Origin: Candidatus Omnitrophota bacterium
Lineage (GTDB): Bacteria; Omnitrophota; Gorgyraeia; Zapsychrales; Fredricksoniimonadaceae
Length of the DNA: 64,000 bases
Direction: 5' to 3'
Assembly (NCBI GenBank): GCA_903944345.1
Contig: CAJARJ010000002.1
Location: forward strand, 65,969-129,968
In this document: one piece after another, positions 1 to 64,000 of the stretch
How the letters are laid out: each line of letters starts with the position of its first letter
How positions within the stretch are numbered: the first letter of the stretch is position 1
Notes under the pieces: model-generated
Seen by the model: the letters and a program-made list of their open reading frames with translations, nothing else
The model's database searches: none
What the model was told of the DNA's origin: nothing
Made by a program: the position numbers and the translations under genes

Positions 1-678
1 ACGATCATATATGGTCATCGGCTCGGCAACCTGCTGCACCAGTCCGTTCTTCATGACCACAATGCGGTCGCCCATGGTCATGGCTTCTGTCTGGTCGTGG
101 GTGACATAAATAAAAGTGGTCTGCAAACGCAGGCGCAACTTGTGGATCTCGGTGCGCATGGTCACACGCATCTTGGCATCCAGGTTGCTCAAAGGTTCGT
201 CAAAAAGAAACACCTTGGGCTTGCGGACAATCGCCCGCCCGAGAGCCACGCGCTGACGTTCTCCGCCGGAAAGCTGACGCGGACGACGATTAAGATATTT
301 ATGAATATTGAGAATTTCCGCAGCTTCGTGAACCCGCTTTTCGATCTCGGGCTTGGGATAAGAACGCAACTTGAGCCCGAAAGCCATATTCTCGAAAACG
401 GTCATGTGCGGATAAAGCGCGTAATTCTGGAAAACCATTGCGATGTCGCGGTCTTTGGGAGGAACATCATTGACCCGGCGGTCGCCAATCCAGATATCTC
501 CGGAAGAAATGTCTTCCAGCCCGGCGATCATGCGCAAAGTGGTGGATTTACCGCAACCTGAAGGGCCGACCAGGACAACAAACTCCTTGTCCTTGATCTG
601 AAGATTAACATTATCAACCGCTTTTGCGGCGCCGCCCTTGTAAGTCTTGCAAAGATTTTCTATCCGGATGCTGGCCAT
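1..678 (-). CDS. ABC transporter ATP-binding protein (MalK/UgpC-type importer ATPase); 5' fragment, gene runs off window start
   Basis: Reverse translation from ATG at 678 gives [16 protein letters not shown]...[10 protein letters not shown] (Walker A)...[16 protein letters not shown] (ABC signature)...[10 protein letters not shown] (Walker B). Not in the ORF track because it lacks an in-window stop. The 97..561 plus-strand ORF is its antisense shadow. Confidence 0.85.
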
Positions 679-745
679 ATGCGTCTCACAAGGATGGTTT
701 AAAAATTAAATATATTCTATGCAGAATGTTGCAAAATGCAATCGA

Positions 746-1618
746 TTATTTGGTACTTTTTTCGACCGGAACCTTTTGGCCGGAATAATCAATCATCCGG
801 ACAATGGCAGACTTCATATCTGTCCGCATAACAATCATGTCCAGCAGCCCGTGAGCCAGCATAAACTCGGAAGTCTGGAAACCTTTGGGCATTTTCTGAC
901 GAACCGTCTGCTCGATAACCCGCGGGCCGGCAAAGCCCAGAAGAGCTTTGGGTTCCGCCATGATAATATCACCAACCCCGGCAAAAGACGCCATAATGCC
1001 GCCCATAGTCGGATTGGTCAATACGGAAATATACAGCTGCCGGGCTGCGGCATGCCGGGACAATGCGGCACAGGTCTTGGCCATCTGCATAAGCGAAATG
1101 CACCCCTCATACATACGCGCACCACCGCCGGAACCGGAAACAATCACAATCGGCAGACGATTGCGGGTGGCGTACTCGACGGCACGGGTGATCCGCTCTC
1201 CGACCACCGAGCCCATAGAACCCATAATAAATTGCGAGTCCGTAACCGCGACAACAGCCGGACGGCCGTCCATTGTGCCGTATCCGGTGATGGCTGCATC
1301 CGACAAGCCGGTAGCCTTCTGATCCGCGGCCAGCTTGTCCTTGTACGTCTTGACTCCCTTGAAATTGAGCGGATCTTCTGATAACAGATCAGCATCCATC
1401 TCGACAAAAGAGCCATCATCGATAAGAAGTTCGAGTCTGCGGCGAGCGCACAAAGTCAGGTGAAAAAGGCACTTGGGGCAAACATTCCAGTTATTCTCGA
1501 TTTCTTTGGTATACGACGGCTGCTGGCATTCGGGACACTTCATCCAGATACCATCAGGAATAACCCGACGTTTGTTAACCCGAACAAATGTATTATTACT
1601 TTTACCAAAAAGGCTCAT
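746..1618 (-). CDS. accD: acetyl-CoA carboxylase carboxyltransferase beta subunit
   Basis: N-terminal C4 zinc ribbon (CPECQ...CPKC) followed by a carboxyltransferase domain (GGARMYEG, GFAGPRVIEQT). Typical AccD length and architecture. Confidence 0.9.
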   Translation of the reverse strand: MSLFGKSNNTFVRVNKRRVIPDGIWMKCPECQQPSYTKEIENNWNVCPKCLFHLTLCARRRLELLIDDGSFVEMDADLLSEDPLNFKGVKTYKDKLAADQKATGLSDAAITGYGTMDGRPAVVAVTDSQFIMGSMGSVVGERITRAVEYATRNRLPIVIVSGSGGGARMYEGCISLMQMAKTCAALSRHAAARQLYISVLTNPTMGGIMASFAGVGDIIMAEPKALLGFAGPRVIEQTVRQKMPKGFQTSEFMLAHGLLDMIVMRTDMKSAIVRMIDYSGQKVPVEKSTK

Positions 1619-1668
1619 AAATTCCTGTCGTCTTCTGCCCCGGGGAAAGAACTCCCGTTAATAGTTTT

Positions 1669-2931
1669 TTATAAAGAATGCAAAGCAATTCCGGATAATG
1701 CTTTAGGAAAAAAGTACGTGCTCTTCGGCGGCATCTTTTCGCCATTGAGCGCAATAGCCCGCAACTGCTCGATTTTCACGGGATTCAAAATAAACGCCGC
1801 ATCCGCCTGGCCATTATCCACATAGCTGAAACATTCATCGATATCCTTGTTGGAATACATGATATCTTCCGACTTGATATCCAGCCGGTCAAATACAAAC
1901 GACTTGAGAATAAGCGAATCGAGTCCGCGGTAATCCTTGGAGCCTTCTTTAATATATTCGTCCAACTGGCTGCGGTTTTTCAGCCGCAATAACTGAATTC
2001 CCTTTTTGGTATACAAACCGAAGGTGTGCTCATTGCGTCCGGCCCGGGCCAGCAAAAGAACGAGATCTTCCTTTTTTTTGACCGGATCGATACGAAAAAG
2101 ATTTTCCAGAAAACTGACATCCGCCGGAAAGCGACGGATAATCCGATGAATCGGAAAAATCTGCAAATCTTTGGAATCCATGTTGGTAAAATACGTCATG
2201 ACATAATTCCAGGGCTCTTCCCCCGTGGCCCCGGGATTCCTGGCCAGCTGTTCTTCACGGTAGCGACGGGAAACTTCGTAACGATGATGTCCGTCCGCAA
2301 TAAACAGATTCTGATCCTTGAAAACATCGACAATTTCGGCTATCGCCGCGGACTCATCCAGACGCCAGACCAGAGTGCGGGTTCCGTCATCCTCAACCAC
2401 ATCCATAAAGGGTGCCGTCGGGGCGACCTTGCGATTGAAGATCCCCTCTACTTTCTTCTGCCGGTCGGAAAAACACACAAAAATCGGGCTACAGGCCGCC
2501 TTGAGCGCCGTCCACAGCTTGAAACGATCTTCCTTGGCGCCGGCATGAGTCTTTTCATGCGGATGAAGTTTCGCCGAATCATCCTCGATCTTCATGACCG
2601 CCAGAAAACCCATACGGCTGTATTTCTGTCCAAGAATTTTATATTCCTGCTTGAGAAAATAAATACACGGCTTGTGATCCCGAACCAGAATGCCATCGTG
2701 AAGCCACTTGCGCAGGGTCTCTCCGGCCCGGGCATAACGGGAATCATCTTCACCGTGTTTGGCATCGGCCTTGGCCAGCATCACATGAATAAAATTATAC
2801 GGACTGCGCTTTTGCAGAATCTGTTCCTGTTCAGGAGAGATGACATCGTAAGGAGGGCAGATAACCTTGTTAAAATCGTTGATCTTGCTGGCGCTATAAA
2901 CCAGGCCCTGAAAAGGTTTAACAAGTGACAT
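1669..2931 (-). CDS. DUF1015 family protein
   Basis: 420 aa with the hallmark FIADGHHRYE motif and the overall length of DUF1015 proteins. Confidence 0.7.
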   Translation of the reverse strand: MSLVKPFQGLVYSASKINDFNKVICPPYDVISPEQEQILQKRSPYNFIHVMLAKADAKHGEDDSRYARAGETLRKWLHDGILVRDHKPCIYFLKQEYKILGQKYSRMGFLAVMKIEDDSAKLHPHEKTHAGAKEDRFKLWTALKAACSPIFVCFSDRQKKVEGIFNRKVAPTAPFMDVVEDDGTRTLVWRLDESAAIAEIVDVFKDQNLFIADGHHRYEVSRRYREEQLARNPGATGEEPWNYVMTYFTNMDSKDLQIFPIHRIIRRFPADVSFLENLFRIDPVKKKEDLVLLLARAGRNEHTFGLYTKKGIQLLRLKNRSQLDEYIKEGSKDYRGLDSLILKSFVFDRLDIKSEDIMYSNKDIDECFSYVDNGQADAAFILNPVKIEQLRAIALNGEKMPPKSTYFFPKALSGIALHSL

Positions 2932-2960
2932 TCGATCCAGACTTTCGTTTGGAGGTTAAT

Positions 2961-3017
2961 GAAAAATCCTGCCCGAATTTCTCCGGAAGAAACCTGTCCA
3001 ACCGGAGAGATTCGGGC
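2961..3017 (-). terminator. candidate intrinsic terminator downstream of the giant ORF 3115-9168
   Basis: Near-perfect 16-bp inverted repeat gcccgaatttctccgg / ccggagagattcgggc with a 15-nt loop. It is followed on the minus-strand transcript by a U-rich run (plus strand gaaaaatcc just 5' of the stem). Confidence 0.3.
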
Positions 3018-3114
3018 ATTATACAAAAAAAAGCAGAATTTGACAAGAAATCGTCTTTAAATGCCCGGGAGAACACACAAACGAAGGAACTCGCCCGGGC
3101 AGGCAACAGAAATA

Positions 3115-6100
3115 TCAAATGTCTTTCGTCAACAACGAAAGGGTCATCGCCGGAGCGATCGGCACCGGAACACCGATGTGCGGAATAAACCCGTCGATGG
3201 GTATCTGCTGCAAGTCAGCTTCCGGAAAAGCATCCAATGCTTCACCTGTTTCTTTCAGATCGATACGCCGGCCGTCAAGATCGATACCGCCGGTAGCTTC
3301 CCGATCCTTGTTTATAGCCGTCTTGTCTTGCGGCGGAATCTCGGAAGCATCTGACCCCGCGACAAAAGCTTCTCCGGGCTGCAACGTTGCTGCGGCCACA
3401 GGTTTGGCAAATTCCGGATACACCTCATCATACAAATGCCCTTCACGAATACGGACGTACTCCGCTTCTTCGATCTTGCCTTTCAGGAGCTCTTTCAGAT
3501 AATGCGTTTCTCCCCATGGAGTAGGCGTTGTGTGAACACCCGCCCGGCTCCAGGTCTTGGCAGTCATCCACAGCCGCCCCCCCAGGCTGGAACGCATGGC
3601 GGCCACAGAACCAACCACTTTGGTCGCTGTAAGGATCGAAAAAAGCCCCAGAGAACTTTCTATAATCGCAGTTTCGTCAGGATCCGCTCCCTTCGGAACA
3701 TACACAGGAACATCCACCACGACCGCACTGCCTTTCCATATTCCAAGCCCGAAGAACGCCCCGGTGTTCGGGAAAGACACCTGCCGGACACTCATACGCC
3801 CGCGGTTAAGATCGTGCACCGGAACAAAATTGAGAATAATATCTCCCCGGCCAACATCCGAAGCGTGCCTGGACACAAAGTTATCCAGCGAGTCTCCTTC
3901 GTAAATCGCGGACGGGCTTGTGCCGGAGGTGCCATTGGCCCACAGGCGGGAATAATAATTACGAGTCAGCTCTCCGACGGCCTTCGGGCCGACAATAAAG
4001 ATCTTCCGTGCCCCGGTGCGCCCGAAAGACGACAATCCGGCGATCTTTGAATAGGTTTCGGACAAAAAGAACTTCAACGCGTAATTGATGAAGATAAAAT
4101 CCGCCACCCGGACAACGTAATCCATAAATTGATCCGGATACCAGTTTTGCGGGCCGGCAGAAAACATATAAAGCAGGGTTAAAGGCCCGCCGAAAAGAAA
4201 AACCGCCAAAACAATCAGATCCTTGACCCGGTCAATAACCCAGGGCCGCAGCATGGCCAGGCCGATCTTTTTACCGATCTGCGTCAATTCCTTGTTCACA
4301 TCAGAGGAGAACGAATCCCCCTTCTCATCGGTTCCGGTCATGGCACGCACGGTATCAACTCCACCATCAGCCACCGCCTTTTTGATCTCCTGGAATTTCT
4401 CGGGTGCAAATCGCAGATAAAAACCATCAGTTTCCTGCGCGCCCGCAGACGTCAAGTCCTCGGCTAATTGATAGACCAGACGTTTGGAATGATACATAAG
4501 CTGTATTTCCGATGCGGTTGGCGCCTCCGAAAAGAAATACGTTCCGGTCAGGAAAAACCTCTGATTTTCGGGATCGTCCGCCGGCTTGTCCTTGATCCGC
4601 AGCAAATCCAGAACCATCGCATCCGCACGGGAGGTCATAGCATAAACGTTGCCGACCCCTGCCAGCGCTTTCAATGCCTTGGTGGCCGTTTTTGTCGGAG
4701 ATGTCGCGCCAGACTTGCTGACCACCAGCGCCATGGTGTTTTCGTCCACACGGTAATAGTTCTGGTGCCGTTCAAAAGACTGCACAAACTGGTTGGCCGA
4801 AACAGTCTCGATCTTCAGCCCGTCAACCAGATCATAAAGCAGGTCGAACATCGCCGAGGGGATAATGAAGGAATCATCATAGCCCACCACCAGAAGTCTT
4901 GGCTCTTTGCCGCCGGCTTTAACCTCGCGCAGCTGCCGGGCAAGCCGGCTGGCCGCTTTTCTCAGGTCCGAATCAGCATTGTTCCATCTCTCATTTGCGT
5001 CGGCGACAACGGCTGTGGACATCGACAGCTCCTCGGGAACAATGCGGCTTTCTTTCTTGTACTGGACAGGGGGCGGCGCATGACGCGGATTCTTTTTACC
5101 GTCCACCATCTCCTGTGTAGAATAGAAATCGCCTCTCAGTTCCTCATCCGGGACCGCGAGCCATCCTTTGTTTAAAGGATCGTCTTTCCAGGAACGGATA
5201 TCAAACTTGCCCTCCTGATCATAGGTCAGATTCATCACCTGACCGTCTTGCAGATGAACGATCTCGTCGTACTTCTCTCCGTTTGGCCCGGGGGTCTTCA
5301 GCGTCTGGCTGTCCGATGAGGCGCCGAAAGTCATGTTGGTATGATCCAGCCCTACCGCCACATCCTGCCCGTTATTGAAAACAGTAACACCGTCGGCAAA
5401 TGCCGTGGTCTGTACAAAAATACCATACGTCCCGTCCGCACGCTTGGCAAACTCGCGCACCGCCTGCTCACGGCTTCCGGTAAAATATTTTTTCATGACA
5501 ACCGCTACCCAGAACAAACGCTGCGCCTCGACATCCAGCTTGGAATCCCTCCAGCCCCGCTCCATTCTGGCCAGCACCCTGCCCGCTTCGGAATCCGTAC
5601 CGGACTCCCGGGCCAGTCTTTGGGCCAGACGATCACGGACAGTCAAAAGCATGTCGTACTGCGCTTCCACTCCGGCTTCCGCCGCCTGCTTTCTGGAATC
5701 AAACCACAAGTCACTCAATTCCTTGACTCTCCCGGCAGGCTTGTACCCGGGTCTGGACAAAAGCTGAAGAACTGTTTTCCCGGAACTTACTTTCCGGTCC
5801 ATCTCCTGACGAAACACCTCTCCCAGCGCCTCTTCCTCGCGTTCGGACAAAAGATCTTCCATCGCATTGGACAAGAAGGAGTGGTTCGCAAACACATGTG
5901 CATACCGTACAGCAGTTTTCCAGATCCCCTGGGCCAAAAAAAGATGGATCTGGAAAGGGATGATCGGAGAATCTCCCGGAGGAAGCCCGAAGAGAGCTGA
6001 GTCCAGATGATTAAAGAACGCCTGGGGATATCTATTGAACTGCGCGCGAAAATCGTCATCCACTCCGGCAAACTTTGGCGACACGCGGCCGTTGACAATA

Positions 6101-9100
6101 TATCCGCGCCTGCGAAGTTCCTTAACAATTCTCCTGTAATCGGGGCGAAACCCTCTTTCCAGCACCAAAAGAGGATTAATATCGGCCTTCAGATAAGACG
6201 CCGTAACCTCCCCCTGGAAATAATGATGCAGCAACGCCGGGAAAACCCTGCGCATGGCCGTTGTATCGAGCGTCTGGCCAAACATGCGGGTAACGTTTCC
6301 CCCGCCCATTCTGGCGTTGTCGTTATCTCCATTATGTCCGATCACCACCATCACCTTTCTCCAGATACGCCGTAACACATTATTCTCGTCAAACGCTTCC
6401 ATGACAACCTCTTCCTCGCGGCTGGCATGAGGATGCGTTGCCTTCTTGACCAGAACCCCTCCTGTTGCAAACCGTGTATGATTGAGAATAAAAACCACAA
6501 CCGCACGACCCAGATTGTCTATGGCCTTGGCTTTGGCAGGTATCCCCTTGATGAAGGCCTTGACATTGCGCCCGATCAGATCCGGAGCGAACACCGGACC
6601 GGTTCCTTTCTCCCAACGCAGCCAGCGTTTGGGTTTGAGCATTTTACTGATCCAGGCTTCAGAATTTTCTCCGTCGGAACTATACACCAGTGCCAGCCCG
6701 AGAGCCTGGCCGCCGCGAGCCTCAAGTGTGCGCATCTCACTCTCAAGTTTCGGCATAAGTTCCTGAACCGTTTTGAGAACAACCCCCGGACTATTGTCCT
6801 GCGGAGCAATGCGGCCTCCCCGGACTTCAATGCCGCAACGAACCAGCGCATGACTCAAGGCAGAAGCGTTCACGACCCCCAGAACGGTCATCGCCAGAAG
6901 CGCAGGAATAGCCAGCTGGGTTGCCGCGGCACCTGCGGACAAAACAAGGAAAGTGTGCACGGAGAACCAGCCCAGAGTCAGCAAAGACAACAATCCCCGC
7001 GCCCATAACGGCACGGCATAGGCCGGTTTCGCCTGACGGCTGTTCCCCTCCGGTTTTCCTTCAACCGGAGCGGCCAATATCTCTCCTGTTGCGTCATCCT
7101 GTTCAAGTTCGTGCAGCCCAGACAGAATCTCTGCATTCTCATTGCCCCCCTGCCGGGAGACCGCGGGCCGAGCATCGGCCAAGAGTTCAGCGGCATTCTC
7201 TCTTACGGTAGCCCCCTGACCGGCTGTTGTTGCAGGAGGAACTTCATCACGAAAAACGACCGTTGGATCATCTTTCTCGGGCTCCATTGGAGCTTTTGTT
7301 CCTGTCCTCAAAACTTTCTGCTGTTTTGCGGTACGCTTTTTACCAAAAAGAAATGCTCCGCCCAGAAACAGCAATCCGCCTAACAGAGAATACACCCGGG
7401 GATCCCTCAGGCTGATCTCGGGCCACTCCATCCCGGAAACCCCACCTTTTACTTTATCGATCAGATACTGCCTGAAAGACGTAAACCCGGCCAATTCTTC
7501 GCGGGCAGGCTGTACAAAAGACGGCTCAGCCACAGCTGCGGCGGGAGCCTGCACAGTCGATGAAGCAGGCGGTTGCGTAGTTAGCTCCTTTTGATCCCCC
7601 CCCCGATCTGGAACAGTTACAGGGATCACTGCGGGGGCTTGTTTGACCGGAACAGACAAAGCCGGCAAAGCCCGCAGCACTTCTTCAGGAAGCACCGCAT
7701 TAATTACCAGCGGACGGTACGGAGCAACAGGATCCGCCTGGTCTCCTCCCAAAGTCTTGACCACGCCGCCTTTGCCGTCTTTTCCCCACATGGAGCCGTA
7801 AAATCCCGAATGTTTATACCCTTCGGGATTCAATCTTTTATACGTCGTACGGATCCGTTGAACCGCATGACCGTAGGTCTCCCCGGGCTTTAGTTCGACA
7901 ACTGTTGCCTTTCCGTCGGAAGACGGGGCAAACGCCGCGGCATGCGACATGGCCACAGGCGCCATGGCCAGCGTCACCCCAAGCGCCAGCGAACGAACCA
8001 GTCCGGAAGACAGCATGGCCTGGTCAACCGGCTCAAGCTGCAAAGGCGTACGTAAAAGATCTGAAGACATCGCGCCATCAAGGCCAGTCAAAGGCAATTG
8101 TGTTTCACGGTAAGGCCCAGCTGGCTGATTCAACCCGGAAAGCATCACTCCACCCGAGAAATACTTGCGGGGAATCATCTGCGCATCAACAGGGTCGTTT
8201 TCTTCCTTGATATAGGAATAAACCCCTTCTTCTACCGACCTCAAATACCGTTCAAAAATTTCCTGACGCAATGCCGGAGCAACACTGTCAATGCCGCGCA
8301 CCTTGTTTTGCCCCACATAACGCGTTCCCACTACCGTTGCGGCTTGATGACGTTTGTACCATGTGGCCAACACCAGCGCGTTATAGACCTGCCTTACGGG
8401 AGCAAACAATTCTCCACCATTGACATCCCGGCGTAGAACCGGAAGGATCATCTGACGAAATACATCCGTGTATATCCGGGCCACTCCTTCTTCTTTGGCG
8501 GTCAGCTGCGAATCCTGAAGCAATTGATAGTCGGTATCCGTAAGCACATCTAAAGAGGTATCGGTCACAAAAACGCTGTTATTACGCGTGTAAACAGTTG
8601 CCGTGGATGGAATAATCCACACTTTATTAATATTTCCGGCCGGAATATCTGTTGTTCCATACTCGGCAAACACCCTGCCGTAAACTTCTTTCCAGAAGGC
8701 TGCTCCCAAAGAAGTTTCCGGATAGGTTAAAGAGGCGGCTTTCTGTTTGAGTAAATAATCCTGCTCCATCAACACCTTGCCCATTTCCGTACGAGCAAAT
8801 GTTTCGGGCATAACGCGGTCGCGGCCATCCGGAGAAAGGTTCACCCACATATCCTGGTCGGGAACAGCCAAAGACGCCAGAAGGAACTGACTCAACCGGG
8901 CAATCCCTCCACGCAGATTCTCATTATCGGCCAGCGAAGAGCCTTTATCCACAATCAGATCAAAACGCAACGGATCTGCAGGGTAAACTTTCAACCCCTT
9001 GAGCGTCAACGGATAATAAACCCCCGGGGCCGGTACAGCAGGAAACACAGCCGGCAGACTTCCGACAGACTGTGCCTGCAACAGTTCCGGAAGTATGGCA

Positions 9101-9168
9101 CTCCAGAACACAAAGAACGACACCATACAACAGCACACTCTAAACCATATCGCCCTGCAATCTCTCAT
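3115..9168 (-). CDS. giant (2017 aa) secreted/membrane multidomain protein, paralog-family member 1; hydrophobic leader ending AQS, unassigned conserved N-domain, 3 internal hydrophobic segments, SIS/PGI-like and Ntn-amidotransferase-like motifs, conserved C-terminal tail
   Basis: 6.05-kb uninterrupted ORF. N-domain residues ~35-420 align with ORFs 40793-45073, 45083-49078 and 54725-56869 (WVNLSP, G[RK]xL[LM]xQDYxLKQ, NKVWI[IV]P, PRKYFSGG). Internal VVSKSGATSPTKT (SIS/PGI-like) and VVIGHNGDNDN (HNG-type). C-terminal GGIDLDGRRIDL...DGFIPHIGVPVPIAP tail. Confidence 0.85.
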   Translation of the reverse strand: MRDCRAIWFRVCCCMVSFFVFWSAILPELLQAQSVGSLPAVFPAVPAPGVYYPLTLKGLKVYPADPLRFDLIVDKGSSLADNENLRGGIARLSQFLLASLAVPDQDMWVNLSPDGRDRVMPETFARTEMGKVLMEQDYLLKQKAASLTYPETSLGAAFWKEVYGRVFAEYGTTDIPAGNINKVWIIPSTATVYTRNNSVFVTDTSLDVLTDTDYQLLQDSQLTAKEEGVARIYTDVFRQMILPVLRRDVNGGELFAPVRQVYNALVLATWYKRHQAATVVGTRYVGQNKVRGIDSVAPALRQEIFERYLRSVEEGVYSYIKEENDPVDAQMIPRKYFSGGVMLSGLNQPAGPYRETQLPLTGLDGAMSSDLLRTPLQLEPVDQAMLSSGLVRSLALGVTLAMAPVAMSHAAAFAPSSDGKATVVELKPGETYGHAVQRIRTTYKRLNPEGYKHSGFYGSMWGKDGKGGVVKTLGGDQADPVAPYRPLVINAVLPEEVLRALPALSVPVKQAPAVIPVTVPDRGGDQKELTTQPPASSTVQAPAAAVAEPSFVQPAREELAGFTSFRQYLIDKVKGGVSGMEWPEISLRDPRVYSLLGGLLFLGGAFLFGKKRTAKQQKVLRTGTKAPMEPEKDDPTVVFRDEVPPATTAGQGATVRENAAELLADARPAVSRQGGNENAEILSGLHELEQDDATGEILAAPVEGKPEGNSRQAKPAYAVPLWARGLLSLLTLGWFSVHTFLVLSAGAAATQLAIPALLAMTVLGVVNASALSHALVRCGIEVRGGRIAPQDNSPGVVLKTVQELMPKLESEMRTLEARGGQALGLALVYSSDGENSEAWISKMLKPKRWLRWEKGTGPVFAPDLIGRNVKAFIKGIPAKAKAIDNLGRAVVVFILNHTRFATGGVLVKKATHPHASREEEVVMEAFDENNVLRRIWRKVMVVIGHNGDNDNARMGGGNVTRMFGQTLDTTAMRRVFPALLHHYFQGEVTASYLKADINPLLVLERGFRPDYRRIVKELRRRGYIVNGRVSPKFAGVDDDFRAQFNRYPQAFFNHLDSALFGLPPGDSPIIPFQIHLFLAQGIWKTAVRYAHVFANHSFLSNAMEDLLSEREEEALGEVFRQEMDRKVSSGKTVLQLLSRPGYKPAGRVKELSDLWFDSRKQAAEAGVEAQYDMLLTVRDRLAQRLARESGTDSEAGRVLARMERGWRDSKLDVEAQRLFWVAVVMKKYFTGSREQAVREFAKRADGTYGIFVQTTAFADGVTVFNNGQDVAVGLDHTNMTFGASSDSQTLKTPGPNGEKYDEIVHLQDGQVMNLTYDQEGKFDIRSWKDDPLNKGWLAVPDEELRGDFYSTQEMVDGKKNPRHAPPPVQYKKESRIVPEELSMSTAVVADANERWNNADSDLRKAASRLARQLREVKAGGKEPRLLVVGYDDSFIIPSAMFDLLYDLVDGLKIETVSANQFVQSFERHQNYYRVDENTMALVVSKSGATSPTKTATKALKALAGVGNVYAMTSRADAMVLDLLRIKDKPADDPENQRFFLTGTYFFSEAPTASEIQLMYHSKRLVYQLAEDLTSAGAQETDGFYLRFAPEKFQEIKKAVADGGVDTVRAMTGTDEKGDSFSSDVNKELTQIGKKIGLAMLRPWVIDRVKDLIVLAVFLFGGPLTLLYMFSAGPQNWYPDQFMDYVVRVADFIFINYALKFFLSETYSKIAGLSSFGRTGARKIFIVGPKAVGELTRNYYSRLWANGTSGTSPSAIYEGDSLDNFVSRHASDVGRGDIILNFVPVHDLNRGRMSVRQVSFPNTGAFFGLGIWKGSAVVVDVPVYVPKGADPDETAIIESSLGLFSILTATKVVGSVAAMRSSLGGRLWMTAKTWSRAGVHTTPTPWGETHYLKELLKGKIEEAEYVRIREGHLYDEVYPEFAKPVAAATLQPGEAFVAGSDASEIPPQDKTAINKDREATGGIDLDGRRIDLKETGEALDAFPEADLQQIPIDGFIPHIGVPVPIAPAMTLSLLTKDI

Positions 9169-9207
9169 AACAAACCCCTTTCCATAAAATGAAAAAGCCC
9201 AATAATT

Positions 9208-9250
9208 GTTTCCTCCTCAGGAAACGATCATTGGGCGTCAATGTCCAAAT
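9208..9250. repeat. 43-bp direct repeat copy 1 in the AT-rich leader upstream of the giant ORF; contains palindromes TTTCCTnnnnAGGAAA and TTGGGCn6GTCCAA
   Basis: gtttcctcctcaggaaacgatcattgggcgtcaatgtccaaat; 39 of 43 identical to copy 2 at 9310-9352. Confidence 0.8.
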
Positions 9251-9309
9251 CATCTGTTCTGCCGGGCAACATTGCCCGAGAAACTATTCAACAAAAAAAC
9301 CCAACCAAA

Positions 9310-9352
9310 GTTTCCTACTCAGGAAACGATAATTGGGCATCAGTGTCCAAAT
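9310..9352. repeat. 43-bp direct repeat copy 2 (candidate operator/regulatory module)
   Basis: gtttcctactcaggaaacgataattgggcatcagtgtccaaat; starts 102 bp after copy 1 and keeps the same internal inverted repeats. Confidence 0.8.
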
Positions 9353-9608
9353 ATTTTTGACGAGCGTCTTTACCCGACAAAAAACTGTTCAAAAAGCATC
9401 TTTACTGCTAAATAATAGAACAAATAAACAGCTTTGTCAAGTCCATTGCCTTTGCCGGCAAATTATTCTAAAGAAAATCAAGAAACTGATTTACACGAAC
9501 ACCTGGATCATAAAACATTGCAATATAAATACTTTCACGCGAAGACTTCCAGACATCTTTCCGTCCCATTACTAAAATACATACGGCCTTTTTTATCCCG
9601 AATTGCGC

Positions 9609-9887
9609 TTATGCGGACGAGCAGCCACCAGACTCTTTCATCGGACAAGACGAACAAGAAGTAGAAACCGGGGCCGGTTTTTTATCAGAATCAGGCACAG
9701 TCTTCTTTTTGTAGTCTGTTTCGTAAAAACCCGATCCTTTGAAAATAACTCCGCTGCCGCTGCCAATCAGTCGCGCCAGGCGCGGAGCTTTGCACTCGGG
9801 GCACACGCTCAGCTTGGGTTCGGTGATAGACTGCAAAGCCTCAAAAACATGGCCGCAGGCTGAACATTCATACTCATACGTAGGCAT
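9609..9887 (-). CDS. FmdB-family zinc-ribbon regulatory protein
   Basis: Starts MPTYEYECSACGHVFE with a second CPEC pair, the classic FmdB/CxxC zinc-ribbon signature. Sits directly downstream of dnaJ. Confidence 0.7.
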   Translation of the reverse strand: MPTYEYECSACGHVFEALQSITEPKLSVCPECKAPRLARLIGSGSGVIFKGSGFYETDYKKKTVPDSDKKPAPVSTSCSSCPMKESGGCSSA

Positions 9888-9953
9888 TGCTTGCTCCTTG
9901 TATCCGGCTATCCTGCTTCGAAAGAAACATCCCTTCTTCCTGATCGCAACCGG

Positions 9954-11084
9954 TCATTTGAAAATTTTTTTCATCTTGTCTTTAATCCCTGTGGTGGCAG
10001 CCCCAGCCTCTTCACCACTGACGCGCGCAAACTCTTCCAATAACCGCCTTTGCTCGGCATTCAGCTTCTGGGGAACGGCTATCATAACCCGTACATAAAG
10101 ATCACCAAAGACACCCTCCGAACGCAGATCAGGCATGCCTTTCTCGCGCACCCGAAAAAGCTTGCCGCTGGCTGTGCCGGGAGGAATTTTCATGGACACC
10201 TGCCCGGTCACCGTGGGAACCGTAACTTCGCCTCCCAAAGCCGCCTTGACAAAACTTACCGGCAAATCCATTTCCAGATCCCGTCCATTACGACGGAAAG
10301 TATCATGCTCCCTGATGCGTATCGAAAGATACAAATCTCCGGCCCCGCCGGGGCCAACTTCCCCCTCGTTGCGCACCCGCATCTGGGAATCGGTGTCCAG
10401 ACCCTTGGGGAAATTGACCTCGATCTCGCGCACATGCTTGACCGCGCCGCGTCCCTGGCAGCGGGGACAAATCTCCTTGATCATGCGGCCTTCTCCATGA
10501 CAGGCCGGACAGGTCTGGGCCATACGGAAAAATCCGCTGTTCATCATGACCTGTCCGCGGCCGCCGCAATGACGGCATTCCTCGACCGCGGTTCCATTCT
10601 TGGCTCCGGTGCCCTTACATTCCTGACAAACTTCATTGCGCGGCACCTTGATGGTCTTCTTGACCCCGGTATACGCCTCAACCAGTGTCAGGTCAATCTC
10701 ATACTGGATATCCCTGCCGCGAGCCGCCGAACGGCGCTGCCGGCCTCCGCCTCCGCCCCCTCCGAAAAACTGGCCCAAAATATCATCCAGACCGCCCTCA
10801 CCAAAAACACTGGAGAAATCCGCTCCGCGAAAAATGTCATCCGATGTATAATTCTGGTCAATACCGGAATGACCATACTGGTCGTAGGTCTGGCGTTTCT
10901 GCGGGTCAGAAAGCACTCCGTAAGCTTCGGAAATTTCCTTGAACTTTTCTTCGGCTTGTTTCTTCTCGGCTTCCTCAACCCGGTCGGGATGATAACGCAT
11001 CGCCAGCTGCCGGTAAGTACGTTTGATCTCGGCGGCATCGGCGCCTTTTTTAAGCCCAAGTATTTCGTAGTAGTCTTTTTTCAT
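9954..11084 (-). CDS. dnaJ: molecular chaperone DnaJ
   Basis: J-domain (MRYHPDRV), G/F-rich linker and four CxxCxGxG zinc-finger repeats. Confidence 0.95.
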   Translation of the reverse strand: MKKDYYEILGLKKGADAAEIKRTYRQLAMRYHPDRVEEAEKKQAEEKFKEISEAYGVLSDPQKRQTYDQYGHSGIDQNYTSDDIFRGADFSSVFGEGGLDDILGQFFGGGGGGGRQRRSAARGRDIQYEIDLTLVEAYTGVKKTIKVPRNEVCQECKGTGAKNGTAVEECRHCGGRGQVMMNSGFFRMAQTCPACHGEGRMIKEICPRCQGRGAVKHVREIEVNFPKGLDTDSQMRVRNEGEVGPGGAGDLYLSIRIREHDTFRRNGRDLEMDLPVSFVKAALGGEVTVPTVTGQVSMKIPPGTASGKLFRVREKGMPDLRSEGVFGDLYVRVMIAVPQKLNAEQRRLLEEFARVSGEEAGAATTGIKDKMKKIFK

Positions 11085-11147
11085 AATAATAACACCGGGG
11101 ACGGAAGGCCCTTTGCTGCCCCCGTCCGTCGCCCGGTGTTCATCCTT

Positions 11148-13055
11148 TTATTTTTCTTTATCGTCGTTGACCTTGAAGTCCGCGTCGATCACATCATCTT
11201 TCTTGCCGGAAGACCTCTCCTCGCCGGACGACTTGCCGTCGGACATGGTTTCCGCCTGCGCGCCGGAGTCTTCTGCTCCGGGCTGCTGGGCTGCGGAAGC
11301 CTTGTACATTTCCTCGGCGAGCTTATGGCTGACCTTGGTAAGTGCCTCCATGGACGATTTGATCCGGTCGGCAGCCTTGTCGGTCACCGCCTGTTTGAGC
11401 GACTCCAGTTCCTTGAGAATACTTTCCCGCTCGGACTGGGGGACTTTCTCGCCGTAATCCTTGAGGCCTTTCTCGGTGGAATACACCAGGGCATTGGCCT
11501 GGTTGACCAGCTCGGCGGATTCCTTGTTCTTTTTATCTTCCTCAGCGTACTTTTCAGCCTCCTTGACCATCTTCTGGATTTCTTCCTCGGAAAGCTTCTT
11601 CGGCGAAGTAATCCGGATAGACTGCTCCTTGCCGGTGGCCTTGTCCTTGGCATGTACATGCACAATACCATTAACGTCGATATCGAATGTCACCTCGATC
11701 TGAGGGACCCCGCGCGGAGCCGGAGGAATGCCAATCAGGTCAAAACGTCCTAACTCGACGTTATCATTGGCCATCTGCCGTTCGCCCTGCAGGACACGGA
11801 TCGTGACCGCCGGCTGATTGTCCTCGGCCGTCGAGAACACATTGCTCTTCTTGGTCGGGATCGTGGTGTTACGCTCGATCATCTTGGTCATGATTCCGCC
11901 CATGGTCTCGATCCCCAGAGTCAGGGGAGTGACATCGAGCAACAGCACGTCCTTGACATCGCCACGAATGATGCCCGCCTGAACGGCCGCACCCAAAGCC
12001 ACGCATTCCATCGGATCAATGCCGCGCTCGATCTTCTGCCCAACTTCTTTCTCGACGAAATTCTGCACAATCGGCATGCGGGTCGGACCGCCAACCATGA
12101 TAATCTTGTCAACCTTCACATCTTCACCCAGTTTCGAACTGGCATCCTTGACCGCCTGGCGAATCGGCCCGCGACAGCGATCAACAATCGGTCCAACCAG
12201 ACTCTCCAGTTTGGCACGATCCAATGTCAGCGTCAGGTGCTTGGGTCCAGTAGAATCCGCCGTGATAAACGGCAGGTTAATCTCGGTCTGTACCGTGCTG
12301 GAAAGCTCGACTTTGGCTTTTTCCGCGGCCTCGCGCAGGCGATGAAACGCCATCTTGTCCTGCGAGAGATCCATCCCGTTTTCTTTCTTGAACTCGCCGA
12401 CAATATACGCAATCAGGGCATTGTCCATGTCAGTTCCACCCAGAAGATTGTCACCACTTGTCGAAAGAACCTCGAAAGTTCCGTTCTCACCCATCTCCAG
12501 AATGGTTACGTCCAGCGTTCCTCCGCCCAGATCGAACACCATAATCTTCTGTTCCTTGCCAGCCTTATCAACACCATAAGCCAGACAAGCCGCTGTCGGC
12601 TCATTAATAATACGCATAACCTTGAGGCCAGCAATCTCACCAGCGTCCTTGGTAGCCTGACGCTGATTATCATTAAAATAAGCCGGAACAGTAATGACCG
12701 CCCCCTCCACCACATCACCCAGATATTTCTCGGAATCGGCCTTGATCTTCTGCAAAATAAAAGCTGAAATCTGCTGCGGCGTAAACTCCTTGCCCGTGAC
12801 GGCAAACTTGTGATCCGTCCCCATCTTGCGCTTGGCAGCGTAAATGGTGCCCTGTGAATTCATAGCCGCCTGCCGACGTGCCGGCTCACCCACCAGCCGC
12901 TCACCGTCCTTGGTGAACGCCACGAATGACGGAAACGCCTTGCCTGAGGAAACACCCGCACCCTCCGCCGAAGGAATAATTACCGGACGGCCGCCTTCCA
13001 TGACCGCTGCCGCGGAATTTGATGTCCCCAAATCGATTCCAATATACTTACCCAT
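11148..13055 (-). CDS. dnaK: molecular chaperone DnaK (Hsp70)
   Basis: [22 protein letters not shown] and other Hsp70 signatures; 635 aa. Confidence 0.97.
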
Positions 13056-13094
13056 ATCACTACCTCCCCGTTAATAAACGCAATATTTTCCCCG

Positions 13095-13640
13095 TCAGGC
13101 ACTCTCCGCCGGAAGGCGGGACACCTTGACCTTGGCCGTGCGAACAACCCTGTCGCCCAGTTTGTAGCCTTTTTGAAAGACCTCCAGAATCTGCCCGTCC
13201 TCATGCTCGCTGGAATCCACCGCCAGAAGCACTTCGTGGCAATGATGATCAAACTTGCGGCCAAGCGCTTCGACCTCGCTGACATCATATTTTTTCAACA
13301 ATTCCTGCATTCGCTTGTAGACCATCTCGACACCCTTGAGTAAAACTGCACTCTCTGCCGGATTGCTGCGTGCCGCCGCAACCGTACGTTCGAAATCCTC
13401 GTAAAAGCCCAGAACCTCAACGATAACTTCCTCGTGCGCGTAACGAATCAGCTCGGTACGCTCCCTCTCCACGCGTTTGCGCATATTTTCAAACTCAGCC
13501 AGAATGCGTACATTGCGATCCTTGAGCGAGGCAACGTCCTGCCTGAGCATATCAAGTTCGCTGCCAGCTTCCTCAGAGGAGGGTTCCACACCTTCACCTT
13601 GTTCTGCCGCATTCATTTCCGGAACCTGATCCTTGTCCAT
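13095..13640 (-). CDS. grpE: nucleotide exchange factor GrpE
   Basis: GrpE-like coiled coil plus C-terminal domain. Start moved to the internal ATG (MDKDQ...) to avoid overlap with hrcA; the tracked ORF begins 60 nt further upstream. Confidence 0.88.
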   Translation of the reverse strand: MDKDQVPEMNAAEQGEGVEPSSEEAGSELDMLRQDVASLKDRNVRILAEFENMRKRVERERTELIRYAHEEVIVEVLGFYEDFERTVAAARSNPAESAVLLKGVEMVYKRMQELLKKYDVSEVEALGRKFDHHCHEVLLAVDSSEHEDGQILEVFQKGYKLGDRVVRTAKVKVSRLPAESA

Positions 13641-13666
13641 AATAATCTCTTTCTCCACAAACCGGA

Positions 13667-14398
13667 TTAGACCGTTTCTTTTATCGTCTCGGCCACACAT
13701 TCCAGAACCGATACCACGCGCTCATAATCCATACGAGCCGGTCCAAGAACCGCAATATGTCCGCTGGGGCCGCGACGTGTCTGGAACTTGGCCACCGCCA
13801 TAGCACAATCGTCAAAAGCGGAACAGGCGGTCTCTCTTCCTATATATATGCTGATCTTCTGATCCAGATTCCGGCGAATAACCTCCAGCACCCGCTCTTT
13901 TTCCTCAAGAATCTGCAGAATTTCCGCCATCTTCTGCAATCCCCGCGTGCCGACCGCACTGGCCAGATAATTTGTTCCGCGCATGGAATACGCTCCGCCG
14001 ACTCCGTCTATCGTGACAATGCTCGCGCAATGAGTCAAATCCGCCATCACACGCGAGGTTTTCTCGATAAGCACCTGCAGTTCACGTACACCTTCATTAT
14101 ATTCTCTCTGAATACGAATCCGCTCCTCTTCCAGCAAACAGATCTCTTTCATCAAATAATCAACAAAATAACGGTAACCCCGCAAAGTAGGCATTCGTCC
14201 TGCGGAAGTGTGCGGATGCGTCAGATAGCCCTCTTCTTCAAGTTCAGCCAGGATATTACGAATCGTGGCTGAACTAACCTCCTGCTCATACCCCTCGGCA
14301 ATAAACGCCGAACTGACCGGTTCAAGCGTCTGCACATACTGATGCACAACCATGCTCAGAACAATGTCTTTTCTTTGCCTGGGATCCACTCTAACCAT
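13667..14398 (-). CDS. hrcA: heat-inducible transcription repressor HrcA
   Basis: 243 aa with an N-terminal wHTH, located at the head of the grpE-dnaK-dnaJ operon; typical HrcA length. Confidence 0.85.
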   Translation of the reverse strand: MVRVDPRQRKDIVLSMVVHQYVQTLEPVSSAFIAEGYEQEVSSATIRNILAELEEEGYLTHPHTSAGRMPTLRGYRYFVDYLMKEICLLEEERIRIQREYNEGVRELQVLIEKTSRVMADLTHCASIVTIDGVGGAYSMRGTNYLASAVGTRGLQKMAEILQILEEKERVLEVIRRNLDQKISIYIGRETACSAFDDCAMAVAKFQTRRGPSGHIAVLGPARMDYERVVSVLECVAETIKETV

Positions 14399-14452
14399 AA
14401 GGCCTGTCTCCGTAAGGACAAGATTTACCCATAACTGCGTATTTTTGCTATT

Positions 14453-14479
14453 TTAGCACTCTTGGCGCATGTTTGCCAG
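14453..14479. promoter_or_regulatory. degenerate CIRCE-like element upstream of hrcA
   Basis: Perfect left arm TTAGCACTC and a 9-nt spacer, but the right arm gtttgccag matches GAGTGCTAA at only 4 of 9 positions. Confidence 0.2.
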
Positions 14480-14556
14480 CCCGGCATTATAAGAAAAAGC
14501 ATCCCGAATGTCAAATACACTAATAATAGCCGTTTACGTACCTCACTTTACAATAC

Positions 14557-16695
14557 TTAAAGTATCACAGAGATGCTTAAACCTGCTTCTGCGACATCAA
14601 CACCTATAGTCTGCCCGTCCGTAAATTCGCCTTCCAAAAGCTTCGTGGCAATCGGATCCTGAACCTTGCGCTGGATCAGTCTTTTGAGCGGCCGCGCCCC
14701 GAAATGCGGATCATACCCTTGCTGCGCCAAAAAATCACGGGCCGCAGGAGTAACCCTCAGAACTATCTTGCGCCCGCTCAGACGAGAGATCAGCTGACGC
14801 AGCTGAATATCGACAATCGCAACCATATCTGTCTGACGCAGGCGCTCAAACACAACAATCTCGTCAATCCGGTTAAGAAATTCCGGACGGAACACCTGCT
14901 GCATGGCCTCGCGTACCTTAGCCTCGATTCCGGCACGGGAGCCTTCTTCCAGCGTATAATCAGTTCCTACATTCGAGGTCATAATCACAATCGTATTACA
15001 GAAATTGACCACCCGACCCTGCCCGTCGGTCAGCCGCCCGTCATCCAGCAGCTGCAGCAAAAGATTAAACACATCCGGATGAGCCTTCTCTATCTCGTCG
15101 AACAGAAGAACACTGTAGGGCTTGCGCCGAACCGCCTCGGTCAGCTGTCCGCCTTCGTCGTAACCCACATACCCCGGAGGAGCCCCGATCAGACGCGCCA
15201 CCGCATGCTTCTCCATATACTCGCTCATATCAATCCGGGTCATGGCCCCCTCGTCGTCAAAAAGAAATTCCGCCAGGGCCTTGGCGAGTTCCGTTTTTCC
15301 CACACCGGTTGGCCCGACAAAGATGAACGAACCTACCGGACGATGCGGATCACTCAGCCCCGCGCGGGAACGGCGCACACAACTACCCACCAAAGACAAA
15401 GCTTCATCCTGACCCACCACCCGGCGCCGAAGATTTTCTTCAATCCGCACCAGCTTCTGAGCCTCCCCTTCCATCAGCCGTTCCAGCGGAATGCGGGTCC
15501 ATTTGGAGATCACCGCAGCTACGTCGGAGTCCTCCACTTCTTCTTTCAGAAGCGGCTGCCCCTGCTGCACCTCTTGCAACTGGCGATTCTTTTCCTGCAA
15601 ATTCTTTTCCAGCTCGACCAGACGACCATAGCGGATCTCGGCCGCACGGCCAAGATTCCCTTCACGTTCGGCCCGCGCCCCTTCGAGCCTCAGTTCCTCT
15701 TCACGTTTCTTGATACTGCGAATATCTTCTATAAACACCTTCTCCTGCTTCCAGCGCGTGCGTAAAAACTCGCTCTCCTTGCCCAGCTGTTGAAGCTGAA
15801 GCTCCAGCTTTTCCAGACGTTCCCGCGAAGCCTGGTCCTTTTCTTTCTTGAGTGCTTGTCTTTCAATTTCCAGCTGACGAATACGCCGCTCATTCTGGTC
15901 AAGCACCTGAGGCATACTGTCAATCTCGATCCTCAGCCGGGACGCCGCCTCATCAATCAGGTCAATAGCCTTGTCCGGAAGAAAACGATCACTGATATAA
16001 CGCTCGGACATGACCGCGGCCGCTACCAGCGCATTGTCACGAATCCGAACGCCATGATGAATCTCGTAGCGTTCCTTAAGGCCGCGCAGAATGGCAATGG
16101 TATCCTCCACCGACGGCTCGCTGACCACCACCGGCTGGAAGCGCCTTTCGAGCGCGGCATCTTTTTCGATATACTGACGATATTCATCAAGCGTCGTAGC
16201 CCCGATGCAGCGCAGAGATCCGCGGGCCAGCGCCGGCTTGAGCATATTGGAAGCATCCATGGACCCTTCCGCCCGCCCGGTGCCGACGATGGTGTGCAAT
16301 TCATCAATAAAAAGGATCACCTCGCCGTCGCGCTCTTCAACCTCCTTGAGCACGGCGCGCAGCCTTTCCTCGAACTCGCCGCGAAACTTGGCTCCGGCCA
16401 CCAGAGCCCCCATATCCAGAACTATCACCTTGCGGTTCTTAAGGCTTTCGGGCACATCCGCCGACTGCACCCGCTGGGCGAGCCCTTCGACAATAGCGGT
16501 TTTCCCCACACCCGGGTCTCCGATCAGGACCGGATTGTTCTTTGTCCGACGCGCCAGAACCTGGATCACGCGGCGAATCTCCTCATCGCGCCCGATAACA
16601 GGATCCAATTTTCCCCGCGCGGCCAGCGCGGTCAAATCCCGTCCGTACTTCTCCAGCGCTTTCTGTGCTGTCTGTTCCGGTTCCTGTGAATACAC
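14557..16695 (-). CDS. clpB: ATP-dependent chaperone ClpB, N-domain-less form (712 aa)
   Basis: Two AAA+ modules (GDPGVGKT and GPTGVGKT Walker A motifs) and a long coiled-coil middle domain. The protein starts at the NBD1 boundary, so the ~150-aa N-domain is absent and there is no upstream coding room. Confidence 0.9.
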
Positions 16696-16709
16696 CCTGC
16701 ACCCCCCTG

Positions 16710-17393
16710 TTACTTCACTTCAACTTTTCTGCTATCTGCCTTCTGATCGGCAGCAGGCTTTCTGGCCACCGTCACCGTCAAAACACCGTTCTCGTAAGCC
16801 GCCTGCACATTCTCCCCCGAGGCATCTTCCGGCAAAGCGATAGCCCGTGAAAAATACCCGAAACTTCTTTGCTGACGATAGAAACGCCCCTGGTTTTCTT
16901 CCTTACTCTCACCGGAACGTTCCCCCGATATAACCAGGACTCCGTTTTTGACCTCGACATTGATACTGGCCTTATCCATTCCGGGGATATCGAATGTCAG
17001 CACATATTCCTTCTCATTTTCCTTAATATCATAATCCGGATCAAAAGATCCGGTGTGCCCCGGCATCAACATGCCCGGATGAGAGCCCGTTCCCGGAAAA
17101 CCGCCCATCAAAGCCTGCATCCGGCGCTGAAGAATGTCCATCTGGGTAAAAGGATCCCAGGCATCATATCCCGCCAAAGAAGGGCCCGAAAGATTGGCCG
17201 TGCTGCGGGCAGTGACGGCCGCAGGAGCCGCCATCGCCCTGGCCTCTAATCCTGCCACCTGACGCCGAAGCTGAAGCACTTCTTTCCTGAGATCGTCCAC
17301 ATTTTCGCCCTTGCCCCACACCTTGACAGCGAGAACCAGAATAATAATTCCCAAAGCAATAAAACCGTAACCCGTTCTTCCTATCTTACCCAT
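16710..17393 (-). CDS. small heat shock protein (Hsp20/alpha-crystallin) with N-terminal transmembrane anchor
   Basis: C-terminal alpha-crystallin domain ([18 protein letters not shown]...GVLTVTV) preceded by a hydrophobic segment [17 protein letters not shown]. Confidence 0.8.
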
Positions 17394-17495
17394 GATAAGC
17401 CTCCTCTGTTGTCTTCATCTGCCCGCATGAAAGAATCACACGAGAAAGAATATCCACCAGAAAAATATTACCCATAATCCATCACCTTCCACTTC

Positions 17496-17963
17496 TTATT
17501 TAACCTCAACCCGGATTTGCCGGGGCTTAGCATCTTCTTTCTTGGCGATCGTCAGCTCAAGAACTCCATTATGGAATTTTGCATTCACGCGTGCGGAATC
17601 AACGCTGGACGGCAGCGTGAAAGCCCGGTGAAAAACACCATAATAGCGTTCCGACCGGACAACCTCCGCTTCTTTCTGTTCATGCTCCTGTTTCTTTTCT
17701 CCACGAATGGAAAGCACGTTATTCTCGATAGTTACCTCAATGTCTTCTTTGACCAGACCCGGCAACTCGGCTCTGACGATCACATTATCCTTATGATCAA
17801 GCACTTCCACCGCCGGAGTCCAGTAGCCGGCCAAAAGAGAGGCATCCTGATCAGCCATACCTTGGCCAAGGTCAAAAAACCGGTTCAAATCTCTTTGGAA
17901 CTTGTCGAGTTCGTAAAAAGGGTTCTTCCAGCCTGCATTGGATTTTCTTGGAACAATCATCAT
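17496..17963 (-). CDS. small heat shock protein Hsp20
   Basis: 155 aa alpha-crystallin-domain protein (VIVRAELPGLVKEDIEVTIENNVLSIRGEK). Confidence 0.85.
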   Translation of the reverse strand: MMIVPRKSNAGWKNPFYELDKFQRDLNRFFDLGQGMADQDASLLAGYWTPAVEVLDHKDNVIVRAELPGLVKEDIEVTIENNVLSIRGEKKQEHEQKEAEVVRSERYYGVFHRAFTLPSSVDSARVNAKFHNGVLELTIAKKEDAKPRQIRVEVK

Positions 17964-18057
17964 AGTCCCCTCCTTGTGTTTTAGAAGTTTTTGGTTTTCT
18001 CAAGCGCTCGACCTGTCACTCTACCAGCCAGAGTGCTAATTACTGTCTAAAAAATTT

Positions 18058-18345
18058 TTAGCTTTCTCTCTGCGAAATTTTTAGAACCACTTTGACGCTG
18101 CTGATGCTCACCTGCTGATCTTCCATAAGATACCTTATATAATTCAGCGTACGAATCTGTTCCTGGGAGTAACATCTAGTCCTGACCCCGACTCTCCGGG
18201 GGCTGACCACACCCATCTCATCCAGCTTTCTCAAAGTCCATATCGGCATACCCACCAGATCACAAGCAACGCCGATTACAAACAACGGAGCTTGCGGATC
18301 AATCTGAAAATCAAAGTTTCCGATATTCTTGACGTTTTCTTTCAT
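18058..18345 (-). CDS. MerR-family transcriptional regulator, HspR-like
   Basis: 95 aa MerR-type HTH (LFVIGVACDLVGMPIWTLRKLDEMGVV). Sits directly upstream of, and is co-oriented with, the hsp20-hsp20-clpB genes. Confidence 0.65.
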   Translation of the reverse strand: MKENVKNIGNFDFQIDPQAPLFVIGVACDLVGMPIWTLRKLDEMGVVSPRRVGVRTRCYSQEQIRTLNYIRYLMEDQQVSISSVKVVLKISQRES

Positions 18346-18411
18346 AGCCGCGCATCCGAGTAAATTTATAATACAAAATCACCACTATGTCAAGAAAATA
18401 TTTCCATTATG

Positions 18412-18426
18412 GTTAGATAATCTAAC
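18412..18426. promoter_or_regulatory. perfect 7-1-7 palindrome GTTAGATAATCTAAC; candidate operator for the HspR-like regulator/hsp20-clpB unit
   Basis: Lies in the 95-bp gap between the hflX stop and the MerR-like start, about 70 bp upstream of that start. Confidence 0.35.
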
Positions 18427-18439
18427 TGACAAAGTTGTC

Positions 18440-19861
18440 CTACTCAACTGTCGCCCCACTCCCCGTTGCCACCGGAGAGAGTCGTCCGGCCAGATGCCGT
18501 GGTACATGCGCCTGCAAATGAATCCCCTCGGGTAAATATTCCTCCAGCACAACATCTCCCTGCGCGTAAGCCAGGCTGACCAGATCCATGCGTGTTGCAG
18601 GCAGAACAACATCAACCGTGACAATGAGGTCCGCCAGCTGCAACTCAACTTTTTCCAGCAACCCTTCCAGATTCATCCGCTCGGAAGCCGAAACCAGAAC
18701 AGTATTTCCGCTGCGGGCACGCAAAGCCTCGAGATCGGCCGGGTCATGCAGCAAATCAATCTTGTTAAACACCAGAACTGTCGGCTTGTCCAGACAGTCA
18801 AGCTGCCCAAGCACCTCGTCAACCGACAGCTTGAACTTGTGGTAATGAGGATTGCTGACATCAATCACATGCAGCAAAAGATCGGCGGATCGCACCTCTT
18901 CCAGCGTGGCCTTAAACGCCTCGATCAGCCGATGCGGCAAGGCGTGCATAAAACCGACGGTATCAGAAAAAACAACCTTCTGCCGATTGGGTAATAAACA
19001 CTGCCGGGCCACAGAATCCAGAGTTGTGAACAACCCGTTACGTGTCAGCTGATCCGCTCCGGTCAAGGCATTCAGCAAAGTCGACTTGCCCGCATTGGTA
19101 TAACCCACCAGAGATACCAGCGGAACATACCGCCCTTCCCGGCGTTTACGTTTGACCTCCCGAACCCGGGTCACATCCTGCAGTTCCTTGCGCAGGCGGT
19201 CAATCCGCTGTTCAATACGCCGCCGGTCCGACTCCAGCTTGGTTTCGCCGGGCCCCAAAGTGCCGATGCCGCCGCCCTGCCGGGAAAGCTGTTCGTAATT
19301 CCCGGCCAAACGGGGCAAGCGATATTCCAGCTGGGCCAGCTCGACCTGCAACTTCCCTTCCTGCGATTTCGCCCTCCGGGCAAAAATATCCAGAATAAGC
19401 GTCGTACGATCCAGCGTCTTGACCAGGAAAGCTTCCTCCAGATTCCGCTGATGATGCCCCTTAAGCTCCTCGCTAAAAACCACCATCTGTATGCTTTGAT
19501 CCCGTACCAGTCCGGAAATCTCTTCCACCTTGCCTTTATGAATAAGGGTCGCAGGCGTCGGCGGATCAGCCGGACAGTAAACAACAGTAACCGGATCTCC
19601 TCCACAAGCCCTGACCAGTTCCTGCATTTCACCGGCCATATCCGCAGCCGACCAGGCTGACCGGTCTTTAAAATCAATCACCGCAACCAGAACTTTTTCA
19701 ACCACAACTCCCCCCGATCCTTCCTGAGCCAAACTTTTTCTGAACGCCTTAACAACAATTACACCTCTGCCAGGCGTTGGGCAATGAATGCCGCGGTCTG
19801 TGCTGGCGACTGCCCACAAGGAATCCCGATATGTTCCAGCCGGGCCTCCCGGCGGAACCAC
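18440..19861 (-). CDS. hflX: GTPase HflX
   Basis: HflX N-domain plus G-domain (GYTNAGKSTLLNALT, DTVGF). The tracked start overlaps miaA by ~100 nt, so the true start is probably downstream. Confidence 0.85.
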   Translation of the reverse strand: MVPPGGPAGTYRDSLWAVASTDRGIHCPTPGRGVIVVKAFRKSLAQEGSGGVVVEKVLVAVIDFKDRSAWSAADMAGEMQELVRACGGDPVTVVYCPADPPTPATLIHKGKVEEISGLVRDQSIQMVVFSEELKGHHQRNLEEAFLVKTLDRTTLILDIFARRAKSQEGKLQVELAQLEYRLPRLAGNYEQLSRQGGGIGTLGPGETKLESDRRRIEQRIDRLRKELQDVTRVREVKRKRREGRYVPLVSLVGYTNAGKSTLLNALTGADQLTRNGLFTTLDSVARQCLLPNRQKVVFSDTVGFMHALPHRLIEAFKATLEEVRSADLLLHVIDVSNPHYHKFKLSVDEVLGQLDCLDKPTVLVFNKIDLLHDPADLEALRARSGNTVLVSASERMNLEGLLEKVELQLADLIVTVDVVLPATRMDLVSLAYAQGDVVLEEYLPEGIHLQAHVPRHLAGRLSPVATGSGATVE

Positions 19862-20700
19862 GTCAATTGACGCTTGATATAACGCCGGGTATTGCGCTGG
19901 ATAAGATCCCTGGAGCGCTGCAAATCATAAGCTCCGCAAAGAAAACCGGTAATCTCCGGCACTCCGATCATTTTGGCGGCGGAAGCAGACAATTTCAGCT
20001 CCTGCAAAGCTTTTATCTCCTCGACCAGTCCAAGGGCGAACATATCCTCAACCCGGGCATCAGCCCGTGCGTAAAGTTCCTCCCGGGGACGATCCAGAAA
20101 AAACAATCTTACCCGATAACGCCCCCCCCACAGGCCAACCCTTTCTCCCTGCAGGGAAGAAAGCGTGCGTCCTTCCAGGGCAAATATCTCCAGTGCACGA
20201 ATAATCCGCTGACGATCATTGGTCTTGATCTTTGCCGCCGAGACCGGATCAACCGCGCACAGCCGGTCATACAAGCATGAACAGCCGCGCCGCGCACATT
20301 CGTCCTCGAGCGCCTGACGCAAGGCCGGATCCGGTTGACGGGAGGATTCGAATATCCCGTCCAGAAGAACCGCCATATACATCCCGCTGCCTCCGCAGAA
20401 TACCGGCAAACGGCCACGGGACAAAACATCCTCAAAAGCAGAACAGGCTAGCGTACGGTAACGCCCTGCATTGAAAAGCTCCTCAACCGAAACACAACCG
20501 AAAAGATGATGCCTGACGGCTGCCATAGCCGCAGCAGAAGGCCGGTCACTGGCAATCCGGATTTCCCGATAGACCTGCAAAGCGTCACAGGAAATAATTT
20601 CCCCCTGCAGACAAGCGGCCAGCTCAAGAGCAACGGCGGACTTGCCCACCGCGCTGGGGCCAACAATAAAAACAATATCGCTCGATAACGATGTCTTCAC
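19759..20700 (-). CDS. miaA: tRNA dimethylallyltransferase
   Basis: P-loop GPSAVGKS near the N-terminus; MiaA length and motifs. Confidence 0.9.
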   Translation of the reverse strand: MKTSLSSDIVFIVGPSAVGKSAVALELAACLQGEIISCDALQVYREIRIASDRPSAAAMAAVRHHLFGCVSVEELFNAGRYRTLACSAFEDVLSRGRLPVFCGGSGMYMAVLLDGIFESSRQPDPALRQALEDECARRGCSCLYDRLCAVDPVSAAKIKTNDRQRIIRALEIFALEGRTLSSLQGERVGLWGGRYRVRLFFLDRPREELYARADARVEDMFALGLVEEIKALQELKLSASAAKMIGVPEITGFLCGAYDLQRSRDLIQRNTRRYIKRQLTWFRREARLEHIGIPCGQSPAQTAAFIAQRLAEV

Positions 20701-21503
20701 GGGTAAATAAGCGTAGGATAGCCCAGTCCGGCCAGCTTGGCCTCCAGAGTTACGGCATCCCGCAGATTGGAAAGACGCCCGACACGAACACGAAAATTGG
20801 TACGGCCGTCGGAAGCGCGCGATTCAACAATAAAAGCATACTCCTGTCGCCGGGTTAGCTCGTCCACCAGGCGCTGGGCCAGGGCCTTGTCCGTAAAAGA
20901 TCCAACCTGCACAGTAAAATACTGCTGCTCCTCGAGCAACTGGCGAGCCACATCGCTTTCAAACGACAAAGGATACTCCTCGGCCAACCGGCGCAATAAC
21001 TCGCCCGCCTTGACCCAACGGGCCAGCTTGAGATTTGCCCGGGCAGCTTTGAGGTAAAACGCACTGGACATGGCCGATCCTCTCCGGCGAGCCAGCGCCC
21101 GTCCGGACTCCTGCAGGGCCTTCTCATAAAAACCCTGTAAATAAAGCGCATCAATCAGTCCGGCCGTAACCTGGTCGGAAAGCTCTTCCTGCAATCGGGA
21201 GGCCTCCAGGCGGCGAAAAACATTCTCGGCTTCGGCATAACGCCCCAGGCGCAAGGCACTCAGACCGGAATAATAACGTAAGGTCGCTTCCTGCTCGGCG
21301 GAAGGACGCTCCTTGAGCAACACTCGGACAATCTCACCAACCCGGACAAAATCCCGGTTCATGAGCGCGGCCTGCAGAGTCGACAGATCTTCCTGAGCGG
21401 CCAAGACACAAAAAGCGCTAAAAAACAGCAGGCCCCCTGCGGACAAGAATCCGGCGATCAATTTTCCTGCAAAAACCGGCACACACACCCCCTTGTAAAA
21501 CAT
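20697..21503 (-). CDS. SPOR domain-containing protein with TPR-like N-terminal region
   Basis: N-terminal TM segment and helical repeats, then a C-terminal SPOR-like domain (FTVQVGSF...RVRVGRL). Confidence 0.65.
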   Translation of the reverse strand: MFYKGVCVPVFAGKLIAGFLSAGGLLFFSAFCVLAAQEDLSTLQAALMNRDFVRVGEIVRVLLKERPSAEQEATLRYYSGLSALRLGRYAEAENVFRRLEASRLQEELSDQVTAGLIDALYLQGFYEKALQESGRALARRRGSAMSSAFYLKAARANLKLARWVKAGELLRRLAEEYPLSFESDVARQLLEEQQYFTVQVGSFTDKALAQRLVDELTRRQEYAFIVESRASDGRTNFRVRVGRLSNLRDAVTLEAKLAGLGYPTLIYP

Positions 21504-21574
21504 AAACCAGGCAACTCCATAGTATACCTTTTACAAATATTTTCAACTGCAAGGAACAAAGCCACTCAGATATA

Positions 21575-22123
21575 TCAACGCAAACGGGTTCTTGAAATCA
21601 CCATAGTGCCGCGCAATTCCAGAAAAGATTCGGAATACTTCTCCAGTCGCAAACTCCGGATCTCCACACGATCACTTGCCGATCCGGTCTCGAACAAAAA
21701 CCGGGCAACCCCTTTCCATCCCCCCTCGAAAGACACCTCAAGCGGATAAATAAAATAATACTCCTCCCCGATCACTGAAGCGGGCTGAATATTGAGAATC
21801 CGCACGCCGGACTTCCTGGCCAGAGCATGAACCCGGGAAGACATCGAAGATATCTCCGCCCCCTCTCCCGATGACCTGCCAAAAACACCAGCCAGAACCC
21901 CAAGCTTCTTTTCATAAAGCTGTTCCCGCGCCAGCTCGGCCCGGGCTTCACGCAGACGAAAAGCGGCCGCTTTAATCTGATCCCGCGTTGCACTGCCATA
22001 ACCCGGCAATCCGTCAGCAAAGAAATTTCTGGCTGCGAAAAACAGACACAACACAACACAGATCAGCGCAATAAATTTTTCACGCGCGGACACCTTGATC
22101 ACAAGTCCTCCTTCATGCGACAA
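21575..22123 (-). CDS. gspM: type II secretion system protein M-like (GspM/PilO-like)
   Basis: 182 aa bitopic protein at the end of a gspC-to-L co-linear operon. Confidence 0.45.
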   Translation of the reverse strand: MSHEGGLVIKVSAREKFIALICVVLCLFFAARNFFADGLPGYGSATRDQIKAAAFRLREARAELAREQLYEKKLGVLAGVFGRSSGEGAEISSMSSRVHALARKSGVRILNIQPASVIGEEYYFIYPLEVSFEGGWKGVARFLFETGSASDRVEIRSLRLEKYSESFLELRGTMVISRTRLR

Positions 22124-23544
22124 CTAACACGAAAATAGTCGACCTCGCCACTCTCCAGAACTCGCTTGTTAATGTATTCAATACGGACATCTCCAAACAG
22201 CGGCGAAAGACCCAGCCGCTCGTAAAGAAGGTTAACGGCCTCATGGGCCGGAGAATAGCCTTCCATTGAAATTTCGCCCGCATTGCTGAAATCCAGCACC
22301 GTCAGGACAATATCCTTGCCGACCAGATCCCATATTTCCCTGAGCGCAACCGGAACCCGCATGCCGCCATAGGCCAGCAACTCCAGGCTCTGCACCTGAC
22401 GAGCTTTCTCCTTGACGCGCGCCACCTCCGGCTTTAAACGCAGCAACTCCCCGTTGAGTTGTTCCAGCTGCGCATTTTGCCGGAACCAAGGAACGCTCAG
22501 GACTCCCGCCAGGGACACGGCTCCGGCCAGACCAACCAAAAGCGAACGCCACAGCATCTGCCTGGCTGTTTTACGCAGAGCCTGCTTGCGCTGGTCTTCG
22601 GCCACCAGGTCCACCGGCAAACGACCCGGAAAAAGAGCCGCGCCAGAAACTGCAGCCAAAGAAACCTCTCCGGATAACACTTGCTCCGGCCAGGAAAAAC
22701 GGGAAGCAACAAACTTCTTCCCCGGAAGAGCCGCAACATGAACAGTCATATCCAAAACATGATCGGGCCCGAAAACAAGAACCGGATCGATCCCGGTAAA
22801 AAAACAGTAGATATTCCGGACAGAGCAATCCGGCAAGCCTTCCTTGCCACAAGCCGCAACCGTCAAAGCATACTGTCGGGCCAGCTCACGGCTGCGCGTT
22901 TCCCCTGCCACTCTCTCGTCCAGCAAGGACTGACGGCTGAAAACCAGTGCCTCCGAGCGAATAAAACATGTTTCAACCATTTCGGCATCCGCATCCATAA
23001 CAGCAAAGGCATTCTTGCCTCCGGTCAAAACCCCCCAACCGACCAGACCGACCGAAGAAATCGTCACCTGGCCCGGAAGCACACCTGCCAGCAGACACAC
23101 ATTACGATAACGTTGCACAACAACAGCCGGAACCATAACCGCCAGCAGACGAGTGTACCCGGAAGACATCTTCTCCTGCACCAGATGGTCAATCACCAGC
23201 TCCTCGCGAGTATACGGTGTATGTCCGGCAGCCTGCAACTCCACCATCCGCCGCAGTTCATCGGCATCATGTGAGGGCAAATCAAGCCGCTTGACAAGAG
23301 CATGGCGACGCTCGATCAACAAGATTATTTGATCCCCCGGAAGAGCGAGCTGACGTGCCTGTCGCCATTTGCGCAAAATAGCCGCCAACTCCTCGTCCGT
23401 CAGGCTGTCCAGCGGACAGACTCCGCACCATAACAGGGAGGAGCTTCCTGCGCTGCAACGGGAACGCGCGCCCTTGATAAAACGGGAAGAAATTTCAATA
23501 ACCGTTCTGTAGCCTGTAGCCATAACTGTTAATCCCTGTGCCAA
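22099..23544 (-). CDS. gspL: type II secretion system protein L-like (fused PilM-like cytoplasmic domain, TM segment and PilN-like periplasmic domain)
   Basis: 481 aa: actin-like N-terminal domain, one TM segment, periplasmic C-domain; occupies the L position in the operon. Confidence 0.55.
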   Translation of the reverse strand: MAQGLTVMATGYRTVIEISSRFIKGARSRCSAGSSSLLWCGVCPLDSLTDEELAAILRKWRQARQLALPGDQIILLIERRHALVKRLDLPSHDADELRRMVELQAAGHTPYTREELVIDHLVQEKMSSGYTRLLAVMVPAVVVQRYRNVCLLAGVLPGQVTISSVGLVGWGVLTGGKNAFAVMDADAEMVETCFIRSEALVFSRQSLLDERVAGETRSRELARQYALTVAACGKEGLPDCSVRNIYCFFTGIDPVLVFGPDHVLDMTVHVAALPGKKFVASRFSWPEQVLSGEVSLAAVSGAALFPGRLPVDLVAEDQRKQALRKTARQMLWRSLLVGLAGAVSLAGVLSVPWFRQNAQLEQLNGELLRLKPEVARVKEKARQVQSLELLAYGGMRVPVALREIWDLVGKDIVLTVLDFSNAGEISMEGYSPAHEAVNLLYERLGLSPLFGDVRIEYINKRVLESGEVDYFRVSCRMKEDL

Positions 23545-24545
23545 TACAGAATTTGTACACCCTGACGCCCCGCCCCGGAAAGACTGACCACTTCCTCGAT
23601 CGAAAGCCTCATACCACTGGAAGAATCGACGCCTGTCGACCGAATCCGGTATAATGTCCCGGAAGAAGACTTCGACGAAGCCATAACGCCAAGATACGCC
23701 GGCAGAGCGCAGTGCCGTTGTGGATCAACGGAGCGCTCCCGGCATTGCAAAAAGCTGCGGCTGTCCGCCGCGGCATTCGCCCCCACATAAGTGGCCGCAG
23801 CCTGAAACGCCGCCTCGACCAACAAAGCGTCCGCTTCAAAAATATTAAGCTGAAAGACACCTGTCCGTTCGTACGGATAAACTGTCAGCATGCTACGAAG
23901 CCGACGAAAAACCTCTGCGGAGACTCCCGAAACATACAACAACTCCTCAAGCGCATAAAATGGCCGGATTGTTCCTTTGCGCTCCAGGCCATTACGGAAA
24001 TCGATAATGCCGCGCACCCAGGCTTCGCCTTCCCCCGCCGCTACGCGATCCACCAGTAACCGGAGAGTATCGGCCGCAACTCCGGGGCCATCAAGCATAT
24101 TGATGTTATACCGCGCGGCTTCATCGGCCGGCCCCCAGAACATTCCGGAGTCTACGCCTGCCCGTTTAAATCCAACATCAAAATATGTCCCGGATCCCAC
24201 CGACACACCGGCATAAAGTTTCTTGCGCTCGTCATAAGACATTGCACCCGCCTGAGCCTGGACATTATTTTCGTTGAGCAACCTTTGCTCGGTTACCGCC
24301 AGCCCGGAACGTGCGGCGGCATAAGCCCGTAAACGCCCCAGAGAAATCCGCGCAAGGGACAGCTCCTCTGTCCCCAGCCGCCCAAGTCCCAAAGCCAGCA
24401 TCCCGACAAGAAACAGAATCCACAACACAGTAACAAGAATAACGCCGCGCCGGTCTTTCACATATCCCCCTGCGCAGCCAGTGTCCGGACAACCGGAAAA
24501 ACATCGACAGTCACTCTCGTCTGCGGCTGAGCAAAAAGCGAACAA
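23529..24545 (-). CDS. gspK: type II secretion minor pseudopilin GspK-like
   Basis: 338 aa with an N-terminal hydrophobic segment (ILVTVLWILFLVGMLALGL) and a large globular domain; K position in the operon. Confidence 0.5.
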   Translation of the reverse strand: MFAFCSAADESDCRCFSGCPDTGCAGGYVKDRRGVILVTVLWILFLVGMLALGLGRLGTEELSLARISLGRLRAYAAARSGLAVTEQRLLNENNVQAQAGAMSYDERKKLYAGVSVGSGTYFDVGFKRAGVDSGMFWGPADEAARYNINMLDGPGVAADTLRLLVDRVAAGEGEAWVRGIIDFRNGLERKGTIRPFYALEELLYVSGVSAEVFRRLRSMLTVYPYERTGVFQLNIFEADALLVEAAFQAAATYVGANAAADSRSFLQCRERSVDPQRHCALPAYLGVMASSKSSSGTLYRIRSTGVDSSSGMRLSIEEVVSLSGAGRQGVQILYWHRD

Positions 24546-25135
24546 CGTATCCGCACCACATCCGGCAAATGATCAGCCTTCCATTCATCGCGAAACGCCA
24601 CCCGGCCCTGGACGTCTATTTCCCCGAAGCTGAATTCTGCCCCCGGCCCGGCCAGCCCGGCGGCCACCCCCATAACCTCGACACTACCAGGAACTCGCCG
24701 CCAGAAATCCGGCAAAGCCTGGGAACTCCGCAACAGATAAAGCGATTTGGTTTCTTTGACAGAGTCCCGGGCCAGCTCACGAACATTGGAAAGGTGCCGG
24801 ACTTCCGTCGTCATTGTACGGGCCAGGTCTCCGGAAAAATATTCCACGCGCCGCAAGCCGTCCGGCTGGGCCAGATAAAACATAATCCGGCCACGCTCCC
24901 CTTCGAACGCCACCGTCCGCCCGTCAACAACCTGTGGATAAGCGAAAGCATTCTCGATCTCCCTGGCCAACATGTCAATCCCCAGGCGGATATCACGGGA
25001 AGACGCGTGCAATCTGCGGGCCGACAAATCAAAACGCAAAGCCCCGTGCAAAACTCCATACAATCCCGAGGACAACAACGCAAAAACCAACAGAGCCAGC
25101 AAAAGCTCCACCAGGGTAAACCCTTGACGCCTCAT
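24458..25135 (-). CDS. gspJ: type II secretion minor pseudopilin GspJ-like
   Basis: Prepilin-type N-terminus RRQGFTLVELLLALLVFALL. Confidence 0.6.
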   Translation of the reverse strand: MRRQGFTLVELLLALLVFALLSSGLYGVLHGALRFDLSARRLHASSRDIRLGIDMLAREIENAFAYPQVVDGRTVAFEGERGRIMFYLAQPDGLRRVEYFSGDLARTMTTEVRHLSNVRELARDSVKETKSLYLLRSSQALPDFWRRVPGSVEVMGVAAGLAGPGAEFSFGEIDVQGRVAFRDEWKADHLPDVVRIRCSLFAQPQTRVTVDVFPVVRTLAAQGDM

Positions 25136-25557
25136 TCGAGCCCCCTGCCGCTGCTATCACGAACATAGAAAACAAGCGAACGCGACTCCCCTGAAGAACC
25201 GCCGGAATAAAGCGCCAAATGAACCTGCTTTAATCCGCTGATCCCCAGCGGCTCGTCTCTGGAAGTCCGGCGAACCTGCGTACCGGAACATGACCCTTGA
25301 TCCGGCCGCACTCCCGCATAAACCGCCCCGGTACATGTCTGCAAAACAAGAAGCATCTGTGTCATCTGCGCATTGGCGGTTACGGCCCTGCGCTGCATCG
25401 CAAAAGACTGCATGACACCAACCAGTCCGACAGCCAGAACGCCGCAGGCGACCGCCGCTTCAAGCAACAACGATCCTCTACTTACCGTTGTCTTCTTCCC
25501 GGATCGTAACATGCCCGATATACTCCTGGGTTGATATGACAAACCCTGCATCCGCAC
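25132..25557 (-). CDS. gspI: type II secretion minor pseudopilin GspI-like
   Basis: 141 aa with a hydrophobic N-terminal helix LLLEAAVACGVLAVGLVGV; I position in the operon. Confidence 0.45.
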   Translation of the reverse strand: MRMQGLSYQPRSISGMLRSGKKTTVSRGSLLLEAAVACGVLAVGLVGVMQSFAMQRRAVTANAQMTQMLLVLQTCTGAVYAGVRPDQGSCSGTQVRRTSRDEPLGISGLKQVHLALYSGGSSGESRSLVFYVRDSSGRGLE

Positions 25558-25966
25558 TTCTTACAAAAAAACGCACACGGTCTATTCGACCATCGGGATA
25601 ACAAAAAACCTCCTGCGGCTGCCCGTAAAAAGAAGCCTTCGCGGGCAAAACACGCACACGGCCCGATGAACCCTCCAGATTCGAGAAAAGCGTACGCTCC
25701 GGAGATTCGGAAAAATCCACCGCCCGAAGTAATACAAACTCCCGGTCAGAAAAGTCCACCTTGTACAGGGTCTGTTCGGTCATGGCCCGCACCCGGGCAT
25801 ATCGCAGAAGATAAACTGTCTCGTCGGCTGCCCGGCGCACCTCACGCAGTTCATGGCTTCGGGAAAACAACGGACTGCCCATTGCCGATACAAGCGCAGT
25901 AATCAAAACAACCAACAATAATTCCGGCAATGTAAACGCCCGAGCATTCACTTGACGGGCGCCCAA
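25478..25966 (-). CDS. gspH: type II secretion minor pseudopilin GspH-like
   Basis: Prepilin N-terminus RAFTLPELLLVVLITALV. Confidence 0.55.
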   Translation of the reverse strand: MGARQVNARAFTLPELLLVVLITALVSAMGSPLFSRSHELREVRRAADETVYLLRYARVRAMTEQTLYKVDFSDREFVLLRAVDFSESPERTLFSNLEGSSGRVRVLPAKASFYGQPQEVFCYPDGRIDRVRFFVRSADAGFVISTQEYIGHVTIREEDNGK

Positions 25967-26382
25967 TTGGTCACATCATCCTCGCTGGCCACGCCATCTG
26001 CGCCCAGTGATGAAAGATCATAGGAATCCCGGTTCTTTTCCCCGGGAGACTTGTAAACATATTCCCGACCCCAGGGGTCACGGGGCGTGCGTCTTTTTTT
26101 AAGATACGGCCCCTTCCAGCCCGTCAGCGCAACTCCGGACGAGGGCTTCTCCAGCAAAGACGCCAACCCTTGCTCTGTGGTCGGATAGCGACTATTGTCC
26201 ATATAGAAAAGATCCAGTGCCGTAGACAGATTGGCCTCAATATCCGTCTGGGCAGCTGTCGCCCGCGCCTGCTCGCTGCGCCCGGCTATATTGGGAACAA
26301 CCATTGCCGCCAACACTCCGATAATAATGACCACCAACATGATTTCGATAAGCGTAAACCCTGATTTCCTGTCTGCACTCAT
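25948..26382 (-). CDS. gspG: type II secretion major pseudopilin GspG
   Basis: KSGFTLIEIMLVVIIIGVLAAMVVPN prepilin leader and core. Start reset to the ATG at 26382 (MSADRKSGFTLIEIM), which has an upstream GGGAGA RBS. The tracked ORF's extra 81 N-terminal residues overlap gspF and are Gly/Arg-rich junk. Confidence 0.85.
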   Translation of the reverse strand: MSADRKSGFTLIEIMLVVIIIGVLAAMVVPNIAGRSEQARATAAQTDIEANLSTALDLFYMDNSRYPTTEQGLASLLEKPSSGVALTGWKGPYLKKRRTPRDPWGREYVYKSPGEKNRDSYDLSSLGADGVASEDDVTNWAPVK

Positions 26383-26396
26383 AACAATCTCCCGGT

Positions 26397-27641
26397 TTAC
26401 TGAATCATCATATTCATCTGAAATAGCGGAAGAAGCATGGCAGCTATCATGGCCCCCACTACTCCGACAACCAGTAAAAGCACCAGTGGCCCCAGAACCG
26501 TCGTAAAAACACCTGCGGTAGCTTCCAGCTCTCTTTCCAGCGACGAGGCCAACTTGAACATCCCCTTGGAAAGCGAACCGGTCGCCTCTCCGACCGCCAC
26601 CATGCTGACCGCCGCCTCCGGCCACAAGGAAGGCTTGTTGCCCAAAGCCCCGGCAAAACTGATCCCGGATTTGACCTCGCGCAAAACATCGGCCAGCTCC
26701 TGCCTAAGGACTGTATTAGAAACCATATCCAGTGCCGTTGCCAGTGCCAGCGGAAGAGGAACTCCGCCTTCCACCAGCATGCCCAGAGCCCGGGCCACCC
26801 GGACAGTCTCCCCGCGCCGAACCAGATCAGAAAGAACCGGAACCCTTAACAAGGCCGTATCCCATAACAAACGTCCCGTGCCTTGTGAGAAATAACGCTT
26901 TCCTGCCAGAACCACCACTACCCCTACAGCAAGCACCAGCCACCAGAAATCCGCCATAAAGCGGCTCATGCCAATAACCAGCTGTGTCGCCATCGGCAAA
27001 GCCGTATCAAAATCTTCAAAAAGTACAACCAGCCTGGGCATCAGTACGGTCAGCATGACAAAAACCGTAAGAACTCCAACCAGCAGAACCATTAATGGAT
27101 ATAGCAGGCTGGCCTGAATTTTTTCCTGCAAAACAACATCTTTCTCCGTCATGCTCTGCATGCTGCTCAAGACCTCCGGCAGTCTGCCGGCAGCCTCTCC
27201 TGAACGCAACATCGGCACATAAATTGCCGGGAAGGCTTGCGGATACGCCGCCAGCGCTGCCGACAAACTCTCGCCGGAAAAAAGCCGCTGACGGATACCG
27301 GAAAGAATCTTCCTGAATTCCGGATGTGACGTGCCCCGCTCCACCAGTTCCACAGCCCCGACCACCGTCACTCCGGCGTCAATCAGATCATAAATCTGCC
27401 GGAGAAACTCGCACAGCTGACGCTGGGAAATCTTCCTGCCCCAGACAAATGCCGGCCTGCCGGAAGAAACTGCACTGCGGCGAACTTGAACCGTCTCTCC
27501 TGCACGGGCAGGACGAATTTCCAAAGGAACATACCCCAAGGCTGTAACCAGTCGTAAAGCCTCCTCGGACGTACCCGCCTCTATAACTCCACGAACCGTC
27601 TCGACAGGGTCCTTTTTGGCAATATAATAAAAACCACCCAT
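26397..27641 (-). CDS. gspF: type II secretion inner-membrane platform protein GspF
   Basis: Two GspF-type repeats with three TM segments; 414 aa. Confidence 0.9.
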   Translation of the reverse strand: MGGFYYIAKKDPVETVRGVIEAGTSEEALRLVTALGYVPLEIRPARAGETVQVRRSAVSSGRPAFVWGRKISQRQLCEFLRQIYDLIDAGVTVVGAVELVERGTSHPEFRKILSGIRQRLFSGESLSAALAAYPQAFPAIYVPMLRSGEAAGRLPEVLSSMQSMTEKDVVLQEKIQASLLYPLMVLLVGVLTVFVMLTVLMPRLVVLFEDFDTALPMATQLVIGMSRFMADFWWLVLAVGVVVVLAGKRYFSQGTGRLLWDTALLRVPVLSDLVRRGETVRVARALGMLVEGGVPLPLALATALDMVSNTVLRQELADVLREVKSGISFAGALGNKPSLWPEAAVSMVAVGEATGSLSKGMFKLASSLERELEATAGVFTTVLGPLVLLLVVGVVGAMIAAMLLPLFQMNMMIQ

Positions 27642-27650
27642 ACCATGTAC

Positions 27651-29330
27651 CTATTGGATAACCCTTAAAACTTCCTGAGCCGAAGTCAGTCCGGCTCTTA
27701 CTTTCTCCCAGCCATTGCTCCGTAGCGTTTTCATTCCGCGCTGCAAGGCCAGCTGCCGAAGTTCGGCAGCAGAAGCCCGCTGCATGATCAGTCCGCCCAA
27801 CTCATCGTTCATCATCAAAAATTCCGCAATTGCCAGCCGGCCATCATACCCGCTCATCCGGCACGACTTGCAACCGCGGGCCTCGTAAATACCGGACTGA
27901 CACTCTTCTTTCGACAGGGCAAACTCCCGCTCAATCTGTGGCGAAACCGGCACAGCCACCCGACAAAGCGGACACAACCGCCGCACCAGCCGCTGGGCTA
28001 TAACTGTCTGCACTGCCGAAGCAATCAGAAACGGCTCCACTCCCATATCCAGCAGCCGGGCCACACTGCTGGGCGCATCATTGGTATGCAGTGTGGAAAA
28101 AACCAGATGCCCAGTCAAAGCCGACTGAATGGTAATCTGGGCTGTTTCCCGGTCACGAACTTCACCAACCATAAGCATATCCGGGTCATGACGCAACATC
28201 GAACGCAGTGTGGCCGCAAAGGTCAATCCGATCCCGGTATTGGTCTGCACCTGGGTAATCCCCTTGATCTGGGCTTCGACCGGGTCTTCGACCGTGATAA
28301 TCTTGTTCGACTCCGCATTGACCGCCGCCAGACAGGCATACAAAGTTGTTGTTTTACCGGATCCGGTCGGACCGGTCACAAATATAATCCCGTGTGGGCG
28401 GGCTAGGGCATTCTTGAGCCAGACCAGTTCCTGTCCGGTAAACCCCAGCTCTTCAAGGCTGTAAAGCCGCACCGCATTAAGAATACGGATGACCACGCTC
28501 TCACCCAAAGGCGTGGGCAGAAAAGAAACACGTAAGTCCATATCGCGACCTTCAATCTGGACATAAATACGCCCATCCTGAGGTAAACGCTTCTCGGCGA
28601 TATTCAGATTAGCCATAATCTTGATGCGCGAAATCAGAATATCCCGGAAATAGCGCAAATTCTCCGGAGCATTGGCATCCCGCAGGACGCCGTCGATCCG
28701 GTAACGGATACGCAATTCATCCTCAAAAGATTCGATATGAATATCTGAAGCACGGTCATTGTGCGCCTGCAGCAGCATCTGATTAAAGAACCGACTGATG
28801 CTGGCCTCCGAACCGTCCGCATCAATCGCTTCAACCGAAAGACGGTCTTCCTGCTCCTCCCGTCCGGTCATCATCCGATCAACCGCGTCCGCCCCAAGAC
28901 CATAATGAACCCTTAGAGCTTCCAGAACCTCTTTCTCCGAAGCCATCACCGGATTGACACGACACCCCGCAACAAGAGCCACACCATCAATAACTTCAGC
29001 ATCCCGGGGATCGGACATGGCCACACAAAGAACCCGCCCGTCATAGCGTAGAGGCAAAACCTTGAAGTGATTGGCAAACTTGACCGGCAGGCGGGCCAGG
29101 GCTTCCGGCTGAGGAACAATATCCCGAACGTGCTCGAAATCAACGCCGATCTGGTGTGCTGCCAGGGCCAGGGACAGAGATTCTTCCGGCAGCATTCCCG
29201 GCCGGGCCAGAACATCCTCCAGACTGGCTCCGGAAGACTTCTGCAAAACCAATACCTGCTCCAGCTGTTCTGCGGACAACCAGCCTTTCGCAACCAGAAG
29301 CTCTCCGAAAGATCTTTGCAATGACAACAT
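27651..29330 (-). CDS. gspE: type II secretion ATPase GspE
   Basis: GspE_N domain, Walker A GPTGSGKTTT, Asp/His boxes, and a tetracysteine motif (CPLC...CKSC). Confidence 0.92.
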   Translation of the reverse strand: MLSLQRSFGELLVAKGWLSAEQLEQVLVLQKSSGASLEDVLARPGMLPEESLSLALAAHQIGVDFEHVRDIVPQPEALARLPVKFANHFKVLPLRYDGRVLCVAMSDPRDAEVIDGVALVAGCRVNPVMASEKEVLEALRVHYGLGADAVDRMMTGREEQEDRLSVEAIDADGSEASISRFFNQMLLQAHNDRASDIHIESFEDELRIRYRIDGVLRDANAPENLRYFRDILISRIKIMANLNIAEKRLPQDGRIYVQIEGRDMDLRVSFLPTPLGESVVIRILNAVRLYSLEELGFTGQELVWLKNALARPHGIIFVTGPTGSGKTTTLYACLAAVNAESNKIITVEDPVEAQIKGITQVQTNTGIGLTFAATLRSMLRHDPDMLMVGEVRDRETAQITIQSALTGHLVFSTLHTNDAPSSVARLLDMGVEPFLIASAVQTVIAQRLVRRLCPLCRVAVPVSPQIEREFALSKEECQSGIYEARGCKSCRMSGYDGRLAIAEFLMMNDELGGLIMQRASAAELRQLALQRGMKTLRSNGWEKVRAGLTSAQEVLRVIQ

Positions 29331-29365
29331 TATGATAGCCCCGGAATATTCTCGTCCAGAAAGAA

Positions 29366-30964
29366 TTAGTACGGTTTATAACCTTTGAGCAGAAAATATG
29401 TATCGGGATCAACCGGGGCATCCCCACTGATAATATGCGGCGTAAGAAAAATAACAATCTCTTCCTTGGTGGTGCTGCGAGTGTCACTGCGAAAGGCCCT
29501 GCCCAGAAAAGGAATATCTCCGAGAACCGGAACGCGGGAATTACCAATAGCCGCATCATCTTTGATCAGTCCGCCAATCACAATGGTCACCCCGTCTTTT
29601 ACCCTGACAGTGGTCTCAACCTCGGAAGTATTGACAATCGGAATCTGGTTCTTCTGCTCACCGGTCGTAATAAACTCGGTTGCGGTAGACACCTCGGGGC
29701 GGATCTTCATGGTGATATAGCCGTCATCATGAATCATTGGCGTGACGTTGAGCTTGACGCCAACATCGATAAAATTTACTGTTTCCGCGGTCGTGGACGG
29801 CCCCGTGGCGCTAACCGTCTGGGAAGTTGTCACATACGGCTGGGTCTTGCCGATATGTATCCGGGCCTCCTGGTTATTGATCACGGCAATGCTCGGTTTG
29901 GAAAGGGTCTTGGTCGTTCCCATCGTGGCCAACGCCTGGATAACAGCCTGGTAGCCATCGCGGCTAAGGGTGCCGATGGTGGCAATCTTGTTAACCGACC
30001 CCAGCTCAAAATCACCGGTCAACTCGACATGATACCGCTCCTGCTGCGGAATCCAGGCTGACCAGTCGACACCCGAATTCTGTCCCTCGCTTAAAGACAG
30101 CTGCACAATCCGGGCCTCAATCAGGGCTTCTTTCTGATGCTTGTCCAGCGACTCGACAACCCGGCGGACACGCTCGACATTCCGGACCGTATCGGTCACC
30201 ACCAGAGCATTGGAAGCCTGGTCAATATCAATTTTTCCGGACTCTTTGGTCATTACGGACACCAGGCTCCGGGCAGCATCTTCAGCCTTGAGATAGCTGA
30301 GTTTAAAGACTTCCGTCCGGGTTTCTTTCTGCGGTTTGTCCAGTGCCGCAATCATCCTGCGCACACGTTCCATATTGACAACCGTATCGGTCACAATCAA
30401 CTCCCCGGAAGCATCGTCGAGCTGGATCGTACCGGTATCTTTGGTCAGGATAGAACCCAGTGCCTTGGCCGCTGTGTCGGCCCCGATATAGTCAAGATTA
30501 AAAAGCTCGGTTTGCATATCAATGCCAAACGCCGCTCCATGCCTTCTTTCGTACTCCTCTGCGCTCATAACCTCGATAATTCCGGAATGCTCCTCATAGG
30601 CAAAACCATTAGACTTAAGGATCAGAGCCAGCACTGCGCGAGCATCCACGTCCTTCAGAAACATGGTCACCCGGCCCTGAACTCCTTTCCCGGCAACAAT
30701 ATTCAGACCTGTCCGCGAAGAGAGCAGGTTAAGCACATCATTGATATCCATATCCTTTAACTGCAGAACATCCAGCCGACCGGAAGGATTCACGGATGGC
30801 AGTTTACGGGTCTGCCCGACAAGGTCTTGCCCCACGACAGCGTCCGGCAAAGGAAAAAATTCATCGGCAACGCTGCTCCCCTCTTCCTGGGCATACACGC
30901 CAACTGTTGCCATCGCTGCACAACAAAGAAAAGCCAGCAAGACTGGCCGCAGGCTAGTGATCAT
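29366..30964 (-). CDS. gspD: type II secretion secretin GspD
   Basis: Signal peptide, repeated N-domains (two near-identical IQLDDASGELIVTDTV / IDIDQASNALVVTDTV modules) and a C-terminal secretin domain (VIGGLIKD...VPVLGDIPFLGRAF). Confidence 0.85.
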   Translation of the reverse strand: MITSLRPVLLAFLCCAAMATVGVYAQEEGSSVADEFFPLPDAVVGQDLVGQTRKLPSVNPSGRLDVLQLKDMDINDVLNLLSSRTGLNIVAGKGVQGRVTMFLKDVDARAVLALILKSNGFAYEEHSGIIEVMSAEEYERRHGAAFGIDMQTELFNLDYIGADTAAKALGSILTKDTGTIQLDDASGELIVTDTVVNMERVRRMIAALDKPQKETRTEVFKLSYLKAEDAARSLVSVMTKESGKIDIDQASNALVVTDTVRNVERVRRVVESLDKHQKEALIEARIVQLSLSEGQNSGVDWSAWIPQQERYHVELTGDFELGSVNKIATIGTLSRDGYQAVIQALATMGTTKTLSKPSIAVINNQEARIHIGKTQPYVTTSQTVSATGPSTTAETVNFIDVGVKLNVTPMIHDDGYITMKIRPEVSTATEFITTGEQKNQIPIVNTSEVETTVRVKDGVTIVIGGLIKDDAAIGNSRVPVLGDIPFLGRAFRSDTRSTTKEEIVIFLTPHIISGDAPVDPDTYFLLKGYKPY

Positions 30965-31443
30965 TGTGCCCCCTCCAGCGTAATACGATATTGCTGTCCC
31001 ATATACTCCAGCTGCACTTGCTCCGTCGATATGCTCAGCACCGAAAGACCTCCTTCTTGACGACCTTCGGAAATAAAATACGTCTTTCCGGCCGGCAAAT
31101 CCTCAACAACAATCTGCGGAAAACTGTCCACCACAACTCCTGCCAGACGAAAACGCCCGGGCAACGAGGAAGGCATGTTTTTACTTTCCGGTGGCGAGCT
31201 GACGGCAACCGGCGTTACGTGACTGAAGATATCCCGGCCTTCCTCGGGAAAAACAAATTCTTCTACAGTCCATTCATTATAAACGGCAGCATCAAGCTCG
31301 ATATCCGAAGAAATGGCCGGCAGCTCCGGCTCCACGACCAACTGCCCGGAACGGAAATAAAGCCATCCCCCGTAAACAGCAGCTATCAGCAGGCAAAGAA
31401 GCCCGACTCGCTCAATCAGGGAAACAAAAAAGTTTTTTTTCAT
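30961..31443 (-). CDS. GspC/PilP-like small bitopic protein, first gene of the gsp operon
   Basis: 160 aa with an N-terminal TM segment and a periplasmic domain; C position of the operon. Sequence is not diagnostic. Confidence 0.35.
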   Translation of the reverse strand: MKKNFFVSLIERVGLLCLLIAAVYGGWLYFRSGQLVVEPELPAISSDIELDAAVYNEWTVEEFVFPEEGRDIFSHVTPVAVSSPPESKNMPSSLPGRFRLAGVVVDSFPQIVVEDLPAGKTYFISEGRQEGGLSVLSISTEQVQLEYMGQQYRITLEGAQ

Positions 31444-31516
31444 TTTGAGATTTCGACCCGAATCTATTATAAATTCATTCGCTGCTTAAGAAAGGAATTA
31501 TCCAGAAAAAAACACA

Positions 31517-32137
31517 TCAACCCCGGGCCTGCCAGACAGGGTGAGCAGCAATCCGGCCCAAAGCCTGGCGCAACAGGGTCTTGCCCGGTTCCTTGCGATG
31601 CCAGGGGGACGCGCCTGAGGGGTGAGGGAGAGGAACCACATCAAATGACACCGCAGCACGGCTTGCCTGAAAAGGTCGCCCGATCATATGCTCCAGCTTC
31701 TCTGCAGGCAAAAAGCAGCTAATCGCCAGACGCCCCACAGGGATCACCAGTCCGGGACGAAGGATTTGTATCTCCTGAGTAAGCCAGTCTGCACAATTCT
31801 CAACCTCAACCGGAGAAGGCACACGATCACCACCTGCAGGAATCTTACCGGGAAAACAACGGCAGACCGCCGCCATGTAAACCGATGAACGAAAACACTC
31901 TTCGCTTGTTCCGCAAAACTCTTCAAACCAGCGAAATAAAGTTTTCCCCGCAGTCCAGGCAAAAGGACGGCCTAACAGCGGCTCCTTATCCCCCGGAGCC
32001 TGCCCAACCAGAAGCACCCGGCTCAGAACGGGCCCCCCGCTGACGACCGGAGGATGCATTAAAGGACATTTTCGGCAGTTGCGCAGGAGGCGTACATGTT
32101 CTTCCAGCTTTTGTTGCTCCTTTTTACTGAAAGACAC
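31517..32137 (-). CDS. uracil-DNA glycosylase family 4/5 (UDG-like)
   Basis: GQAPG motif (family-4 GE[AG]PG-like), four Cys residues, C-terminal HPSG. Confidence 0.7.
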   Translation of the reverse strand: MSFSKKEQQKLEEHVRLLRNCRKCPLMHPPVVSGGPVLSRVLLVGQAPGDKEPLLGRPFAWTAGKTLFRWFEEFCGTSEECFRSSVYMAAVCRCFPGKIPAGGDRVPSPVEVENCADWLTQEIQILRPGLVIPVGRLAISCFLPAEKLEHMIGRPFQASRAAVSFDVVPLPHPSGASPWHRKEPGKTLLRQALGRIAAHPVWQARG

Positions 32138-32175
32138 GAAATCCTCCCGAGAAATCCTGATAAGCTCAAAACACC

Positions 32176-33732
32176 TCAGCCTCTTCTCAACCAGACCAGC
32201 AAACCGGCGACAAGAATGCCGACCGGCAACAGAAAAAGAATCGAGGCCACTACACGTTTCTGCCGGCTGGTCAAATTAAGGGCTTCGATCTTCACTCCTT
32301 TTCGATCCTGAAAAACACGATAATCCAGTTCCGAAAGCCAGTTGATAGCATTCATTCCCAGCGCACCGTTGCTGTACTGGTCAATATAGGCATTGGTCAG
32401 GAAATCCGCGTCGGTAAAAACCATAAAACGGGTATCGCTGCGCTCTGCCCCTTCCTTGTCTTCCATCCCGACATACGCCAACGCCACCGGTCCGGGCACA
32501 TCAATGCCCTCATCATAAAAAACCTTGAGCGTCCGGCTGGTTTCGCCCCAGCTTTTATCTTCTGTCGCGGTCAGAATCGCGGGCACCAGCTTGATCGTCG
32601 GCCGTCGGGGAACAAGGCTGATCGAACGCGGACGGACAAAAAAAGTATAGTCCAGTCCCTGGGTAATCGCTTTATGCGGCAGATAATTTCTGGTTGCCGG
32701 GCTGCCAACATCTTCTCCGGCGTGGCTGACCAGATCAACCACAATATCATCCCCGATACGCAACCCCCAGCTGTTAAGCAGCTCGTTAAGGGAAGGATTC
32801 CTGCGCAAGTCCTCCGGATTCAGCGGCTGGTCCGGCGTAGTCACAACAACATGTTCAATCATAAACAGCACATCACCGCCGGCTTTCATATAAAAATCGA
32901 TATGCCCGCGGTCAGCCGCTGTTAATTCGTCGCGCGGCCCGGCAATCACCAGCACATCACAGTCCTCGGCCACGCGGTTTTCCTGAGCCAAAAGAAGCTC
33001 CCGACTGTGAATATTGCTGGCCTCCAGCAGTTCGGCCAGCCGGCTCAGGCCCTGATCAGACTTGTCTTGCAGGGAAGGTTCCTGATGGCCGGTCAGAAAA
33101 CAGGCCTGCCGGGGGGGGCGGGTGACCCGCACAATGGCATTGGTCAACTGTTCTTCGCTTAAAGGCTTGTCGGAAAAATCCACATCCCGGCGTTCCTTGC
33201 CGGATTGCACCACTACTTTTTCCTGACGGCCATCTATAATATTGCCAAAACGGGCGGCATAACCAATCTCCTGAACAGGATCTATAATGGCCGTCGTTAT
33301 CCGTCCGGAAGAAAGCCGTTCATATTCCCGAAAAAGATCCTCAAGATATGATGGCGGAAAACCGGGAACCAGAGCCGTAATCTCGATATCACCGGGAAGA
33401 TTCTGAATAAAATCCGCAGTGGCCGGCGTTAATGTATGCTGGCGCGCCCGGGTCAAATCCAGTCGCCAGGAAAAACGTGCCGCTCCCGCATTGATCAAAA
33501 ACCAGGTTAGCAGCACCAATAGTGTCAACGCGACCCCCCAAACCCTGCCCGCCCAGCACGCCTTTGTTCCGGGTGTGCGCAACGCCCCGCCTGAAAAAAG
33601 AAACGCGGCCCCCAGGCCCACTCCCGAAATGAAACAGACAACTCCCGCCCAGTGCAACCGCTGTTCCACATAACAAAAAACAAGTCCCAGTGCCGCCAGC
33701 AACACAGCGGCCGCCACAAGGATGGCTCGCAT
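32176..33732 (-). CDS. GldG-like ABC-2 transporter auxiliary (Gld-type) subunit
   Basis: Large periplasmic protein with N- and C-terminal TM anchors, last gene of a GldA/GldF/GldG-type gene triad. Start set at the internal Met (MRAILVAAAV...). Confidence 0.55.
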   Translation of the reverse strand: MRAILVAAAVLLAALGLVFCYVEQRLHWAGVVCFISGVGLGAAFLFSGGALRTPGTKACWAGRVWGVALTLLVLLTWFLINAGAARFSWRLDLTRARQHTLTPATADFIQNLPGDIEITALVPGFPPSYLEDLFREYERLSSGRITTAIIDPVQEIGYAARFGNIIDGRQEKVVVQSGKERRDVDFSDKPLSEEQLTNAIVRVTRPPRQACFLTGHQEPSLQDKSDQGLSRLAELLEASNIHSRELLLAQENRVAEDCDVLVIAGPRDELTAADRGHIDFYMKAGGDVLFMIEHVVVTTPDQPLNPEDLRRNPSLNELLNSWGLRIGDDIVVDLVSHAGEDVGSPATRNYLPHKAITQGLDYTFFVRPRSISLVPRRPTIKLVPAILTATEDKSWGETSRTLKVFYDEGIDVPGPVALAYVGMEDKEGAERSDTRFMVFTDADFLTNAYIDQYSNGALGMNAINWLSELDYRVFQDRKGVKIEALNLTSRQKRVVASILFLLPVGILVAGLLVWLRRG

Positions 33733-33749
33733 ATTACGGTTATGAAAAT

Positions 33750-34466
33750 CTATTCCTGATGCCACAAACGTTCCTCCAGACTCAAAAGCGTCAGCACAAG
33801 ACACAACAGAATCCCGGCCGGATAATACACGAGGTCGCCAGCCGTAACCAAGCCAGCGGAGAAATTCTCCAGATGTCCTGCTGTGGCGATCTGACGGAAA
33901 ACTTCACCCGCCGGGCCACTAAAATATTTCACAAAAGCAGACGAAAAATACAACAAGAAAAGAATTCCGTATGCGGTTATGGCCGCTACAAGTTGATTGG
34001 CTGTCCAGGAAGAGGCCATAACCCCGACAGCAACAAAAAACGACCCCTCCAGCCATATCCCGACGTAGCCGCTAGCCACAACCCCGCGATCGGGCGTGCC
34101 AAAATATTCAATGATTCCATAATAAACAAAGGTCAGCGCAATCAGGAGCGTATAAAAAGCCAGTATCCCGGCATATTTCCCCAGAACAATCGACACCGTT
34201 CGCAAAGGGGCTGTGCGCAGAAGCTCCATGGTCCCGGAAGAACGTTCTTCGGCAAAAGTCCGCATCGTCAAGAGCGGCACAATAAAAAGCAGCATAAACT
34301 CCATAGCCTGAAAAACGCTTTTGAGCACCGCCTCCCGATCCTGATCAATGATCATAAAAAAGAAAATGCTGAAAATCCCGCTGGCCAGCACAAGCACAAT
34401 ATAGGCCATCGCAGAAGTAAAGCAGGCTGCCAGCTCCTTGTGGGCAATCGCCAGCGCTTTATTCAA
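33750..34466 (-). CDS. ABC-2 family permease (GldF-like)
   Basis: Six-TM ABC-2 permease. Proposed TTG start (LNKALAIAHKEL...) lies 5 nt downstream of an AGGAGGT RBS and overlaps the upstream ATPase stop; the tracked ATG at 34571 would overlap that gene by 110 nt. Confidence 0.6.
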   Translation of the reverse strand: MNKALAIAHKELAACFTSAMAYIVLVLASGIFSIFFFMIIDQDREAVLKSVFQAMEFMLLFIVPLLTMRTFAEERSSGTMELLRTAPLRTVSIVLGKYAGILAFYTLLIALTFVYYGIIEYFGTPDRGVVASGYVGIWLEGSFFVAVGVMASSWTANQLVAAITAYGILFLLYFSSAFVKYFSGPAGEVFRQIATAGHLENFSAGLVTAGDLVYYPAGILLCLVLTLLSLEERLWHQE

Positions 34467-35196
34467 GAGGCACCTCCTGATCTTGCGCGTGACAACGGAT
34501 AAAAATATCCTCCAGGGTTGTCCCCTCGGGGGATGCACCCAGAAGCTCCGGCAGCCGGCCATCCAGAACAATGGCTCCGCGCCGAATCACCAAAACTCGC
34601 TGGGCGGTTTGTTCTATTTCGGGAAGAATATGGGTACTTAAAAGAACTGTCCGCTCGTGCCGCAGGGACATGATCAACCGGCGCACTTGCAGAATCTGGA
34701 TGGGATCCAGCCCGCTGGTAGGCTCGTCAAGCAGAAGCAACTTTGGCTCATGAATAATGGCCTGGGCAATCCCGACCCGCTGACGCGTTCCTTTGGAAAG
34801 GACTGCAATAACCCGGTCGCGAGAATCCTCCAGCTGGCACTCGGCCAGCACCCGGTCAACCTGAACGGTGATCCTGCGCACAGGAACATCCTTGATCCGG
34901 GCGGTAAAACGCAGGTAGTCCCTCACGGTCATACCGGGATAAAGCGGCGGAGTCTCCGGCAAATAACCGATGTTCGCGCGCACCTTGAAAGACTGCCGGA
35001 CAATATCGGCTCCGTCAATCTCGACTGTCCCTGAAGAAGGCGGGAAATAGGCGGACAGGATTCGCATCAACGTGGTTTTGCCGGCTCCGTTCTGTCCAAG
35101 CAGGCCCACGATTTCACCCGGACGGATATGAAAAGAAATATCCTGAAGTATCCGGCGACTCCCGAGAAACTTTGTAATATTTCTGGCAACAATCAT
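34459..35196 (-). CDS. ABC transporter ATP-binding protein (GldA-like)
   Basis: Walker A GQNGAGKTT, LSKGTRQRVGIAQA signature, Walker B LLLLDEPTSGLD. Start set at the internal ATG (MIVARNITKF). Confidence 0.85.
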   Translation of the reverse strand: MIVARNITKFLGSRRILQDISFHIRPGEIVGLLGQNGAGKTTLMRILSAYFPPSSGTVEIDGADIVRQSFKVRANIGYLPETPPLYPGMTVRDYLRFTARIKDVPVRRITVQVDRVLAECQLEDSRDRVIAVLSKGTRQRVGIAQAIIHEPKLLLLDEPTSGLDPIQILQVRRLIMSLRHERTVLLSTHILPEIEQTAQRVLVIRRGAIVLDGRLPELLGASPEGTTLEDIFIRCHAQDQEVPLE

Positions 35197-35224
35197 GCTG
35201 TCTTTTCCGTTACGGCTGCACCTC

Positions 35225-38212
35225 TTAGCGTCCGCAGCACTTTTTGTATTTCTTGCCGCTACCGCAGGAACAAAGATCATTGCGTCCGACCTTGTTCAGC
35301 GCCGAAGGCTGATGCGCCACCGGAATATGCCTTGCCGGATCGCCGGCAGAATCTACAGTTATATCGCCGGCTTGCTGCGGATCAATCTTGCCGGTCAAAC
35401 CCGAAAAATCCTGGTGAACAAACTCCTGCCGGGAGCCAAAAACACTGCGTACAGGTTGCTCTTCCTGCGCGGGACGAATCTTGAAAATCATTTCGGCCAC
35501 ATCCACGTGAATGGTTTCAAACATTGTACGGAACATATGAAAACCTTCGCGCTTGTATTCCACAACCGGATCCCGCTGACCCAAAGCGCGCAAACCCACA
35601 CCTTCCTTCAGACGATCCATGGAATACAGATGCTCTTTCCATTTGGAATCGATGGTATGCAGAAGAAACATCCGCTCCAGCTGACGAATATGCGCGGAAC
35701 CGATCTCCTTCTCTTTCTTTTCGTAACAACCGCTCAGCAGAGCAAACAATGAACCGGAAGCTTCCGCAACCGACACGCCTTCAAGCATCTTGAAGGACGC
35801 GCGAATGTCCACGCCAAACTTGTTGAAGCAATATTCCGCCAGCCCGGTAAGATCCGGCGTCTTGCCGCCTTCATCCGACAGAAAACGCTCTGTCGCGTCA
35901 TCCACGGTCGAAGCCACCGACTCAAGAATAAGTTCGCGCGTATCTTCGCCTTCTATAATCGAACGCCGCAGGCTGTAAATAACCTCACGCTGCCGGTTCA
36001 TGGTGGAATCATATTCCAGAAGCTGCTTGCGGATTTCAAAATTGAAACCTTCCACTCTTTTTTGCGCAATCTCGATAGCCTTGGAAACCATGCCGGACTC
36101 GATCATTTCACCGGCCTCAAACCCGAAGTGCCCCATCATGGCCTTGATACGGTCACCGGCAAACAGGCGCATCAGATCGTCTTCCAGCGACACATAAAAA
36201 CGCGAAGCACCCGGATCGCCCTGCCGGCCGGAACGGCCGCGCAGCTGATTGTCTATACGCCGCGACTCGTGCCGTTCGGTTCCGATAATATGCAGCCCGC
36301 CAGCCTGCGTCACCTGTTCGCGTTCTTTCTTGACCGCCTCCCGGAACTGAGCGACAAACTGCGCGGTCAAATCTTCCTGCGAAGGAGCTTCCTGATTATT
36401 TGCTTTGGCTTCCTCGAATTTCTGGAAAGCCAGCGCACGCGCCATAAACTCGGCATTGCCTCCGAGCATAATGTCGGTGCCGCGTCCGGCCATATTGGTG
36501 GCAATGGTGACCGCCTTGAAGCGCCCTGCCTGGGAAATAATAGAGGCTTCCAGTTCATGATATTTGGCATTCAGAACCTGATGCCGGACTCCGCGTGCCT
36601 TGAGCAAGCGGGAGATGTACTCGGACTTTTCAATGGAAACCGTACCGACAAGAACCGGTTGCCCTTTTTCATGGCACACCTCAATCTCCTGGACTACCGC
36701 TTCATACTTTTCCTGCTGGCTGCGAAAAACACAATCCGGGTGATTAATCCTCTGCAGTGGACGATTGGTAGGAATCACCACCACATCCAGGCTGTAAATC
36801 TGCTTGAATTCATTGGCTTCCGTATAGGCCGTTCCGGTCATGCCCGAAAGCTTGTTGTACATACGAAAATAATTCTGGAACGTGATCGTGGCCAGAGTCT
36901 GGTTTTCCCGCTCGATCTTGATGCCTTCTTTTGCTTCCACCGCCTGGTGGAGGCCGTCCGACCAGCGGCGGCCGGGCATCATGCGTCCGGTAAATTCGTC
37001 GACAATCAGCACCTTGCCATCGCGAACAACATAGTCAATATCGGCACGAAAAAACTCCTTGGCGCGCAAGGATTGCAGCACATGATGACGATACTCGACG
37101 GTATCCATATCATGGAGATTCTTGACCCCGAACAAGCTGGCGGCTTTTTCCTCACCAGATTCGGTCAGGGCCACCGACTTGTTTTTTTCATCCGCCAGAT
37201 AATCATAGCCTTCACCGAGATTAACGCCCTTGTGCTTGGCATCCACTTCATCCGACTCGGTGATACGCCGGCCCTTGAGCTGGAGGGATATCTGCTGGGC
37301 CCGGTAATACTTGTCGGTGGATTCTTCCGCCGGGCCGGAAATAATCAGCGGCGTACGCGCCTCGTCAACAAGAATGCTGTCAACCTCGTCAACAATGGCG
37401 AAGTGATGCCCGCGCTGGACCATTTCGTCCTTGTACATGACCATGTTGTCGCGCAAATAATCAAAACCAAACTCGTTGTTGGTGCCATAAGCAATATCCG
37501 CGTTATACGCCAGCTGACGCTGCTGCGGTGTCATGTCATGCTGGATCACCCCGACAGTAAGCCCTAGAAACTCGTACAGCGGCCCCATCCATTCCCGGTC
37601 ACGGCGGGCGAGATAATCGTTAACCGTCACCACATGCACCCCGTCACCGGTCAGCGCATTAAGATACGCGGGCAAGGTTGCCATCAGGGTTTTCCCCTCA
37701 CCGGTGGTCATTTCGGCAATATTCCCGTAATGCAAAACCATTCCGCCAATAAGCTGCACATCAAAATGACGCATCCCCATCACCCGTCGTCCGGCCTCGC
37801 GTACCACCGCAAAGGCCTCGGGAAGAATAACATCCAGAGCCCGCCACTTGGCTTGCAGAAGAGCCTTCTCCCGACGCTTGGATTCTTCCTTGGCGGCCTG
37901 GCGTTCATCGATGGTCGGCGCCTTCACCCACGCCTCGCGGGACTGGCGCAAATCCTCGACTTCTTTTGCAATGAGCTCTTTGATACGTTCCCGGAAACGC
38001 GCGGTCTGCCCCTGAAGTTCCGCGGTGGTCAGTTTTTCTGTCTGCGGCTCCAGCTGATTGATCAAGGAAACCTTGTCCGCCAAGCGACGAACCTCTTTGA
38101 TGGACGGCAAGGGGGCATCTTCACTCAAATGAATATTAACTTTAGGATCCAGCCGGGCGATATGTTTGCGCGCCGCATTAAGGACCGGTTTCTTGATAAA
38201 CATTTCGATCAT
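35225..38212 (-). CDS. secA: preprotein translocase ATPase SecA
   Basis: 995 aa with DEAD motor motifs and the C-terminal zinc-binding CSCGSGKKYKKCCG. Confidence 0.97.
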   Translation of the reverse strand: MIEMFIKKPVLNAARKHIARLDPKVNIHLSEDAPLPSIKEVRRLADKVSLINQLEPQTEKLTTAELQGQTARFRERIKELIAKEVEDLRQSREAWVKAPTIDERQAAKEESKRREKALLQAKWRALDVILPEAFAVVREAGRRVMGMRHFDVQLIGGMVLHYGNIAEMTTGEGKTLMATLPAYLNALTGDGVHVVTVNDYLARRDREWMGPLYEFLGLTVGVIQHDMTPQQRQLAYNADIAYGTNNEFGFDYLRDNMVMYKDEMVQRGHHFAIVDEVDSILVDEARTPLIISGPAEESTDKYYRAQQISLQLKGRRITESDEVDAKHKGVNLGEGYDYLADEKNKSVALTESGEEKAASLFGVKNLHDMDTVEYRHHVLQSLRAKEFFRADIDYVVRDGKVLIVDEFTGRMMPGRRWSDGLHQAVEAKEGIKIERENQTLATITFQNYFRMYNKLSGMTGTAYTEANEFKQIYSLDVVVIPTNRPLQRINHPDCVFRSQQEKYEAVVQEIEVCHEKGQPVLVGTVSIEKSEYISRLLKARGVRHQVLNAKYHELEASIISQAGRFKAVTIATNMAGRGTDIMLGGNAEFMARALAFQKFEEAKANNQEAPSQEDLTAQFVAQFREAVKKEREQVTQAGGLHIIGTERHESRRIDNQLRGRSGRQGDPGASRFYVSLEDDLMRLFAGDRIKAMMGHFGFEAGEMIESGMVSKAIEIAQKRVEGFNFEIRKQLLEYDSTMNRQREVIYSLRRSIIEGEDTRELILESVASTVDDATERFLSDEGGKTPDLTGLAEYCFNKFGVDIRASFKMLEGVSVAEASGSLFALLSGCYEKKEKEIGSAHIRQLERMFLLHTIDSKWKEHLYSMDRLKEGVGLRALGQRDPVVEYKREGFHMFRTMFETIHVDVAEMIFKIRPAQEEQPVRSVFGSRQEFVHQDFSGLTGKIDPQQAGDITVDSAGDPARHIPVAHQPSALNKVGRNDLCSCGSGKKYKKCCGR

Positions 38213-39321
38213 ACGGCGTCTCCCTGTTTTCCGTCGGGTCTCATTTTCAAGAAAGCTTCTATAAACATATCGATATCTCCGTCCATAACCTTCTGCACAT
38301 TTCCTGTTTCAGCGTCGGTACGATGATCCTTGACCATCTGATAAGGCTGCATGACATAGGAGCGAATCTGGCTGCCCCACTCGATCTTCTGTTTCTGGCC
38401 CGACTCGGCCGCAAGCTTTTTGTCAAATTCCTGCTGTTTAAGTTCAAACAGTTTGGCCTTGAGCACTTTCATGCAACGGGCCTTGTTCTGCAGCTGGGAG
38501 CGCTCGACCTGGCTCTGGGTCACAATACCGGTAGGCATGTGGGTAATCCGCACCGCCGAATCCGCAGTATTGACACTTTGCCCCCCCGGCCCGGAAGAAC
38601 GAAAAACATCAACCTTCAGGTCGTCGGGATTGATCTCGACTTCAATATCATCATCAATCTCGGGGATCACATCCACCGAGGCAAACGAAGTGTGCCGGCG
38701 CTTGTTGGCGTCAAAAGGCGAGATCCGTACCAGGCGGTGCACACCCTTCTCGGCCTTAAGATAACCATAGGCTTTCTCGCCCTCGATACGCACCGAAACA
38801 TTCTTGAGACCCGCGTCTTCTCCGGCCAGAACATCATAAACATCCACCTTGAAGCCTTTGTTCTCGGCCCAACGGGTGTACATGCGAAACAGCATACTGG
38901 TCCAGTCACAGGACTCTGTCCCCCCCGCGCCTGAGTTCAGATTCAGAAGGGCATTGCAGTTATCGTAAGGCCCCGAAAGCAGAACCTGAATCTCGAAACG
39001 ATCAACCTCCTGCTCCAGCTGGGAGGCCTCCTGCTCCAGGGACTGCTCCATCCCGGAATCGCCATCAGCCATATCCAGCAGCTCGCGGGCATCCTGCACA
39101 CGCTTTTGCAAATCCATGGAAGGCTCGTTCACCGCTTTAAGGGCCTTAAGCTCGCGGATCATCCGGTTGGCGTTATCCTGATTATTCCAGAAATCCGCGG
39201 CTGTCATTTTGTCGTCAATCTCGCGGATGCGGGCCGCCATGACCGGCAAATCAAGAAAACCCCGAAGATCGGACAGTTTCTGGGCCAGAGCGTTAATTCT
39301 GCGAGACAATAATTCGTTCAT
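38209..39321 (-). CDS. prfB: peptide chain release factor 2
   Basis: GGQ motif (SGPGGQSVN) plus SPF tripeptide (VRISPFD). It is one continuous ORF with no frameshift site. Confidence 0.88.
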   Translation of the reverse strand: MNELLSRRINALAQKLSDLRGFLDLPVMAARIREIDDKMTAADFWNNQDNANRMIRELKALKAVNEPSMDLQKRVQDARELLDMADGDSGMEQSLEQEASQLEQEVDRFEIQVLLSGPYDNCNALLNLNSGAGGTESCDWTSMLFRMYTRWAENKGFKVDVYDVLAGEDAGLKNVSVRIEGEKAYGYLKAEKGVHRLVRISPFDANKRRHTSFASVDVIPEIDDDIEVEINPDDLKVDVFRSSGPGGQSVNTADSAVRITHMPTGIVTQSQVERSQLQNKARCMKVLKAKLFELKQQEFDKKLAAESGQKQKIEWGSQIRSYVMQPYQMVKDHRTDAETGNVQKVMDGDIDMFIEAFLKMRPDGKQGDAV

Positions 39322-39327
39322 GCTTCC

Positions 39328-40404
39328 TCACACGCTAAACCGGAAATACACCACATCGCCCTCCTGCATCTCATAATCCTTGCCCTCGAGGGTGATCTTT
39401 TTGGCTTCCTGGACCGCTTTATAGGATCCCAACTCGACCATATCTTTATAGCGGTAAATCTCGGCCCGAATAAATCCGCGCTCAATATCACTGTGAATTT
39501 TTCCCGCCGCCCTGGATGCCTTGGTGCCCTTGTTGATCAGCCAGGCGCGGGTTTCCTGTTCACCGGCGGTAAAAAAACAGGTCAACCCCAACATTTCCCG
39601 TCCGGCCTGCGCCAGACGCTGCAGGCCCGGAGAACCGATACCGGCGGCATCATAGTATTCCTTGCGCTCTTCCGGCGGCAACTGCACGATCTCGGCCTCA
39701 AACTTGGTGCACAAGGCAATCATGGCCGCACCGTCTTTCTGCGCGCGGGCGCGCAGGACATCCAGAAGTCCCTCGTCGGGAGCGCCTTCTCCGGTATTGG
39801 CCACATACAAGACCGGCTTGGCCGTAATAAACTGGAATTCCGCGGCCACCAGCGGATCCGCCGTCTTGAGCGCCCGCACCGGTACTCCCTGATCAAGGCT
39901 TTTGACCACCAGATCCAAAAACTCGCATTTGGCCTTGGCTTCCTTGTCGCCGCACTTGGCCGGACGCAGCCATTTGTCCAAGGCTTTCTGCGCCTGCTGA
40001 AGATCGGAGAGCATGAGCTCTGTCTCAATAATATCAACCGCCTCGCCGGGATCAAGGTCGTTCATGACATTGACCACATTGTCGTCACGGAAACAGCGCA
40101 CCACATGCGCGATAGCATCCACCGAACGGATATTACCCAAAAACTGATTGCCCAACCCTTCACCCTGGCTGGCGCCCTTGACCAGTCCGGCAATATCCAC
40201 AAAACGGATACCCGCCGGAGTGATTTTAGCCGAATTCCATTCTTCCGCCAAACGAACAAGCCTTTCGTCAGGAATCGGCACCACACCGACATTCGGTTCA
40301 ATGGTGGTAAAAGGAAAATTCGAAGCCGCCGCGGCCGCGCCGGTCAAGGCATTAAAAAGAGTGGACTTGCCCACATTGGGCAGCCCGACAATACCGATTT
40401 CCAT
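39328..40404 (-). CDS. ychF: ribosome-binding ATPase YchF (Obg family)
   Basis: MEIGIVGLPNVGKSTLFNALT start and a TGS-like C-terminus; 358 aa. Confidence 0.92.
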   Translation of the reverse strand: MEIGIVGLPNVGKSTLFNALTGAAAAASNFPFTTIEPNVGVVPIPDERLVRLAEEWNSAKITPAGIRFVDIAGLVKGASQGEGLGNQFLGNIRSVDAIAHVVRCFRDDNVVNVMNDLDPGEAVDIIETELMLSDLQQAQKALDKWLRPAKCGDKEAKAKCEFLDLVVKSLDQGVPVRALKTADPLVAAEFQFITAKPVLYVANTGEGAPDEGLLDVLRARAQKDGAAMIALCTKFEAEIVQLPPEERKEYYDAAGIGSPGLQRLAQAGREMLGLTCFFTAGEQETRAWLINKGTKASRAAGKIHSDIERGFIRAEIYRYKDMVELGSYKAVQEAKKITLEGKDYEMQEGDVVYFRFSV

Positions 40405-40446
40405 AAATTCCTTGCTGCTGAGCGATTAGTGTTATCAAGCGAAAGG

Positions 40447-40785
40447 TTATCTTACCTTCCGGGGGGCATTCTGTCCAAGGAAAATACGGACAAATGCCTC
40501 CTGAAGTTCTCGTTCAAGACGGATCAGTTCTTCCTTGCGGCCGTCCTTCCGGCCAAAATAGGCGCCCACAGAACCGTTCGTGTGAACAACCCGGTGACAG
40601 GGAACAAGAAGAGGATACGGATTGCGACGCAAGGCCTGCCCCACCGCGCGCACGGCTTTGGGTTTCCCGATTTTGGCCGCTACCCACGCATAGGTGCGTG
40701 TTTCACCGAAAGGAATTTCTGTAACAACCCTGAAAACTTCACGCTGGAATGCGGTCAATCGCGGATTCCCTGTGTCCATAAACAA
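40447..40785 (-). CDS. ogt: methylated-DNA-protein-cysteine methyltransferase (DNA-binding domain type)
   Basis: PCHRVV active-site motif in a 112-aa protein. Confidence 0.8.
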   Translation of the reverse strand: MFMDTGNPRLTAFQREVFRVVTEIPFGETRTYAWVAAKIGKPKAVRAVGQALRRNPYPLLVPCHRVVHTNGSVGAYFGRKDGRKEELIRLERELQEAFVRIFLGQNAPRKVR

Positions 40786-40792
40786 ATGCCTT

Positions 40793-43700
40793 TTAAAGAA
40801 GCTTCAATAACTGCCGGAGGTCCTCAACATAAGTCACACCGGAAATCTCCGGATAAAAACCGCGAAACCCCTGCCCAAGACCTCCCCGCGGGATAGCAAT
40901 ATCCGCAAATTCTGTCGACGAGCCTTCTTGCGGATCCAAAGAAATATTCTTGATATCAATTCCGCCATCAATAACCGTCTTTTGCGGATTGACCGGCATG
41001 GCGGCATCGGCCCTGGCCTCTATCACCTGCTGCAGGAATTCAAACGTGGCCTGGGTTTCAAACCCGATAAGGGTCACATTGTCCGGTTTGCCTTTTGAAC
41101 CCTGCGTATTGACCCCCAGGAACCTGACACTGGAAAGCCGCTCATTCTGCGTCAGTTCAAAGTCATTGCCTGCCAGATACTCTCCGCTCTCTGTTACATA
41201 ACGGTACAACTCATCCGCAAAATAAAAAACAAACCCGGGATTCAGCCGGTTGGTATCTATAAAATCCAGCATGGCCAATGCTTTACCCGCATTGGAACTT
41301 GTCATATCGCTGGAACTTGTGCCCGCAGGCCCCATTTTGTAGTAAAGACCGTCCCGGGCTTCTTCTTCACTCATCGGCAGGGCAACAGCCCGCCGAAGCG
41401 CAGGACGCACATCTGTTGAAACACCATCCCGTCTGAACGGCGGCAAAGGGCGCACCGTCACGCTGGCCGCGGCCCCGCTCGTAATCACATTCGCCTCTCC
41501 CCTCATCTCGATCCACGGAGATGCCAAAGCCTCTCCGGCGGACAAGCGCCGGGACACCTCCTCAGGCGTCAGAATTTCTGCCTGCCAGGAATCATCGGTC
41601 AGCCAGGGAAGAACAATATTGGCATTCGTGGATTCCTTGACAATATAAGCCCGCACCGCTTCCAAATAGGCCTGCCCGTCACCCAGCCAGTCTTTCAGGT
41701 TCTGCGGCGACAAGGCCGCGCGCAAAGCCTCCCCGGCAGGCGGCAAGGAAAAAGCATGTGCGATGTTATACGCGTCATCCAGACGAGCCTCTCCTTCCCC
41801 GGAAAAACCTACTTTTGTAGCGCCGCCATCGACGTAAAGGATCAATTTCTGCAAAGCCTGCGGGTGATCCCGCATCTCTTCTCTGATCGCCTGATAAATT
41901 CTTTTTATCTGCTCCTTTCGGGAGTTTCCCGATATAATAGCCACCCGTACGTCCATCCGTAAAAGCAGCATGAACAAATGGGCCAGTTGCCTGTACTCCG
42001 CCAACCCGCCCGAGCCTTTTGGCAAAATCGTCTTGTCGACATCAAACACAAAAGCTCCGGATTCCTTGATCTGAGTCCAGTTGGATACAATATAACGAAT
42101 AATTTTTTCTACCGAGCTCTTCCCATGAAAAAGTCCAAGTTCGCTTTCTTTGCCCCGCACGTCCTCGGAAAAGATCAGTCCGGTTGTTGAAGAAAGGGCA
42201 AAGCCGGCCTGCTGCAGCCCCCGCAGAGTCAAAACCGAATCAATCAGCGCCGTGAACGAGGCCGTTGAACCAAGGCTTGATCCATCGGAAGAACGAACGT
42301 TCAACGCCCGCACACGATGTCCGGCTTGCGCTTCCATCTGTTTGAGTTTCTGAGGAAGCCCCTGAACATCAACATCTTCCTGCACGCCAGCCAGCACATA
42401 ATCCACCAAAGATCCCCGAATTGGCAGCGCTTCGGGTTGCATTTGCGAATACGTAGAAACTTTCTTGAGCGCCTCCGGCAATCGCTCAACCGCTTCCGGA
42501 GAAAGATCCTCTGACACAAGAACCTTGAGGGCCTTCTGGGCTTTGGCTATAGCCTGAGCGCCTCCCGGAACAACCAAAACTCCGCCCACATCGGTTTCAA
42601 TATTACCCGAATAAAACAGAATATCCGCCGAGGAAAGAATATTTTCAACTCTTTCTTCCAGGGGCTTTTTCATGGCTGAGGATGAAAGATACACGGAAAA
42701 ATCATTCAGCCGGTCTGCGGGAAGCCTGCGGGTTGTTTCCTCGATTTCCTGACGAGTGTCCTCGGGAAGAGTTTCTTCCTTGTATTCCATGAGAGCTACA
42801 TCATTAATATTATCTTTCCGAAGCGTTTTGTGCAACAAGGGATCAACCAGCCATAAGCCCAGCATTTCCTCTTTCCTGCTGAAATAATTGAGTGCGGTCT
42901 GGGACGTTAACAGGAGTCCCGTTTTTGTTAACCCCACCATAAACCCTCTGTCCCGAACAGGAAAAACCACTTCGTGCCCTTCCCGCACATCCAGCAAGCC
43001 CGCCAAGGCATCAACCGCGCCCTGCCAGTCATCTTTTTTCCCTTCCAGAACACCTTTTTGTACCATCCCCAATAAAAGAATGGTTCGGATGGGAACATCG
43101 TTCAAAGAAAACTCCCTGTTCCCTCCGGAAGTTCGGGGCAAATCTTTCCAGGTTCTGAGGAAAGCATCAAGATATCCGGCAATCTGCTTTCTCTTGTCAA
43201 GATCCATGGAAAGCGCCAGATTAAAAAGTTTTTTGATATCCGGGTGAAGGTCGCTTCCTTTGCTTGGATCAAACAGACTCTGAACGAGCTTATAAAATTC
43301 ATCCTCGAGAACATTCGGAGACAATGCTTCCGAAAACCGGGCATCGCAAAAGTCGGCCACATAACTGTCCCTGGCCAGATCCACAAGAGCACGCCCCGCC
43401 GCTGTAATCCCCGTGGCGTTAAAAACCCTGGCTCCATAAAACCAGCTGAGCCCGTCTCCGGTCCCACTGGCAATAACTTTAATATTAACATTGGGGCGAG
43501 CCTTGAGTTTTCGCGTCAGCGAACGCTGGCCTCCCTGATGAAAGAAAACGACATTAAGGGGTTTTCCCTCGGAGGCCATCGAATCAATCATGGCCTCCTG
43601 ATCAAAGAAAGAATTGAAAAGCTGTACTGCTTTCTGACTCTCGATCCCGCCCAGCACCGGCTTCTTCGGAGTGCCCTGGCGGACATTCTGTTCGGCATGC

Positions 43701-45073
43701 AGTCGCCACAAAAGAATACGATAAATATCTTCCGCGCGCTTGAGGATCGTCCGGTCCTGGATACTTTGCACCAGCAATGCCGGATGCCCGATGAAAGATC
43801 CGAGATCCTGGCCTTCCACTTTGGCGTGAATACCCAAATTGCTCAATTCATCAACGAGCCGCGCAATGCGTGCATTACGCACGGAAACAAGACGCGCTTC
43901 CTCATCCCTTTCATAAGAAGATGGCTGTGCCGCATCCGCCGGAGGGGCTGTCATTTCCATCCGGACAAGGCTGGCCTGCCCCAAAGACCGCACGGCGGCA
44001 GCGGAATCCGTCTCAACAAGCCGGATATCGCCCAAACGCTCTCCGCCGGAGAAATACCGGCGTGCGACTACGGCGGTGTCAGGCAAAGCGTCCTCCCGGA
44101 TATAATCAAAAACGCCTTGCCGGAAAGCTTCCATATAGCGGGCATAAAGGGCTTCTTTCCATTCCTGCTCGTCGCTCAAAACACCCGACACAAGGCGGCG
44201 ATCCATGTATGTCCCGCCCAGAAACGATCCGCGGATCTGCCCGCGATACCATTTGGCCAGAATAGCGGCATAATAGATCTGGCGCATGGGCGCAAACGCG
44301 GCCCCCTCGTTGATTTCGCGTTCCAGACGAGGAAGGATGACTTTTCGCAGAGCAGACCGGGCGGCCTCACTGCTGCCGGGATTCTGCCCGGACAAAACCT
44401 GATCCTCATCCATCATAACCCGAAGAGTGGCTTGTGTGATATAAACGGCATGTCCTTTGACAAATATCTGCGCTTCCTGCGGCATGATCCAGATCTTGCT
44501 GAAAATATCCACCGGGATATCGGCTCCCGCGGCATTCTCCCTTATCCCGGCATACACCCCGGACCAGAACTCCCGCCCCAAAGCGGTTTCCGGATAGATC
44601 AACGAAGCGGACAGCTGTTTGAGAATATAATCCTGCGCCAGCATGTCGCGGCCAAGAACCGTCCGCCCAAGATCTTCATCAATCATGCGGTCTTTTTCGT
44701 AAGGAGAAAGATTGACCCAAAGCTGATCTTCCGGAACCGTGACCGCGGCCAGAAAATACTGCGCCATGCGTTGTGTTTCGCTGCGGATAAAAGCCTCGTC
44801 CGACTTGTCCTGGCCGGAATCCATAATAAAGTCAAGTGTAAACGGACTCTCGGGGTGGATCACCAGTCCACGGGGAAGAATCGGCGTTCTTGCCCCGGAT
44901 AAATTGATCCGTTCCCCCGGTCGGGGAAGCCCGGAAACAAAAAAGCTTTGAGCGTGTCCCGTTGTTGCGGACACACTCAAAGCCAGAGACAAGGTCACCG
45001 ATAAAATACGACGAACCCGAACGGAGTTAATCAGCGCCGGCATAATCCCTGTCTCCTTGAAAAAACACGGCAA
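40793..45073 (-). CDS. giant (1426 aa) secreted multidomain protein, paralog-family member 2; HAD-like DxDxT module near the C-terminal third
   Basis: Signal peptide ...GHAQS, the conserved N-domain, internal VFDVDKTILP...AIISGNS...YVDGG (HAD-like motifs I/II/IV), and C-terminal GGIDIKNISL...RGFYPEISGVTYVED tail. Confidence 0.85.
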   Translation of the reverse strand: MPCFFKETGIMPALINSVRVRRILSVTLSLALSVSATTGHAQSFFVSGLPRPGERINLSGARTPILPRGLVIHPESPFTLDFIMDSGQDKSDEAFIRSETQRMAQYFLAAVTVPEDQLWVNLSPYEKDRMIDEDLGRTVLGRDMLAQDYILKQLSASLIYPETALGREFWSGVYAGIRENAAGADIPVDIFSKIWIMPQEAQIFVKGHAVYITQATLRVMMDEDQVLSGQNPGSSEAARSALRKVILPRLEREINEGAAFAPMRQIYYAAILAKWYRGQIRGSFLGGTYMDRRLVSGVLSDEQEWKEALYARYMEAFRQGVFDYIREDALPDTAVVARRYFSGGERLGDIRLVETDSAAAVRSLGQASLVRMEMTAPPADAAQPSSYERDEEARLVSVRNARIARLVDELSNLGIHAKVEGQDLGSFIGHPALLVQSIQDRTILKRAEDIYRILLWRLHAEQNVRQGTPKKPVLGGIESQKAVQLFNSFFDQEAMIDSMASEGKPLNVVFFHQGGQRSLTRKLKARPNVNIKVIASGTGDGLSWFYGARVFNATGITAAGRALVDLARDSYVADFCDARFSEALSPNVLEDEFYKLVQSLFDPSKGSDLHPDIKKLFNLALSMDLDKRKQIAGYLDAFLRTWKDLPRTSGGNREFSLNDVPIRTILLLGMVQKGVLEGKKDDWQGAVDALAGLLDVREGHEVVFPVRDRGFMVGLTKTGLLLTSQTALNYFSRKEEMLGLWLVDPLLHKTLRKDNINDVALMEYKEETLPEDTRQEIEETTRRLPADRLNDFSVYLSSSAMKKPLEERVENILSSADILFYSGNIETDVGGVLVVPGGAQAIAKAQKALKVLVSEDLSPEAVERLPEALKKVSTYSQMQPEALPIRGSLVDYVLAGVQEDVDVQGLPQKLKQMEAQAGHRVRALNVRSSDGSSLGSTASFTALIDSVLTLRGLQQAGFALSSTTGLIFSEDVRGKESELGLFHGKSSVEKIIRYIVSNWTQIKESGAFVFDVDKTILPKGSGGLAEYRQLAHLFMLLLRMDVRVAIISGNSRKEQIKRIYQAIREEMRDHPQALQKLILYVDGGATKVGFSGEGEARLDDAYNIAHAFSLPPAGEALRAALSPQNLKDWLGDGQAYLEAVRAYIVKESTNANIVLPWLTDDSWQAEILTPEEVSRRLSAGEALASPWIEMRGEANVITSGAAASVTVRPLPPFRRDGVSTDVRPALRRAVALPMSEEEARDGLYYKMGPAGTSSSDMTSSNAGKALAMLDFIDTNRLNPGFVFYFADELYRYVTESGEYLAGNDFELTQNERLSSVRFLGVNTQGSKGKPDNVTLIGFETQATFEFLQQVIEARADAAMPVNPQKTVIDGGIDIKNISLDPQEGSSTEFADIAIPRGGLGQGFRGFYPEISGVTYVEDLRQLLKLL

Positions 45074-45082
45074 ACTCTTTTT

Positions 45083-48000
45083 TCAGCGTGAAGGAACAAT
45101 CCCCAGCAAGCCGGCCAACCCCGTCATGGGAGTAATCCTGATAATCGTCCCCCTCAATCCGCGAGACTGCTCAACGAGAGTTTCCAACGACTGGCCACCC
45201 AAAACATCCGCGCTCCATTCTCCGCTGCGCTCGACATCCAAAGCGCGGGCATCGATACCACCAGTTCGCTCAACCGCTTGGGAAGCGTCCAGTGCCGCGA
45301 CCAAATCACCCAAAAAAGCTTTCAGGTTTTCACTGCGCTGATAGAGTGTCACAGGAGCTTTCTGCCAGGCCTCAAGCCAGGCATCAAGGGCGCTTCTTGA
45401 CTCGCTGAATTGATCAGCAGGGAAAAAGGCCCTCAAATAATCCGGAAAATACGGCATCATGCCGTCGAGTGAATTAAAACCATGTCTCCTTTGAACATCT
45501 ACAATCGTCTTATAGAAACCTTCCAGCCCGGGCCGGGATTCTTCGGAGAACATAAACCCGTTAAACTGGAAAAGTCCAACGCCATCGGGATTCTCTGTCC
45601 GGACTTTCGTCCGTACCGTCTGGTCAGGCAAGCCCACGGCAATAGCTTGGACGGCCAATATTTTTTCGCGCGCCTCATCTTTCTTCTTTTTCAGGACGTC
45701 CTGGGCCCGGTACAACATCGCCGCCGCTGTAATGGCTCCCGTCTGGGTCTTGTTCAACAACCGGCCCAAAGCCGCCCCGCGAAAAAATCGATCCCGCTCC
45801 AGATCCCAGACGTTCTTCATCTCTCTGAATTTCTGTTCCCAGGAAGACGGATCCTGATAGCTCAACATCAACAGGTTCCCGACCGAATTAGCCTCCCCCG
45901 GGTTCCATGGTTTCATATTATCCGTTGTGCCGCCATCCCGATGATCAAATGCAATCTGGATCGCCATGTTGGGCTGAGGGTTTTCCTCCAGCACTTCATG
46001 CGCCCCCAATGTTCTCTTGTTAAGAATAATATATCCGTTCACCATTCCCAGAAGCGCAATTTTCTGCTCCTCGGTAAAATGCTGTACAAAGAAAAACTGT
46101 CCGGGATAACGGTTTTCGCCTCTGGCCTTGGCCTCTCTGCGTTCACGATTAATCTTGAACTCTATATCCCGGTATTTGCGAGCCAGCTCACGACTGGGAT
46201 CTGTATCCTGAAGATTTCCCTGGATCACAACTGAATACCCCATATCCACCAGCATCGGAATCAGCCAATAGGGGTCGAATGCATTCTTTTCATCCACCAG
46301 CCGGCGGGCGTTCCCCAAAATAGGGTTATCCGTGTTCACATCCACATACAAAGCCGCACGAACCTGATCCGTGGCTGTAAAGCCGGCATTCAGAGTCTCA
46401 TTGGCCCATTTAAGAATGACCGCAAGCTCCATATTGTTGAGTGCTTCAACAGATCTTCCGTACTGCTCTCTGGCCCTGGCCTCAAGCAGTTCTCCGTTAG
46501 CTGTTCTGACCTTCATCTGATTGTAGCCTTGCGCGGTTCTTTTCTTGAGACGCGCAACATCTGTGGGAGACAAATAATCGATATCCGCAGTTGCTGCGAT
46601 CTCTCCTTCCTGTTGAATGCGACTAAACGTCTGTTCAAGAAACGCCGCTATCTGTTTAGGATTGTCTCCATTGGTCGCCGCCGTCAAAGGAAGCCCATAA
46701 AGAGTACTCATGTGCGCAGCATGACTCCGGCTGACACCCAGTCCGGCATCGGCCAGCCTCAGCCCTCCCCAGGTAAGATTCCCAAACAGGCTGGAACCCG
46801 CTGCAGGCCCTCCCTGCTCCGGATCCCACCATCTGTCAATGTAAGCCGCTCCGGAAAACTGCGCCGGAAGGTGCATCAAATTTTCTGCCAGATGTCTGGC
46901 CTGTTCCAAAGGCAGTGTCTGGGCGTTAAGAATGGTATGCGTCGAGTCCAGGATCACCACATTGTCCCGGGACAAGCCCGGCAACTCATGCCCTCTGATG
47001 GCCTGCACAAGAGGTGCCGCCTGTCCATCCTGGGTATGTACTATAATTAAAGGGTAACTTCCGTCAGCCTTCCGGTCCCTGATCTGCTGACGAGACAAAA
47101 ACGCCTCGGAGGCCAACGCAAAAAACGCGACCGACTCTTCCATAGTGACGGGATTATTCGGCGCTTCAGCAGATTTATACATATATAATCTGTTGGAGAA
47201 CTTGTTCCATTCGTCACGGATATAATATCCTGTGACCCCGGCCCGGTTTTCACCTTCCTCAACAATGACCGGAACCCGCTCGGATCCCACTTCAATATCA
47301 AATCTGTCAACTTCATGCAAATTCTTCACTCCGAGATTCCTTCTTCCCGAACCGTCATCATCATAATATAGCGGTTCTCCCCCGGGAACTCCGGTATCAA
47401 ATCGCATGGCGTACTTAAGCTGAATCGACCGAACCCTGGCTCCCAGCCGTGTCAGAAACATGGAATGCGTCTCATTAACAGGGCCCAATCCTCCTTGTTT
47501 ATAATCCATCTCAACTGTAGCGAAATAATACGTTATATCGTTCAGAAGAGGCATGCTTTCTTTGACAAACGCATCTGTATACCGACCCGTCATCAACAGC
47601 ATCATATTCATGAGTCTCGTCCTGTCTTTTGCAGGAACCGACTCGATCGCATCCATCAACCCGTTGAGCTGCTCTTGCGGCAATAGCGCCACAGCCTTGG
47701 TGACAGCCCACATCCCCTGAACAGGATTCCCCCGGATAACCTCAACATCGTACTGAAGAGAATACCGTGTCATCAGTTTTTTGAACTCTTCCTTGAATCT
47801 GCGTACTGAGAGCCTTGCCAAGCCCTGAAACTCGACTAAAATTTTCTCAAACCGTCCGATTGCGTTCCACTGCTCTGTTGTTTCCGGAACAAACTGCGCC
47901 CTGACAGCTTCGTCAATAATCTGGGAACCGTCCACCGCTTCAAGGCTGGCCGCGATCCTTTGTAAAGGACGTTCTGCAAAAGCCTCGACTTCCTGTGCCT

Positions 48001-49078
48001 GGGCCGCGTCCTGGCGAATATCCCCAACCGCAAACCCGCCGGAGAAATACTTCCTCGGGAAATCCTCACCGGTGACAGGATCGGTTTCTTCCTTTATATA
48101 GTTAAAAACACCTGTCCGGTAAGCCGCCATATACTGCTCGTAGATCAGTTCCTTGTTCTTCGGATCACTTAAATCGATCCCGGCAACCTTGCTCTTTCCG
48201 GAATAAACTTTGTTAAGAACGCTATCCTTGAGCGCCTTCTGGTACCACTGCGCCAGAACCAGCGCATAAACAACCTGACGCAGGCGGGCAAAATTGGCCC
48301 CTTCATTCACTTCCTGTTCAATGGCCGGAACGATCAGCTCGCGTAAAATATTCTTGGTCAGTTCTTCTTCGGGAGTACCTGTTGCAACGGCATTCTCCTG
48401 CTGGGCCTGATGGTCCGCATCCAGCATGACCTTCATTTCCGCTCCGGTTATAAAAACAGTATTACCTTTCTCGAACACCCGGGCCCGCTGAGGCACAATC
48501 CAGACTTTATTGAACGCATCAACCGGAAGATCCGTCACACCAAATTTTTCCCAGGCCTGTGCATATATTTTTTGCCAGAAATCATGCCCGAGATTCTCTT
48601 CAGGATAAATCAGAGAAGCCGTCAGCTGTTTCAGAACATAATCCTGTGCCAACAAATCCCGGCCCAACTCTGTCCGAATCAATGCTTCGGGAACAATCCG
48701 GTCTGATTCGACCGGCGAAAGGTTGACCCACAGATCCTGTTGCGGAACAGTAAGCGCAGCAAGAAAGTAGTTAATCATACGCTGGGAGTCATCACGCAAC
48801 TCCGCTTCACTTACAAGCAAAGAACCGGGGTCAACAATAAAATCAAGATCAAGCGGACGGGAGGGATCAATTGTAATTCCGCGCAACAAAACAGGTTCGA
48901 TCGCTGCTGAAAAACGCACCATCTGTCCCGGTGCAGGCAGCACCTCTCCGGTTACCAGAGCCTGGGCGTAACCAAGAGCAGGCTCACAACAAAGAATAAC
49001 CGCTAATAGAAATGCCAGAAAACGCCGCATGAAATGTCCTCCCGGTTTTGGATGGTTACGAAGAACGTGATTAAACAA
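45083..49078 (-). CDS. giant (1331 aa) secreted multidomain protein, paralog-family member 3; possible GT-B glycosyltransferase/glucan-phosphorylase-like module
   Basis: Signal peptide ...GYAQA and the conserved N-domain. Internal DYKQGGLGPVNETHSMFL and GGTTDNMKPWNPGEANSVGNL weakly recall GT-B/GT35 motifs. C-terminal GGIDARALDV...RGLRGTIIRITPMTG tail. Sits 9 nt upstream of member 2. Confidence 0.85.
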   Translation of the reverse strand: MFNHVLRNHPKPGGHFMRRFLAFLLAVILCCEPALGYAQALVTGEVLPAPGQMVRFSAAIEPVLLRGITIDPSRPLDLDFIVDPGSLLVSEAELRDDSQRMINYFLAALTVPQQDLWVNLSPVESDRIVPEALIRTELGRDLLAQDYVLKQLTASLIYPEENLGHDFWQKIYAQAWEKFGVTDLPVDAFNKVWIVPQRARVFEKGNTVFITGAEMKVMLDADHQAQQENAVATGTPEEELTKNILRELIVPAIEQEVNEGANFARLRQVVYALVLAQWYQKALKDSVLNKVYSGKSKVAGIDLSDPKNKELIYEQYMAAYRTGVFNYIKEETDPVTGEDFPRKYFSGGFAVGDIRQDAAQAQEVEAFAERPLQRIAASLEAVDGSQIIDEAVRAQFVPETTEQWNAIGRFEKILVEFQGLARLSVRRFKEEFKKLMTRYSLQYDVEVIRGNPVQGMWAVTKAVALLPQEQLNGLMDAIESVPAKDRTRLMNMMLLMTGRYTDAFVKESMPLLNDITYYFATVEMDYKQGGLGPVNETHSMFLTRLGARVRSIQLKYAMRFDTGVPGGEPLYYDDDGSGRRNLGVKNLHEVDRFDIEVGSERVPVIVEEGENRAGVTGYYIRDEWNKFSNRLYMYKSAEAPNNPVTMEESVAFFALASEAFLSRQQIRDRKADGSYPLIIVHTQDGQAAPLVQAIRGHELPGLSRDNVVILDSTHTILNAQTLPLEQARHLAENLMHLPAQFSGAAYIDRWWDPEQGGPAAGSSLFGNLTWGGLRLADAGLGVSRSHAAHMSTLYGLPLTAATNGDNPKQIAAFLEQTFSRIQQEGEIAATADIDYLSPTDVARLKKRTAQGYNQMKVRTANGELLEARAREQYGRSVEALNNMELAVILKWANETLNAGFTATDQVRAALYVDVNTDNPILGNARRLVDEKNAFDPYWLIPMLVDMGYSVVIQGNLQDTDPSRELARKYRDIEFKINRERREAKARGENRYPGQFFFVQHFTEEQKIALLGMVNGYIILNKRTLGAHEVLEENPQPNMAIQIAFDHRDGGTTDNMKPWNPGEANSVGNLLMLSYQDPSSWEQKFREMKNVWDLERDRFFRGAALGRLLNKTQTGAITAAAMLYRAQDVLKKKKDEAREKILAVQAIAVGLPDQTVRTKVRTENPDGVGLFQFNGFMFSEESRPGLEGFYKTIVDVQRRHGFNSLDGMMPYFPDYLRAFFPADQFSESRSALDAWLEAWQKAPVTLYQRSENLKAFLGDLVAALDASQAVERTGGIDARALDVERSGEWSADVLGGQSLETLVEQSRGLRGTIIRITPMTGLAGLLGIVPSR

Positions 49079-49155
49079 TACTATAAGTCATAGAATGTTA
49101 GAAATATATCATTGGCAGCATTAACTGTCAATCAGCTAACTACAAAATTAGACAT

Positions 49156-50421
49156 CTAAGCCGGATTTTTCCCCGAAAAAAGATTTTTATTCCGCAAAAG
49201 ACGATGGTAAGACACAGCAAAGCGATGGGCCTCATCGCGCAAGCGCTGCAGCAGGCGCAGGGCCAGGGAGTCCCGGGACAAGATCAGCGCCGCGCGTTTT
49301 CCGGGAACAAAGATTTCCTCTTCCTTTTTAGCCAAACCGATTAGGGGAATATCCAAACCTAAAGCACGTAATTCTCCGGCGGCCGCCTGCAGCTGCCCCT
49401 TGCCGCCATCAATAACCACAAGATCAGGGTATGCCTTGCCTTCTTTCTTGAGCCGGCTGTAGCGGCGGCGAACAACCTCGGCAATCATTCTAAAATCATC
49501 TATGCCCTCAACTGTCCTGATCCGGAACCTGCGGTAATTTGACTTGTCGGGGGTACCATTCAGAAAAGAAACCATCGAGCCAACAGAAAATGACCCCATC
49601 GTATTTGATATATCAAAACATTCCAGCCGTTCAGGAGGACGCGCCAGTCCCAGTGCCCGCTGCAACTGCTCGGTCTCCTTGAAACAATTAATATCGGGAC
49701 TGGAAGAATATAACGCCCCTACCGCCCGCATCCGATCCCGAACCCGGGCGGCTTCCTCGAAATTTTTTGTACGCGCCAACTCTTCCATTTCCTGCCTGAG
49801 TTCCCGGTAGAGATCGTCTTTTTTCCCATCAAGAACATGTGCAATGTGCCGAATCGAACGAGCATATTCTGCCGCCGTCACCTGCCCGACACAAGGCGCC
49901 TGACAAAGACCGAGATCATGATAGAGACATGTGCTGCCAGACAAGGGCTCGCAGGAACGAAAAGGGAAAATTTTCCTGATCAAAGTCAGCGCCTCACGAA
50001 TCAGCGTCGCATCGGTATACGGCCCAAACAGCTTCCCGCCGGAGGCTTCCCCCGCAGCTCTGGAAGGAAGTCTCACGATGCTGACCAAAGGAAAGGGATC
50101 ATCAGAAATACGAATATACGGATAAGATTTCCCGTCTTTAAGTTCAACATTATATTTGGGCAGGTGCCGCTTGACCAAAGCCGCCTCAAGCACCAGGGCT
50201 TCGGCCTCGCTATGCGTTTGAATAAAATCAATATCTGAAATGTTCTCTACCAGAAGAGCGGTTCGCACATTGTCGATCCTGCCGCGAAAATAGGACTGCA
50301 CCCTGCGCCGCAGATTGACCGCCTTGCCGACATAGATCACGGTCCCTGCGCCATCTTTCATCAGATAAACACCGCTGGTCAAAGGTAATCCCGCAATCCG
50401 GGCGCGTAATTGATCAAGCAT
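49156..50421 (-). CDS. GIY-YIG UvrC-homolog nuclease lacking the C-terminal HhH region (Cho-like)
   Basis: GIY-YIG at the N-terminus (SGVYLMKDGAGTVIYVGKAVNLRRR), a UvrB-interacting-like segment and an endonuclease V-like domain. At 421 aa it is ~180 aa shorter than canonical UvrC. Confidence 0.7.
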   Translation of the reverse strand: MLDQLRARIAGLPLTSGVYLMKDGAGTVIYVGKAVNLRRRVQSYFRGRIDNVRTALLVENISDIDFIQTHSEAEALVLEAALVKRHLPKYNVELKDGKSYPYIRISDDPFPLVSIVRLPSRAAGEASGGKLFGPYTDATLIREALTLIRKIFPFRSCEPLSGSTCLYHDLGLCQAPCVGQVTAAEYARSIRHIAHVLDGKKDDLYRELRQEMEELARTKNFEEAARVRDRMRAVGALYSSSPDINCFKETEQLQRALGLARPPERLECFDISNTMGSFSVGSMVSFLNGTPDKSNYRRFRIRTVEGIDDFRMIAEVVRRRYSRLKKEGKAYPDLVVIDGGKGQLQAAAGELRALGLDIPLIGLAKKEEEIFVPGKRAALILSRDSLALRLLQRLRDEAHRFAVSYHRLLRNKNLFSGKNPA

Positions 50422-50439
50422 AGCTGCTCCCGAAAAATC

Positions 50440-52005
50440 CTAACGACGAAAAAGTTTCAGCATCTGTCCGGCTTGTTCAAAGCCCATCGCGCGCGCGCAA
50501 AGAAAATAGGCAACAACAAAAAGACATACCGAAAACACGAGCCCGGCGACCTCCGGCAAAGAAGAAAAGAACGCCATTCCCGCGCAAGCCACAACCGCCG
50601 CCACGGCGGAACACAACAACACCCGGACAAAAAACGCAGCCGACACCAAAACAGGAGTAAGCAATCTTGCACGCAGAAACTTCCTTAACAGAAAAACATT
50701 CACAACAGAAGAAAAGGCCGAAGCCAGAGCCAGTCCCGACAGCCCCAGAGGAAACATTAAAACGACATCCAGCACCGCATTAACCCCCAGACAGATCAGG
50801 GCCACAATAACCGGTGTCCGCGTATCCTGCAAAGCATGAAAAGCCGATGCCAGAATCCGGCTTGCACCGTATCCGGTCAATGCCAGACTATAAAACAATA
50901 AAGCCGATGCGGTCTGGTATGTCGAATGAGCGTCAAAAGCGCCGCGTTCGAACAACACCCTCACCACCGAAACCGCAAAACATACCAGAAAAATACTGGC
51001 CGGCAGCATGACAAAAACAATATTCCGCAGCGCAAAAACCAGCGTTTTGTCAAACTCTTCTTTACGCCCGGCCGCGGCATGCGCCGAAAGCGAAGGTAAA
51101 GACGCTGTAGACAAGGCCACCGCAAACAACCCCATCGGCAACTGAACCAAACGAGTAGCATAATAAATCGCCGCGATGCCTCCCAATCCAACTACTGATC
51201 CCAAAGAAGCACAGACGGTATCCACAAAAACATTCAGCTGATAAACAGCGGATCCGGCAATACGCGGCACAATCAAACGCCCCACCCGGGAAGCGCCCTC
51301 ATTAAACATCTGGCGGGGAGGCACAATCCAAAGACCGACACGGCGCAGTGCCGCCTGCTGAAACAGATACTGGACCAAGCCTCCGGCCAGCACCCCGAAA
51401 GCCATTCCGTAAACCGGATTATCCGAAAAAAACACTATCGAAACAAAAATAGAAAAGATCAGAACAACGTTCATCAGCGCCGGACCCAGAGCCGGAGCAA
51501 AAAATGCCCCATAAGTAAACTGCACCGCCGAAAGCAAAGCGGTCAATCCGATCAGAATCAGATAAGGAAACATGATCCTGGTCAGCATGACTGTCAGCTC
51601 GAACTTACCCGGCGTGTCCGCAAAGCCGGGGGCGATACAACGAATCAGCTGCGGAGCAAAAAGCATCCCCGCGGCGGTAATGCCCGAAAGAATCACCAAT
51701 GCCCAAAAGAAACAGGCCCCAAGAAATTCCCCAACCTCTCCGGACTGTTTGTGCTTGTACTGCATCATAACCGGAACAAACGCCGAATTGGCCGCCCCCT
51801 CACCCATAATATCCCGAAAAAGATTGGGCAGGCGAAAAGCCGTCACAAATGCATCCGCTCCCACGCCGGTTCCAAAGAAACGTGCAAAAAGGATGTCCCG
51901 CACAAAACCCAGTATCCGGCTTAACAATGTGCCGGAAGTCAGAACCGACGTGGAACGGGCAATGCTGCCGGCCGAAAAACTGGGTATCTCTTTAACAGTT
52001 GACAT
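50440..52005 (-). CDS. murJ: lipid II flippase MurJ
   Basis: 521 aa polytopic protein with the MurJ/MviN N-terminal signature (LSRILGFVRDILFARFFG...AFVTAFRLPNLFRDI). Confidence 0.9.
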   Translation of the reverse strand: MSTVKEIPSFSAGSIARSTSVLTSGTLLSRILGFVRDILFARFFGTGVGADAFVTAFRLPNLFRDIMGEGAANSAFVPVMMQYKHKQSGEVGEFLGACFFWALVILSGITAAGMLFAPQLIRCIAPGFADTPGKFELTVMLTRIMFPYLILIGLTALLSAVQFTYGAFFAPALGPALMNVVLIFSIFVSIVFFSDNPVYGMAFGVLAGGLVQYLFQQAALRRVGLWIVPPRQMFNEGASRVGRLIVPRIAGSAVYQLNVFVDTVCASLGSVVGLGGIAAIYYATRLVQLPMGLFAVALSTASLPSLSAHAAAGRKEEFDKTLVFALRNIVFVMLPASIFLVCFAVSVVRVLFERGAFDAHSTYQTASALLFYSLALTGYGASRILASAFHALQDTRTPVIVALICLGVNAVLDVVLMFPLGLSGLALASAFSSVVNVFLLRKFLRARLLTPVLVSAAFFVRVLLCSAVAAVVACAGMAFFSSLPEVAGLVFSVCLFVVAYFLCARAMGFEQAGQMLKLFRR

Positions 52006-52095
52006 ATAAAATAGGGTTTGTTATACTTTCGCCTTATCGTGCTATCGGGCCGTTCACAGTGAACGCCCCGCGTCCAATAACAAGGAGTTGCTCAA

Positions 52096-52359
52096 GTGCC
52101 TCAACGTAAATGTTCTGTCAAATCGCTCAAACAAAGCCAGAAGCGTCGTCTGCATAATCTTGATATCAAGACCGCGCTCAGAAAAACCGTCAAAGAATAC
52201 GTAGAAACCACCAAGACCGATCCCGCCAAAGCGGTTGGATTGCTTTCTTTGGCCTACAAAAAGATTGATAAAGCTGCCAAGCGTAATGTTCTGCACAAGA
52301 ACACGGCTTCTCGCCGTAAAGCTTCCCTTGCTAAGCTTTTAAAAGCGACCAAAGCTTGA
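52096..52359 (+). CDS. rpsT: 30S ribosomal protein S20
   Basis: 87 aa basic protein with S20 family features (KSLKQSQKRRLHN...KKIDKAAK). GTG start preceded by AAGGAG. Confidence 0.9.
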   Translation: MPQRKCSVKSLKQSQKRRLHNLDIKTALRKTVKEYVETTKTDPAKAVGLLSLAYKKIDKAAKRNVLHKNTASRRKASLAKLLKATKA

Positions 52360-52996
52360 CCACTGCAACTTCCAGCGCCTGTTCGCGTTGAACAAACCGG
52401 CTGTGCTTTAAAGCTTCGTCGGCCTCCTGCAAAATCAGGAGGCCTTTTTTATATTTGTCAGCGGAAACCCGGCCCTGAACACGATTACCCCAGTACCAGA
52501 CTACTCCACCCAAAAGCTGCTCTGCGGAATCGCCCCGGTCAAAAAGTTCCTTGAGAATCTTGAGGGCCGATACCGCACTTCTCCCCAGCAATTCATCCAT
52601 CATCTGAAAAATGGTTAAAAGCGGCTTCTCTGCGGCACTGATTACCTGCAGTTTTTTACGCAGAGACTTGCGGGGTTCTGCGCGCCCGTCCCAGGAAACG
52701 GCATCAAGCACCAAAACAGGATTCTCCGGCGTATCCTCAAGAAAGCGCATGACAAGCTCAAGATTTTCCTTGGAAAGTTTCTCGGCATTGCGTACCACCA
52801 CCAGCTTGCGCACCGACATGGCTGGAACCGAAGCCAGGGCAACCTTGAAGTCTTCCGCACTCAGCCCGAAAGCATCCAGCGTTTCCACGTCAAAACGGGC
52901 AGCGGTTTCATTCTCGAATAAGTTAGCCTTGAGCTGGGCAATCTTTTCCTGACGCCGCTCCAGTTCCAGTCCGATAAAAAGATAATGATTCGCCAT
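52331..52996 (-). CDS. holA: DNA polymerase III delta subunit-like (short, 221 aa)
   Basis: Delta-subunit-like N-terminal segment (MANHYLFIGLE...). Placed just downstream of lptE as in the conserved lptE-holA arrangement. About 120 aa shorter than E. coli HolA. Confidence 0.55.
   Translation of the reverse strand: MANHYLFIGLELERRQEKIAQLKANLFENETAARFDVETLDAFGLSAEDFKVALASVPAMSVRKLVVVRNAEKLSKENLELVMRFLEDTPENPVLVLDAVSWDGRAEPRKSLRKKLQVISAAEKPLLTIFQMMDELLGRSAVSALKILKELFDRGDSAEQLLGGVVWYWGNRVQGRVSADKYKKGLLILQEADEALKHSRFVQREQALEVAVVKLWSLLKA
52421..52452 (+). terminator. candidate rho-independent terminator of rpsT, embedded in the 3' coding region of the convergent holA-like gene
   Basis: 8-bp perfect stem ggcctcct / aggaggcc, 8-nt loop, then TTTTTT. 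Confidence 0.4.
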
Positions 52997-53098
52997 TCTT
53001 CTTCTCCCCCGAAAGCAATCAAGCCTTAAGCGGTCCGCTTAAGGCTTGTTCCGTCCGGTTTACAGATATATCGTGGCAATAACCAGGCAACACGCAGA

Positions 53099-53635
53099 TT
53101 ACCAGTCTTCAATCGTTCGCGCCACCACACGGCGGGCCACATCAACCAGAGCATCGGCAATGGCACTTTCCTCGGACTTGGCCAAAGCACCGGAAACATA
53201 ATACGTGGTGTCACCCGAAAAAGCCGGCTCCTGCCAGACCACCTTTTCATTGACCGGATCCCAGAGAGTCAATGCCAGAGTCACGGTCAAACGGTACTCC
53301 TTCACATCTTCATCATCGGTCAAGCGCAAATCTCCCCGTTCGAAGGAAAGCACCTGACCCTGCAAAACAAGATCAGCCCCCGCCTGGTCCGCGATTTTGA
53401 GATTGCCGTCAAAAATAAAGCGATCCACCACCGCATTGCGAATTTTGGTTTCCAGACCGGGAATATAAATCTTGCGCTGATCCTGGTTAAGGTAATCGAT
53501 ATTGTTGGCAAACGGCTGAACAAAGATAGTCTGATAACGGCTGGAAATAACCGAACCCGTTGTATAGGCACAACCGGGCAAAGAAAGAAGAAAACACCCA
53601 AGAAGCCCGGTCAACAGCGCGGGAAACGTTCTCAT
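53099..53635 (-). CDS. lptE: LPS-assembly lipoprotein LptE-like
   Basis: Lipobox LSLPGC, ~180 aa, positioned immediately upstream of holA. Confidence 0.6.
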   Translation of the reverse strand: MRTFPALLTGLLGCFLLSLPGCAYTTGSVISSRYQTIFVQPFANNIDYLNQDQRKIYIPGLETKIRNAVVDRFIFDGNLKIADQAGADLVLQGQVLSFERGDLRLTDDEDVKEYRLTVTLALTLWDPVNEKVVWQEPAFSGDTTYYVSGALAKSEESAIADALVDVARRVVARTIEDW

Positions 53636-54591
53636 TTAACCTCCGTCGGGATTTCAGCCAGCAAGGCTCTGGCCTGGTCGGCCCAGGTTGTCTGGCCATA
53701 TTTCTGCAGAATCTGCTGACAATAAATACGTGCGGACGCATACTTCTTGTTCTTCATGTAATACTTGGCAACAACATACGCATTCTCCGCTTCTTTCTCG
53801 CTCAAAAGACGAATTTGTTCCCTGGCCTCCGCCGTCAACTCGGAATCCGGATTGGTCTTCACAAAATCCTCAAACCCGGCAACTGCCGCACTGGTGACCT
53901 GCTGATCATACTGCGGGGCTACCGAGCGCTTGGCGTCGGACACCGCAATCTGATAACGCGCAGGCTCGGCCCATTCGGAATCGGGATAATCATCCAGGGT
54001 TTTCTCAAACTCTTCACGCGCCAGCTGATGCTCTCCTCTGGCCTGGAAATAAAGAGCAATCTTGTATTGCGCCGAAGCCGCAAACTGCCCGTAAGGATCA
54101 TTTTTGATAACCTTGCGAAAAATTTCCACAACACGATGCTCGGTGCCCAGCAGCGTTTCAGCCAGCTTTCCATCACGGGCTTTGCCTTCCATTAAAGCAA
54201 TCGCCAGTGCATACTGACGCTCAACGGCCTTGGGGCCCAGCTCGCTAAAAGGATACTTGTCCAGAACCAGTTGATAAGCCTCCACCGCCACCGCATATTT
54301 GCCCAGGATTTCATAAACACGGCCAATGTCAAACTGCGCGTCGGCCGCTTCACGGGCTTTGGAATAATGCTTGATCAATTTTTTGAATTCCCGTAACGCC
54401 TCCGCATTCTGTCCGGCATCCAGGAAACTGCGGGCATACGCCAGCTGCTCTTTGGGAGAGTCCTTAACAGCATATTTGGGATTCATCCAGGTACCGCTCT
54501 CAGGAGTCCATATCCAGAACGCCTGCGCCGGAAGAGCCGGGATCAGCAGAAAAAAAGAAAACAACACGCTAACCAGAAGACGATATGACAT
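53632..54591 (-). CDS. TPR-repeat lipoprotein, BamD-like
   Basis: Start set at the internal Met giving a signal peptide (MSYRLLVSVLFSFFLLIPALPAQA). Multiple TPR motifs throughout. Confidence 0.5.
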   Translation of the reverse strand: MSYRLLVSVLFSFFLLIPALPAQAFWIWTPESGTWMNPKYAVKDSPKEQLAYARSFLDAGQNAEALREFKKLIKHYSKAREAADAQFDIGRVYEILGKYAVAVEAYQLVLDKYPFSELGPKAVERQYALAIALMEGKARDGKLAETLLGTEHRVVEIFRKVIKNDPYGQFAASAQYKIALYFQARGEHQLAREEFEKTLDDYPDSEWAEPARYQIAVSDAKRSVAPQYDQQVTSAAVAGFEDFVKTNPDSELTAEAREQIRLLSEKEAENAYVVAKYYMKNKKYASARIYCQQILQKYGQTTWADQARALLAEIPTEVK

Positions 54592-54724
54592 AGGAATGGC
54601 CGGTAAAGGTTGTGTGCTGATATATTCGTGGGTCAATCTAACACAGCCAGCCTGGTTTGTCAACGCAGTGCGCGGGCAAAAAAACACCCCTCTTCGGTAA
54701 CGAAAAAGAAGGTAACGGCAGGAA

Positions 54725-56869
54725 TTATATTGATATCCCGGCAACCGGACGAATGGACAAAATGGTGGGCACAAAGCCGTCCACCTGCAGGCTTTCCAGA
54801 TCCTGTTGCGCCACCGGCAAAGGAACCCCCTTGCCGTCCCGGCGAATCTGCATGTCCCAGTTGGCAGAATTCAGATCAATACCACCAACGGCATCCTTGT
54901 TCTGCAAAGACGCAGCCTCGCTAACAGCCTGCCCCGCATCAATATTGGAGCGAGCCTGAACTGCAGTCAAAACCGCTCTGATATCCGAAGCGTCAAACCG
55001 AAACTCAGATAACTGCAAGCCGCGCCCGAACTGATCATCCGTAAGAACTCTATCTATATCCAAACCCGGGTCAAAATAAGCAACCCGATCATTGCTCTGG
55101 TCTGGCAACAATAGACCATGTCCAAGCAAGGCATCAAATATGTCCGGAGCCCTGTCCTTGAAGACCGCAACAAAATCCGCGGGGGTCACACGCACTTCAA
55201 AATCCGGTCTCTGCCTTTCAGCCCAGACGCGGGCCAAGGCTCTTAAAACATAGTTGACAACATTAACCTCATTGGCCGGATTCACCCGCGAACTCTGCTG
55301 CATCAAGATTGTCAGCAGACGCCTGATCGATGGCAGTTGCTTGACTTCATTCCAAAGACGCTCCAGCTGATTGATATCCTTAACATCGTCTGGATTCATC
55401 CTCACTTGCTTTGCCGAAAAGTCAAATGCCGGCAGCAACCGTCGCCACTCTTTGGTCATGATGGAAACGGACACATTAAAAGCCTCTATGTCTATAGGAC
55501 TTCTCTCGCCATCGGCTTGCGCGCTGCCTTCTTGCAATATCTGCTCTATCTCGGGAACATCTACCTCGTCTCGCCCCAGAATATCCGAAGCATCCAACCC
55601 AAGACTTTCCAACAATAGCGGCAAAACATACGACACCGGAGCCCCGTTCTGAGCGGCATCGGCGATATCGCCCATTCTCTTTGGTTCCAGAAGTGCTGCA
55701 GCAGAATCAAAAGCCGCGTCTTCCAGTTGCCGCGCGGCATCACGGGCCGCCAACGGCAAAGCGGCATAATCAGAAACAATTTGTAATTGGGCTGGATCCT
55801 GTCCGCGCGCCAACCCGCCGGAAAAATATTTACGGGGGATAAGTTCCTGCGAATACTGATCCACATCCTCCCGGATCATGTTAAAAACCCCCTTGCGAAA
55901 AGCCTCCATATATTGTTCCCAAATCATGCGATTGGCCGAACATTCTGCGCCCTTGCCGGAACAGTCAGACTGGTCAATCCCTGCCACCCGGGACTGATCG
56001 GCATAGACCCGCCCCAGAATAGATTCCTTGAGCGCCCGCTTGTACCAGGTGGCCAGAACCATAGCTGTACAAATCTGGCGCAGAACAGTAAAACTTTTTC
56101 CCTGGTTAACCTCGCGCTCTATTTCCGGAACAATAACATCCCGTAAAACTTCGGACGACAAACGGACAAACTCCTCGTCATCACCCACCGGACTGTTGAG
56201 CACGGGCGCGGCCTGTCCAGCCTGGCTCTTGTAGGCCAGATAATCTCTTTCGGTCATAACCCGCAGGCGCTGGGTCAGAAGATAGGCTGTTGTTCCTTTT
56301 TCGTAGACAACAGCCGTGTCCGGAATAATCCAGACCTTGTTAAAACTTTCCAGCGGCACATCCGCAGAACCAAATTTCTCATGCGCCCGGCGATAGAACT
56401 CACTCCAGTACTTTTTCCCCAGCTCGGTATCGGGATGCGTCAAGGAGGCCGCCAACTGTTTAAGCAGATAGTCCTGAGCCAGAAGGTCTCGCCCCATAGC
56501 TGTCAAACCAAACTGATCATCAACCAGCCGATCCCCCTCATAGGGCGAAAGGTTAACCCACTGATCGGTATCAGGAATAGTCAACGCCGTCAGGAAATAT
56601 TTGACCAACCGGGTATATTCTTCCTGTTTCTGATCCGGCGTCAGGGCTGCGTCTCCCTTACGAATAAGAAAATCAAATTTCAGGGCATTCATCGGATCAA
56701 TGGTTACGCCCTGCAAATAGGCCGGAGTGAAAGCCTCCGATGGGGGCAGCAGTGTTCCGGGTTCAGGCATAAGCTGCATAACAGATTGTGCCTGCGCCAG
56801 ACCGGTCGGCGGACGCACACAGCTCCAGCCAAATATAACCAATAAAAATATCGCAGTGACTCTTTTCAT
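54725..56869 (-). CDS. secreted protein (714 aa), minimal member 4 of the giant-protein paralog family (N-domain plus C-terminal tail, short middle)
   Basis: Signal peptide ...GLAQAQS and the conserved N-domain (WVNLSPYEGDR, GRDLLAQDYLLKQL, NKVWIIP, PRKYFSGG). C-terminal GGIDLNSANW...DGFVPTILSIRPVAG tail. Confidence 0.85.
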   Translation of the reverse strand: MKRVTAIFLLVIFGWSCVRPPTGLAQAQSVMQLMPEPGTLLPPSEAFTPAYLQGVTIDPMNALKFDFLIRKGDAALTPDQKQEEYTRLVKYFLTALTIPDTDQWVNLSPYEGDRLVDDQFGLTAMGRDLLAQDYLLKQLAASLTHPDTELGKKYWSEFYRRAHEKFGSADVPLESFNKVWIIPDTAVVYEKGTTAYLLTQRLRVMTERDYLAYKSQAGQAAPVLNSPVGDDEEFVRLSSEVLRDVIVPEIEREVNQGKSFTVLRQICTAMVLATWYKRALKESILGRVYADQSRVAGIDQSDCSGKGAECSANRMIWEQYMEAFRKGVFNMIREDVDQYSQELIPRKYFSGGLARGQDPAQLQIVSDYAALPLAARDAARQLEDAAFDSAAALLEPKRMGDIADAAQNGAPVSYVLPLLLESLGLDASDILGRDEVDVPEIEQILQEGSAQADGERSPIDIEAFNVSVSIMTKEWRRLLPAFDFSAKQVRMNPDDVKDINQLERLWNEVKQLPSIRRLLTILMQQSSRVNPANEVNVVNYVLRALARVWAERQRPDFEVRVTPADFVAVFKDRAPDIFDALLGHGLLLPDQSNDRVAYFDPGLDIDRVLTDDQFGRGLQLSEFRFDASDIRAVLTAVQARSNIDAGQAVSEAASLQNKDAVGGIDLNSANWDMQIRRDGKGVPLPVAQQDLESLQVDGFVPTILSIRPVAGISI

Positions 56870-56958
56870 AACAACTCCCGGGATAATTGAAAAAACCTTA
56901 TCACACCACTAATAAGTATGGAACATTACCCGCCAAAAGGCAACCCGGCCGGCAAAAG

Positions 56959-57717
56959 CTAATTTGTTGACACGTATCTGTTTCTGACAAAACAAAGCCC
57001 CGCCACAAAAAGAATGTAATACCCGCACACAATGCCGGTGGAAACCTGCGGCAGCGCCCAGACGCCACCCGGGACCAGACTGAAAAACCAGGCAGCGGCT
57101 ACCAGAAGATTGAGCGCAATATGCAGACTCCCCGCCACGAGCTCTCCCAGCGGAGAAAAAAGACTTCCTGTCATAACCACTCCCACTCCCAGCGCAGTAA
57201 CCAGCGTGGCCAAAGGCACCACCGGCAAATTGGCCAGCAGTCCAACAGGGGTCAAGTTCCCGAAAACATACGCAGTAATCCCGGCCGATCCGGCCCAGGC
57301 CGCCAGGGAAACAATCAGGCCTTCTCTGAGCCAGCGCAGTAAAGATGAACCGCCTTCTGTCCCTACCCACGGCAGAAGAAACATTGGAGAAACAAGAACA
57401 ATAGAAAGGACACAAATAAAAGAGAGCTGAAATCCAACATCAAAAAGCTGACGCGGATCTGCCAATGCCATAGCCAGCAATGCAAACCCGACCGTATTGA
57501 GCATGTCCTGATCGCGCTCGATCACAAAAGCCAGCAAAAAAACCGTACTCATCCACGCAGCGCGTACCACCGGCGGTTCTCCTCCAACCATAAATGCGTA
57601 AAACCAGGCCAGCAGCAAAGACAAAACAAAACTTGCCCGGCGGCCAACCCTGAGCGCACCCAGAAGCATGACAAATATCGAAACCAGCAGCGTAATATTG
57701 AGCCCACTGATGGCCAC
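56959..57717 (-). CDS. ComEC/Rec2 competence-domain membrane protein; probably the 3' remnant of a comEC gene split by the adjacent integrated element
   Basis: Polytopic Competence-domain-like sequence. The upstream end coincides with the GC drop and the recombinase 3' end, and the recombinase frame reads ~60 aa into this gene. Confidence 0.5.
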   Translation of the reverse strand: MAISGLNITLLVSIFVMLLGALRVGRRASFVLSLLLAWFYAFMVGGEPPVVRAAWMSTVFLLAFVIERDQDMLNTVGFALLAMALADPRQLFDVGFQLSFICVLSIVLVSPMFLLPWVGTEGGSSLLRWLREGLIVSLAAWAGSAGITAYVFGNLTPVGLLANLPVVPLATLVTALGVGVVMTGSLFSPLGELVAGSLHIALNLLVAAAWFFSLVPGGVWALPQVSTGIVCGYYILFVAGLCFVRNRYVSTN

Positions 57718-59312
57718 AATATGGGTCTTGGCAGGTCAATGCAGGGGAAAGAATCCTTGCTTTGGATGGATGCAACTGCTGGAAGGAAACAGTCAATGTC
57801 GATTTTACCGTCGATATTGACCTTTATTGAAGTATTCAGAAGCTGAAGCACAGCTTTTTTCTGCTGATATGTAAACTGCTTCATTCCCTCTTTGATTTTC
57901 TTGACATAATCAATCGCATTCTTTATCTCTTCTCTCTTATCTTCCTTATTCAATGACAATGTCAAGTCCTGCTTTGTTCTCTCAAGCGTCTCCCGATTCT
58001 TTCTTAATGAATCCATCTGCTCTCTTAACTGCTCAATTGTAATAATAGACTGCCTGTACGCTTCAAGAATCCTATGCTCTTCTTTATCCAAGCTGTCGAG
58101 AAGCATCGAAATCCTTGAAAGCTCTTTTTCAGCAGCTTCCCTGCCAAGTTTCTCGACATCCGGTTTGTTCCTAACAGCATGCTCAATCAAATCCGGGTTC
58201 TGAAATATCTTTACAACTTCGTTCCAGACTGAATCTTCAAGCTTTCTTGCCTGAACATATCTGAGCTTGCACTTCACAACCTTATCAAACCTGTTTTTTA
58301 CAAAGTGCGTGCACCGATAATACAGCATAAAATACGGGCCATACTTCTTGCCTTTCTTTACCGTCACCTGCTTATCTGCTGTCCCCGCAACAGTATTTCC
58401 GCAATCCCCGCATTTCACCATGCCTTGAAGAAGATAATCGTATTTTGCGTTTCGCTCTGAATAATTCCTCCTGTTTAAAAGAAGTTCCTGTGCGCGATAA
58501 AACTCTTCGTCAGAAACAATCCTCGGAACATCAACCAGAATCCAGTCCTTTGAGGGCTTAAGCCCTCCTGTCTTTGAGTCATGCTTATTCGCGTGCCATT
58601 TCCCAATATAGATTGAATCACGGAGAATGTCATGAACCGCATCCTCTCTCATCTCATGACCTTCTTTTGTCCTATAGCCAAGCTCTCTTAATTTTCTTGT
58701 GACCTTAAGGATTGAGAAATCAGGCTGGTTATAAAACTCAAAAGCTAACCTAACAACCTCTGCTTCTTTCTCATCAACAGTAATTTTCTTTGTCGCCTTA
58801 TCATATGAATACCCAAATCTTGCATTAGCAGAACCTGAATAATACCCTTCCTTCGCTCTCCTTAATTTCCCAAGCTTTGACCGTTCCATAAAAGTATTCC
58901 GCTCAAGTTCAGCAATCGAACCGAACAGCGATAGAACGAAATTTCCAAGATAAGTCGAGGTATCAAATGGCTCAGTGATTGAACGGATGCTGACGCTTGA
59001 TTTCTTTAGCTCATCGACTGTGTTTAGAAGATGCTTGTTGTTTCTGAAGAATCGGTCAACTCTGTAGACAAGGACAAGCTGAAACCTTCCTTCTCTTGAA
59101 TCTTCCATCAGTCTTTGAAACTGTGGTCTTTCAAAGCTCGTGCCTGAATAGCCGTCATCAATGTATTCGCCAAATACATCATACTTATTGTCTGCCGCAT
59201 GTTTTCTTAATAGCTCCATCTGGGAGGCAAGCGAGAAATTCGAAGTCTGCTCCTCTGTAGAGACACGGGCGTATAAAGCAACTTTTGTGATTTCCTTGTT
59301 CTCAGTCATCAC
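57549..59312 (-). CDS. large serine recombinase (integrase); annotated 3' end runs into host comEC sequence
   Basis: N-terminal resolvase catalytic domain (VALYARVSTEEQ...S..QMELL), recombinase domain, zinc ribbon (CGDCGN...C) and C-terminal coiled coil. The last ~60 codons are GC-rich host sequence. Confidence 0.85.
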   Translation of the reverse strand: MMTENKEITKVALYARVSTEEQTSNFSLASQMELLRKHAADNKYDVFGEYIDDGYSGTSFERPQFQRLMEDSREGRFQLVLVYRVDRFFRNNKHLLNTVDELKKSSVSIRSITEPFDTSTYLGNFVLSLFGSIAELERNTFMERSKLGKLRRAKEGYYSGSANARFGYSYDKATKKITVDEKEAEVVRLAFEFYNQPDFSILKVTRKLRELGYRTKEGHEMREDAVHDILRDSIYIGKWHANKHDSKTGGLKPSKDWILVDVPRIVSDEEFYRAQELLLNRRNYSERNAKYDYLLQGMVKCGDCGNTVAGTADKQVTVKKGKKYGPYFMLYYRCTHFVKNRFDKVVKCKLRYVQARKLEDSVWNEVVKIFQNPDLIEHAVRNKPDVEKLGREAAEKELSRISMLLDSLDKEEHRILEAYRQSIITIEQLREQMDSLRKNRETLERTKQDLTLSLNKEDKREEIKNAIDYVKKIKEGMKQFTYQQKKAVLQLLNTSIKVNIDGKIDIDCFLPAVASIQSKDSFPCIDLPRPILWPSVGSILRCWFRYLSCFWVRSGLAAGQVLFCLCCWPGFTHLWLEENRRWYALRG

Positions 59313-59524
59313 TGCCTGCCTGTTAGTTTTTTAAGCTTCTTTAAGTCTTCTTCTGTCCAATACCGATAATTATTCATCGGGTCACGCTTTGCTTTAGGCA
59401 CTTTTCCGGCATTCTCCCAGTTGTAATACGTCCACCGGGTTATGCAAAGCTCGCGCTCAATGTCTTCAATATAGTATCGTTCTTCCATACCGTATACTTT
59501 ACTATAGTTTGTAATAGTAGTCAA
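59309..59524 (-). CDS. small MerR/excisionase-family HTH protein (candidate recombination directionality factor)
   Basis: 71 aa; a central helix-turn-helix is plausible (ELCITRWTYYNWENAGKVPKAKRD); overlaps the recombinase start by 4 nt. Confidence 0.45.
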   Translation of the reverse strand: MTTITNYSKVYGMEERYYIEDIERELCITRWTYYNWENAGKVPKAKRDPMNNYRYWTEEDLKKLKKLTGRQ

Positions 59525-59532
59525 TCCATAGA

Positions 59533-59862
59533 TTACCCCCTGCCTTCATTCTTCTCTGATAACTCAATTGCATACAGAACAACCTTCACTATATCCTTTA
59601 GTAATGCCGGATTGTCCGACGTATGAACTTTCAAATTAGGTCTTAGAATCTGTTTTCTAGTCGGAAGAATAGCGATGACCTCCTTTAATATTTCTTCCCT
59701 GTCCTTGTCAGAAAAATATTTTGAGTCAGCCCATTCATCAAACAGCGACAGCAAGTCTCTATCCGGGAATTTACTTTCGTAATCCCGGAACTTTTCTGCC
59801 TGTTCTCTGATAAAGGCTTTGGATGCCATATTGGCAGTCTCCATAATCAAAACTTCGTCCAC
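59533..59862 (-). CDS. hypothetical protein (element cargo)
   Basis: 109-aa ORF in the AT-rich element, tightly packed with its neighbours; no recognisable motif. Confidence 0.4.
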   Translation of the reverse strand: MDEVLIMETANMASKAFIREQAEKFRDYESKFPDRDLLSLFDEWADSKYFSDKDREEILKEVIAILPTRKQILRPNLKVHTSDNPALLKDIVKVVLYAIELSEKNEGRG

Positions 59863-60488
59863 AGGTTCTTGTATTTTCTAAGCGAAAGAATGTAATTCTT
59901 GATGACGTTCTTCCCATTCCTTATTAGCTCGACTCTTGAAATGTATTCAAAGGAATGAGGAGCATATTTCCTTAACGCTTCGGTAAAATCAGCGAAAACT
60001 TCCTCACACTGTTCATAGTTGCGCTCGTTCCAACACTCGTTCATCACGTTATCAACGTAGTTGTTCAGCATTTCCCTTTTCCATGCTTCAGAGATTGCAG
60101 AAAGAACACTGCCAAGCCCGCCCTCAGTGCCGGATGTTGCACGAAACAAAGCCTCGTCAAAATCCAAAATCTGCTTTAAAAGCCGTTTTGCTTCTCCAAG
60201 GGCAAAATTATTGCCGGGGTCAAAACCATGAAACATTCTCATGTAGTAAAACCGCATGAAGTCAGCAAGAACGCTCTCAAACTCTTCGCTGGAATAGACG
60301 ACTGAACTTTTTAGCTGATACGCGCCCCGGACAGTGTCATGTGGCACTTCGATTTCTCTTACCAATCGTGCGGGGTGAAGCCTCTCAAGCATTCGTGCAA
60401 ATCTTCCGGGCATAAATTCCTCCTTGTTAAATCTGGTCAAAAATTTTCTTTTGCGGTTGAACTTTCTCAGCCTTCTTTTCGACGCCAT
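59847..60488 (-). CDS. hypothetical protein with highly basic N-terminus (element cargo)
   Basis: 213 aa; starts KRRLRKFNRKRKFLTRF then an acidic/aromatic globular region; no known motif. Confidence 0.4.
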   Translation of the reverse strand: MASKRRLRKFNRKRKFLTRFNKEEFMPGRFARMLERLHPARLVREIEVPHDTVRGAYQLKSSVVYSSEEFESVLADFMRFYYMRMFHGFDPGNNFALGEAKRLLKQILDFDEALFRATSGTEGGLGSVLSAISEAWKREMLNNYVDNVMNECWNERNYEQCEEVFADFTEALRKYAPHSFEYISRVELIRNGKNVIKNYILSLRKYKNLWTKF

Positions 60489-62733
60489 GTTTCATGTAAT
60501 ACTTTTCAAAGCACATTGCCTTAATTTGCTCAGACAAGTCTTCTCTGTCAGAGCCAGGCCTTGGAGTGTTGATTTTCACAACCTCGTTATCACGGCAGAC
60601 AAATGCTGTGAACGGTTTTAGTTTCGTAAACTCTTCCGGCGGGATTCTTGTCGATTTTGAGATTTCCTCCGCATCTTCCCGGCGGAGCTTGAAATAAATC
60701 TGAGTGCCTGCAATCGCAAGAACATCCCTTGTCTTGCCCTCGACCTGACTCAAATATTGATGCGCAAAAATTACAGAAAGTTGATACTTAGATAATGCCG
60801 ATACCTGAATATCTAAGTCACCCGGCCCCATATAAAATTCGTCTTTTATCAGGGTGAACGGTTTTCTCTCGTGGAATGGAATGTTCGCTCGCTGAATTAT
60901 GAGATTGTTTACAAACGAATCGAACAAGCCCGCGAGAAGCGATGCTCTTTGTTTTCCGATTGAGCCGCAGGAAAGATTGACGAGACAAAGCTTGCCATTC
61001 TCCATTATGTCCTTAAGAGAAATCTTGTTTTTATCGTCTTCAAGTGTAAAGAATCTTAGACTGCCCTCATCGAGCAAGAGATGACTAAGCCTGCTTAAAA
61101 CAGGAGCCATCGAGTCATAATTTGAATACTGGATTTCATCGAGAAAATTAATGACAATCGGATGGGTTATTTTTGATTTAATTTTTTCACGGATTACTTT
61201 TCCCTTTGCGCTTTTTGAAAGAAGAAGTCTTAAATCAGCGAAATTGATTTCCGGAACGCTCGCATAAATATAAAACACGCACGAAAAGCCGAACGCCATC
61301 TTTGGCCCAAACCAAGCCTGACTATTCTTTGTGCTGGTGATTGTTTCCATGCTTGCGCTCATGTCATCACTGAACTTTCCAGCTCCGACAAGAGAAGCAT
61401 TAAGATTTTCTCTAATGGTCAACAACGGGGTCAGACCTTTTATCCCAAAATCAATGAAAACAACCTTACTAATTAAATGAACAGGGATGCGCGACATAAT
61501 GCCCGAATTCAAATCACCTTGAAAATCAACGACCATGACTGACTCGCCATTCTCAACTTTCTTAATAGCCAAATCAGCCAGTAAGACTGACTTTCCTGCA
61601 CGGGGCGCACCCATGATATGGATGTGCGGATTGAATCGCTGGACTGGTGAAAAGACACCAACCCCCTGCCCGCAAGCCCATGTCCCAAGTAGCACGTCAG
61701 ACTTTTCTGCTGTCTTCTTTGGATAATCTCCGGCAGGAACTCTTAAAAAAATATCATCAAACTCCTTATCTCCCATGATACCGACAGGCATATGAAGAAT
61801 GCCAGCAAGCTCATGCGAATTGACAAGAAAGCCAGAATGAAATGACACGCGGTCATTTGCCATCTGCAATATTGCTTCCGGGGTGAAATCTTTTCTAATC
61901 AGGAAAGCTTTATCGTCGTAAACGTAATTCGCTATGAAGGCATTAATAGATGCTTCGCATGTTATGTCAGGGAGTAGAAGGCGAAAACTGCACGAGTAAT
62001 ACGACCTGAATTCCGGGCTTTTGTATTCAAGCTTTTTGTTTACCGACCCTGCCTGTTCGCTGGGACTTGTCACGCGGTCAATCCCGTGAATTGCCTTCCA
62101 TTCAGTATCAACGCATTCTGAAACTATGGCATGTACTGCTCCTGAAAGTCCCATGATTAGAACCTGGTAGATTCCCTTCTTATCCTCAGGAATTTGAAGG
62201 AACATCTGAGCAAGAAGATTAAGAGGACTTACGATAAAACCGCGATATGAGCTCATGTTTTTATAGAACGGGGCTGAAATATCAGGGACAAAGTCATAGA
62301 CGACAAGACTCCCTTCATTCTTTTCCGGTTCAACAATCTCCGTATGAACATGTGAAAAGAAAGTCTTTACTGCTGCATCAACAATCCGGATATCCGACTC
62401 CTCACCATAAAAACTGATAAGGATTTCTTTGCAGTTGCCCCTAATTTCAAAGACAATTTGCGAAGCTGTATTGTGTAGACTTTCAGCAAATTGTTCCGAG
62501 AGCAGGAAGAAATTCTCAACATCTGCTTTCGCAGGATAGACATTCAGCGTCTTTGGATTCTTGTATGAGAATTCAGTTACAGGAGAAAGAAGCCTCGGCG
62601 TCAGATTAACTGGCTTATCTGAAACCTCGTGCGTGCAGGCATTCATGTTATTGTTCTGAAGCTCACACAAAGACATCTTCTTCAGCGATTCTTCGACGAA
62701 GTATTTAAGAAAATGCGAACAAGGAACTGACAT
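60427..62733 (-). CDS. P-loop NTPase of the FtsK/TraD(VirD4)/HerA-DUF87 type with a ~370-aa unique N-terminal region
   Basis: Walker A IMGAPRAGKS near residue 385 and Walker B-like TLIKDEFY near residue 640. No N-terminal TM segments. Confidence 0.65.
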   Translation of the reverse strand: MSVPCSHFLKYFVEESLKKMSLCELQNNNMNACTHEVSDKPVNLTPRLLSPVTEFSYKNPKTLNVYPAKADVENFFLLSEQFAESLHNTASQIVFEIRGNCKEILISFYGEESDIRIVDAAVKTFFSHVHTEIVEPEKNEGSLVVYDFVPDISAPFYKNMSSYRGFIVSPLNLLAQMFLQIPEDKKGIYQVLIMGLSGAVHAIVSECVDTEWKAIHGIDRVTSPSEQAGSVNKKLEYKSPEFRSYYSCSFRLLLPDITCEASINAFIANYVYDDKAFLIRKDFTPEAILQMANDRVSFHSGFLVNSHELAGILHMPVGIMGDKEFDDIFLRVPAGDYPKKTAEKSDVLLGTWACGQGVGVFSPVQRFNPHIHIMGAPRAGKSVLLADLAIKKVENGESVMVVDFQGDLNSGIMSRIPVHLISKVVFIDFGIKGLTPLLTIRENLNASLVGAGKFSDDMSASMETITSTKNSQAWFGPKMAFGFSCVFYIYASVPEINFADLRLLLSKSAKGKVIREKIKSKITHPIVINFLDEIQYSNYDSMAPVLSRLSHLLLDEGSLRFFTLEDDKNKISLKDIMENGKLCLVNLSCGSIGKQRASLLAGLFDSFVNNLIIQRANIPFHERKPFTLIKDEFYMGPGDLDIQVSALSKYQLSVIFAHQYLSQVEGKTRDVLAIAGTQIYFKLRREDAEEISKSTRIPPEEFTKLKPFTAFVCRDNEVVKINTPRPGSDREDLSEQIKAMCFEKYYMKHGVEKKAEKVQPQKKIFDQI

Positions 62734-62742
62734 AACCTTCTC

Positions 62743-63516
62743 CTATATGATTGCTTTCCCCGTTTCACCCGCACCCGGCACAGACCAGATGTTTGCCTTT
62801 ATTCCCGATTGAATCAGTTGCGGCATGGTGGTTATCCAGATGAACCCATCCCTGTCTACCGACGATATAATTCTGGATATGGATTTAAGCCTAGCTGTGT
62901 TGTTTGCAATGAAGAGAACTCTAAAACGGGTAAAGTTACAGCTGAACCATTCTTCATATTCTTTCGTCTCGTTCTCCTGAAACATCGAGACGTATTTGAG
63001 AAATTTTTTCTCAATATCCTCGTTATAGGAAGGGGCGGGCGAAGATATAATTTCCGTTCCTGAACAAATTTCCAGAAGGAATAATGCATGCTTGTTGTTC
63101 CGCTTTAGAACAAAAACGCCGTCCGGAATTATCTTGAGTTGATATCTCTCTCTCAAAATATGTTCCGGCATCACCTCGCATTCAACATCACCGCCTTTAA
63201 ACTGGCTATAGATATCGACGAGAGTCTTAATGTTTTCCTGCTGGTGCCCAAGCTTTAAGGATATGCGGGGCTTTGAGTACCGGACGCCAAAAGACTTGGC
63301 GCAATCTTCAGTGAGGTAAAATAGATGCGCCGACTTCCCCACGTTGACACTCGGCAACATGACAAAAGACAATAGACCGCCGCTGACAAGCTTTCTCATA
63401 CGACGCTGAACTGCCTTGATGTGCATACCAAACAACTCAGATATATGCCCGGAAGAAAGGCAATGAAACCTCGCTATGAAACTTAATATTTGTTTGTCCC
63501 GTTCCTGTAGCCTCAT
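62743..63516 (-). CDS. replication-relaxation (Replic_Relax) family wHTH protein
   Basis: N-terminal LQERDKQILSFIARFHCLSSGHISELFG...AVQRRMRKLVSGGLL matches the Replic_Relax wHTH pattern; 257 aa. Confidence 0.6.
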   Translation of the reverse strand: MRLQERDKQILSFIARFHCLSSGHISELFGMHIKAVQRRMRKLVSGGLLSFVMLPSVNVGKSAHLFYLTEDCAKSFGVRYSKPRISLKLGHQQENIKTLVDIYSQFKGGDVECEVMPEHILRERYQLKIIPDGVFVLKRNNKHALFLLEICSGTEIISSPAPSYNEDIEKKFLKYVSMFQENETKEYEEWFSCNFTRFRVLFIANNTARLKSISRIISSVDRDGFIWITTMPQLIQSGIKANIWSVPGAGETGKAII

Positions 63517-63530
63517 TGCCCTTCCTTTCC

Positions 63531-63779
63531 TTAGAATTGTTCTTCGTCCAACGACAGTTTGAATGGCTCAAAAACAAAAACTCCACCAATCCCGCCACAA
63601 CACATGCATTTAATTGCAGTAGGTTTCTGCACCCACTGCTCCCCGCCAAAAATGTCAGCCTTTATTTCTACCCCCATATGCACCTGCCATCCGGAACCAT
63701 TGCAAATCGAACATCTTTTCCACTTATGCATAAACGCCTCCTTAGAAAACGATTCGTTCTTTTCCTGTGTCACAATCAA
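63531..63779 (-). CDS. small CxxCxGxG zinc-finger protein (paralog A)
   Basis: 82 aa with CSICNGSGW and CMCCGGIGG, a DnaJ-type CxxCxGxG pair. Confidence 0.4.
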   Translation of the reverse strand: MIVTQEKNESFSKEAFMHKWKRCSICNGSGWQVHMGVEIKADIFGGEQWVQKPTAIKCMCCGGIGGVFVFEPFKLSLDEEQF

Positions 63780-63999
63780 CTTTCACAATCTGCCATCCCC
63801 TGCCATGACAAACACTGCATGGACGAACATGAGGCGTTCCACAAAATTCATTCGATGAATATGACCTTCTTGATACTCCGCTTACTTCAAAGCCCTTGCC
63901 GTTACAGCAATAACAGTCACGTTTCTCGTCGTATTCGAACATAAATTGCCTCCATTTTCTTGAATCGGTTAATTTGATTTTTTCCCTCTTACGCATCAA
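63742..63999 (-). CDS. small CxxCxGxG zinc-finger protein (paralog B)
   Basis: 85 aa with CYCCNGKGF and CSVCHGRGW. Overlaps paralog A by 38 nt in a different frame; start lies at the window edge. Confidence 0.35.
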   Translation of the reverse strand: MMRKREKIKLTDSRKWRQFMFEYDEKRDCYCCNGKGFEVSGVSRRSYSSNEFCGTPHVRPCSVCHGRGWQIVKVDCDTGKERIVF

Positions 64000-64000
64000 C

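Follow-up and report, generated by a model that had tools for sequence, protein, structure and literature searches.

Four genes on the minus strand of the 64-kb window (the whole stretch of DNA analysed), here referred to as A to D, encode members of one protein family. Their ORFs were confirmed at the coordinates of a preliminary description (40793-45073 for B and 45083-49078 for C, those of A and D as listed below). Together the genes cover 25.6% of the window (16.4 kb; roughly 16 kb in that description). The reading frames of A and D stand as delimited there, whereas those of B and C probably start at ATG 45043 and ATG 49030, respectively, a choice based on the 1416-aa and 1315-aa products called in public assemblies. 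All four share one layout: a Sec leader is followed by a domain of ~305–325 aa, an unrelated middle (the cargo) and a tail of ~65 aa (arrows mark predicted cleavage).

3115-9168, minus strand: gene A, 2017 aa
9073..9168, minus strand: predicted A signal peptide, residues 1-32, ...ELLQA↓QS; n-h-c organisation, A↓Q aligned with the family cleavage site
8149..9072, minus strand: A N domain, residues 33-340, ending PRKYFSGG; HMM 604 bits
3325..8148, minus strand: A cargo, residues 341-1948
3118..3324, minus strand: A tail, residues 1949-2017, GGID at 1960; tail HMM 51 bits and alignments
40793-45043, minus strand: gene B, 1416 aa from the probable start, ATG 45043
44951..45043, minus strand: predicted B signal peptide, residues 1-31 from ATG 45043, ...TGHA↓QS; family cleavage-site statistics
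44042..44950, minus strand: B N domain, residues 32-334; HMM 588 bits, BLASTP E 3e-91 to C
41000..44041, minus strand: B cargo, residues 335-1348; no TM segment in the hydrophobicity profile
40796..40999, minus strand: B tail, residues 1349-1416, GGID at 1360; tail HMM 56.6 bits
45083-49030, minus strand: gene C, 1315 aa from the probable start, ATG 49030
48965..49030, minus strand: predicted C signal peptide, residues 1-22 from ATG 49030, ...LGYA↓QA
48035..48964, minus strand: C N domain, residues 23-332; HMM 627 bits, BLASTP E 6e-99 to D
45293..48034, minus strand: C cargo, residues 333-1246; no TM segment, no Cys
45086..45292, minus strand: C tail, residues 1247-1315, GGID at 1257; tail HMM 50 bits
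54725-56869, minus strand: gene D, 714 aa
56789..56869, minus strand: predicted D signal peptide, residues 1-27, ...GLAQA↓QS
55814..56788, minus strand: D N domain, residues 28-352; HMM 619 bits
54917..55813, minus strand: D cargo, residues 353-651; no recognisable domain
54728..54916, minus strand: D tail, residues 652-714, GGID at 662; tail HMM 82.5 bits

Pairwise BLASTP aligned the N regions of A–D across 315–389 residues at 35–45% identity (E 1.7e-61 to 6e-99; for the A domain against B, C and D, 1e-61 to 1e-77), and an N-domain HMM run over all six frames of the window retrieved exactly these four (588–627 bits; next 2 bits), upholding the claim of four paralogous ORFs with a common N-domain. 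The ~380 aa originally allotted to this domain proved too long, the mature domain spanning ~305–325 aa from the end of a 22–32-aa signal peptide to YFSGG. In the four-way alignment, 76 columns are invariant, complexity is normal and the similarity is not compositional; the motif blocks noted at the outset recur there, from WVNLSP through QDY.LKQ, NKVWI.P, E.EVNEG and WY[KR] to PRKYFSGG. Pairwise similarity among the tails (consensus GGID ... G[FL].P.I) is weak, but a tail HMM, searched against the window in six frames, picked out A–D alone (50–82 bits; next 5 bits), so that the conserved C-terminal tail stands as well. The middles are as unrelated as had been stated, their best pairwise BLASTP match having an E value of 0.016.

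What do the four proteins carry? All recognisable matches of cargo in the window are weak. That of A contains a remote GlmS-like stretch at residues 894–922 (NCBIfam GlmS models, local, E 4e-7, far below cutoff) and hydrophobic TM-like segments at ~592–610, 725–743, 748–766 and 1651–1669 (Kyte–Doolittle). In B we find a weak CofD/YvcK-like region (Pfam CofD E 1.2e-3, below cutoff) and, by eye, a putative HAD-like DxDxT motif, FVFDVDKT. The C cargo is glycogen/starch-synthase-like (GT5; Pfam Glyco_transf_5 E 9.6e-5, its 22.6 bits just short of the 22.7 cutoff), and its only distant homologue, at 30% identity, is P0271, a family member with PF08323. The D cargo returned nothing from Pfam up to E=1 and is unlike the cargo of homologues with a D-type N domain and tail; the D tail is 40–60% identical to those of P0014, P0030, P0055, P0071 and P0104. 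An ortholog of A (L001) occurs in another Omnitrophota MAG. The exact A start was absent from the protein collection searched and may be called differently elsewhere; its Leu at −3 is atypical for a leader.

A to D belong to a very large, unnamed modular family, predicted to be Sec-exported, that is characteristic of Omnitrophota and almost entirely confined to this phylum. A profile search gave at least 756 matches (best E 1e-144), and among the matches listed all named but one are from Omnitrophota/Omnitrophica. Species-representative genomes hold at least 577 loci, with several per MAG, and the tail profile matched at least 5,762 cluster representatives, in every case at the very C-terminal end. 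An N domain accompanies 54 of 65 tail matches of at least 450 aa, the remainder looking N-truncated, and each internal tail-only ORF in 1.3 Mb of related loci directly follows an N-only ORF, the two being interrupted by runs of N, a poly-G frameshift or in-frame stops. Cargo length ranges from 0 to >2,900 residues (~2,900 aa in the longest complete members), and several members exceed 3,700 aa, running off the ends of their loci. Public annotations call these proteins 'hypothetical protein'. That the N-domain falls into no named family, as first suspected, was borne out: domain and tail matched nothing in Pfam-A 2025, NCBIfam r20 or solved structures, the A domain gave no match in Pfam or NCBIfam, and the precomputed annotation of 120 listed homologues contains no Pfam domain over the N region. 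Neither a partner gene nor a ligand nor a conserved neighbourhood came to light. The phylum-wide distribution, together with distant relatives in Streptomyces and a largely cytoplasmic-type cargo purged of cysteine, takes the family beyond the preliminary description.

How do domain and tail relate to each other? Their identities co-vary between members (Spearman 0.63, reached in 0 of 500 permutations) and the cargo is unrelated: cargo similarity is seen in only 19 of the 6,786 pairs that complete members form, and cargo differs even where N domains are 82–91% identical, in keeping with the modular carrier-plus-cargo architecture proposed earlier. The domain is modelled by AlphaFold as three beta-hairpins and long helices in a mixed alpha/beta arrangement, apparently a new fold; for the D N domain (pLDDT 83, pTM 0.82) no structural neighbour was found, and the D leader appears as a helix at residues 2–18 followed by a low-confidence linker. 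In the minimal member P0077, which consists of domain and tail (438 aa; model pTM 0.83), a 14-residue linker leads to a tail that is largely coil (pLDDT 78–93). In Streptomyces homologues, the YFSGG equivalent continues directly to a GG[IV]DL motif ('YIYGGVDLSRLQLQ') without intervening cargo, the tail-like motif being weak (5.7 and −0.5 bits as domain scores of the tail HMM). A GGID-hairpin-like motif stands on both sides of the Streptomyces core ('PGGIDFTTLELRY...' upstream, 'YGGVDLSRLQL' downstream), and IMG/VR relatives begin 'AGALDISGH'. Domain and tail probably make up a single fold in two parts; the model's pLDDT and pTM, the co-variation and the short, weak Streptomyces motif suggest that the tail docks on the domain. 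Conserved, co-varying termini around a free middle would also suit a head-to-tail assembly, wherein the tail would dock into the next molecule's domain as in donor-strand exchange and chains of different enzymes would build up a matrix or coat, either extracellular or periplasmic. The hairpin motifs flanking the core of distant homologues fit this idea, in that the tail could mimic a domain element, and so does a passage describing a cultured relative as a 'coated coccus' (PMC10066038). We nevertheless consider such assembly unlikely, since P0077 is confidently modelled as a monomer with its tail in cis, for which the short linker may suffice, and oligomers found no support.

The leader and the distribution of cysteine speak to location. 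Across 176 members, position −3 is A, G, V or S in 90%, −2 is Y or F in 57% and −1 is A; Pro often occurs at −4 to −6, 87% of the n-regions carry a net positive charge, and h- and c-region together have a median of 21 residues, with ~14–15 in the h-region. The charge, h-region (typically ~10–16 residues), small −3/−1 residues and helix breaker of a Sec/signal-peptidase-I leader are thus all found, and A27 and Q28 of D fall in the almost invariant A↓Q columns when 73 sequences are aligned. A Sec leader ending AQ[AS] had been assigned to each protein; the leader stands, and its end can be sharpened to a predicted cleavage between A and Q. Precisely at this site, cysteine frequency falls ~100-fold, from 2.25% in the leader to 0.02% in the mature domain, with 0.06% in the tail and 0.06–0.09% in the cargo. 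Mature family proteins are ~10–50-fold poorer in Cys, as compared to 1.03% in 439 neighbouring non-family ORFs (Mann–Whitney p 8e-47). Cytoplasmic proteins of the window contain 1.16% Cys; among its exported proteins, Cys is absent from mature GspD and GspG and confined to the lipobox in LptE. The signal peptide of C holds both Cys of the protein, B has 1 Cys in 1416 aa, and in GAPDH domains within cargo elsewhere the catalytic Cys is the only one left. This match to exported proteins of the same genome suggests, indirectly, that the mature part behaves as extracytoplasmic, consistent with the secretion proposed at the outset. Most family cargos are devoid of TM-like segments. Protein A, with several of these, may be partly cytoplasmic; yet it is cysteine-free throughout, save for the 4 of its 5 Cys that reside in the signal peptide and a single one in the ~1,600 residues of cargo.

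Identifiable cargo is nevertheless of cytoplasmic type. Elsewhere in the family it comprises PGI, PGK, one GAPDHx2-PGK-enolase-aldolase fusion, radical-SAM enzymes, kinases and receiver domains, and the repertoire extends to ankyrin, NUDIX, LMW phosphatase, kinase-like and PP2C domains. The PGI is bona fide (E 1.5e-189, catalytic motifs intact). Cytoplasmic-type enzymes on an export handle suggest that these bacteria would place such enzymes outside the cytoplasm. Cargo in need of ATP, NAD+, SAM or Fe–S assembly is unexpected in the periplasm and argues against an extracytoplasmic handle. The glycolytic cargo just named would be most at home in the cytoplasm, and one member's gene lies between pfk and fba genes, as might befit a metabolon in which an uncleaved N-terminal anchor lets the domain–tail unit organise enzymes at the inner membrane face. 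This already disfavoured arrangement strikes us as very improbable: the positive n-region and neutral c-region predict an N-in/C-out orientation, the h-region is short and followed by Pro and A-x-A, the Cys level beyond the cleavage site matches exported rather than cytoplasmic proteins, and the signal peptide and C-terminal anchor of the Streptomyces homologues put the domain outside.

What, then, might domain and tail do? Tentatively, we propose that they form a single extracytoplasmic domain, interrupted by the inserted cargo, that serves all members as a handle for retention or targeting. A classical signal peptide would be removed at A-x-A↓Q, leaving a mature protein with the ~305–325-residue alpha/beta domain first and the ~65-residue tail last; cargo would be inserted at the YFSGG/GGID junction and looped out, with the tail folding back onto the domain. 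Such a composite handle would send tens of different cargos per genome to the same extracytoplasmic destination; most probably they would be kept at a conserved envelope component (periplasm or surface), passage via a particular outer-membrane machine being less likely. The cargo, mostly cytoplasmic-type enzymes and signalling domains, would be freely exchanged between members and purged of non-essential cysteines, like exported proteins of these organisms. In Streptomyces homologues, signal peptide and domain are followed by a linker and, at the C terminus, by a TM anchor bearing an Arg cluster, which would position the domain just outside the membrane and points to an envelope role rather than an outer-membrane secretion signal. 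In line with such a role, polar and aromatic residues in many places (WVNL.P.E.DR, GR..L.AD..LK, WI.P, E..VN.G, LR..Y and WY) are common to both phyla. Streptomyces is monoderm, with neither an outer membrane nor a T2SS.

Could domain and tail serve as a recognition signal for outer-membrane transport, such as by a T2SS? A Sec leader joined to a folded conserved module suits two-step secretion, and 20.7–31 kb of the window is occupied by a complete GspD/E/F/G-pseudopilin cluster. The Cys exclusion also fits proteins that cross a second barrier. Enzymes might then be set free or passed on to a host or prey cell with its ATP, NAD+ and sugar phosphates; the ankyrin, NUDIX, LMW phosphatase, kinase-like and PP2C domains are typical of effectors, and passages of the literature regard Omnitrophota as epibionts or predators and place T2SS/T4P loci near giant genes (West-Roberts 2023; PMC10066038). 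Given the cluster in the same window, release from the cell may occur. Still, transport signal and effector delivery alike appear doubtful to us: a secretin homologue is found within 10 kb at just 1 of 79 related loci, the homologues in Streptomyces, which lacks outer membrane and T2SS alike, have a membrane-anchored domain, and family proteins matched no known T2SS, T9SS, TPS or T1SS signal.

The domain could, alternatively, be an enzyme or chaperone acting on the cargo or on an envelope substrate, for instance in maturation, folding or modification. Its identity, with a family-wide median of ~54%, is far above that of tail or cargo, and ~30 positions are invariant and ~60 nearly so, many of them polar (in D numbering N106, E111, R114, R127, D133, K137, E251/E253/N255, R264/Q265 and R346/K347/Y348). 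Several of these residues are retained in Streptomyces. Conserved polar residues suit ligand binding just as well, though, no catalytic fold is similar, and tens of copies per genome, each with different cargo, would be unusual for an enzyme; a catalytic or chaperone role seems quite unlikely. We return to the proposed split extracytoplasmic handle in comparing the family with known systems.

Closest in taxonomy are the Omnitrophota giants of ≥10,000 aa, encoded by ORFs >20 kb (West-Roberts et al. 2023, bioRxiv 10.1101/2023.11.21.568195; 2026 preprint 10.64898/2026.06.07.730766; see also Seymour et al. 2023, PMC10066038). As far as the available passages go, giants share with our family the phylum, a signal peptide and/or TM segments and cytoplasmic-type enzyme or signalling domains (radical SAM, receiver, HEAT, PPDK_N, NUDIX, HAD and sugar-metabolism enzymes). 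Their N-terminal regions are reported there to be without identifiable domains, and the same passages make no mention of a conserved N-terminal domain, a C-terminal tail, a Cys purge or Streptomyces relatives. Going by these descriptions, the family shares the multi-enzyme make-up, but A–D, at 714–2,017 aa, fall short of the giants' length, and most members are soluble.

T9SS cargo resembles the family in its Sec leader, conserved C-terminal element and many unrelated cargos per genome; the family differs in its ~65-aa tail, an obligatorily coupled large N-terminal domain, a host phylum other than Bacteroidota and monoderm homologues. Por_Secre_tail/TIGR04183 matched neither A–D nor 17 isolated tails; among 47 other members, one has such a match somewhere along its sequence (E 1.8e-6). 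TPS exoproteins and polymorphic toxins likewise have a ~250–330-aa N-terminal module after the leader, variable, recombining sequence and large size, but the family adds a closing tail and carries metabolic and signalling enzymes instead of toxin/immunity pairs. As for TpsA itself, Haemagg_act gave no Pfam match and the domain model is mixed alpha/beta, not a beta-helix. An autotransporter (type V) would have a beta-barrel of ~250–300 aa in place of the ~65-aa element, and the Autotransporter Pfam model gave no match. For T1SS/RTX substrates, the comparison founders on the Sec leader and on a single GGID without repeats or an RTX Pfam match. In MARTX toxins, too, a variable, cassette-like centre lies between conserved ends, but the ends are long glycine-rich repeats, they travel by T1SS without a Sec leader, and they share no homology with the family. 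T2SS substrates have a Sec or Tat leader, fold in the periplasm and share no known sequence signature. A further parallel is offered by wall-anchored enzymes (SLH, LysM, SPOR, choline-binding and similar modules), where a signal peptide and a conserved non-catalytic module provide a wide range of enzymes with one envelope address. These show no sequence or fold similarity to the family and carry wall- or polymer-degrading cargo, whereas the family module is split around cytoplasmic-type cargo. By analogy, theirs is the arrangement that we favour as a functional model for A to D and their relatives.

Four genes on the minus strand, which carries almost all plausible genes among the 77 ORFs of at least 150 aa in the window, encode the paralogous proteins under study:

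3115-9168, minus strand: A, ORF in the window translation
40793-45073, minus strand: B, ORF in the window translation; ATG 45043 by public gene calls
45083-49078, minus strand: C, ORF in the window translation; ATG 49030 by public gene calls
54725-56869, minus strand: D, ORF in the window translation

Together they take up 25.6% of the window, in keeping with the roughly 16 of 64 kb estimated in the preliminary description, which had also proposed a common N-terminal region, a conserved C-terminal tail and unrelated middles. Our analysis bears out all of this; as to the ORF extents, A and D stand and B and C are shorter, at 1416 and 1315 aa in public gene calls for the same organism, so that ATG 45043 and ATG 49030 are probably the true starts. 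The first ~350 residues of B, C and D are 33-40% identical to A (76 invariant columns in a four-way alignment), with pairwise BLASTP E values for the N region of 1.7e-61 to 6e-99 among the four; the last ~65 residues have GGID and G[FL]xPxI motifs in common, and the middles gave no significant pairwise BLASTP match. Run against the six-frame translation of the window, HMMs of the domain (the conserved region after the signal peptide, ending in YFSGG) and of the tail matched exactly A-D, at 588-627 and 50-82 bits, respectively, and the rest of the window scored ~5 bits or less with either. The leader of A (window 9073-9168) is atypical, being Cys-rich with Leu at -3, so the start or leader processing of this protein may differ from the call at 9168; A with this start is absent from a collection of 15 billion proteins in which B, C and D are present.

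Between A and B/C lies a complete type II secretion-like (T2SS) cluster (20697-31443, minus strand) that includes several unannotated ORFs as well as the following:

29366-30964, minus strand: GspD secretin
27651-29330, minus strand: GspE ATPase with MshEN domain
26397-27641, minus strand: GspF
25948-26625, minus strand: GspG
24458-25135, minus strand: pseudopilin
21575-22123, minus strand: PilO-like
20697-21503, minus strand: SPOR/TPR protein

AT skew is unusually high (0.22-0.24) at 20-26 kb in this region. GC skew is negative across the whole window (cumulative -4.75) without a turning point, which places the window within one replichore. A heat-shock super-cluster on one strand (9954-17963) comprises hrcA, grpE, dnaK, dnaJ, clpB and two hsp20 genes, and a gliding-motility-like ABC-2 type transporter operon (32176-35280; ABC_tran ATPase, ABC2 membrane protein and ABC_transp_aux/DUF4350 accessory protein) follows directly downstream of secA. 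Inside the comEC (Competence) gene sits a low-GC segment (57549-63516 and beyond; 41-43% vs ~52%), which bears a 768-aa ORF without assignment and two recognisable genes:

57549-59312: large serine recombinase
62743-63516: Replic_Relax protein

In L081, a different assembly of this organism, the low-GC element is missing and an intact ComEC fragment of 252 aa sits immediately upstream of D.

What kind of domain do A-D share? Pfam-A and NCBIfam gave no match to domain or tail and only weak matches to the cargos, the variable stretches between YFSGG and GGID. A 73-sequence profile matched none of the PDB sequences, and searches of these with the whole of A, B and C returned nothing useful, which agrees with the initial failure to place the N domain in any named family. 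Public annotations label these proteins 'hypothetical protein'. The structural check proposed at that stage was likewise empty: an AlphaFold2 model of D residues 1-400 (pLDDT 83, pTM 0.82), in which beta-hairpins (51-70, 179-206 and 330-349) pack with long helices, has no relative in the PDB by Foldseek (best E 0.44, TM ~0.1). Being without a detectable structural relative, the modelled domain is a candidate new fold. That the domain is itself an enzyme or chaperone seems quite improbable to us.

A profile search of proteins produced at least 756 matches (best E 1e-144); organism names among the matches listed are all Candidatus Omnitrophota/Omnitrophica, except one labelled Pacearchaeota, and C-terminal fusions among them include ankyrin, NUDIX and receiver domains. 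Relatives are encoded at no fewer than 577 loci (one genome per species), the best 80 of which lie in Omnitrophota MAGs, save placeholder labels, one Elulimicrobium and one 'Bacteroidales' bin; up to six of the loci listed come from a single MAG, and L001 holds the ortholog of A. Related loci totalling 1.3 Mb contain 101 ORFs with the domain, of which 22 lie in flanks, giving a very rough density of ~1 per 45-60 kb that tandem copies bias upward. Among 1.84 billion clusters at 50% identity, at least 5,762 representatives matched the tail profile (E <=1e-3), in every case at the very end of the protein. Relatives of the domain also occur on five IMG/VR contigs classed as viral (L083-L087), three of them close (38-40% identity) and two distant (27-28%); the distant ones lie on low-GC contigs and start 'AQVAGALDISGH', with C-terminal TM segments in one.

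Domain and tail are coupled. Among tail matches of at least 450 aa, 54 of 65 have the domain and the other 11 seem N-truncated. All seven internal tail-only ORFs in the loci lie directly 3′ of a domain-only ORF, with runs of N, a poly-G frameshift or stop codons in frame between the two. Most domain-only ORFs are either truncated by the end of the locus or have a degenerate tail (GGIN, GGVD). In several MAGs, family genes are broken by one or two in-frame stops or a poly-G frameshift with the tail part in frame beyond (L010:6833-6837, L045:18754-18758, L056:7762-7772, L069:11768-11781, L036:~11233-11290), which could reflect pseudogenisation, assembly error or recoding. For 117 complete members, with cargos of 4 to 2,907 aa, the identities of domain and tail are correlated (Spearman 0.63, reached by none of 500 permutations), while any cargo HSP is common to only 19 of 6,786 pairs. 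Domain identity lies at 60-80% in 1,233 pairs, not one of which has over half of its cargo in common, and pairs at 82-91% domain identity, such as L043 and L077 from the same MAG, carry cargos unlike in length and sequence. The modular carrier-plus-cargo architecture suggested from the four genes thus holds for the wider family.

A single minimal member was found, P0077 (438 aa), with just 14 residues from YFSGG to GGID, and its model (pTM 0.83; tail pLDDT 78-93, mostly coil) suggests that the tail packs against the domain. Six supposed minimal members in related loci proved to be short spurious tail-HMM matches inside the N domain, leaving P0077 as the sole genuine one in our data. A tblastn search of plasmids with the D domain gave matches on six megaplasmids of Streptomyces (best E 3e-27), from which we list three distant homologues:

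L088:6726-9047: Streptomyces megaplasmid homologue, annotated hypothetical
L089:2606-5092: Streptomyces megaplasmid homologue, annotated hypothetical
L090:3591-6119: Streptomyces megaplasmid homologue, annotated hypothetical

The core of S. fungicidicus WP_121549542.1 scores 158 bits (E 2e-50) with the family HMM; its YFSGG equivalent runs directly into 'YIYGGVDLSRLQLQ', a tail-like start, with no cargo between, and a second GGID-hairpin motif lies upstream of the core. Two more Streptomyces proteins follow the same plan. The tail-like motif matches are short and each weak alone. Taken together, these motifs, the co-occurrence and co-variation of domain and tail, and the model are best explained by a split domain: domain and tail would be one domain, into which the cargo is inserted. 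Head-to-tail assembly of the proteins strikes us as rather improbable. The Streptomyces homologues comprise a signal peptide, a variable N-terminal region, the GGID hairpin, the core domain, a G/S/P linker and, at the C terminus, a TM anchor with arginines after it; the signal peptide, together with the anchor and its arginines, would place their domain outside the membrane. By eye, the N-terminal regions show deaminase-like HxE...CxxC or nuclease-like motifs; searched against PDB sequences, those of two homologues gave nothing useful.

Are the Omnitrophota proteins exported? The leader obeys signal-peptidase-I rules in 176 members, and Cys falls from 2.25% in the 25 residues before A|Q to 0.02% in the mature domain, consistent with the Sec-type secretion first proposed for A-D. 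Cargos contain 0.06-0.09% Cys, whereas 439 ORFs from outside the family, neighbours in the same genomes, contain 1.03%; 62% of cargos vs 7% of neighbours have none (p 8e-47). Cytoplasmic proteins of the window have 1.16% Cys; among its exported proteins, Cys is absent from mature GspD (~505 aa) and GspG and limited to the lipobox in LptE, and mature C is Cys-free over ~1,290 residues, with one Cys each in B and, after the leader, in A. As read from sequence, this cysteine pattern is the strongest evidence of export. Zero Cys in a cargo phosphoglucose isomerase (PGI) domain alone was rejected as evidence, 9 of 120 stand-alone PGIs being Cys-free too; the case is built on cargos taken whole and on the leader/mature boundary. 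An even number of TM segments in the cargo would leave domain and tail on one side of the membrane; by Kyte-Doolittle, 73-84% of cargos have no TM segment between the two and many have single 'TM' calls, a crude count in which buried helices are not told from true TMs. A cytoplasmic metabolon is, in our estimation, highly improbable. More generally, the cysteine boundary offers a simple check of export predictions from genome sequence alone.

At most 7 of 47 complete members from protein searches have a Pfam match in the cargo (Response_reg, LMWPc, cNMP_binding and others). A separate set of 47 cargos, taken from the loci, matched 42 Pfam families, among them HEAT, Response_reg, Radical_SAM with B12-binding, UDPGP, methyltransferases, PEP-utilizers/PPDK_N, acyl-CoA dehydrogenase, ABC1, PP2C, Maf and GT2. 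Full-length enzymes by Pfam in these loci include PGK (E 1.2e-107) and PGI (E 1.5e-189), the latter 54-57% identical to stand-alone PGIs from other phyla and, on reading the sequence, with its signature motifs kept. Several such enzymes are joined in one protein:

L019:9983-18955, Ca. Zapsychrus exili MAG JAVCCJ010000022.1: glycolytic fusion, a 2,991-aa family member

Between domain and tail it has two GAPDHs, PGK, enolase and a class-II aldolase-like domain; going by these assignments, the cargo is lower glycolysis in one signal-peptide-bearing chain. This cargo of 2,556 aa has been stripped of non-catalytic cysteines: three Cys are left, two of them catalytic in the GAPDHs, which have Ala in place of the second Cys of the usual SCTTNC motif. 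In the window, the cargo of C is GT5/starch-synthase-like (E 9.6e-5; PF08323 in a family member 30% identical) and a search for its homologues gave none from outside the family, all three matches bearing the N domain or tail; B has a weak CofD-like match and a HAD-type motif, A a remote GlmS-like stretch and TM-like segments, and D nothing recognisable by Pfam.

What might the domain-tail handle do? Being common to tens of unrelated cargos per genome, it points to a common address. We tentatively favour a role in which it would retain cargo at, or target it to, a conserved component of the envelope, rather than act as a signal for an outer-membrane machine, since the monoderm homologues are membrane-tethered and conservation across phyla extends to many polar positions. 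The main rival, secretion or effector delivery, could draw on the T2SS cluster at 20.7-31 kb and on the presumed epibiotic or predatory lifestyle (bioRxiv 10.1101/2023.11.21.568195 and PMC10066038); however, the Streptomyces data speak against it, as does the missing linkage to T2SS, a homologue of the window's T2SS proteins lying within 10 kb in just 1 of 79 related loci, and we consider it unlikely. Nor did the neighbourhood reveal dedicated machinery or conservation, the neighbours being unrelated housekeeping genes. Beyond envelope retention, it is conceivable, if doubtful, that Omnitrophota keep central-metabolic and signalling enzymes outside the cytoplasm as Cys-free cargo on a new split anchoring/sorting domain. 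The exported set would then comprise PGI, PGK, GAPDH, enolase, aldolase-like proteins, dikinases, CoA-ester enzymes, kinases and phosphatases, located in the periplasm or at the site of contact with a host cell. If true, there would be a metabolic compartment beyond the cytoplasm or a new means of delivering effectors to exploit host metabolites, and the domain would embody a new protein-sorting principle with a simpler form in Streptomyces. The apparent export of intact glycolytic enzymes poses a concrete and testable paradox: how would ATP-, NAD- or SAM-dependent enzymes work outside the cytoplasm?

Giant proteins of Omnitrophota have been reported as SP/TM-bearing 'multi-enzyme' polypeptides with unannotated N-terminal regions (bioRxiv 10.1101/2023.11.21.568195; 10.64898/2026.06.07.730766; PMC10066038). 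At keyword level, those papers mention neither a domain or tail of this kind nor a cysteine purge or relatives in Streptomyces, and full-text literature searching turned up no account of the domain or tail. If our reading holds, it puts a name to the most expanded family of proteins in an entire uncultivated phylum, accounts for some of the 'dark' N termini among its large proteins and provides a means to predict which Omnitrophota proteins leave the cytoplasm. The homologues in Streptomyces bring the question within reach of experiment in an organism that can be cultured. Although distinct from T9SS, TPS and SLH-type systems, whose defining features are absent from it, the family follows the same principle as all three, joining a leader and a conserved sorting or anchoring module to variable cargo.

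Follow-up and report, generated by a model that had tools for sequence, protein, structure and literature searches.

A C-terminal GGID tail coupled to an N-terminal domain in a large Omnitrophota protein family

Every interpretable gene encoding the GGID tail described here also encodes a Sec signal peptide and one particular N-terminal domain (N-domain), and genes encoding the N-domain also encode the tail. On the sequence comparisons made, the family is very large and previously undescribed, with no entry in Pfam, NCBIfam or PDB. The GGID tail may represent one half of an Omnitrophota-specific two-part scaffold, in which it would dock on the N-domain as a handle, and we put the probability of this reading at about 0.4.

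GGID tails in the window

Within the window (the whole stretch of DNA analysed, 64,000 nt), the translations of the four minus-strand paralog ORFs agree with those quoted in an earlier sequence-only reading, which had proposed a conserved C-terminal motif in all four. This was confirmed, as GGID occurs exactly four times in the 20,449-aa gene set of the window, once per paralog, and the distance from GGID to the C-terminus is 53–59 residues in each; assuming random placement, simple arithmetic gives a chance of about (28/20449)^4, or ~3e-12, for four GGID so placed. Several details of the proposed motif needed correction: the spacing between GGIDx and [DR]G[FL] is 27–30 rather than 10–25 residues, the fifth residue can be A as well as L or I, the motif ends 6–20 residues upstream of the stop codon instead of at the extreme C-terminus, and the location given, 3115–3330, fits the 2017-aa copy, with the other three tails located elsewhere. 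The canonical tail is GGID-x8-QIKRDGxGVPLP-x2-QQxL-x5-DG[LF]VPxIxxIxP (~45 aa), and is intact in one of the window paralogs, p714, and degenerate yet homologous in the other three.

The canonical family member p714 (714 aa, 54725..56869, minus strand) consists of a signal peptide, the N-domain (HMM E 9e-172), a 309-aa middle and the tail (HMM E 1.2e-28). The signal peptide (MKR..GLAQA, followed by QS) and the N-domain up to RKYFSGG are encoded at 55814..56869 (minus strand), and the tail GGIDLNSANWDMQIRRDGKGVPLPVAQQDLESLQVDGFVPTILSIRPVAGISI, recognised by the tail HMM and as a strand in the AF2 model, at 54728..54886 (minus strand). An identical protein sequence, P0001, is present on at least 9 contigs.

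The second paralog, p1331 (45083..49078, minus strand; N-domain HMM E 4e-133), has its signal peptide and N-domain at 48035..49078 (minus strand) and a glycogen-synthase-like (GT5) middle, where the Pfam Glyco_transf_5 match is sub-threshold (E 8.6e-4, 19.5 bits versus the 22.7-bit cutoff). Its degenerate tail, GGIDARALDVERSGEW...GQSLETLVEQSRGLRGTIIRITPMTGLAGLL (45086..45262, minus strand), matches the tail HMM at E 3.4 and in the right place. In p1426 (40793..45073, minus strand; N-domain HMM E 1.6e-105; signal peptide and N-domain at 44042..45073, minus strand), the tail GGIDIKNISLDPQEG...GFRGFYPEISGVTYVEDLRQLLKLL (40796..40966, minus strand) gave no tail HMM match, and aligns with the tails of its orthologs (P0245–P0248). 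These orthologs (35–37% identical) match the tail HMM at E 1.9e-9 and 9e-8 and retain GGID...GFxGFxPxIxxIsPV, and the p1331 ortholog P0249 (85%) also retains its tail; the weak tails of p1426 and p1331 were counted as homologous because their orthologs keep the tail. One of the p1426 orthologs, P0247, has a precomputed match to PF01933, which we take to be a CofD/YvcK-type family, and the stretch FVFDVDKT of p1426 may be read as HAD-like from its sequence. The largest paralog, p2017 (3115..9168, minus strand; N-domain HMM E 3.6e-103; signal peptide and N-domain at 8149..9168, minus strand), has hydrophobic segments in its middle, along with a short stretch resembling GlmS, for which a weak NCBIfam GlmS match is restricted to residues 894–922. 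Its degenerate tail GGIDLDGRRIDLKETGEALDAFPEADLQQIPIDGFIPHIGVPVPIAPAMTLSLLTKDI (3118..3291, minus strand) matches the tail HMM at E 1.5e-4 and is included in alignment A2.

The N-domain is present in only these four ORFs of the window (local HMM, E 1e-103 to 1e-172). Since three of the four paralogs combine well-kept N-domains with strongly degenerate tails, the full tail may be dispensable. The window also contains a T2SS/T4P-like cluster (21.5–31 kb), which had been described as adjacent and in fact lies about 10 kb or farther from each of the four genes; we know of no linear signal in T2SS substrates.

Distribution of the family and coupling of tail and N-domain

The search for further occurrences and for conservation in orthologs that the sequence-only reading had suggested was positive on both points, with tail-profile matches, all of them C-terminal, in 3,657 protein clusters, and the orthologs retaining the tail. 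Scanning of genomes with a degenerate DNA pattern for QIKRDGxGVPLP gave at least 123 matches in at least 120 stretches of DNA, and all 123 matches listed also match the tail HMM. The 120 stretches listed belong to Omnitrophota MAGs, to the genera Elulimicrobium or Zapsychrus, or to MAGs that bear placeholder names ('uncultured Planctomycetales', 'bacterium'), and all named homologs are from Candidatus Omnitrophica/Omnitrophota; among the genome-scan matches listed, the tail is confined to Omnitrophota-type MAGs. The QIKRDG match starts 41–104 aa before the stop codon (median 58), and the family-wide distance from GGID to the end has a median of about 61 and reaches about 100 residues.

The family layout comprises a signal peptide, the N-domain of ~330 aa, a hypervariable middle of about 150 to >1,600 aa, a disordered linker, the tail and a short variable end. 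Signal-peptide-like N-termini with AQA/AQS sites were present in all members examined, and the N-domain has the invariant columns WVNLSP, DYLLKQ, KVWIxP and, at its end, RKYFSGG. Next to the four copies in the 64-kb window, at least eight are present in one MAG among the matches listed, and family members are in tandem in loci L022 and L097. No known domain was recognised in 41/47 middles; hmmscan detected Response_reg (receiver) and methyltransferase domains, glycosyltransferase matches were also obtained, and precomputed Pfam accessions in middles include DnaJ, LMW phosphatase and GT2. The sequence D-x-A-[MQ] is 4–5 fold enriched at each of the two borders of the middle, and by a crude hydropathy method one internal hydrophobic segment was found in 41/207 members, two in 11 and four in 2. 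Searches with the paralogs, canonical tails and short members gave no match for tail or N-domain in Pfam, NCBIfam, PHROGs or PADLOC, while sequence searches of the PDB, made with individual proteins and with the profiles A1, A2 and A3, returned chance-level matches only, and keyword searches of the full-text Omnitrophota literature turned up neither the family nor its motifs.

The N-domain was present in 52 of the 61 tail ORFs not cut by a locus edge. Of the other nine, one of which is a 68-aa remnant, some are located at a contig or locus edge or a scaffold gap, and the rest directly follow an N-domain ORF that is interrupted by a frameshift or in-frame stop. Similarly, three database proteins apparently lacking the N-domain (638–665 aa) all begin 11–84 nt from a contig end. 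Starting from the N-domain, 118 of the 120 best matches have GGI[DN] at 40–75 aa from the end, the remaining two being one fragment and one GGIS variant, and the N-domain ORFs that the loci happened to contain all had a tail after joining frameshifts (7/7). The likeness to a sorting signal put forward in the sequence-only reading holds in that a conserved C-terminal element is present on paralogs with Sec signal peptides, and fails for an autonomous sorting tag, as the tail was met only alongside this particular ~330-aa N-domain. The dedicated protease or transpeptidase that might have accompanied such a tag did not emerge either, as no recurrent neighbour gene, including any protease, transpeptidase or secretion gene, was found among the 120 loci listed, where family genes are located among housekeeping genes and not in secretion islands.

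Comparison with known C-terminal signals

The earlier statement that the motif does not fit LPXTG, PEP-CTERM, GlyGly-CTERM, T9SS CTD or T1SS signals was supported, with no Pfam or NCBIfam match at E 10. The maximum hydropathy of the tail over 17 aa has a median of 1.42, with the peak formed by the conserved strand itself, and the K/R fraction in the last six residues is 0.07 (7%); by hydropathy and composition, the tail has no transmembrane (TM) helix and no basic end. Sortase substrates contain an LPXTG pentapeptide, then a TM helix of ~20 aa and finally a cluster of basic residues, and neither an LPXTG-like motif (by reading) nor the TM helix and basic cluster were found in the tail. PEP-CTERM substrates combine a PEP motif with a TM helix and an end rich in Arg, and no NCBIfam match was obtained even at E 10 with tails or whole proteins. 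In GlyGly-CTERM proteins, a TM helix begins right after Gly-Gly and basic residues close the protein, while in the window copies Gly-Gly is followed by 51–57 further non-TM residues. The family resembles these substrates of rhombosortase (GlyGly-CTERM), exosortase (PEP-CTERM) and sortase (LPXTG) in having a short C-terminal motif, a signal peptide and many copies, and shares the invariant Gly-Gly with GlyGly-CTERM, but it differs from all three in lacking their arrangement of motif, TM helix and basic cluster within about 20–35 aa.

T1SS/RTX substrates lack an N-terminal signal peptide and have GGxGxD nonapeptide repeats and an uncleaved C-terminal signal, whereas the GGID proteins have signal peptides and a single GGID without repeats. 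There is also a parallel in the T9SS CTD cargo of Bacteroidota, which is likewise phylum-restricted, with many paralogs per genome that combine a Sec signal peptide, a diverse functional part and a common C-terminal element. However, the T9SS CTD is an autonomous β-sandwich of 70–100 aa present on unrelated proteins, whereas the GGID tail is ~45 aa, is not modelled as its own fold (one strand and coil in the AF2 model, without a sandwich, and without a Pfam or NCBIfam match), and has the 330-aa N-domain as its obligatory partner. Two further candidates were rejected: a lipoprotein, as not all members have the Cys near the signal peptide, and a SpyTag-like isopeptide strand (VILDIKP compared with IVMVDAYKP), as the Asp position varies family-wide (D, N, S, E, G).

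A putative two-part handle and its alternatives

In the preferred reading, the proteins would be exported via Sec, as suggested by the signal peptide, after which the tail, as a tethered peptide, would fold back and dock as one or more β-strands on the N-domain, closing the protein into a loop. This would create a composite, invariant handle common to all paralogs whatever their cargo, and we infer that its role may be recognition by a partner shared by all paralogs, either an envelope machine or further family members, which would recognise the handle and not the tail alone. The docking itself is suggested by AlphaFold confidence alone (pLDDT). In the AF2 model of p714, the strand at residues 698–708 has a pLDDT of 87, and residues 606–675 and 685–696 are below 50; in the model of P0044 (112-sequence alignment), residues 531–540 and 561–570 score 88 and 89, respectively, and the linker 494–529 is below 50. 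The N-domain and tail are the sole parts that these two proteins have in common.

Other features argue against docking in cis. In these models, the partner of the tail strand could be the middle region and not the N-domain, and the confident tail segment differs between p714 and P0044. The GGID itself has low pLDDT in both (33–51 and about 40), as does the invariant WVNLSP loop, which would fit a missing trans partner, and a single common partner outside the protein would account more readily for a tail that is nearly invariant over thousands of paralogs than would contacts private to each protein in cis. Furthermore, ~20% of the members (41/207) have a single predicted helix in the middle, which, if spanning, would place the two ends on opposite sides of the membrane.

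The tail could also be a classical C-terminal sorting or processing signal, read by a T2SS-like secretin system or by a novel protease or transpeptidase with a possible cut at Gly-Gly, with a separate role for the N-domain. We consider this quite unlikely, as known tags decorate unrelated proteins whereas the GGID tail is never found without the N-domain, and as TM helix, basic cluster, a match to any curated sorting-signal model and a recurrent enzyme gene in the 120 loci listed are all lacking; the distance to the T2SS cluster and the absence of a known linear signal in T2SS substrates also count against it. It would account well for a short linear motif that is extremely conserved over thousands of paralogs, at a fixed C-terminal position and on proteins that all have signal peptides, and the location of GGID in an AlphaFold-disordered segment is common for cleavage or recognition sites. 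A T2SS as reader would be in line with the cluster in the window and with the T2SS locus being conserved across the phylum Omnitrophota, as described in a preprint (10.1101/2023.11.21.568195).

Alternatively, the tail may be a donor strand that enters the N-domain of a second molecule, from the same paralog or a different one, resulting in chains or a mixed surface coat that shows the variable middles, like strand-exchange pili. Such assembly in trans would explain why both ends are invariant across the paralogs of a genome, why neither occurs alone, and why the linker is long and disordered, and many copies per genome, often in tandem, are consistent with it. The type V and chaperone-usher pilins likewise have a flexible terminal strand that completes a β-sheet in a conserved domain, acting in cis until assembly and in trans from then on. 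The GGID family shows no fold or sequence similarity to these pilins, differs from them in the huge variable insert between acceptor domain and donor strand, and its surroundings showed no sign of an usher, a chaperone or lipoprotein processing. Cis and trans docking are indistinguishable by monomer AlphaFold and there is no evidence of oligomers, and with cytoplasm-type middles (receiver, methyltransferase, glycosyltransferase, DnaJ) being odd for a surface coat and the tails degenerate in three of four window paralogs, we regard this explanation as unlikely.

The two ends may instead form a translocation or targeting module that takes variable enzymatic cargo out of the cell and into a host or prey cell, and cuts at boundary motifs (D-x-A-[MQ], Gly-Gly) would free this cargo. 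The analogy is with MARTX toxins, which also combine invariant ends with swappable middle cargo and possible processing motifs at the boundaries. The combination of a signal peptide with middle domains normally needing cytoplasm, the high proportion of middles without a known domain, as in fast-evolving effector sets, and the enrichment of D-x-A-[MQ] at both borders of the middle would suit effector delivery, and Omnitrophota have been proposed to be predators or parasites (PMC10066038). Still, there is no evidence of secretion past the inner membrane, cleavage or host contact, the N-domain lacks detectable similarity to any translocation domain, and the family genes are placed amid housekeeping genes, all of which makes effector delivery improbable. 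There is also no sequence or fold similarity to MARTX toxins, whose ends are long glycine-rich repeat regions and which use T1SS export without a Sec signal and processing by a cysteine protease domain, none of which is present in the GGID family.

If the putative handle serves to sort or assemble proteins, it would be a novel device for this purpose. It is possible, if somewhat doubtful, that the family represents a phylum-wide new Omnitrophota system for sorting, assembly or effector delivery, in which a new-fold N-domain and a clasping GGID tail surround varied cargo. This system would carry hundreds of different modules per lineage, among them whole captured pre-proteins and enzymes of cytoplasmic type, and would send all of them to one place, which may be the surface coat of the cell or else a host or prey cell. 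Omnitrophota are widespread, uncultured and mostly ultra-small, and predatory or parasitic ways of life are suspected; the at least 3,657 clusters with the invariant two-part handle are obvious candidate mediators of interactions with other cells. The tag GGID...QIKRDGxGVPLP...VPxIxxIxP can serve to retrieve the whole repertoire from any Omnitrophota genome or proteome, and makes localisation, processing and host targeting testable.

In 112 sequences, mutual information between N-domain and tail singled out only one notable pair of columns (96 and 555, z 5.8); this signal is probably a product of subfamily structure, and was judged too weak and too confounded to serve as evidence.

Pairing of the C-terminal tail with an N-terminal domain

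The tail, a conserved C-terminal GGID element, was never found without the N-domain, a conserved ~330-aa domain following the signal peptide, and this is the central result of our analysis. Among the matches listed from a DNA scan of one genome per prokaryotic species, in which an exact degenerate pattern for QIKRDGxGVPLP matched at least 120 stretches, the tail HMM matched 123/123 pattern matches, and the N-domain was present in 52 of the 61 tail ORFs that no locus edge truncates. Of the remaining nine ORFs, some begin no more than a few hundred bases from the end of a contig or locus, or contain a scaffold gap; others directly follow an N-domain ORF, from which an in-frame stop separates them, and one is a 68-aa remnant that follows a complete member. 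Database searches gave 84 proteins with the tail and lacking the N-domain, most of them short, and the three long ones looked up start 11–84 nt from a contig end and are therefore 5′-truncated. All N-domain ORFs in loci not selected via the tail (7/7) had a tail once frameshift-split genes were joined. LPXTG, PEP-CTERM and T9SS-type sorting tags sit on otherwise unrelated proteins, whereas the GGID tail does not.

The 64-position tail profile, searched against 1.84 billion cluster representatives, matched 3,657 proteins at E ≤ 1e-3 (1,687 at E ≤ 1e-10), so that the motif noticed in the window does end other proteins, and every listed match ended at or near the C-terminus. Source MAGs among the DNA matches listed were Omnitrophota/Omnitrophica, Candidatus Elulimicrobium or Zapsychrus, or carried placeholder names, without others, and held up to 8 stretches each. 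Family genes were often in tandem, and often split between N-domain part and tail part by a frameshift or in-frame stop, which could be assembly error or pseudogenisation; tandem or split genes lie at 2773–6488 of locus L022 and, on the reverse strand, at 1559–7653 of L097 and 2–3900 of L124.

The window holds four minus-strand paralogs named by length in amino acids, p2017 (3115–9168), p1426 (40793–45073), p1331 (45083–49078) and p714 (54725–56869), and their translations exactly match the sequences quoted in the sequence-only reading. Across the 20,449 residues encoded by the window gene set there are four copies of GGID, each 53–59 residues from the C-terminus of one paralog (a chance probability of order 1e-12 for such placements, by our own arithmetic), which upholds the proposed conserved C-terminal motif. 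Its description needed correction, as GGIDx is separated from [DR]G[FL] by 27–30 rather than 10–25 residues, the motif ends 6–20 residues before the stop codon instead of at the extreme C-terminus, and the stated interval 3115–3330 covers one of the four tails only. Each paralog starts with K/R, a hydrophobic run of 12–15 residues and AQA/AQS, resembling a signal peptide, followed by the ~330-aa N-domain with invariant WVNLSP, DYLLKQ, KVWIxP and RKYFSGG motifs (local HMM, E 1e-103 to 1e-172), which among window ORFs was found in these four only.

The true tail consensus, GGID[FLM]-x3-NL-x2-QIKRDGxGVPLP-x2-QQ[DN]L-x2-I-x-IDG[LF]VPxIxxIxP followed by ~6–58 variable residues, is much richer than could be seen from the window. 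Among the four paralogs it is complete in p714 only (tail HMM E 1e-28), and GGI[DN] lies 40–75 residues from the end in 118 of the 120 best homologs of p714. An identical copy of the p714 protein is present on at least nine metagenomic contigs, and every named homolog is from Candidatus Omnitrophica/Omnitrophota. The tail HMM scored 1.5e-4 for p2017 and 3.4, at the correct position, for p1331, and did not match p1426. As p1426 orthologs (35–37% identical) do match it (1.9e-9 and 9e-8) and have GGID...GFxGFxPxIxxIsPV in common with p1426, and as an 85% ortholog of p1331 retains the tail, the weak window tails are degenerate homologs and not chance resemblances. GGID and the final G[LF]xxxIxxIxP strand survive in all copies.

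Known sorting signals and genomic surroundings

That the motif matches none of the LPXTG, PEP-CTERM, GlyGly-CTERM, T9SS CTD and T1SS signals was borne out, since NCBIfam and Pfam gave nothing relevant for tails or whole proteins even at E = 10, and the tails lack a membrane-spanning stretch (median maximum 17-residue hydropathy 1.42, the conserved strand itself being the most hydrophobic part) and a basic C-terminal cluster (K/R 7% in the last six residues). PHROGs and PADLOC gave no match for tails or whole proteins, and PDB sequence searches were empty. The T2SS taken to be adjacent is a T2SS/T4P-like cluster (21575–30964, minus strand) at least 10 kb from the nearest paralog and adjoining no family gene, with a secretin with N0 domain (29366–30964), a GspE-type ATPase with MshEN domain (27651–29330), GspF (26397–27641), a pseudopilin with N-methylation motif (24458–25135) and PilN/PilO-like genes (21575–23544), beside which lies a SPOR/TPR protein gene (20697–21503).

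The stretch is chromosomal, with 52% G+C and nearly all genes on the minus strand, the majority being housekeeping genes (accD-like, DUF1015, dnaJ/dnaK/grpE/hrcA, clpB, hflX, miaA, secA, prfB-like, ychF, uvrC, murJ, holA, lptE and a BamD-like lipoprotein gene). The region 56959–63516 (minus strand) is probably an integrated mobile element, with a large serine recombinase (57549–59312), several genes of unknown kind including a 768-aa ORF (60427–62733), a Replic_Relax protein (62743–63516) and, adjoining these, a partial ComEC 'Competence' ORF (56959–57717) whose match begins at profile position 26. The recombinase is also at the same place on another contig carrying the same p714 gene (L001).

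Proposed docking of the tail and its interpretation

AlphaFold models were obtained for p714 (51-sequence alignment) and the shorter member P0044 (112 sequences; mean pLDDT 76), which share the N-domain and tail only. The p714 N-domain core reached pLDDT 85–94 over most of residues 40–280, with a poor middle, and the last conserved tail segment formed an 11-residue strand (698–708, pLDDT 87) behind residues 606–675 and 685–696 below 50. Likewise, P0044 tail segments 531–540 (LDMQIKRDG, pLDDT 88) and 561–570 (LVPVILDIRP, pLDDT 89) follow a linker (494–529) below 50. To our knowledge, such confidence in isolated segments arises only through packing against something, and together with the restricted overlap of the two proteins it suggests docking of the tail against the N-domain. 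GGID was of low confidence in both models, as was the invariant WVNLSPYE loop (pLDDT below 50; residues ~103–112 of p714, nt ~56534–56563, and equivalent positions in the other paralogs), which would fit a partner absent from a monomer model. Invariant Ser, Lys and Asp residues are present in the N-domain, and no invariant His or Cys was found among family sequences.

The likeliest of our readings (probability about 0.4) is that N-domain and tail form a two-part handle around variable cargo, in which the tail would be a tethered peptide clasping the N-domain after export, and the composite invariant module would be what the paralogs share and what is recognised. Against this handle stand the disorder of GGID in both models, the near-invariance across paralogs, which suggests a common external partner, and the single hydrophobic helix predicted between N-domain and tail in about 20% of members. 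Head-to-tail assembly in trans, with the tail of one molecule meeting another, is an unlikely alternative reading. A processed sorting signal for a yet unnamed machine is quite improbable; the dedicated protease or transpeptidase sought beside it did not emerge, as clustering of all ORFs ≥110 aa from 120 loci gave no recurrent neighbour gene (at most 7 loci, after the family and two large clusters interpreted as antisense ORFs over the part conserved in the family).

We give equally little weight to an effector-delivery platform with cleavage at the domain boundaries. D-x-A-[MQ], a possible hinge or processing site, is over-represented at either border of the middle, occurring within 90 aa after RKYFSGG in 120/207 members and in the last 40 aa ahead of GGID in 74/207 (about 0.16 and 0.07 motifs expected per stretch, from the motif density inside middles). 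Border motifs are DGAM364, DQAM382 and DASE1940 (nt 3340–3351) in p2017, DAAQ380 and DAAM1356 (nt 40997–41008) in p1426, DAAQ357, DGSQ383 and DASQ1264 (nt 45278–45289) in p1331, and DPAQ358 and DAAQ404 in p714. These three readings and the handle are not fully exclusive of each other.

That exported paralogs may share a conserved C-terminal element is, as a general idea, already known; such an element is not known to be obligately paired with a large N-domain whose fold is unrecognised, the two enclosing a hypervariable middle. We found no curated model or solved structure for the family, and no mention of it in the searchable part of the literature, covering Omnitrophota papers and preprints screened by keyword as well as a search for motif strings. 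We think it less likely than not that a categorically new system of sorting, assembly or delivery lies behind it.

Variable middles

Middle lengths run from about 150 to over 1,600 residues, and a Pfam domain was detected there in 6 of 47 long members (Response_reg twice, fn3, a methyltransferase, LysM and a doubtful COMMD1_N). Precomputed Pfam accessions elsewhere in the family, which we take to be WD40-like, DnaJ, LMW phosphatase, GT2 and hexapeptide-repeat, point to further domains. The p1331 middle has a sub-threshold GT5-like (glycogen-synthase-like) match, a p1426 ortholog has PF01933, and a weak GlmS-like match covers a short part of p2017; p1331 and p1426 may share a sugar or phospho-sugar as an extracytoplasmic substrate. 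The two genes are directly adjacent (40793–49078, minus strand), and by eye the FVFDVDKT stretch of p1426 looks HAD-like. Several of the middle domains are normally cytoplasmic and odd behind a signal peptide, and preprints describe the same oddity in giant Omnitrophota proteins.

A strongly hydrophobic 19-mer was present in the middle of about a quarter of members (54/207), as at residues 725–776, 1648–1672 and 1840–1858 of p2017 and, outside the window, ~549–572 of P0029, ~758–781 of P0017 and ~421–442 of P0088, which complicates the argument for N-domain and tail being in the same compartment. Many of these resemble internal signal peptides or lipoboxes after K/R (e.g. ...krsIAGRVLAVMLPVVLSLTGCk...), suggesting capture of whole pre-protein genes between the two conserved ends.

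Follow-up and report, generated by a model that had tools for sequence, protein, structure and literature searches.

The gene at 3115..9168 (minus strand) of the 64,000-nucleotide stretch of Candidatus Omnitrophota DNA analysed here (hereafter, the window) is probably best read as encoding a membrane-tethered, self-processing glutamine amidotransferase resembling GlmS. Over its C-terminal 1,240 residues the product is homologous, though very distantly, to glucosamine-6-phosphate synthase, with the catalytic Cys 777 residues into the chain; the front half and the C-terminal tail belong to a large superfamily of Omnitrophota proteins that are exported and carry enzymes. We lean towards viewing the 2,017-aa protein as a chimera of a front half (aa 1-777) and a GlmS-like back half (aa 778-~1890).

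Organization of the gene and its product

The features discussed below are as follows (minus strand where given).
9169..9440 (-): 5' leader; contains a promoter-like element, TTGACA-17-TATTAT, and a pair of direct repeats of 59 nt
3115..9168 (-): the complete gene, an intact ORF of 2,017 codons and a stop, with collinear full-length orthologs
9073..9168 (-): Sec-type signal peptide, aa 1-32 (basic n-region, hydrophobic core, ..LQA↓QS; hydropathy 1.93)
8134..9021 (-): N-domain specific to Omnitrophota, aa ~50-345, with predicted export; common to the superfamily
7933..8004 (-): weakly hydrophobic segment, aa 389-412, candidate membrane span (hydropathy 1.6)
7339..7398 (-): TM segment, aa 591-610, then basic cluster KKRTAKQQK
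6841..6996 (-): hydrophobic pair, aa 725-776, two TM helices (hydropathy 1.72 and 1.91)
6832..6837 (-): Cys778-Gly779, predicted nucleophile of the Ntn type; self-cleavage proposed at R777↓C778
5134..6837 (-): class-II (Ntn) glutaminase domain, aa 778-1345
4444..4983 (-): first SIS subdomain, aa ~1396-1575, phosphate-binding loop S1484-K-S-G-A-T1489
4039..4302 (-): long helical hairpin between the SIS subdomains, aa 1623-1710, predicted membrane anchor
3514..4023 (-): second SIS subdomain plus conserved tail, aa ~1716-1885 (..TWSRAGVHTTPTP); fold like the GlmS isomerase domain
3118..3291 (-): C-terminal superfamily motif, aa 1960-2017 (GGIDLDGRR...IDGFIPHIGVPVPIAPAM..), common to the paralogs
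40793-45073, 45083-49078 and 54725-56869: the other three N-domain paralogs in the window

Four paralogs in the window share the N-domain, and the product is the largest of them, as an earlier note on this DNA had claimed. Orthologs P0001 and P0003-P0005 are collinear with it over their full length (38-40 % identity, 98-99 % coverage). The gene is hypervariable: its product is 36-40 % identical between genomes in which the proteins next to it share 88-99 % identity.

The front half comprises a Sec signal peptide, the N-domain and three or four hydrophobic segments. The hydrophobic stretch of the signal peptide (aa 6-30) leads to an AxA-type site near A32, where the family consensus reads A-x-A-Q, and all four window paralogs begin with the same type of N-terminus. 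The N-domain is common to more than 1,000 large Omnitrophota proteins with diverse enzyme domains and has 33 invariant columns in an alignment of 40 sequences; AlphaFold models it confidently (aa ~50-340), a Foldseek search of the PDB gave no match (best E value 0.36) and no Pfam family was found for it. The Pro/Ala-rich spacer described in the earlier note lies at aa 497-560 (34 % P+A). The GGID motif that ends all four paralogs is disordered in the AlphaFold model and nearly invariant in 40-74 superfamily members, irrespective of the enzyme carried.

Upstream, the direct repeats of the leader (9192-9250 and 9294-9352) each fold into a hairpin followed by a U-run (fold z-score -6.3). The leader is 90 % identical in syntenic locus L003 and has no Rfam match; this element may be linked to regulation of the gene.

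Homology of the back half to GlmS

The back half shares the GlmS fold and is collinear with GlmS. An AlphaFold model of aa 774-1973 (pLDDT 83.5, pTM 0.82) returned full-length GlmS/GFAT structures as all of its top 31 Foldseek matches (E value 2.5e-16 to 5.5e-14), with alignments of ~1,100-1,160 columns and target-normalised TM scores up to 0.75 (2j6h_A). The sole meaningful sequence match was to the NCBIfam GlmS models (E value 4e-7, HTRxATxG..HPH motif, and 9e-6), at 24-29 bits vs cut-offs of 381-418. Searching PDB sequences with a family profile gave human GFAT1 (E value 1e-3) and E. coli GlmS as the best matches, Cys on Cys, and hhalign against E. coli GlmS (E value 1e-4 to 6e-4) was collinear from Cys1 through SIS1. 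A single-sequence PDB search yielded nothing relevant. Foldseek, NCBIfam, the family profile and hhalign thus bear out the class-II/Ntn amidotransferase and SIS homology that the earlier note had proposed from motifs; of the profile searches it had suggested as a check, those with family profiles, NCBIfam and hhalign match GlmS/GFAT, while the Pfam GATase and SIS models gave no match on the protein.

The family comprises at least 755 sequence clusters, including stand-alone Met-Cys-Gly proteins; its profile, run against 1.84 billion proteins at E <= 1e-3, gave 755 matches and did not retrieve canonical GlmS.

Glutaminase domain

The earlier note had reasoned that an N-terminal Cys nucleophile would be unavailable to an embedded amidotransferase, having missed the internal Cys778-Gly779, which lies directly after the last TM segment of the front half and, in the AlphaFold model, immediately ahead of the first beta-strand. 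Cys778 aligns with the catalytic Cys of GFAT1 and of GlmS (Cys1), and C778 and G779 are each present in 48/48 aligned homologs. Two insertions, mostly helical, break up the domain (aa ~960-1060 and ~1085-1243). Over 48-77 homologs that are 20-40 % identical, conservation extends to R818-G819 (55/55), H897 and R899 (57/57), T902 (56/57), N946 (57/58), G947 (56/57), D948 (57/57) and D1066 (77/77). hhalign pairs R818, R899, T902, N946, G947 and D1066 with GlmS R26, R73, T76, N98, G99 and D123, and 'GTYG' at 1246 with GlmS 'GAYG' at 155. Judged by these alignments, the complete predicted glutaminase catalytic set, internal Cys778 included, is invariant or near-invariant. The stand-alone relatives open with Met-Cys-Gly; MCGN occurs in at least nine different clusters, from Cyanobacteriota and a dinoflagellate transcriptome.

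SIS subdomains and sugar site

In ~152 family members, the loop of the first SIS subdomain is conserved at S1484 (90 %), S1486 (93 %), G1487 (99 %) and T1489 (88 %), and it aligns with GlmS S347-Q-S-G-E-T352. The HNG (VMVVIGHNGDNDNARMGGGN, aa 939) and SKSGAT (ALVVSKSGATSPTKTATKAL, aa 1480) motifs quoted in the earlier note are therefore not chance, being invariant or near-invariant family columns aligned with GlmS motifs, and the comparison of catalytic residues with GlmS that it had called for found both the glutaminase set and the SxSGxT loop aligned and conserved. ANGTSGTSP (aa 1744) does fall within the second SIS subdomain but is not conserved in the family, and its likeness to S-x-S-G-x-T is fortuitous.

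Conserved positions of the second subdomain include R1717 (95 %), R1774-G1775 (85-89 %), Q1796 (93 %) and T1881 (99 %). Mapping by secondary-structure register and weak sequence alignment, not coordinate superposition, found no conserved acidic residue at the GlmS E488 position and no counterparts of the isomerase residues E488, H504 and K603. With no such counterparts evident and an ordinary glmS present alongside orthologs, the acceptor reaction is unlikely to be the classical conversion of Fru-6-P to GlcN-6-P, and the idea of 'repurposed' domains in the earlier note may hold in part for the sugar site.

Membrane segments and topology

The earlier note counted three hydrophobic stretches; we found more, namely the signal peptide (6-30), the weak segment 389-412, 591-610 (VYSLLGGLLFLGGAFLFG, aa 592), 725-747/748-776 (LLSLLTLGWFSV...VLGVV, aa 726-766) and the internal hairpin (1648-1672 and 1685-1702). 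Segment 389-412 has a stronger hydrophobic counterpart in most orthologs and appears in the AlphaFold model as short, low-confidence helices only. The pair at 725-776 stops 2 residues ahead of Cys778, and in nearly all fused homologs a hydrophobic segment finishes 10-45 residues upstream of the Cys. The hairpin is modelled as helices of 48 and 32 residues with a hydrophobic tip (hydropathy 2.28); a hydrophobic span with K/R-rich flanks is found there in 148/150 family members, stand-alone ones included.

The positive cluster KKRTAKQQK suggests that the C-terminal side of TM 591-610 is cytoplasmic. Crude, family-wide positive-inside scoring gave a mixed outcome. Were segment 389-412 to span the membrane, the hydrophobic count before Cys778 would be even and the enzyme module extracytoplasmic. 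In addition, the GGID motif occurs in paralogs with a signal peptide and no TM segment, which argues that its usual place of action is outside the cytoplasm and counts against our main reading.

Proposed mechanism and alternative readings

As the Cys lies 777 residues inside the chain, the enzyme probably must cut itself free of its exported, membrane-spanning front half. By analogy with Ntn hydrolases and with class-II amidotransferases that bear a propeptide, the precursor would self-cleave between R777 and C778, exposing Cys778 as the N-terminal nucleophile, and the amidotransferase would stay on the membrane, on this reading at its cytoplasmic face, via its internal hydrophobic hairpin. 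The freed module may then hydrolyse glutamine and hand ammonia to a phosphorylated, sugar-like acceptor at the SIS domains. Residues ahead of the Cys are removed autocatalytically in class-II amidotransferases (MEROPS C44) (PMC9140057). In one clade, orthologs P0012 and P0015 are flanked by a GAF-ANTAR regulator on one side and by amt-PII-GSIII-GATase-NadE on the other, a nitrogen-assimilation setting that fits a glutamine-linked role.

There is a small chance that the N-domain, together with the C-terminal motif, serves as a scaffold for secretion or delivery and that the hydrophobic segments and the module act outside the producer's cytoplasm, on the surface of the cell or inside a host or prey cell, where Ntn self-cleavage would free the enzyme. 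This would suit the signal peptide and exported N-domain, the three window paralogs and 58/120 superfamily members that carry 'cytoplasmic' enzymes with no TM segment after the signal peptide, all of them with the same C-terminal motif, the extreme hypervariability inside conserved flanks, the T2SS/secretin cluster adjoining ortholog P0001 and the even segment count obtained with 389-412. Host dependence and long SP/TM multi-enzyme proteins in Omnitrophota, as described in two surveys (PMC10066038; bioRxiv 10.64898/2026.06.07.730766), would also agree with it. However, helices this hydrophobic would be expected to stop transfer and anchor the protein in the producer's inner membrane, the basic cluster behind TM 591-610 favours an odd count, the homologous hairpin occurs in stand-alone proteins that must be cytoplasmic, as they have no signal peptide, and the substrates, glutamine and phosphosugars, belong to the cytoplasm.

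Pseudo-enzymes normally lose catalytic residues, yet the residues for glutamine binding and hydrolysis here are all kept in at least 56/57 homologs despite 20-40 % identity and very fast evolution. It is thus unlikely that the module is a pseudo-enzyme, as the earlier note had also entertained, or a sensor, one that hydrolyses no glutamine and instead couples ligand binding or regulation (glutamine or sugar phosphate) to the exported N-domain, even though the distance of the Cys from the start codon (777 residues), the GlmS isomerase equivalents that are not evident, a sequence too divergent for Pfam and the nitrogen-regulation neighbourhood of one clade would all suit it. Stand-alone homologs open with Met-Cys-Gly as active enzymes do, and autocatalytic loss of pre-Cys residues is known (PMC9140057). 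We see only a slim prospect that this is the organism's bona fide glucosamine-6-phosphate synthase, merely membrane-tethered. In its favour, GlmS stands far closer than any other known structure or sequence family, the SIS loop that binds phosphate is kept and the gene lies near glmS in two orthologous loci; but there, three genes upstream of P0001 and P0005, that glmS is a typical 610-aa gene with all canonical motifs, which makes the giant gene an additional paralog and not the housekeeping enzyme. The NCBIfam scores far below cut-off, the family profile without canonical GlmS, the E488 position without a conserved acid and a hypervariability unlike that of housekeeping enzymes point the same way. 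That the motifs are chance matches with no amidotransferase/SIS relationship is hardly credible: although Pfam and the single-sequence PDB search found nothing relevant, the Foldseek result across the whole module, the family-profile match to GFAT1, the collinear profile alignments and the invariance of motif positions and catalytic residues refute it.

Comparison with known systems

The self-processing amidotransferase that we favour resembles GlmS/GFAT (EC 2.6.1.16; TIGR01135, PRK00331; PDB 2j6h, 6r4h) in its Ntn glutaminase, SIS1 and SIS2 plus C-terminal tail, in overall fold and inter-domain arrangement (TM 0.75 to 2j6h_A) and in keeping the nucleophile Cys, the R26, R73, T76, N98-G99 and D123 equivalents and the S-x-S-G-x-T loop. 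It differs in its 9-10 % identity in structural alignments and HMM scores far under family cut-offs, three insertions of ~400 residues together (the membrane hairpin among them), an internal Cys behind 777 residues, E488, H504 and K603 equivalents that are not evident, a normal glmS in orthologous loci and a hypervariable gene. SIS isomerases/deaminases (PF01380; NagB-II 8fdb, AgaS-like 3odp/3i0z, Lmo0035 2aml) share the double-SIS fold (Foldseek E value ~1e-7 to 1e-6) and the phosphate-binding Ser/Thr loop but have neither glutaminase domain nor membrane hairpin, and the Pfam SIS model scores below significance on our protein.

Propeptide-bearing class-II amidotransferases (MEROPS C44), such as B. 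subtilis PurF (11-residue propeptide) and the glutamate synthase large subunit, likewise have a catalytic Cys that is not the first translated residue. Known propeptides, however, span a few to a few dozen residues, against a predicted 777 here, and the part before the Cys holds, besides TM helices, a signal peptide and a folded exported domain, its cleavage being putative; we know of no precedent in this enzyme class for a 'propeptide' of that length and make-up, which counts against our main reading.

Surveys of long SP/TM multi-enzyme proteins (bioRxiv 10.64898/2026.06.07.730766; PMC10066038) concern the same phylum and describe metabolic enzyme domains (starch synthase, phosphoglucomutase, kinases, methyltransferases) joined to signal peptides and/or TM helices, in proteins of at least 10,000 aa compared with 2 kAA here. 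The preprint does not contain the word 'amidotransferase', and in the passages searched we found no mention of a shared N-terminal domain or C-terminal motif. The 2,017-aa protein is a member of a discrete superfamily defined by its N-domain and C-terminal motif.

Organization and setting of the giant gene

The giant ORF (3115–9168, minus strand) is intact and encodes 2,017 aa, and each motif string quoted in an earlier note on this DNA was found at its expected position in the product. Its closest database relatives are Candidatus Omnitrophota without exception, and the genes around it are ordinary chromosomal ones (accD-like, DUF1015, a Zn-ribbon protein, dnaJ, dnaK, grpE, hrcA and clpB). 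The Zn-ribbon gene, located between dnaJ and the giant gene (9609–9887, minus strand), encodes a 92-aa FmdB-type protein (MPTYEYECSACGHVFE...) with 95.7 % identity to its counterpart in L003, a locus syntenic with the window. At the far end of the window, GC content falls from about 0.52 to 0.41–0.43 (58000–64000), and a large serine recombinase gene with Resolvase, Recombinase and Zn-ribbon domains (57549–59312) sits at the edge of this segment, which may be an integrated mobile element.

Layout of the giant protein (residue positions)
N-terminus: signal peptide, hydrophobic
~50–345: Omnitrophota-specific N-domain
389–412: weak hydrophobic segment, stronger in orthologs
591–610: TM segment, followed by KKRTAKQQK
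725–776: hydrophobic pair
778–1345: glutaminase domain, interrupted by two mainly helical insertions (~960–1060 and ~1085–1243)
between glutaminase domain and SIS1: linker
~1396–1575: SIS1, the first SIS subdomain
1623–1710: internal helical hairpin of ~90 residues, a hydrophobic element with a strongly hydrophobic tip
~1716–1885: SIS2, the second SIS subdomain, with a conserved tail
between SIS2 tail and C-terminal motif: disordered stretch
1960–2017: conserved C-terminal motif

A LysM-like domain considered at residues ~415–470 was dropped, as neither Pfam nor Foldseek returned a match.

Relationship of the C-terminal module to GlmS

Pfam returned no hit at E≤1 for the full-length giant protein, GATase_2/6/7 included (the canonical GlmS encoded at L002, the locus of the ortholog P0001, matches GATase_6/7 by contrast); the SIS model PF01380 fell below threshold, and a single-sequence PDB search yielded spurious myomesin matches only. 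The sole meaningful NCBIfam matches were to two GlmS models (E values 4e-7 and 9e-6) over residues 894–922, where the protein carries the 'HTRWATHG...HPH' stretch of GlmS (HTRxATxG..HPH) and outside which nothing matches, and the curated cut-offs of TIGR01135 and PRK00331 were not reached (24.5 versus 418 bits and 28.7 versus 381 bits).

We assembled a family from a first homolog search and a full HMMER scan, with ~30 collected homologs having the C-terminal 1,240 residues in common at 22–40 % identity. Searched against PDB sequences, the homolog profile ranked human GFAT1 and E. coli GlmS best (E value 1e-3), pairing the conserved family Cys with the GFAT1 catalytic Cys and 'VSKSGAT' with 'LSQSGET'. 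Alignment to E. coli GlmS using hhalign was collinear from Cys1 to the end of SIS1 (E values 1e-4 to 6e-4); in global mode, hhalign failed to align the SIS region with GlmS, and the local version supports SIS1 alone. An AlphaFold2 model of residues 774–1973, built from a 30-sequence alignment, is of high confidence (mean pLDDT 83.5, pTM 0.82) and shows the two-domain fold of an Ntn glutaminase and a double SIS in the GlmS arrangement. When this model was compared with the PDB using Foldseek, the top 31 matches were all full-length GlmS/GFAT chains (E values 2.5e-16 to 5.5e-14, 1,100–1,160 columns aligned; best target-normalised TM 0.75, E. coli GlmS 2j6h_A), followed by isolated SIS-domain proteins (E value about 1e-7). 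Taken together, the profile, hhalign and Foldseek matches show that the amidotransferase and SIS resemblance reported earlier is real, and they refute the reading of these motifs as chance matches. ANGTSGTSP, which had been listed as a weaker motif, does fall within SIS2 but is not conserved.

The HMMER scan of the module profile against 1.84 billion representative proteins returned 755 clusters at E≤1e-3, 217 of them at E≤1e-30. Canonical GlmS is not among the 755, indicating that the module family is distinct and distant from it. Where a source is named, members come from Cyanobacteriota MAGs, from a Methylococcaceae MAG and from transcriptomes of the dinoflagellate Biecheleria and the haptophyte Diacronema. 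Stand-alone members are 790–1,580 aa in length (P0166, P0203, P0206, P0209, P0211, P0214, P0226, P0236, P0240, P0246 and P0252, the last a variant bearing EF-hands), and at least nine clusters start with 'MCGN...', so that in these free-standing relatives the Cys is N-terminal once Met has been removed.

Catalytic cysteine and putative self-cleavage

The earlier note had held that an embedded amidotransferase could not use an N-terminal Cys nucleophile and that the domains may therefore be repurposed or pseudo-enzymatic. Two residues past the last TM segment, however, the giant protein reads 'R-C778-G-I', resembling the 'M-C-G-I' start of GlmS, and this internal Cys778-Gly779 pair, aligned with GlmS Cys1, is invariant (48/48 homologs aligned there). 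The remaining glutaminase residues are almost as constant: R818 (55/55), H897 (57/57), R899 (57/57), T902 (56/57), N946 (57/58), G947 (56/57), D948 (57/57) and D1066 (77/77). Their hhalign equivalents in GlmS are Cys1, Arg26, Arg73, Thr76, Asn98-Gly99 and Asp123, which form the nucleophile, oxyanion hole and glutamine-binding residues of that enzyme. The protein thus has the residues expected of a class-II (Ntn, PurF-type) enzyme, namely the Cys, the oxyanion Asn-Gly and the glutamine-binding Arg and Asp, and in the model Cys778 is placed directly ahead of the first β-strand (E6-14), as in Ntn hydrolases. Since the glutaminase site is completely conserved in a protein that otherwise evolves quickly, the pseudo-enzyme proposal is probably wrong.

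In the translation, Cys is residue 778, and no Met precedes it in the Omnitrophota fusions, so a free amino terminus would need proteolysis. Among class-II amidotransferases, which belong to the Ntn hydrolases (MEROPS C44), autocatalysis removes the residues before the Cys (PMC9140057). On this precedent, and because relatives begin with MCG, we infer by analogy that the giant protein cleaves itself at the R777-C778 bond.

Acceptor site and canonical glmS

The SIS1 phosphate loop S-x-S-G-x-T (S-K-S-G-A-T, 1484–1489), aligned on S-Q-S-G-E-T of GlmS, is 88–99 % conserved among about 152 members, as are G1429, S1433, N1459, D1516, E1548, R1717, R1774-G1775, Q1796 and T1881, and the fold of the model matches that of SIS proteins. 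The isomerase/synthase catalytic residues of E. coli GlmS are E488, H504 and K603, and the first SIS2 strand of that enzyme leads into a helix bearing K485/E488. As judged from secondary-structure register and a weak alignment, the sequence alignment of SIS2 being unreliable, the same helix in the family has the consensus S-(R/K)-L-x-A with no conserved acid, no equivalent of His504 is evident and the tail reads 'S-R-A-G-V-H-T-T' in place of 'N-L-A-K-S-V-T-V'. These sequence features suggest that the module binds a phosphorylated ligand and that the classical Fru-6-P isomerising chemistry may not have been retained.

The possibility that the giant protein is the organism's sole GlmS was rejected, as the loci of the orthologs P0001 and P0005 also have a canonical 610-aa glmS (L002, 4503–6335; L022, 4902–6734). 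The order there is glmS, DUF5674, TP_methylase, giant gene, which puts glmS three genes upstream, and the glmS product carries MCGIIG..., LKLKEISY, KHGP and DQPRNLAKSVTVE. With a separate canonical gene present at both loci, the giant protein is unlikely on gene content to act as the GlcN-6-P synthase of its genome. A search of the literature on membrane-bound GlmS in Omnitrophota found nothing relevant.

Membrane association

The hairpin between SIS1 and SIS2 occurs in 148 of 150 family members, those lacking a signal peptide included, and its flanks are rich in K/R; for these reasons, it most probably inserts into the membrane from the cytoplasm and would tether the enzyme there after cleavage. 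Which way the module faces in the fusion proteins depends on whether residues 389–412 span the membrane, and we lean slightly towards a cytoplasmic over an extracytoplasmic location. The basic cluster after the TM segment at 591–610, the cytoplasmic nature of the substrates and the existence of stand-alone relatives speak for the cytoplasm, whereas an even number of segments, if 389–412 is counted, and a C-terminal motif common to TM-less paralogs that are predicted to be exported speak against it; hydropathy and crude positive-inside counting across the family gave a mixed outcome.

Gene neighbourhoods

The locus of the ortholog P0002 is syntenic with the window, and L002 has a secretin/T2SS-E/F/pseudopilin cluster after the giant gene. 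P0012 and P0015 are more distant members, and at their loci (L023, 6529–21790; L024, 6563–21132) a GAF-GAF-ANTAR regulator lies on one side of the giant GlmS-like gene and amt, P-II, type-III glutamine synthetase, GATase and NAD synthase genes on the other, a nitrogen-assimilation cluster that suits a glutamine-using enzyme; further upstream, the two loci are not alike. At four loci, a conserved 91–101-aa hydrophobic protein (..GIWGLGPWAL..N..LGF..G.F....YN..) is encoded directly downstream of the giant gene.

Small hydrophobic protein genes
L021, 7143–7448
L023, 13807–14106
L024, 14057–14335
L025, 14977–15252

This small protein is absent from the window and L003.

Hypervariability and the 5′ leader

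Compared with L003 (8001–13847), the giant protein of the window is 39.6 % identical overall and 18–70 % per 100-residue window, against 95.5–99.5 % for seven flanking proteins and 86–91 % for flanking DNA; about 1 kb into the giant gene the DNA similarity tails off, to return 61 nt past its stop. L023 and L024 show the same pattern, with 35.7 % identity for the giant protein and 88–96 % for the ANTAR, Amt, P-II and GSIII neighbours (73 % for the GATase gene), the small downstream protein diverging together with the giant gene (40 %). A third locus pair is milder (63 % versus 52–84 % for neighbours). The catalytic residues are kept despite this divergence. Diversifying selection or allele replacement is suggested by the pattern as a whole. 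The giant gene is among the fastest evolving of its neighbourhood (36–40 % versus 88–99 %) while keeping all glutaminase catalytic residues; metabolic enzymes do not usually behave in this way, and a part in interaction or conflict is indicated.

Features of the leader
9169–9440, minus strand: 5′ leader of the giant gene, with a near-consensus promoter (TTGACA-17-TATTAT) and then repeats
9192–9250: 59-nt direct repeat, a long hairpin plus U-run
9294–9352: 59-nt direct repeat, likewise a long hairpin plus U-run

The repeats are predicted to be two tandem terminator-like structures, and the leader has a fold z-score of −6.3. It is 90 % identical in L003, where flanking DNA is 86–91 % identical in any case. 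Rfam gave no family for the leader, only sub-threshold miRNA noise, and a search for the repeat in species-representative genomes other than that of the window gave 16 scattered single matches in unrelated phyla, about the number estimated from chance alone.

A superfamily of Omnitrophota proteins predicted to be exported

The N-domain (residues ~50–345) is found in over 1,000 large proteins from Omnitrophota, and a 'GGID...GFxPxI...' motif ends all members of this superfamily, including four paralogs in the window.

N-domain paralogs in the window
3115–9168, minus strand: giant gene, the largest
40793–45073, minus strand
45083–49078, minus strand: weak starch-synthase (GT5) match
54725–56869, minus strand

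The giant protein has all of the defining features (signal peptide, ~300-aa N-domain and C-terminal motif). The N-domain is well predicted by AlphaFold, and Foldseek found no match to the predicted structure in the PDB; PADLOC defence models matched none of the four paralogs. The middle parts of superfamily members contain enzymes such as triose-phosphate isomerase, aldolase, PGK, PPDK and UDP-glucose pyrophosphorylase, as well as kinases, PP2C, methyltransferases and others. Beyond the signal peptide, no TM segment occurs in the three smaller window paralogs or in 58 of the 120 members sampled; export is predicted for these carriers of 'cytoplasmic' enzymes. Omnitrophota long proteins are described in published surveys as rich in signal peptides, TM segments and metabolic domains (bioRxiv 10.64898/2026.06.07.730766; PMC10066038), which fits a superfamily of this kind; in the former, the word 'amidotransferase' does not occur, and the passages searched mention neither a common N-domain nor a C-terminal motif. 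The giant protein is a way into a large, undescribed superfamily that bears on the livelihood of host-dependent Omnitrophota nanobacteria.

Interpretation and comparison with known systems

The best-supported reading is that the giant gene encodes a glutamine amidotransferase with GlmS architecture that processes itself in the Ntn manner and is held at the membrane; the enzyme would act on a putative phosphorylated acceptor and is embedded in an Omnitrophota-specific exported scaffold. Glutamine-dependent amination at the membrane is suggested by the built-in hairpin, the intact glutaminase site and an acceptor site that appears altered. The module represents a sizeable GlmS-fold amidotransferase family without a Pfam or NCBIfam model, with no fewer than 755 clusters at the 50 % identity level and ranging over Omnitrophota, cyanobacteria, algae and some proteobacteria. 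In the Omnitrophota fusions, the obligatory N-terminal nucleophile lies 777 residues deep, preceded by an exported domain and TM helices. Cleavage there, if confirmed, would enlarge the scale of Ntn propeptide processing, from a handful of residues up to an entire half of a membrane protein, and provide a simple, testable example of a bitopic fusion protein that is split post-translationally.

A more far-reaching reading, which we consider improbable, is that the superfamily is a delivery scaffold through which host-dependent Omnitrophota export enzyme 'cargo', with cleavage at Cys778 freeing a membrane-inserting GlmS-like amidotransferase against a host or envelope target and the hypervariability reflecting an arms race. 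The target could then be a membrane-embedded phosphorylated acceptor, reached via the hairpin adjoining the SIS site. Hypervariability is the main support for an exported effector. The cleavage would, on the delivery reading, be a release step akin to the autoprocessing of the clostridial and MARTX large toxins. The self-processing amidotransferase that we favour has its nearest known counterpart in the GlmS equivalog (TIGR01135/PRK00331), whose fold the module shares, although the whole-protein HMM score of the giant protein is far below the cut-off for that group.
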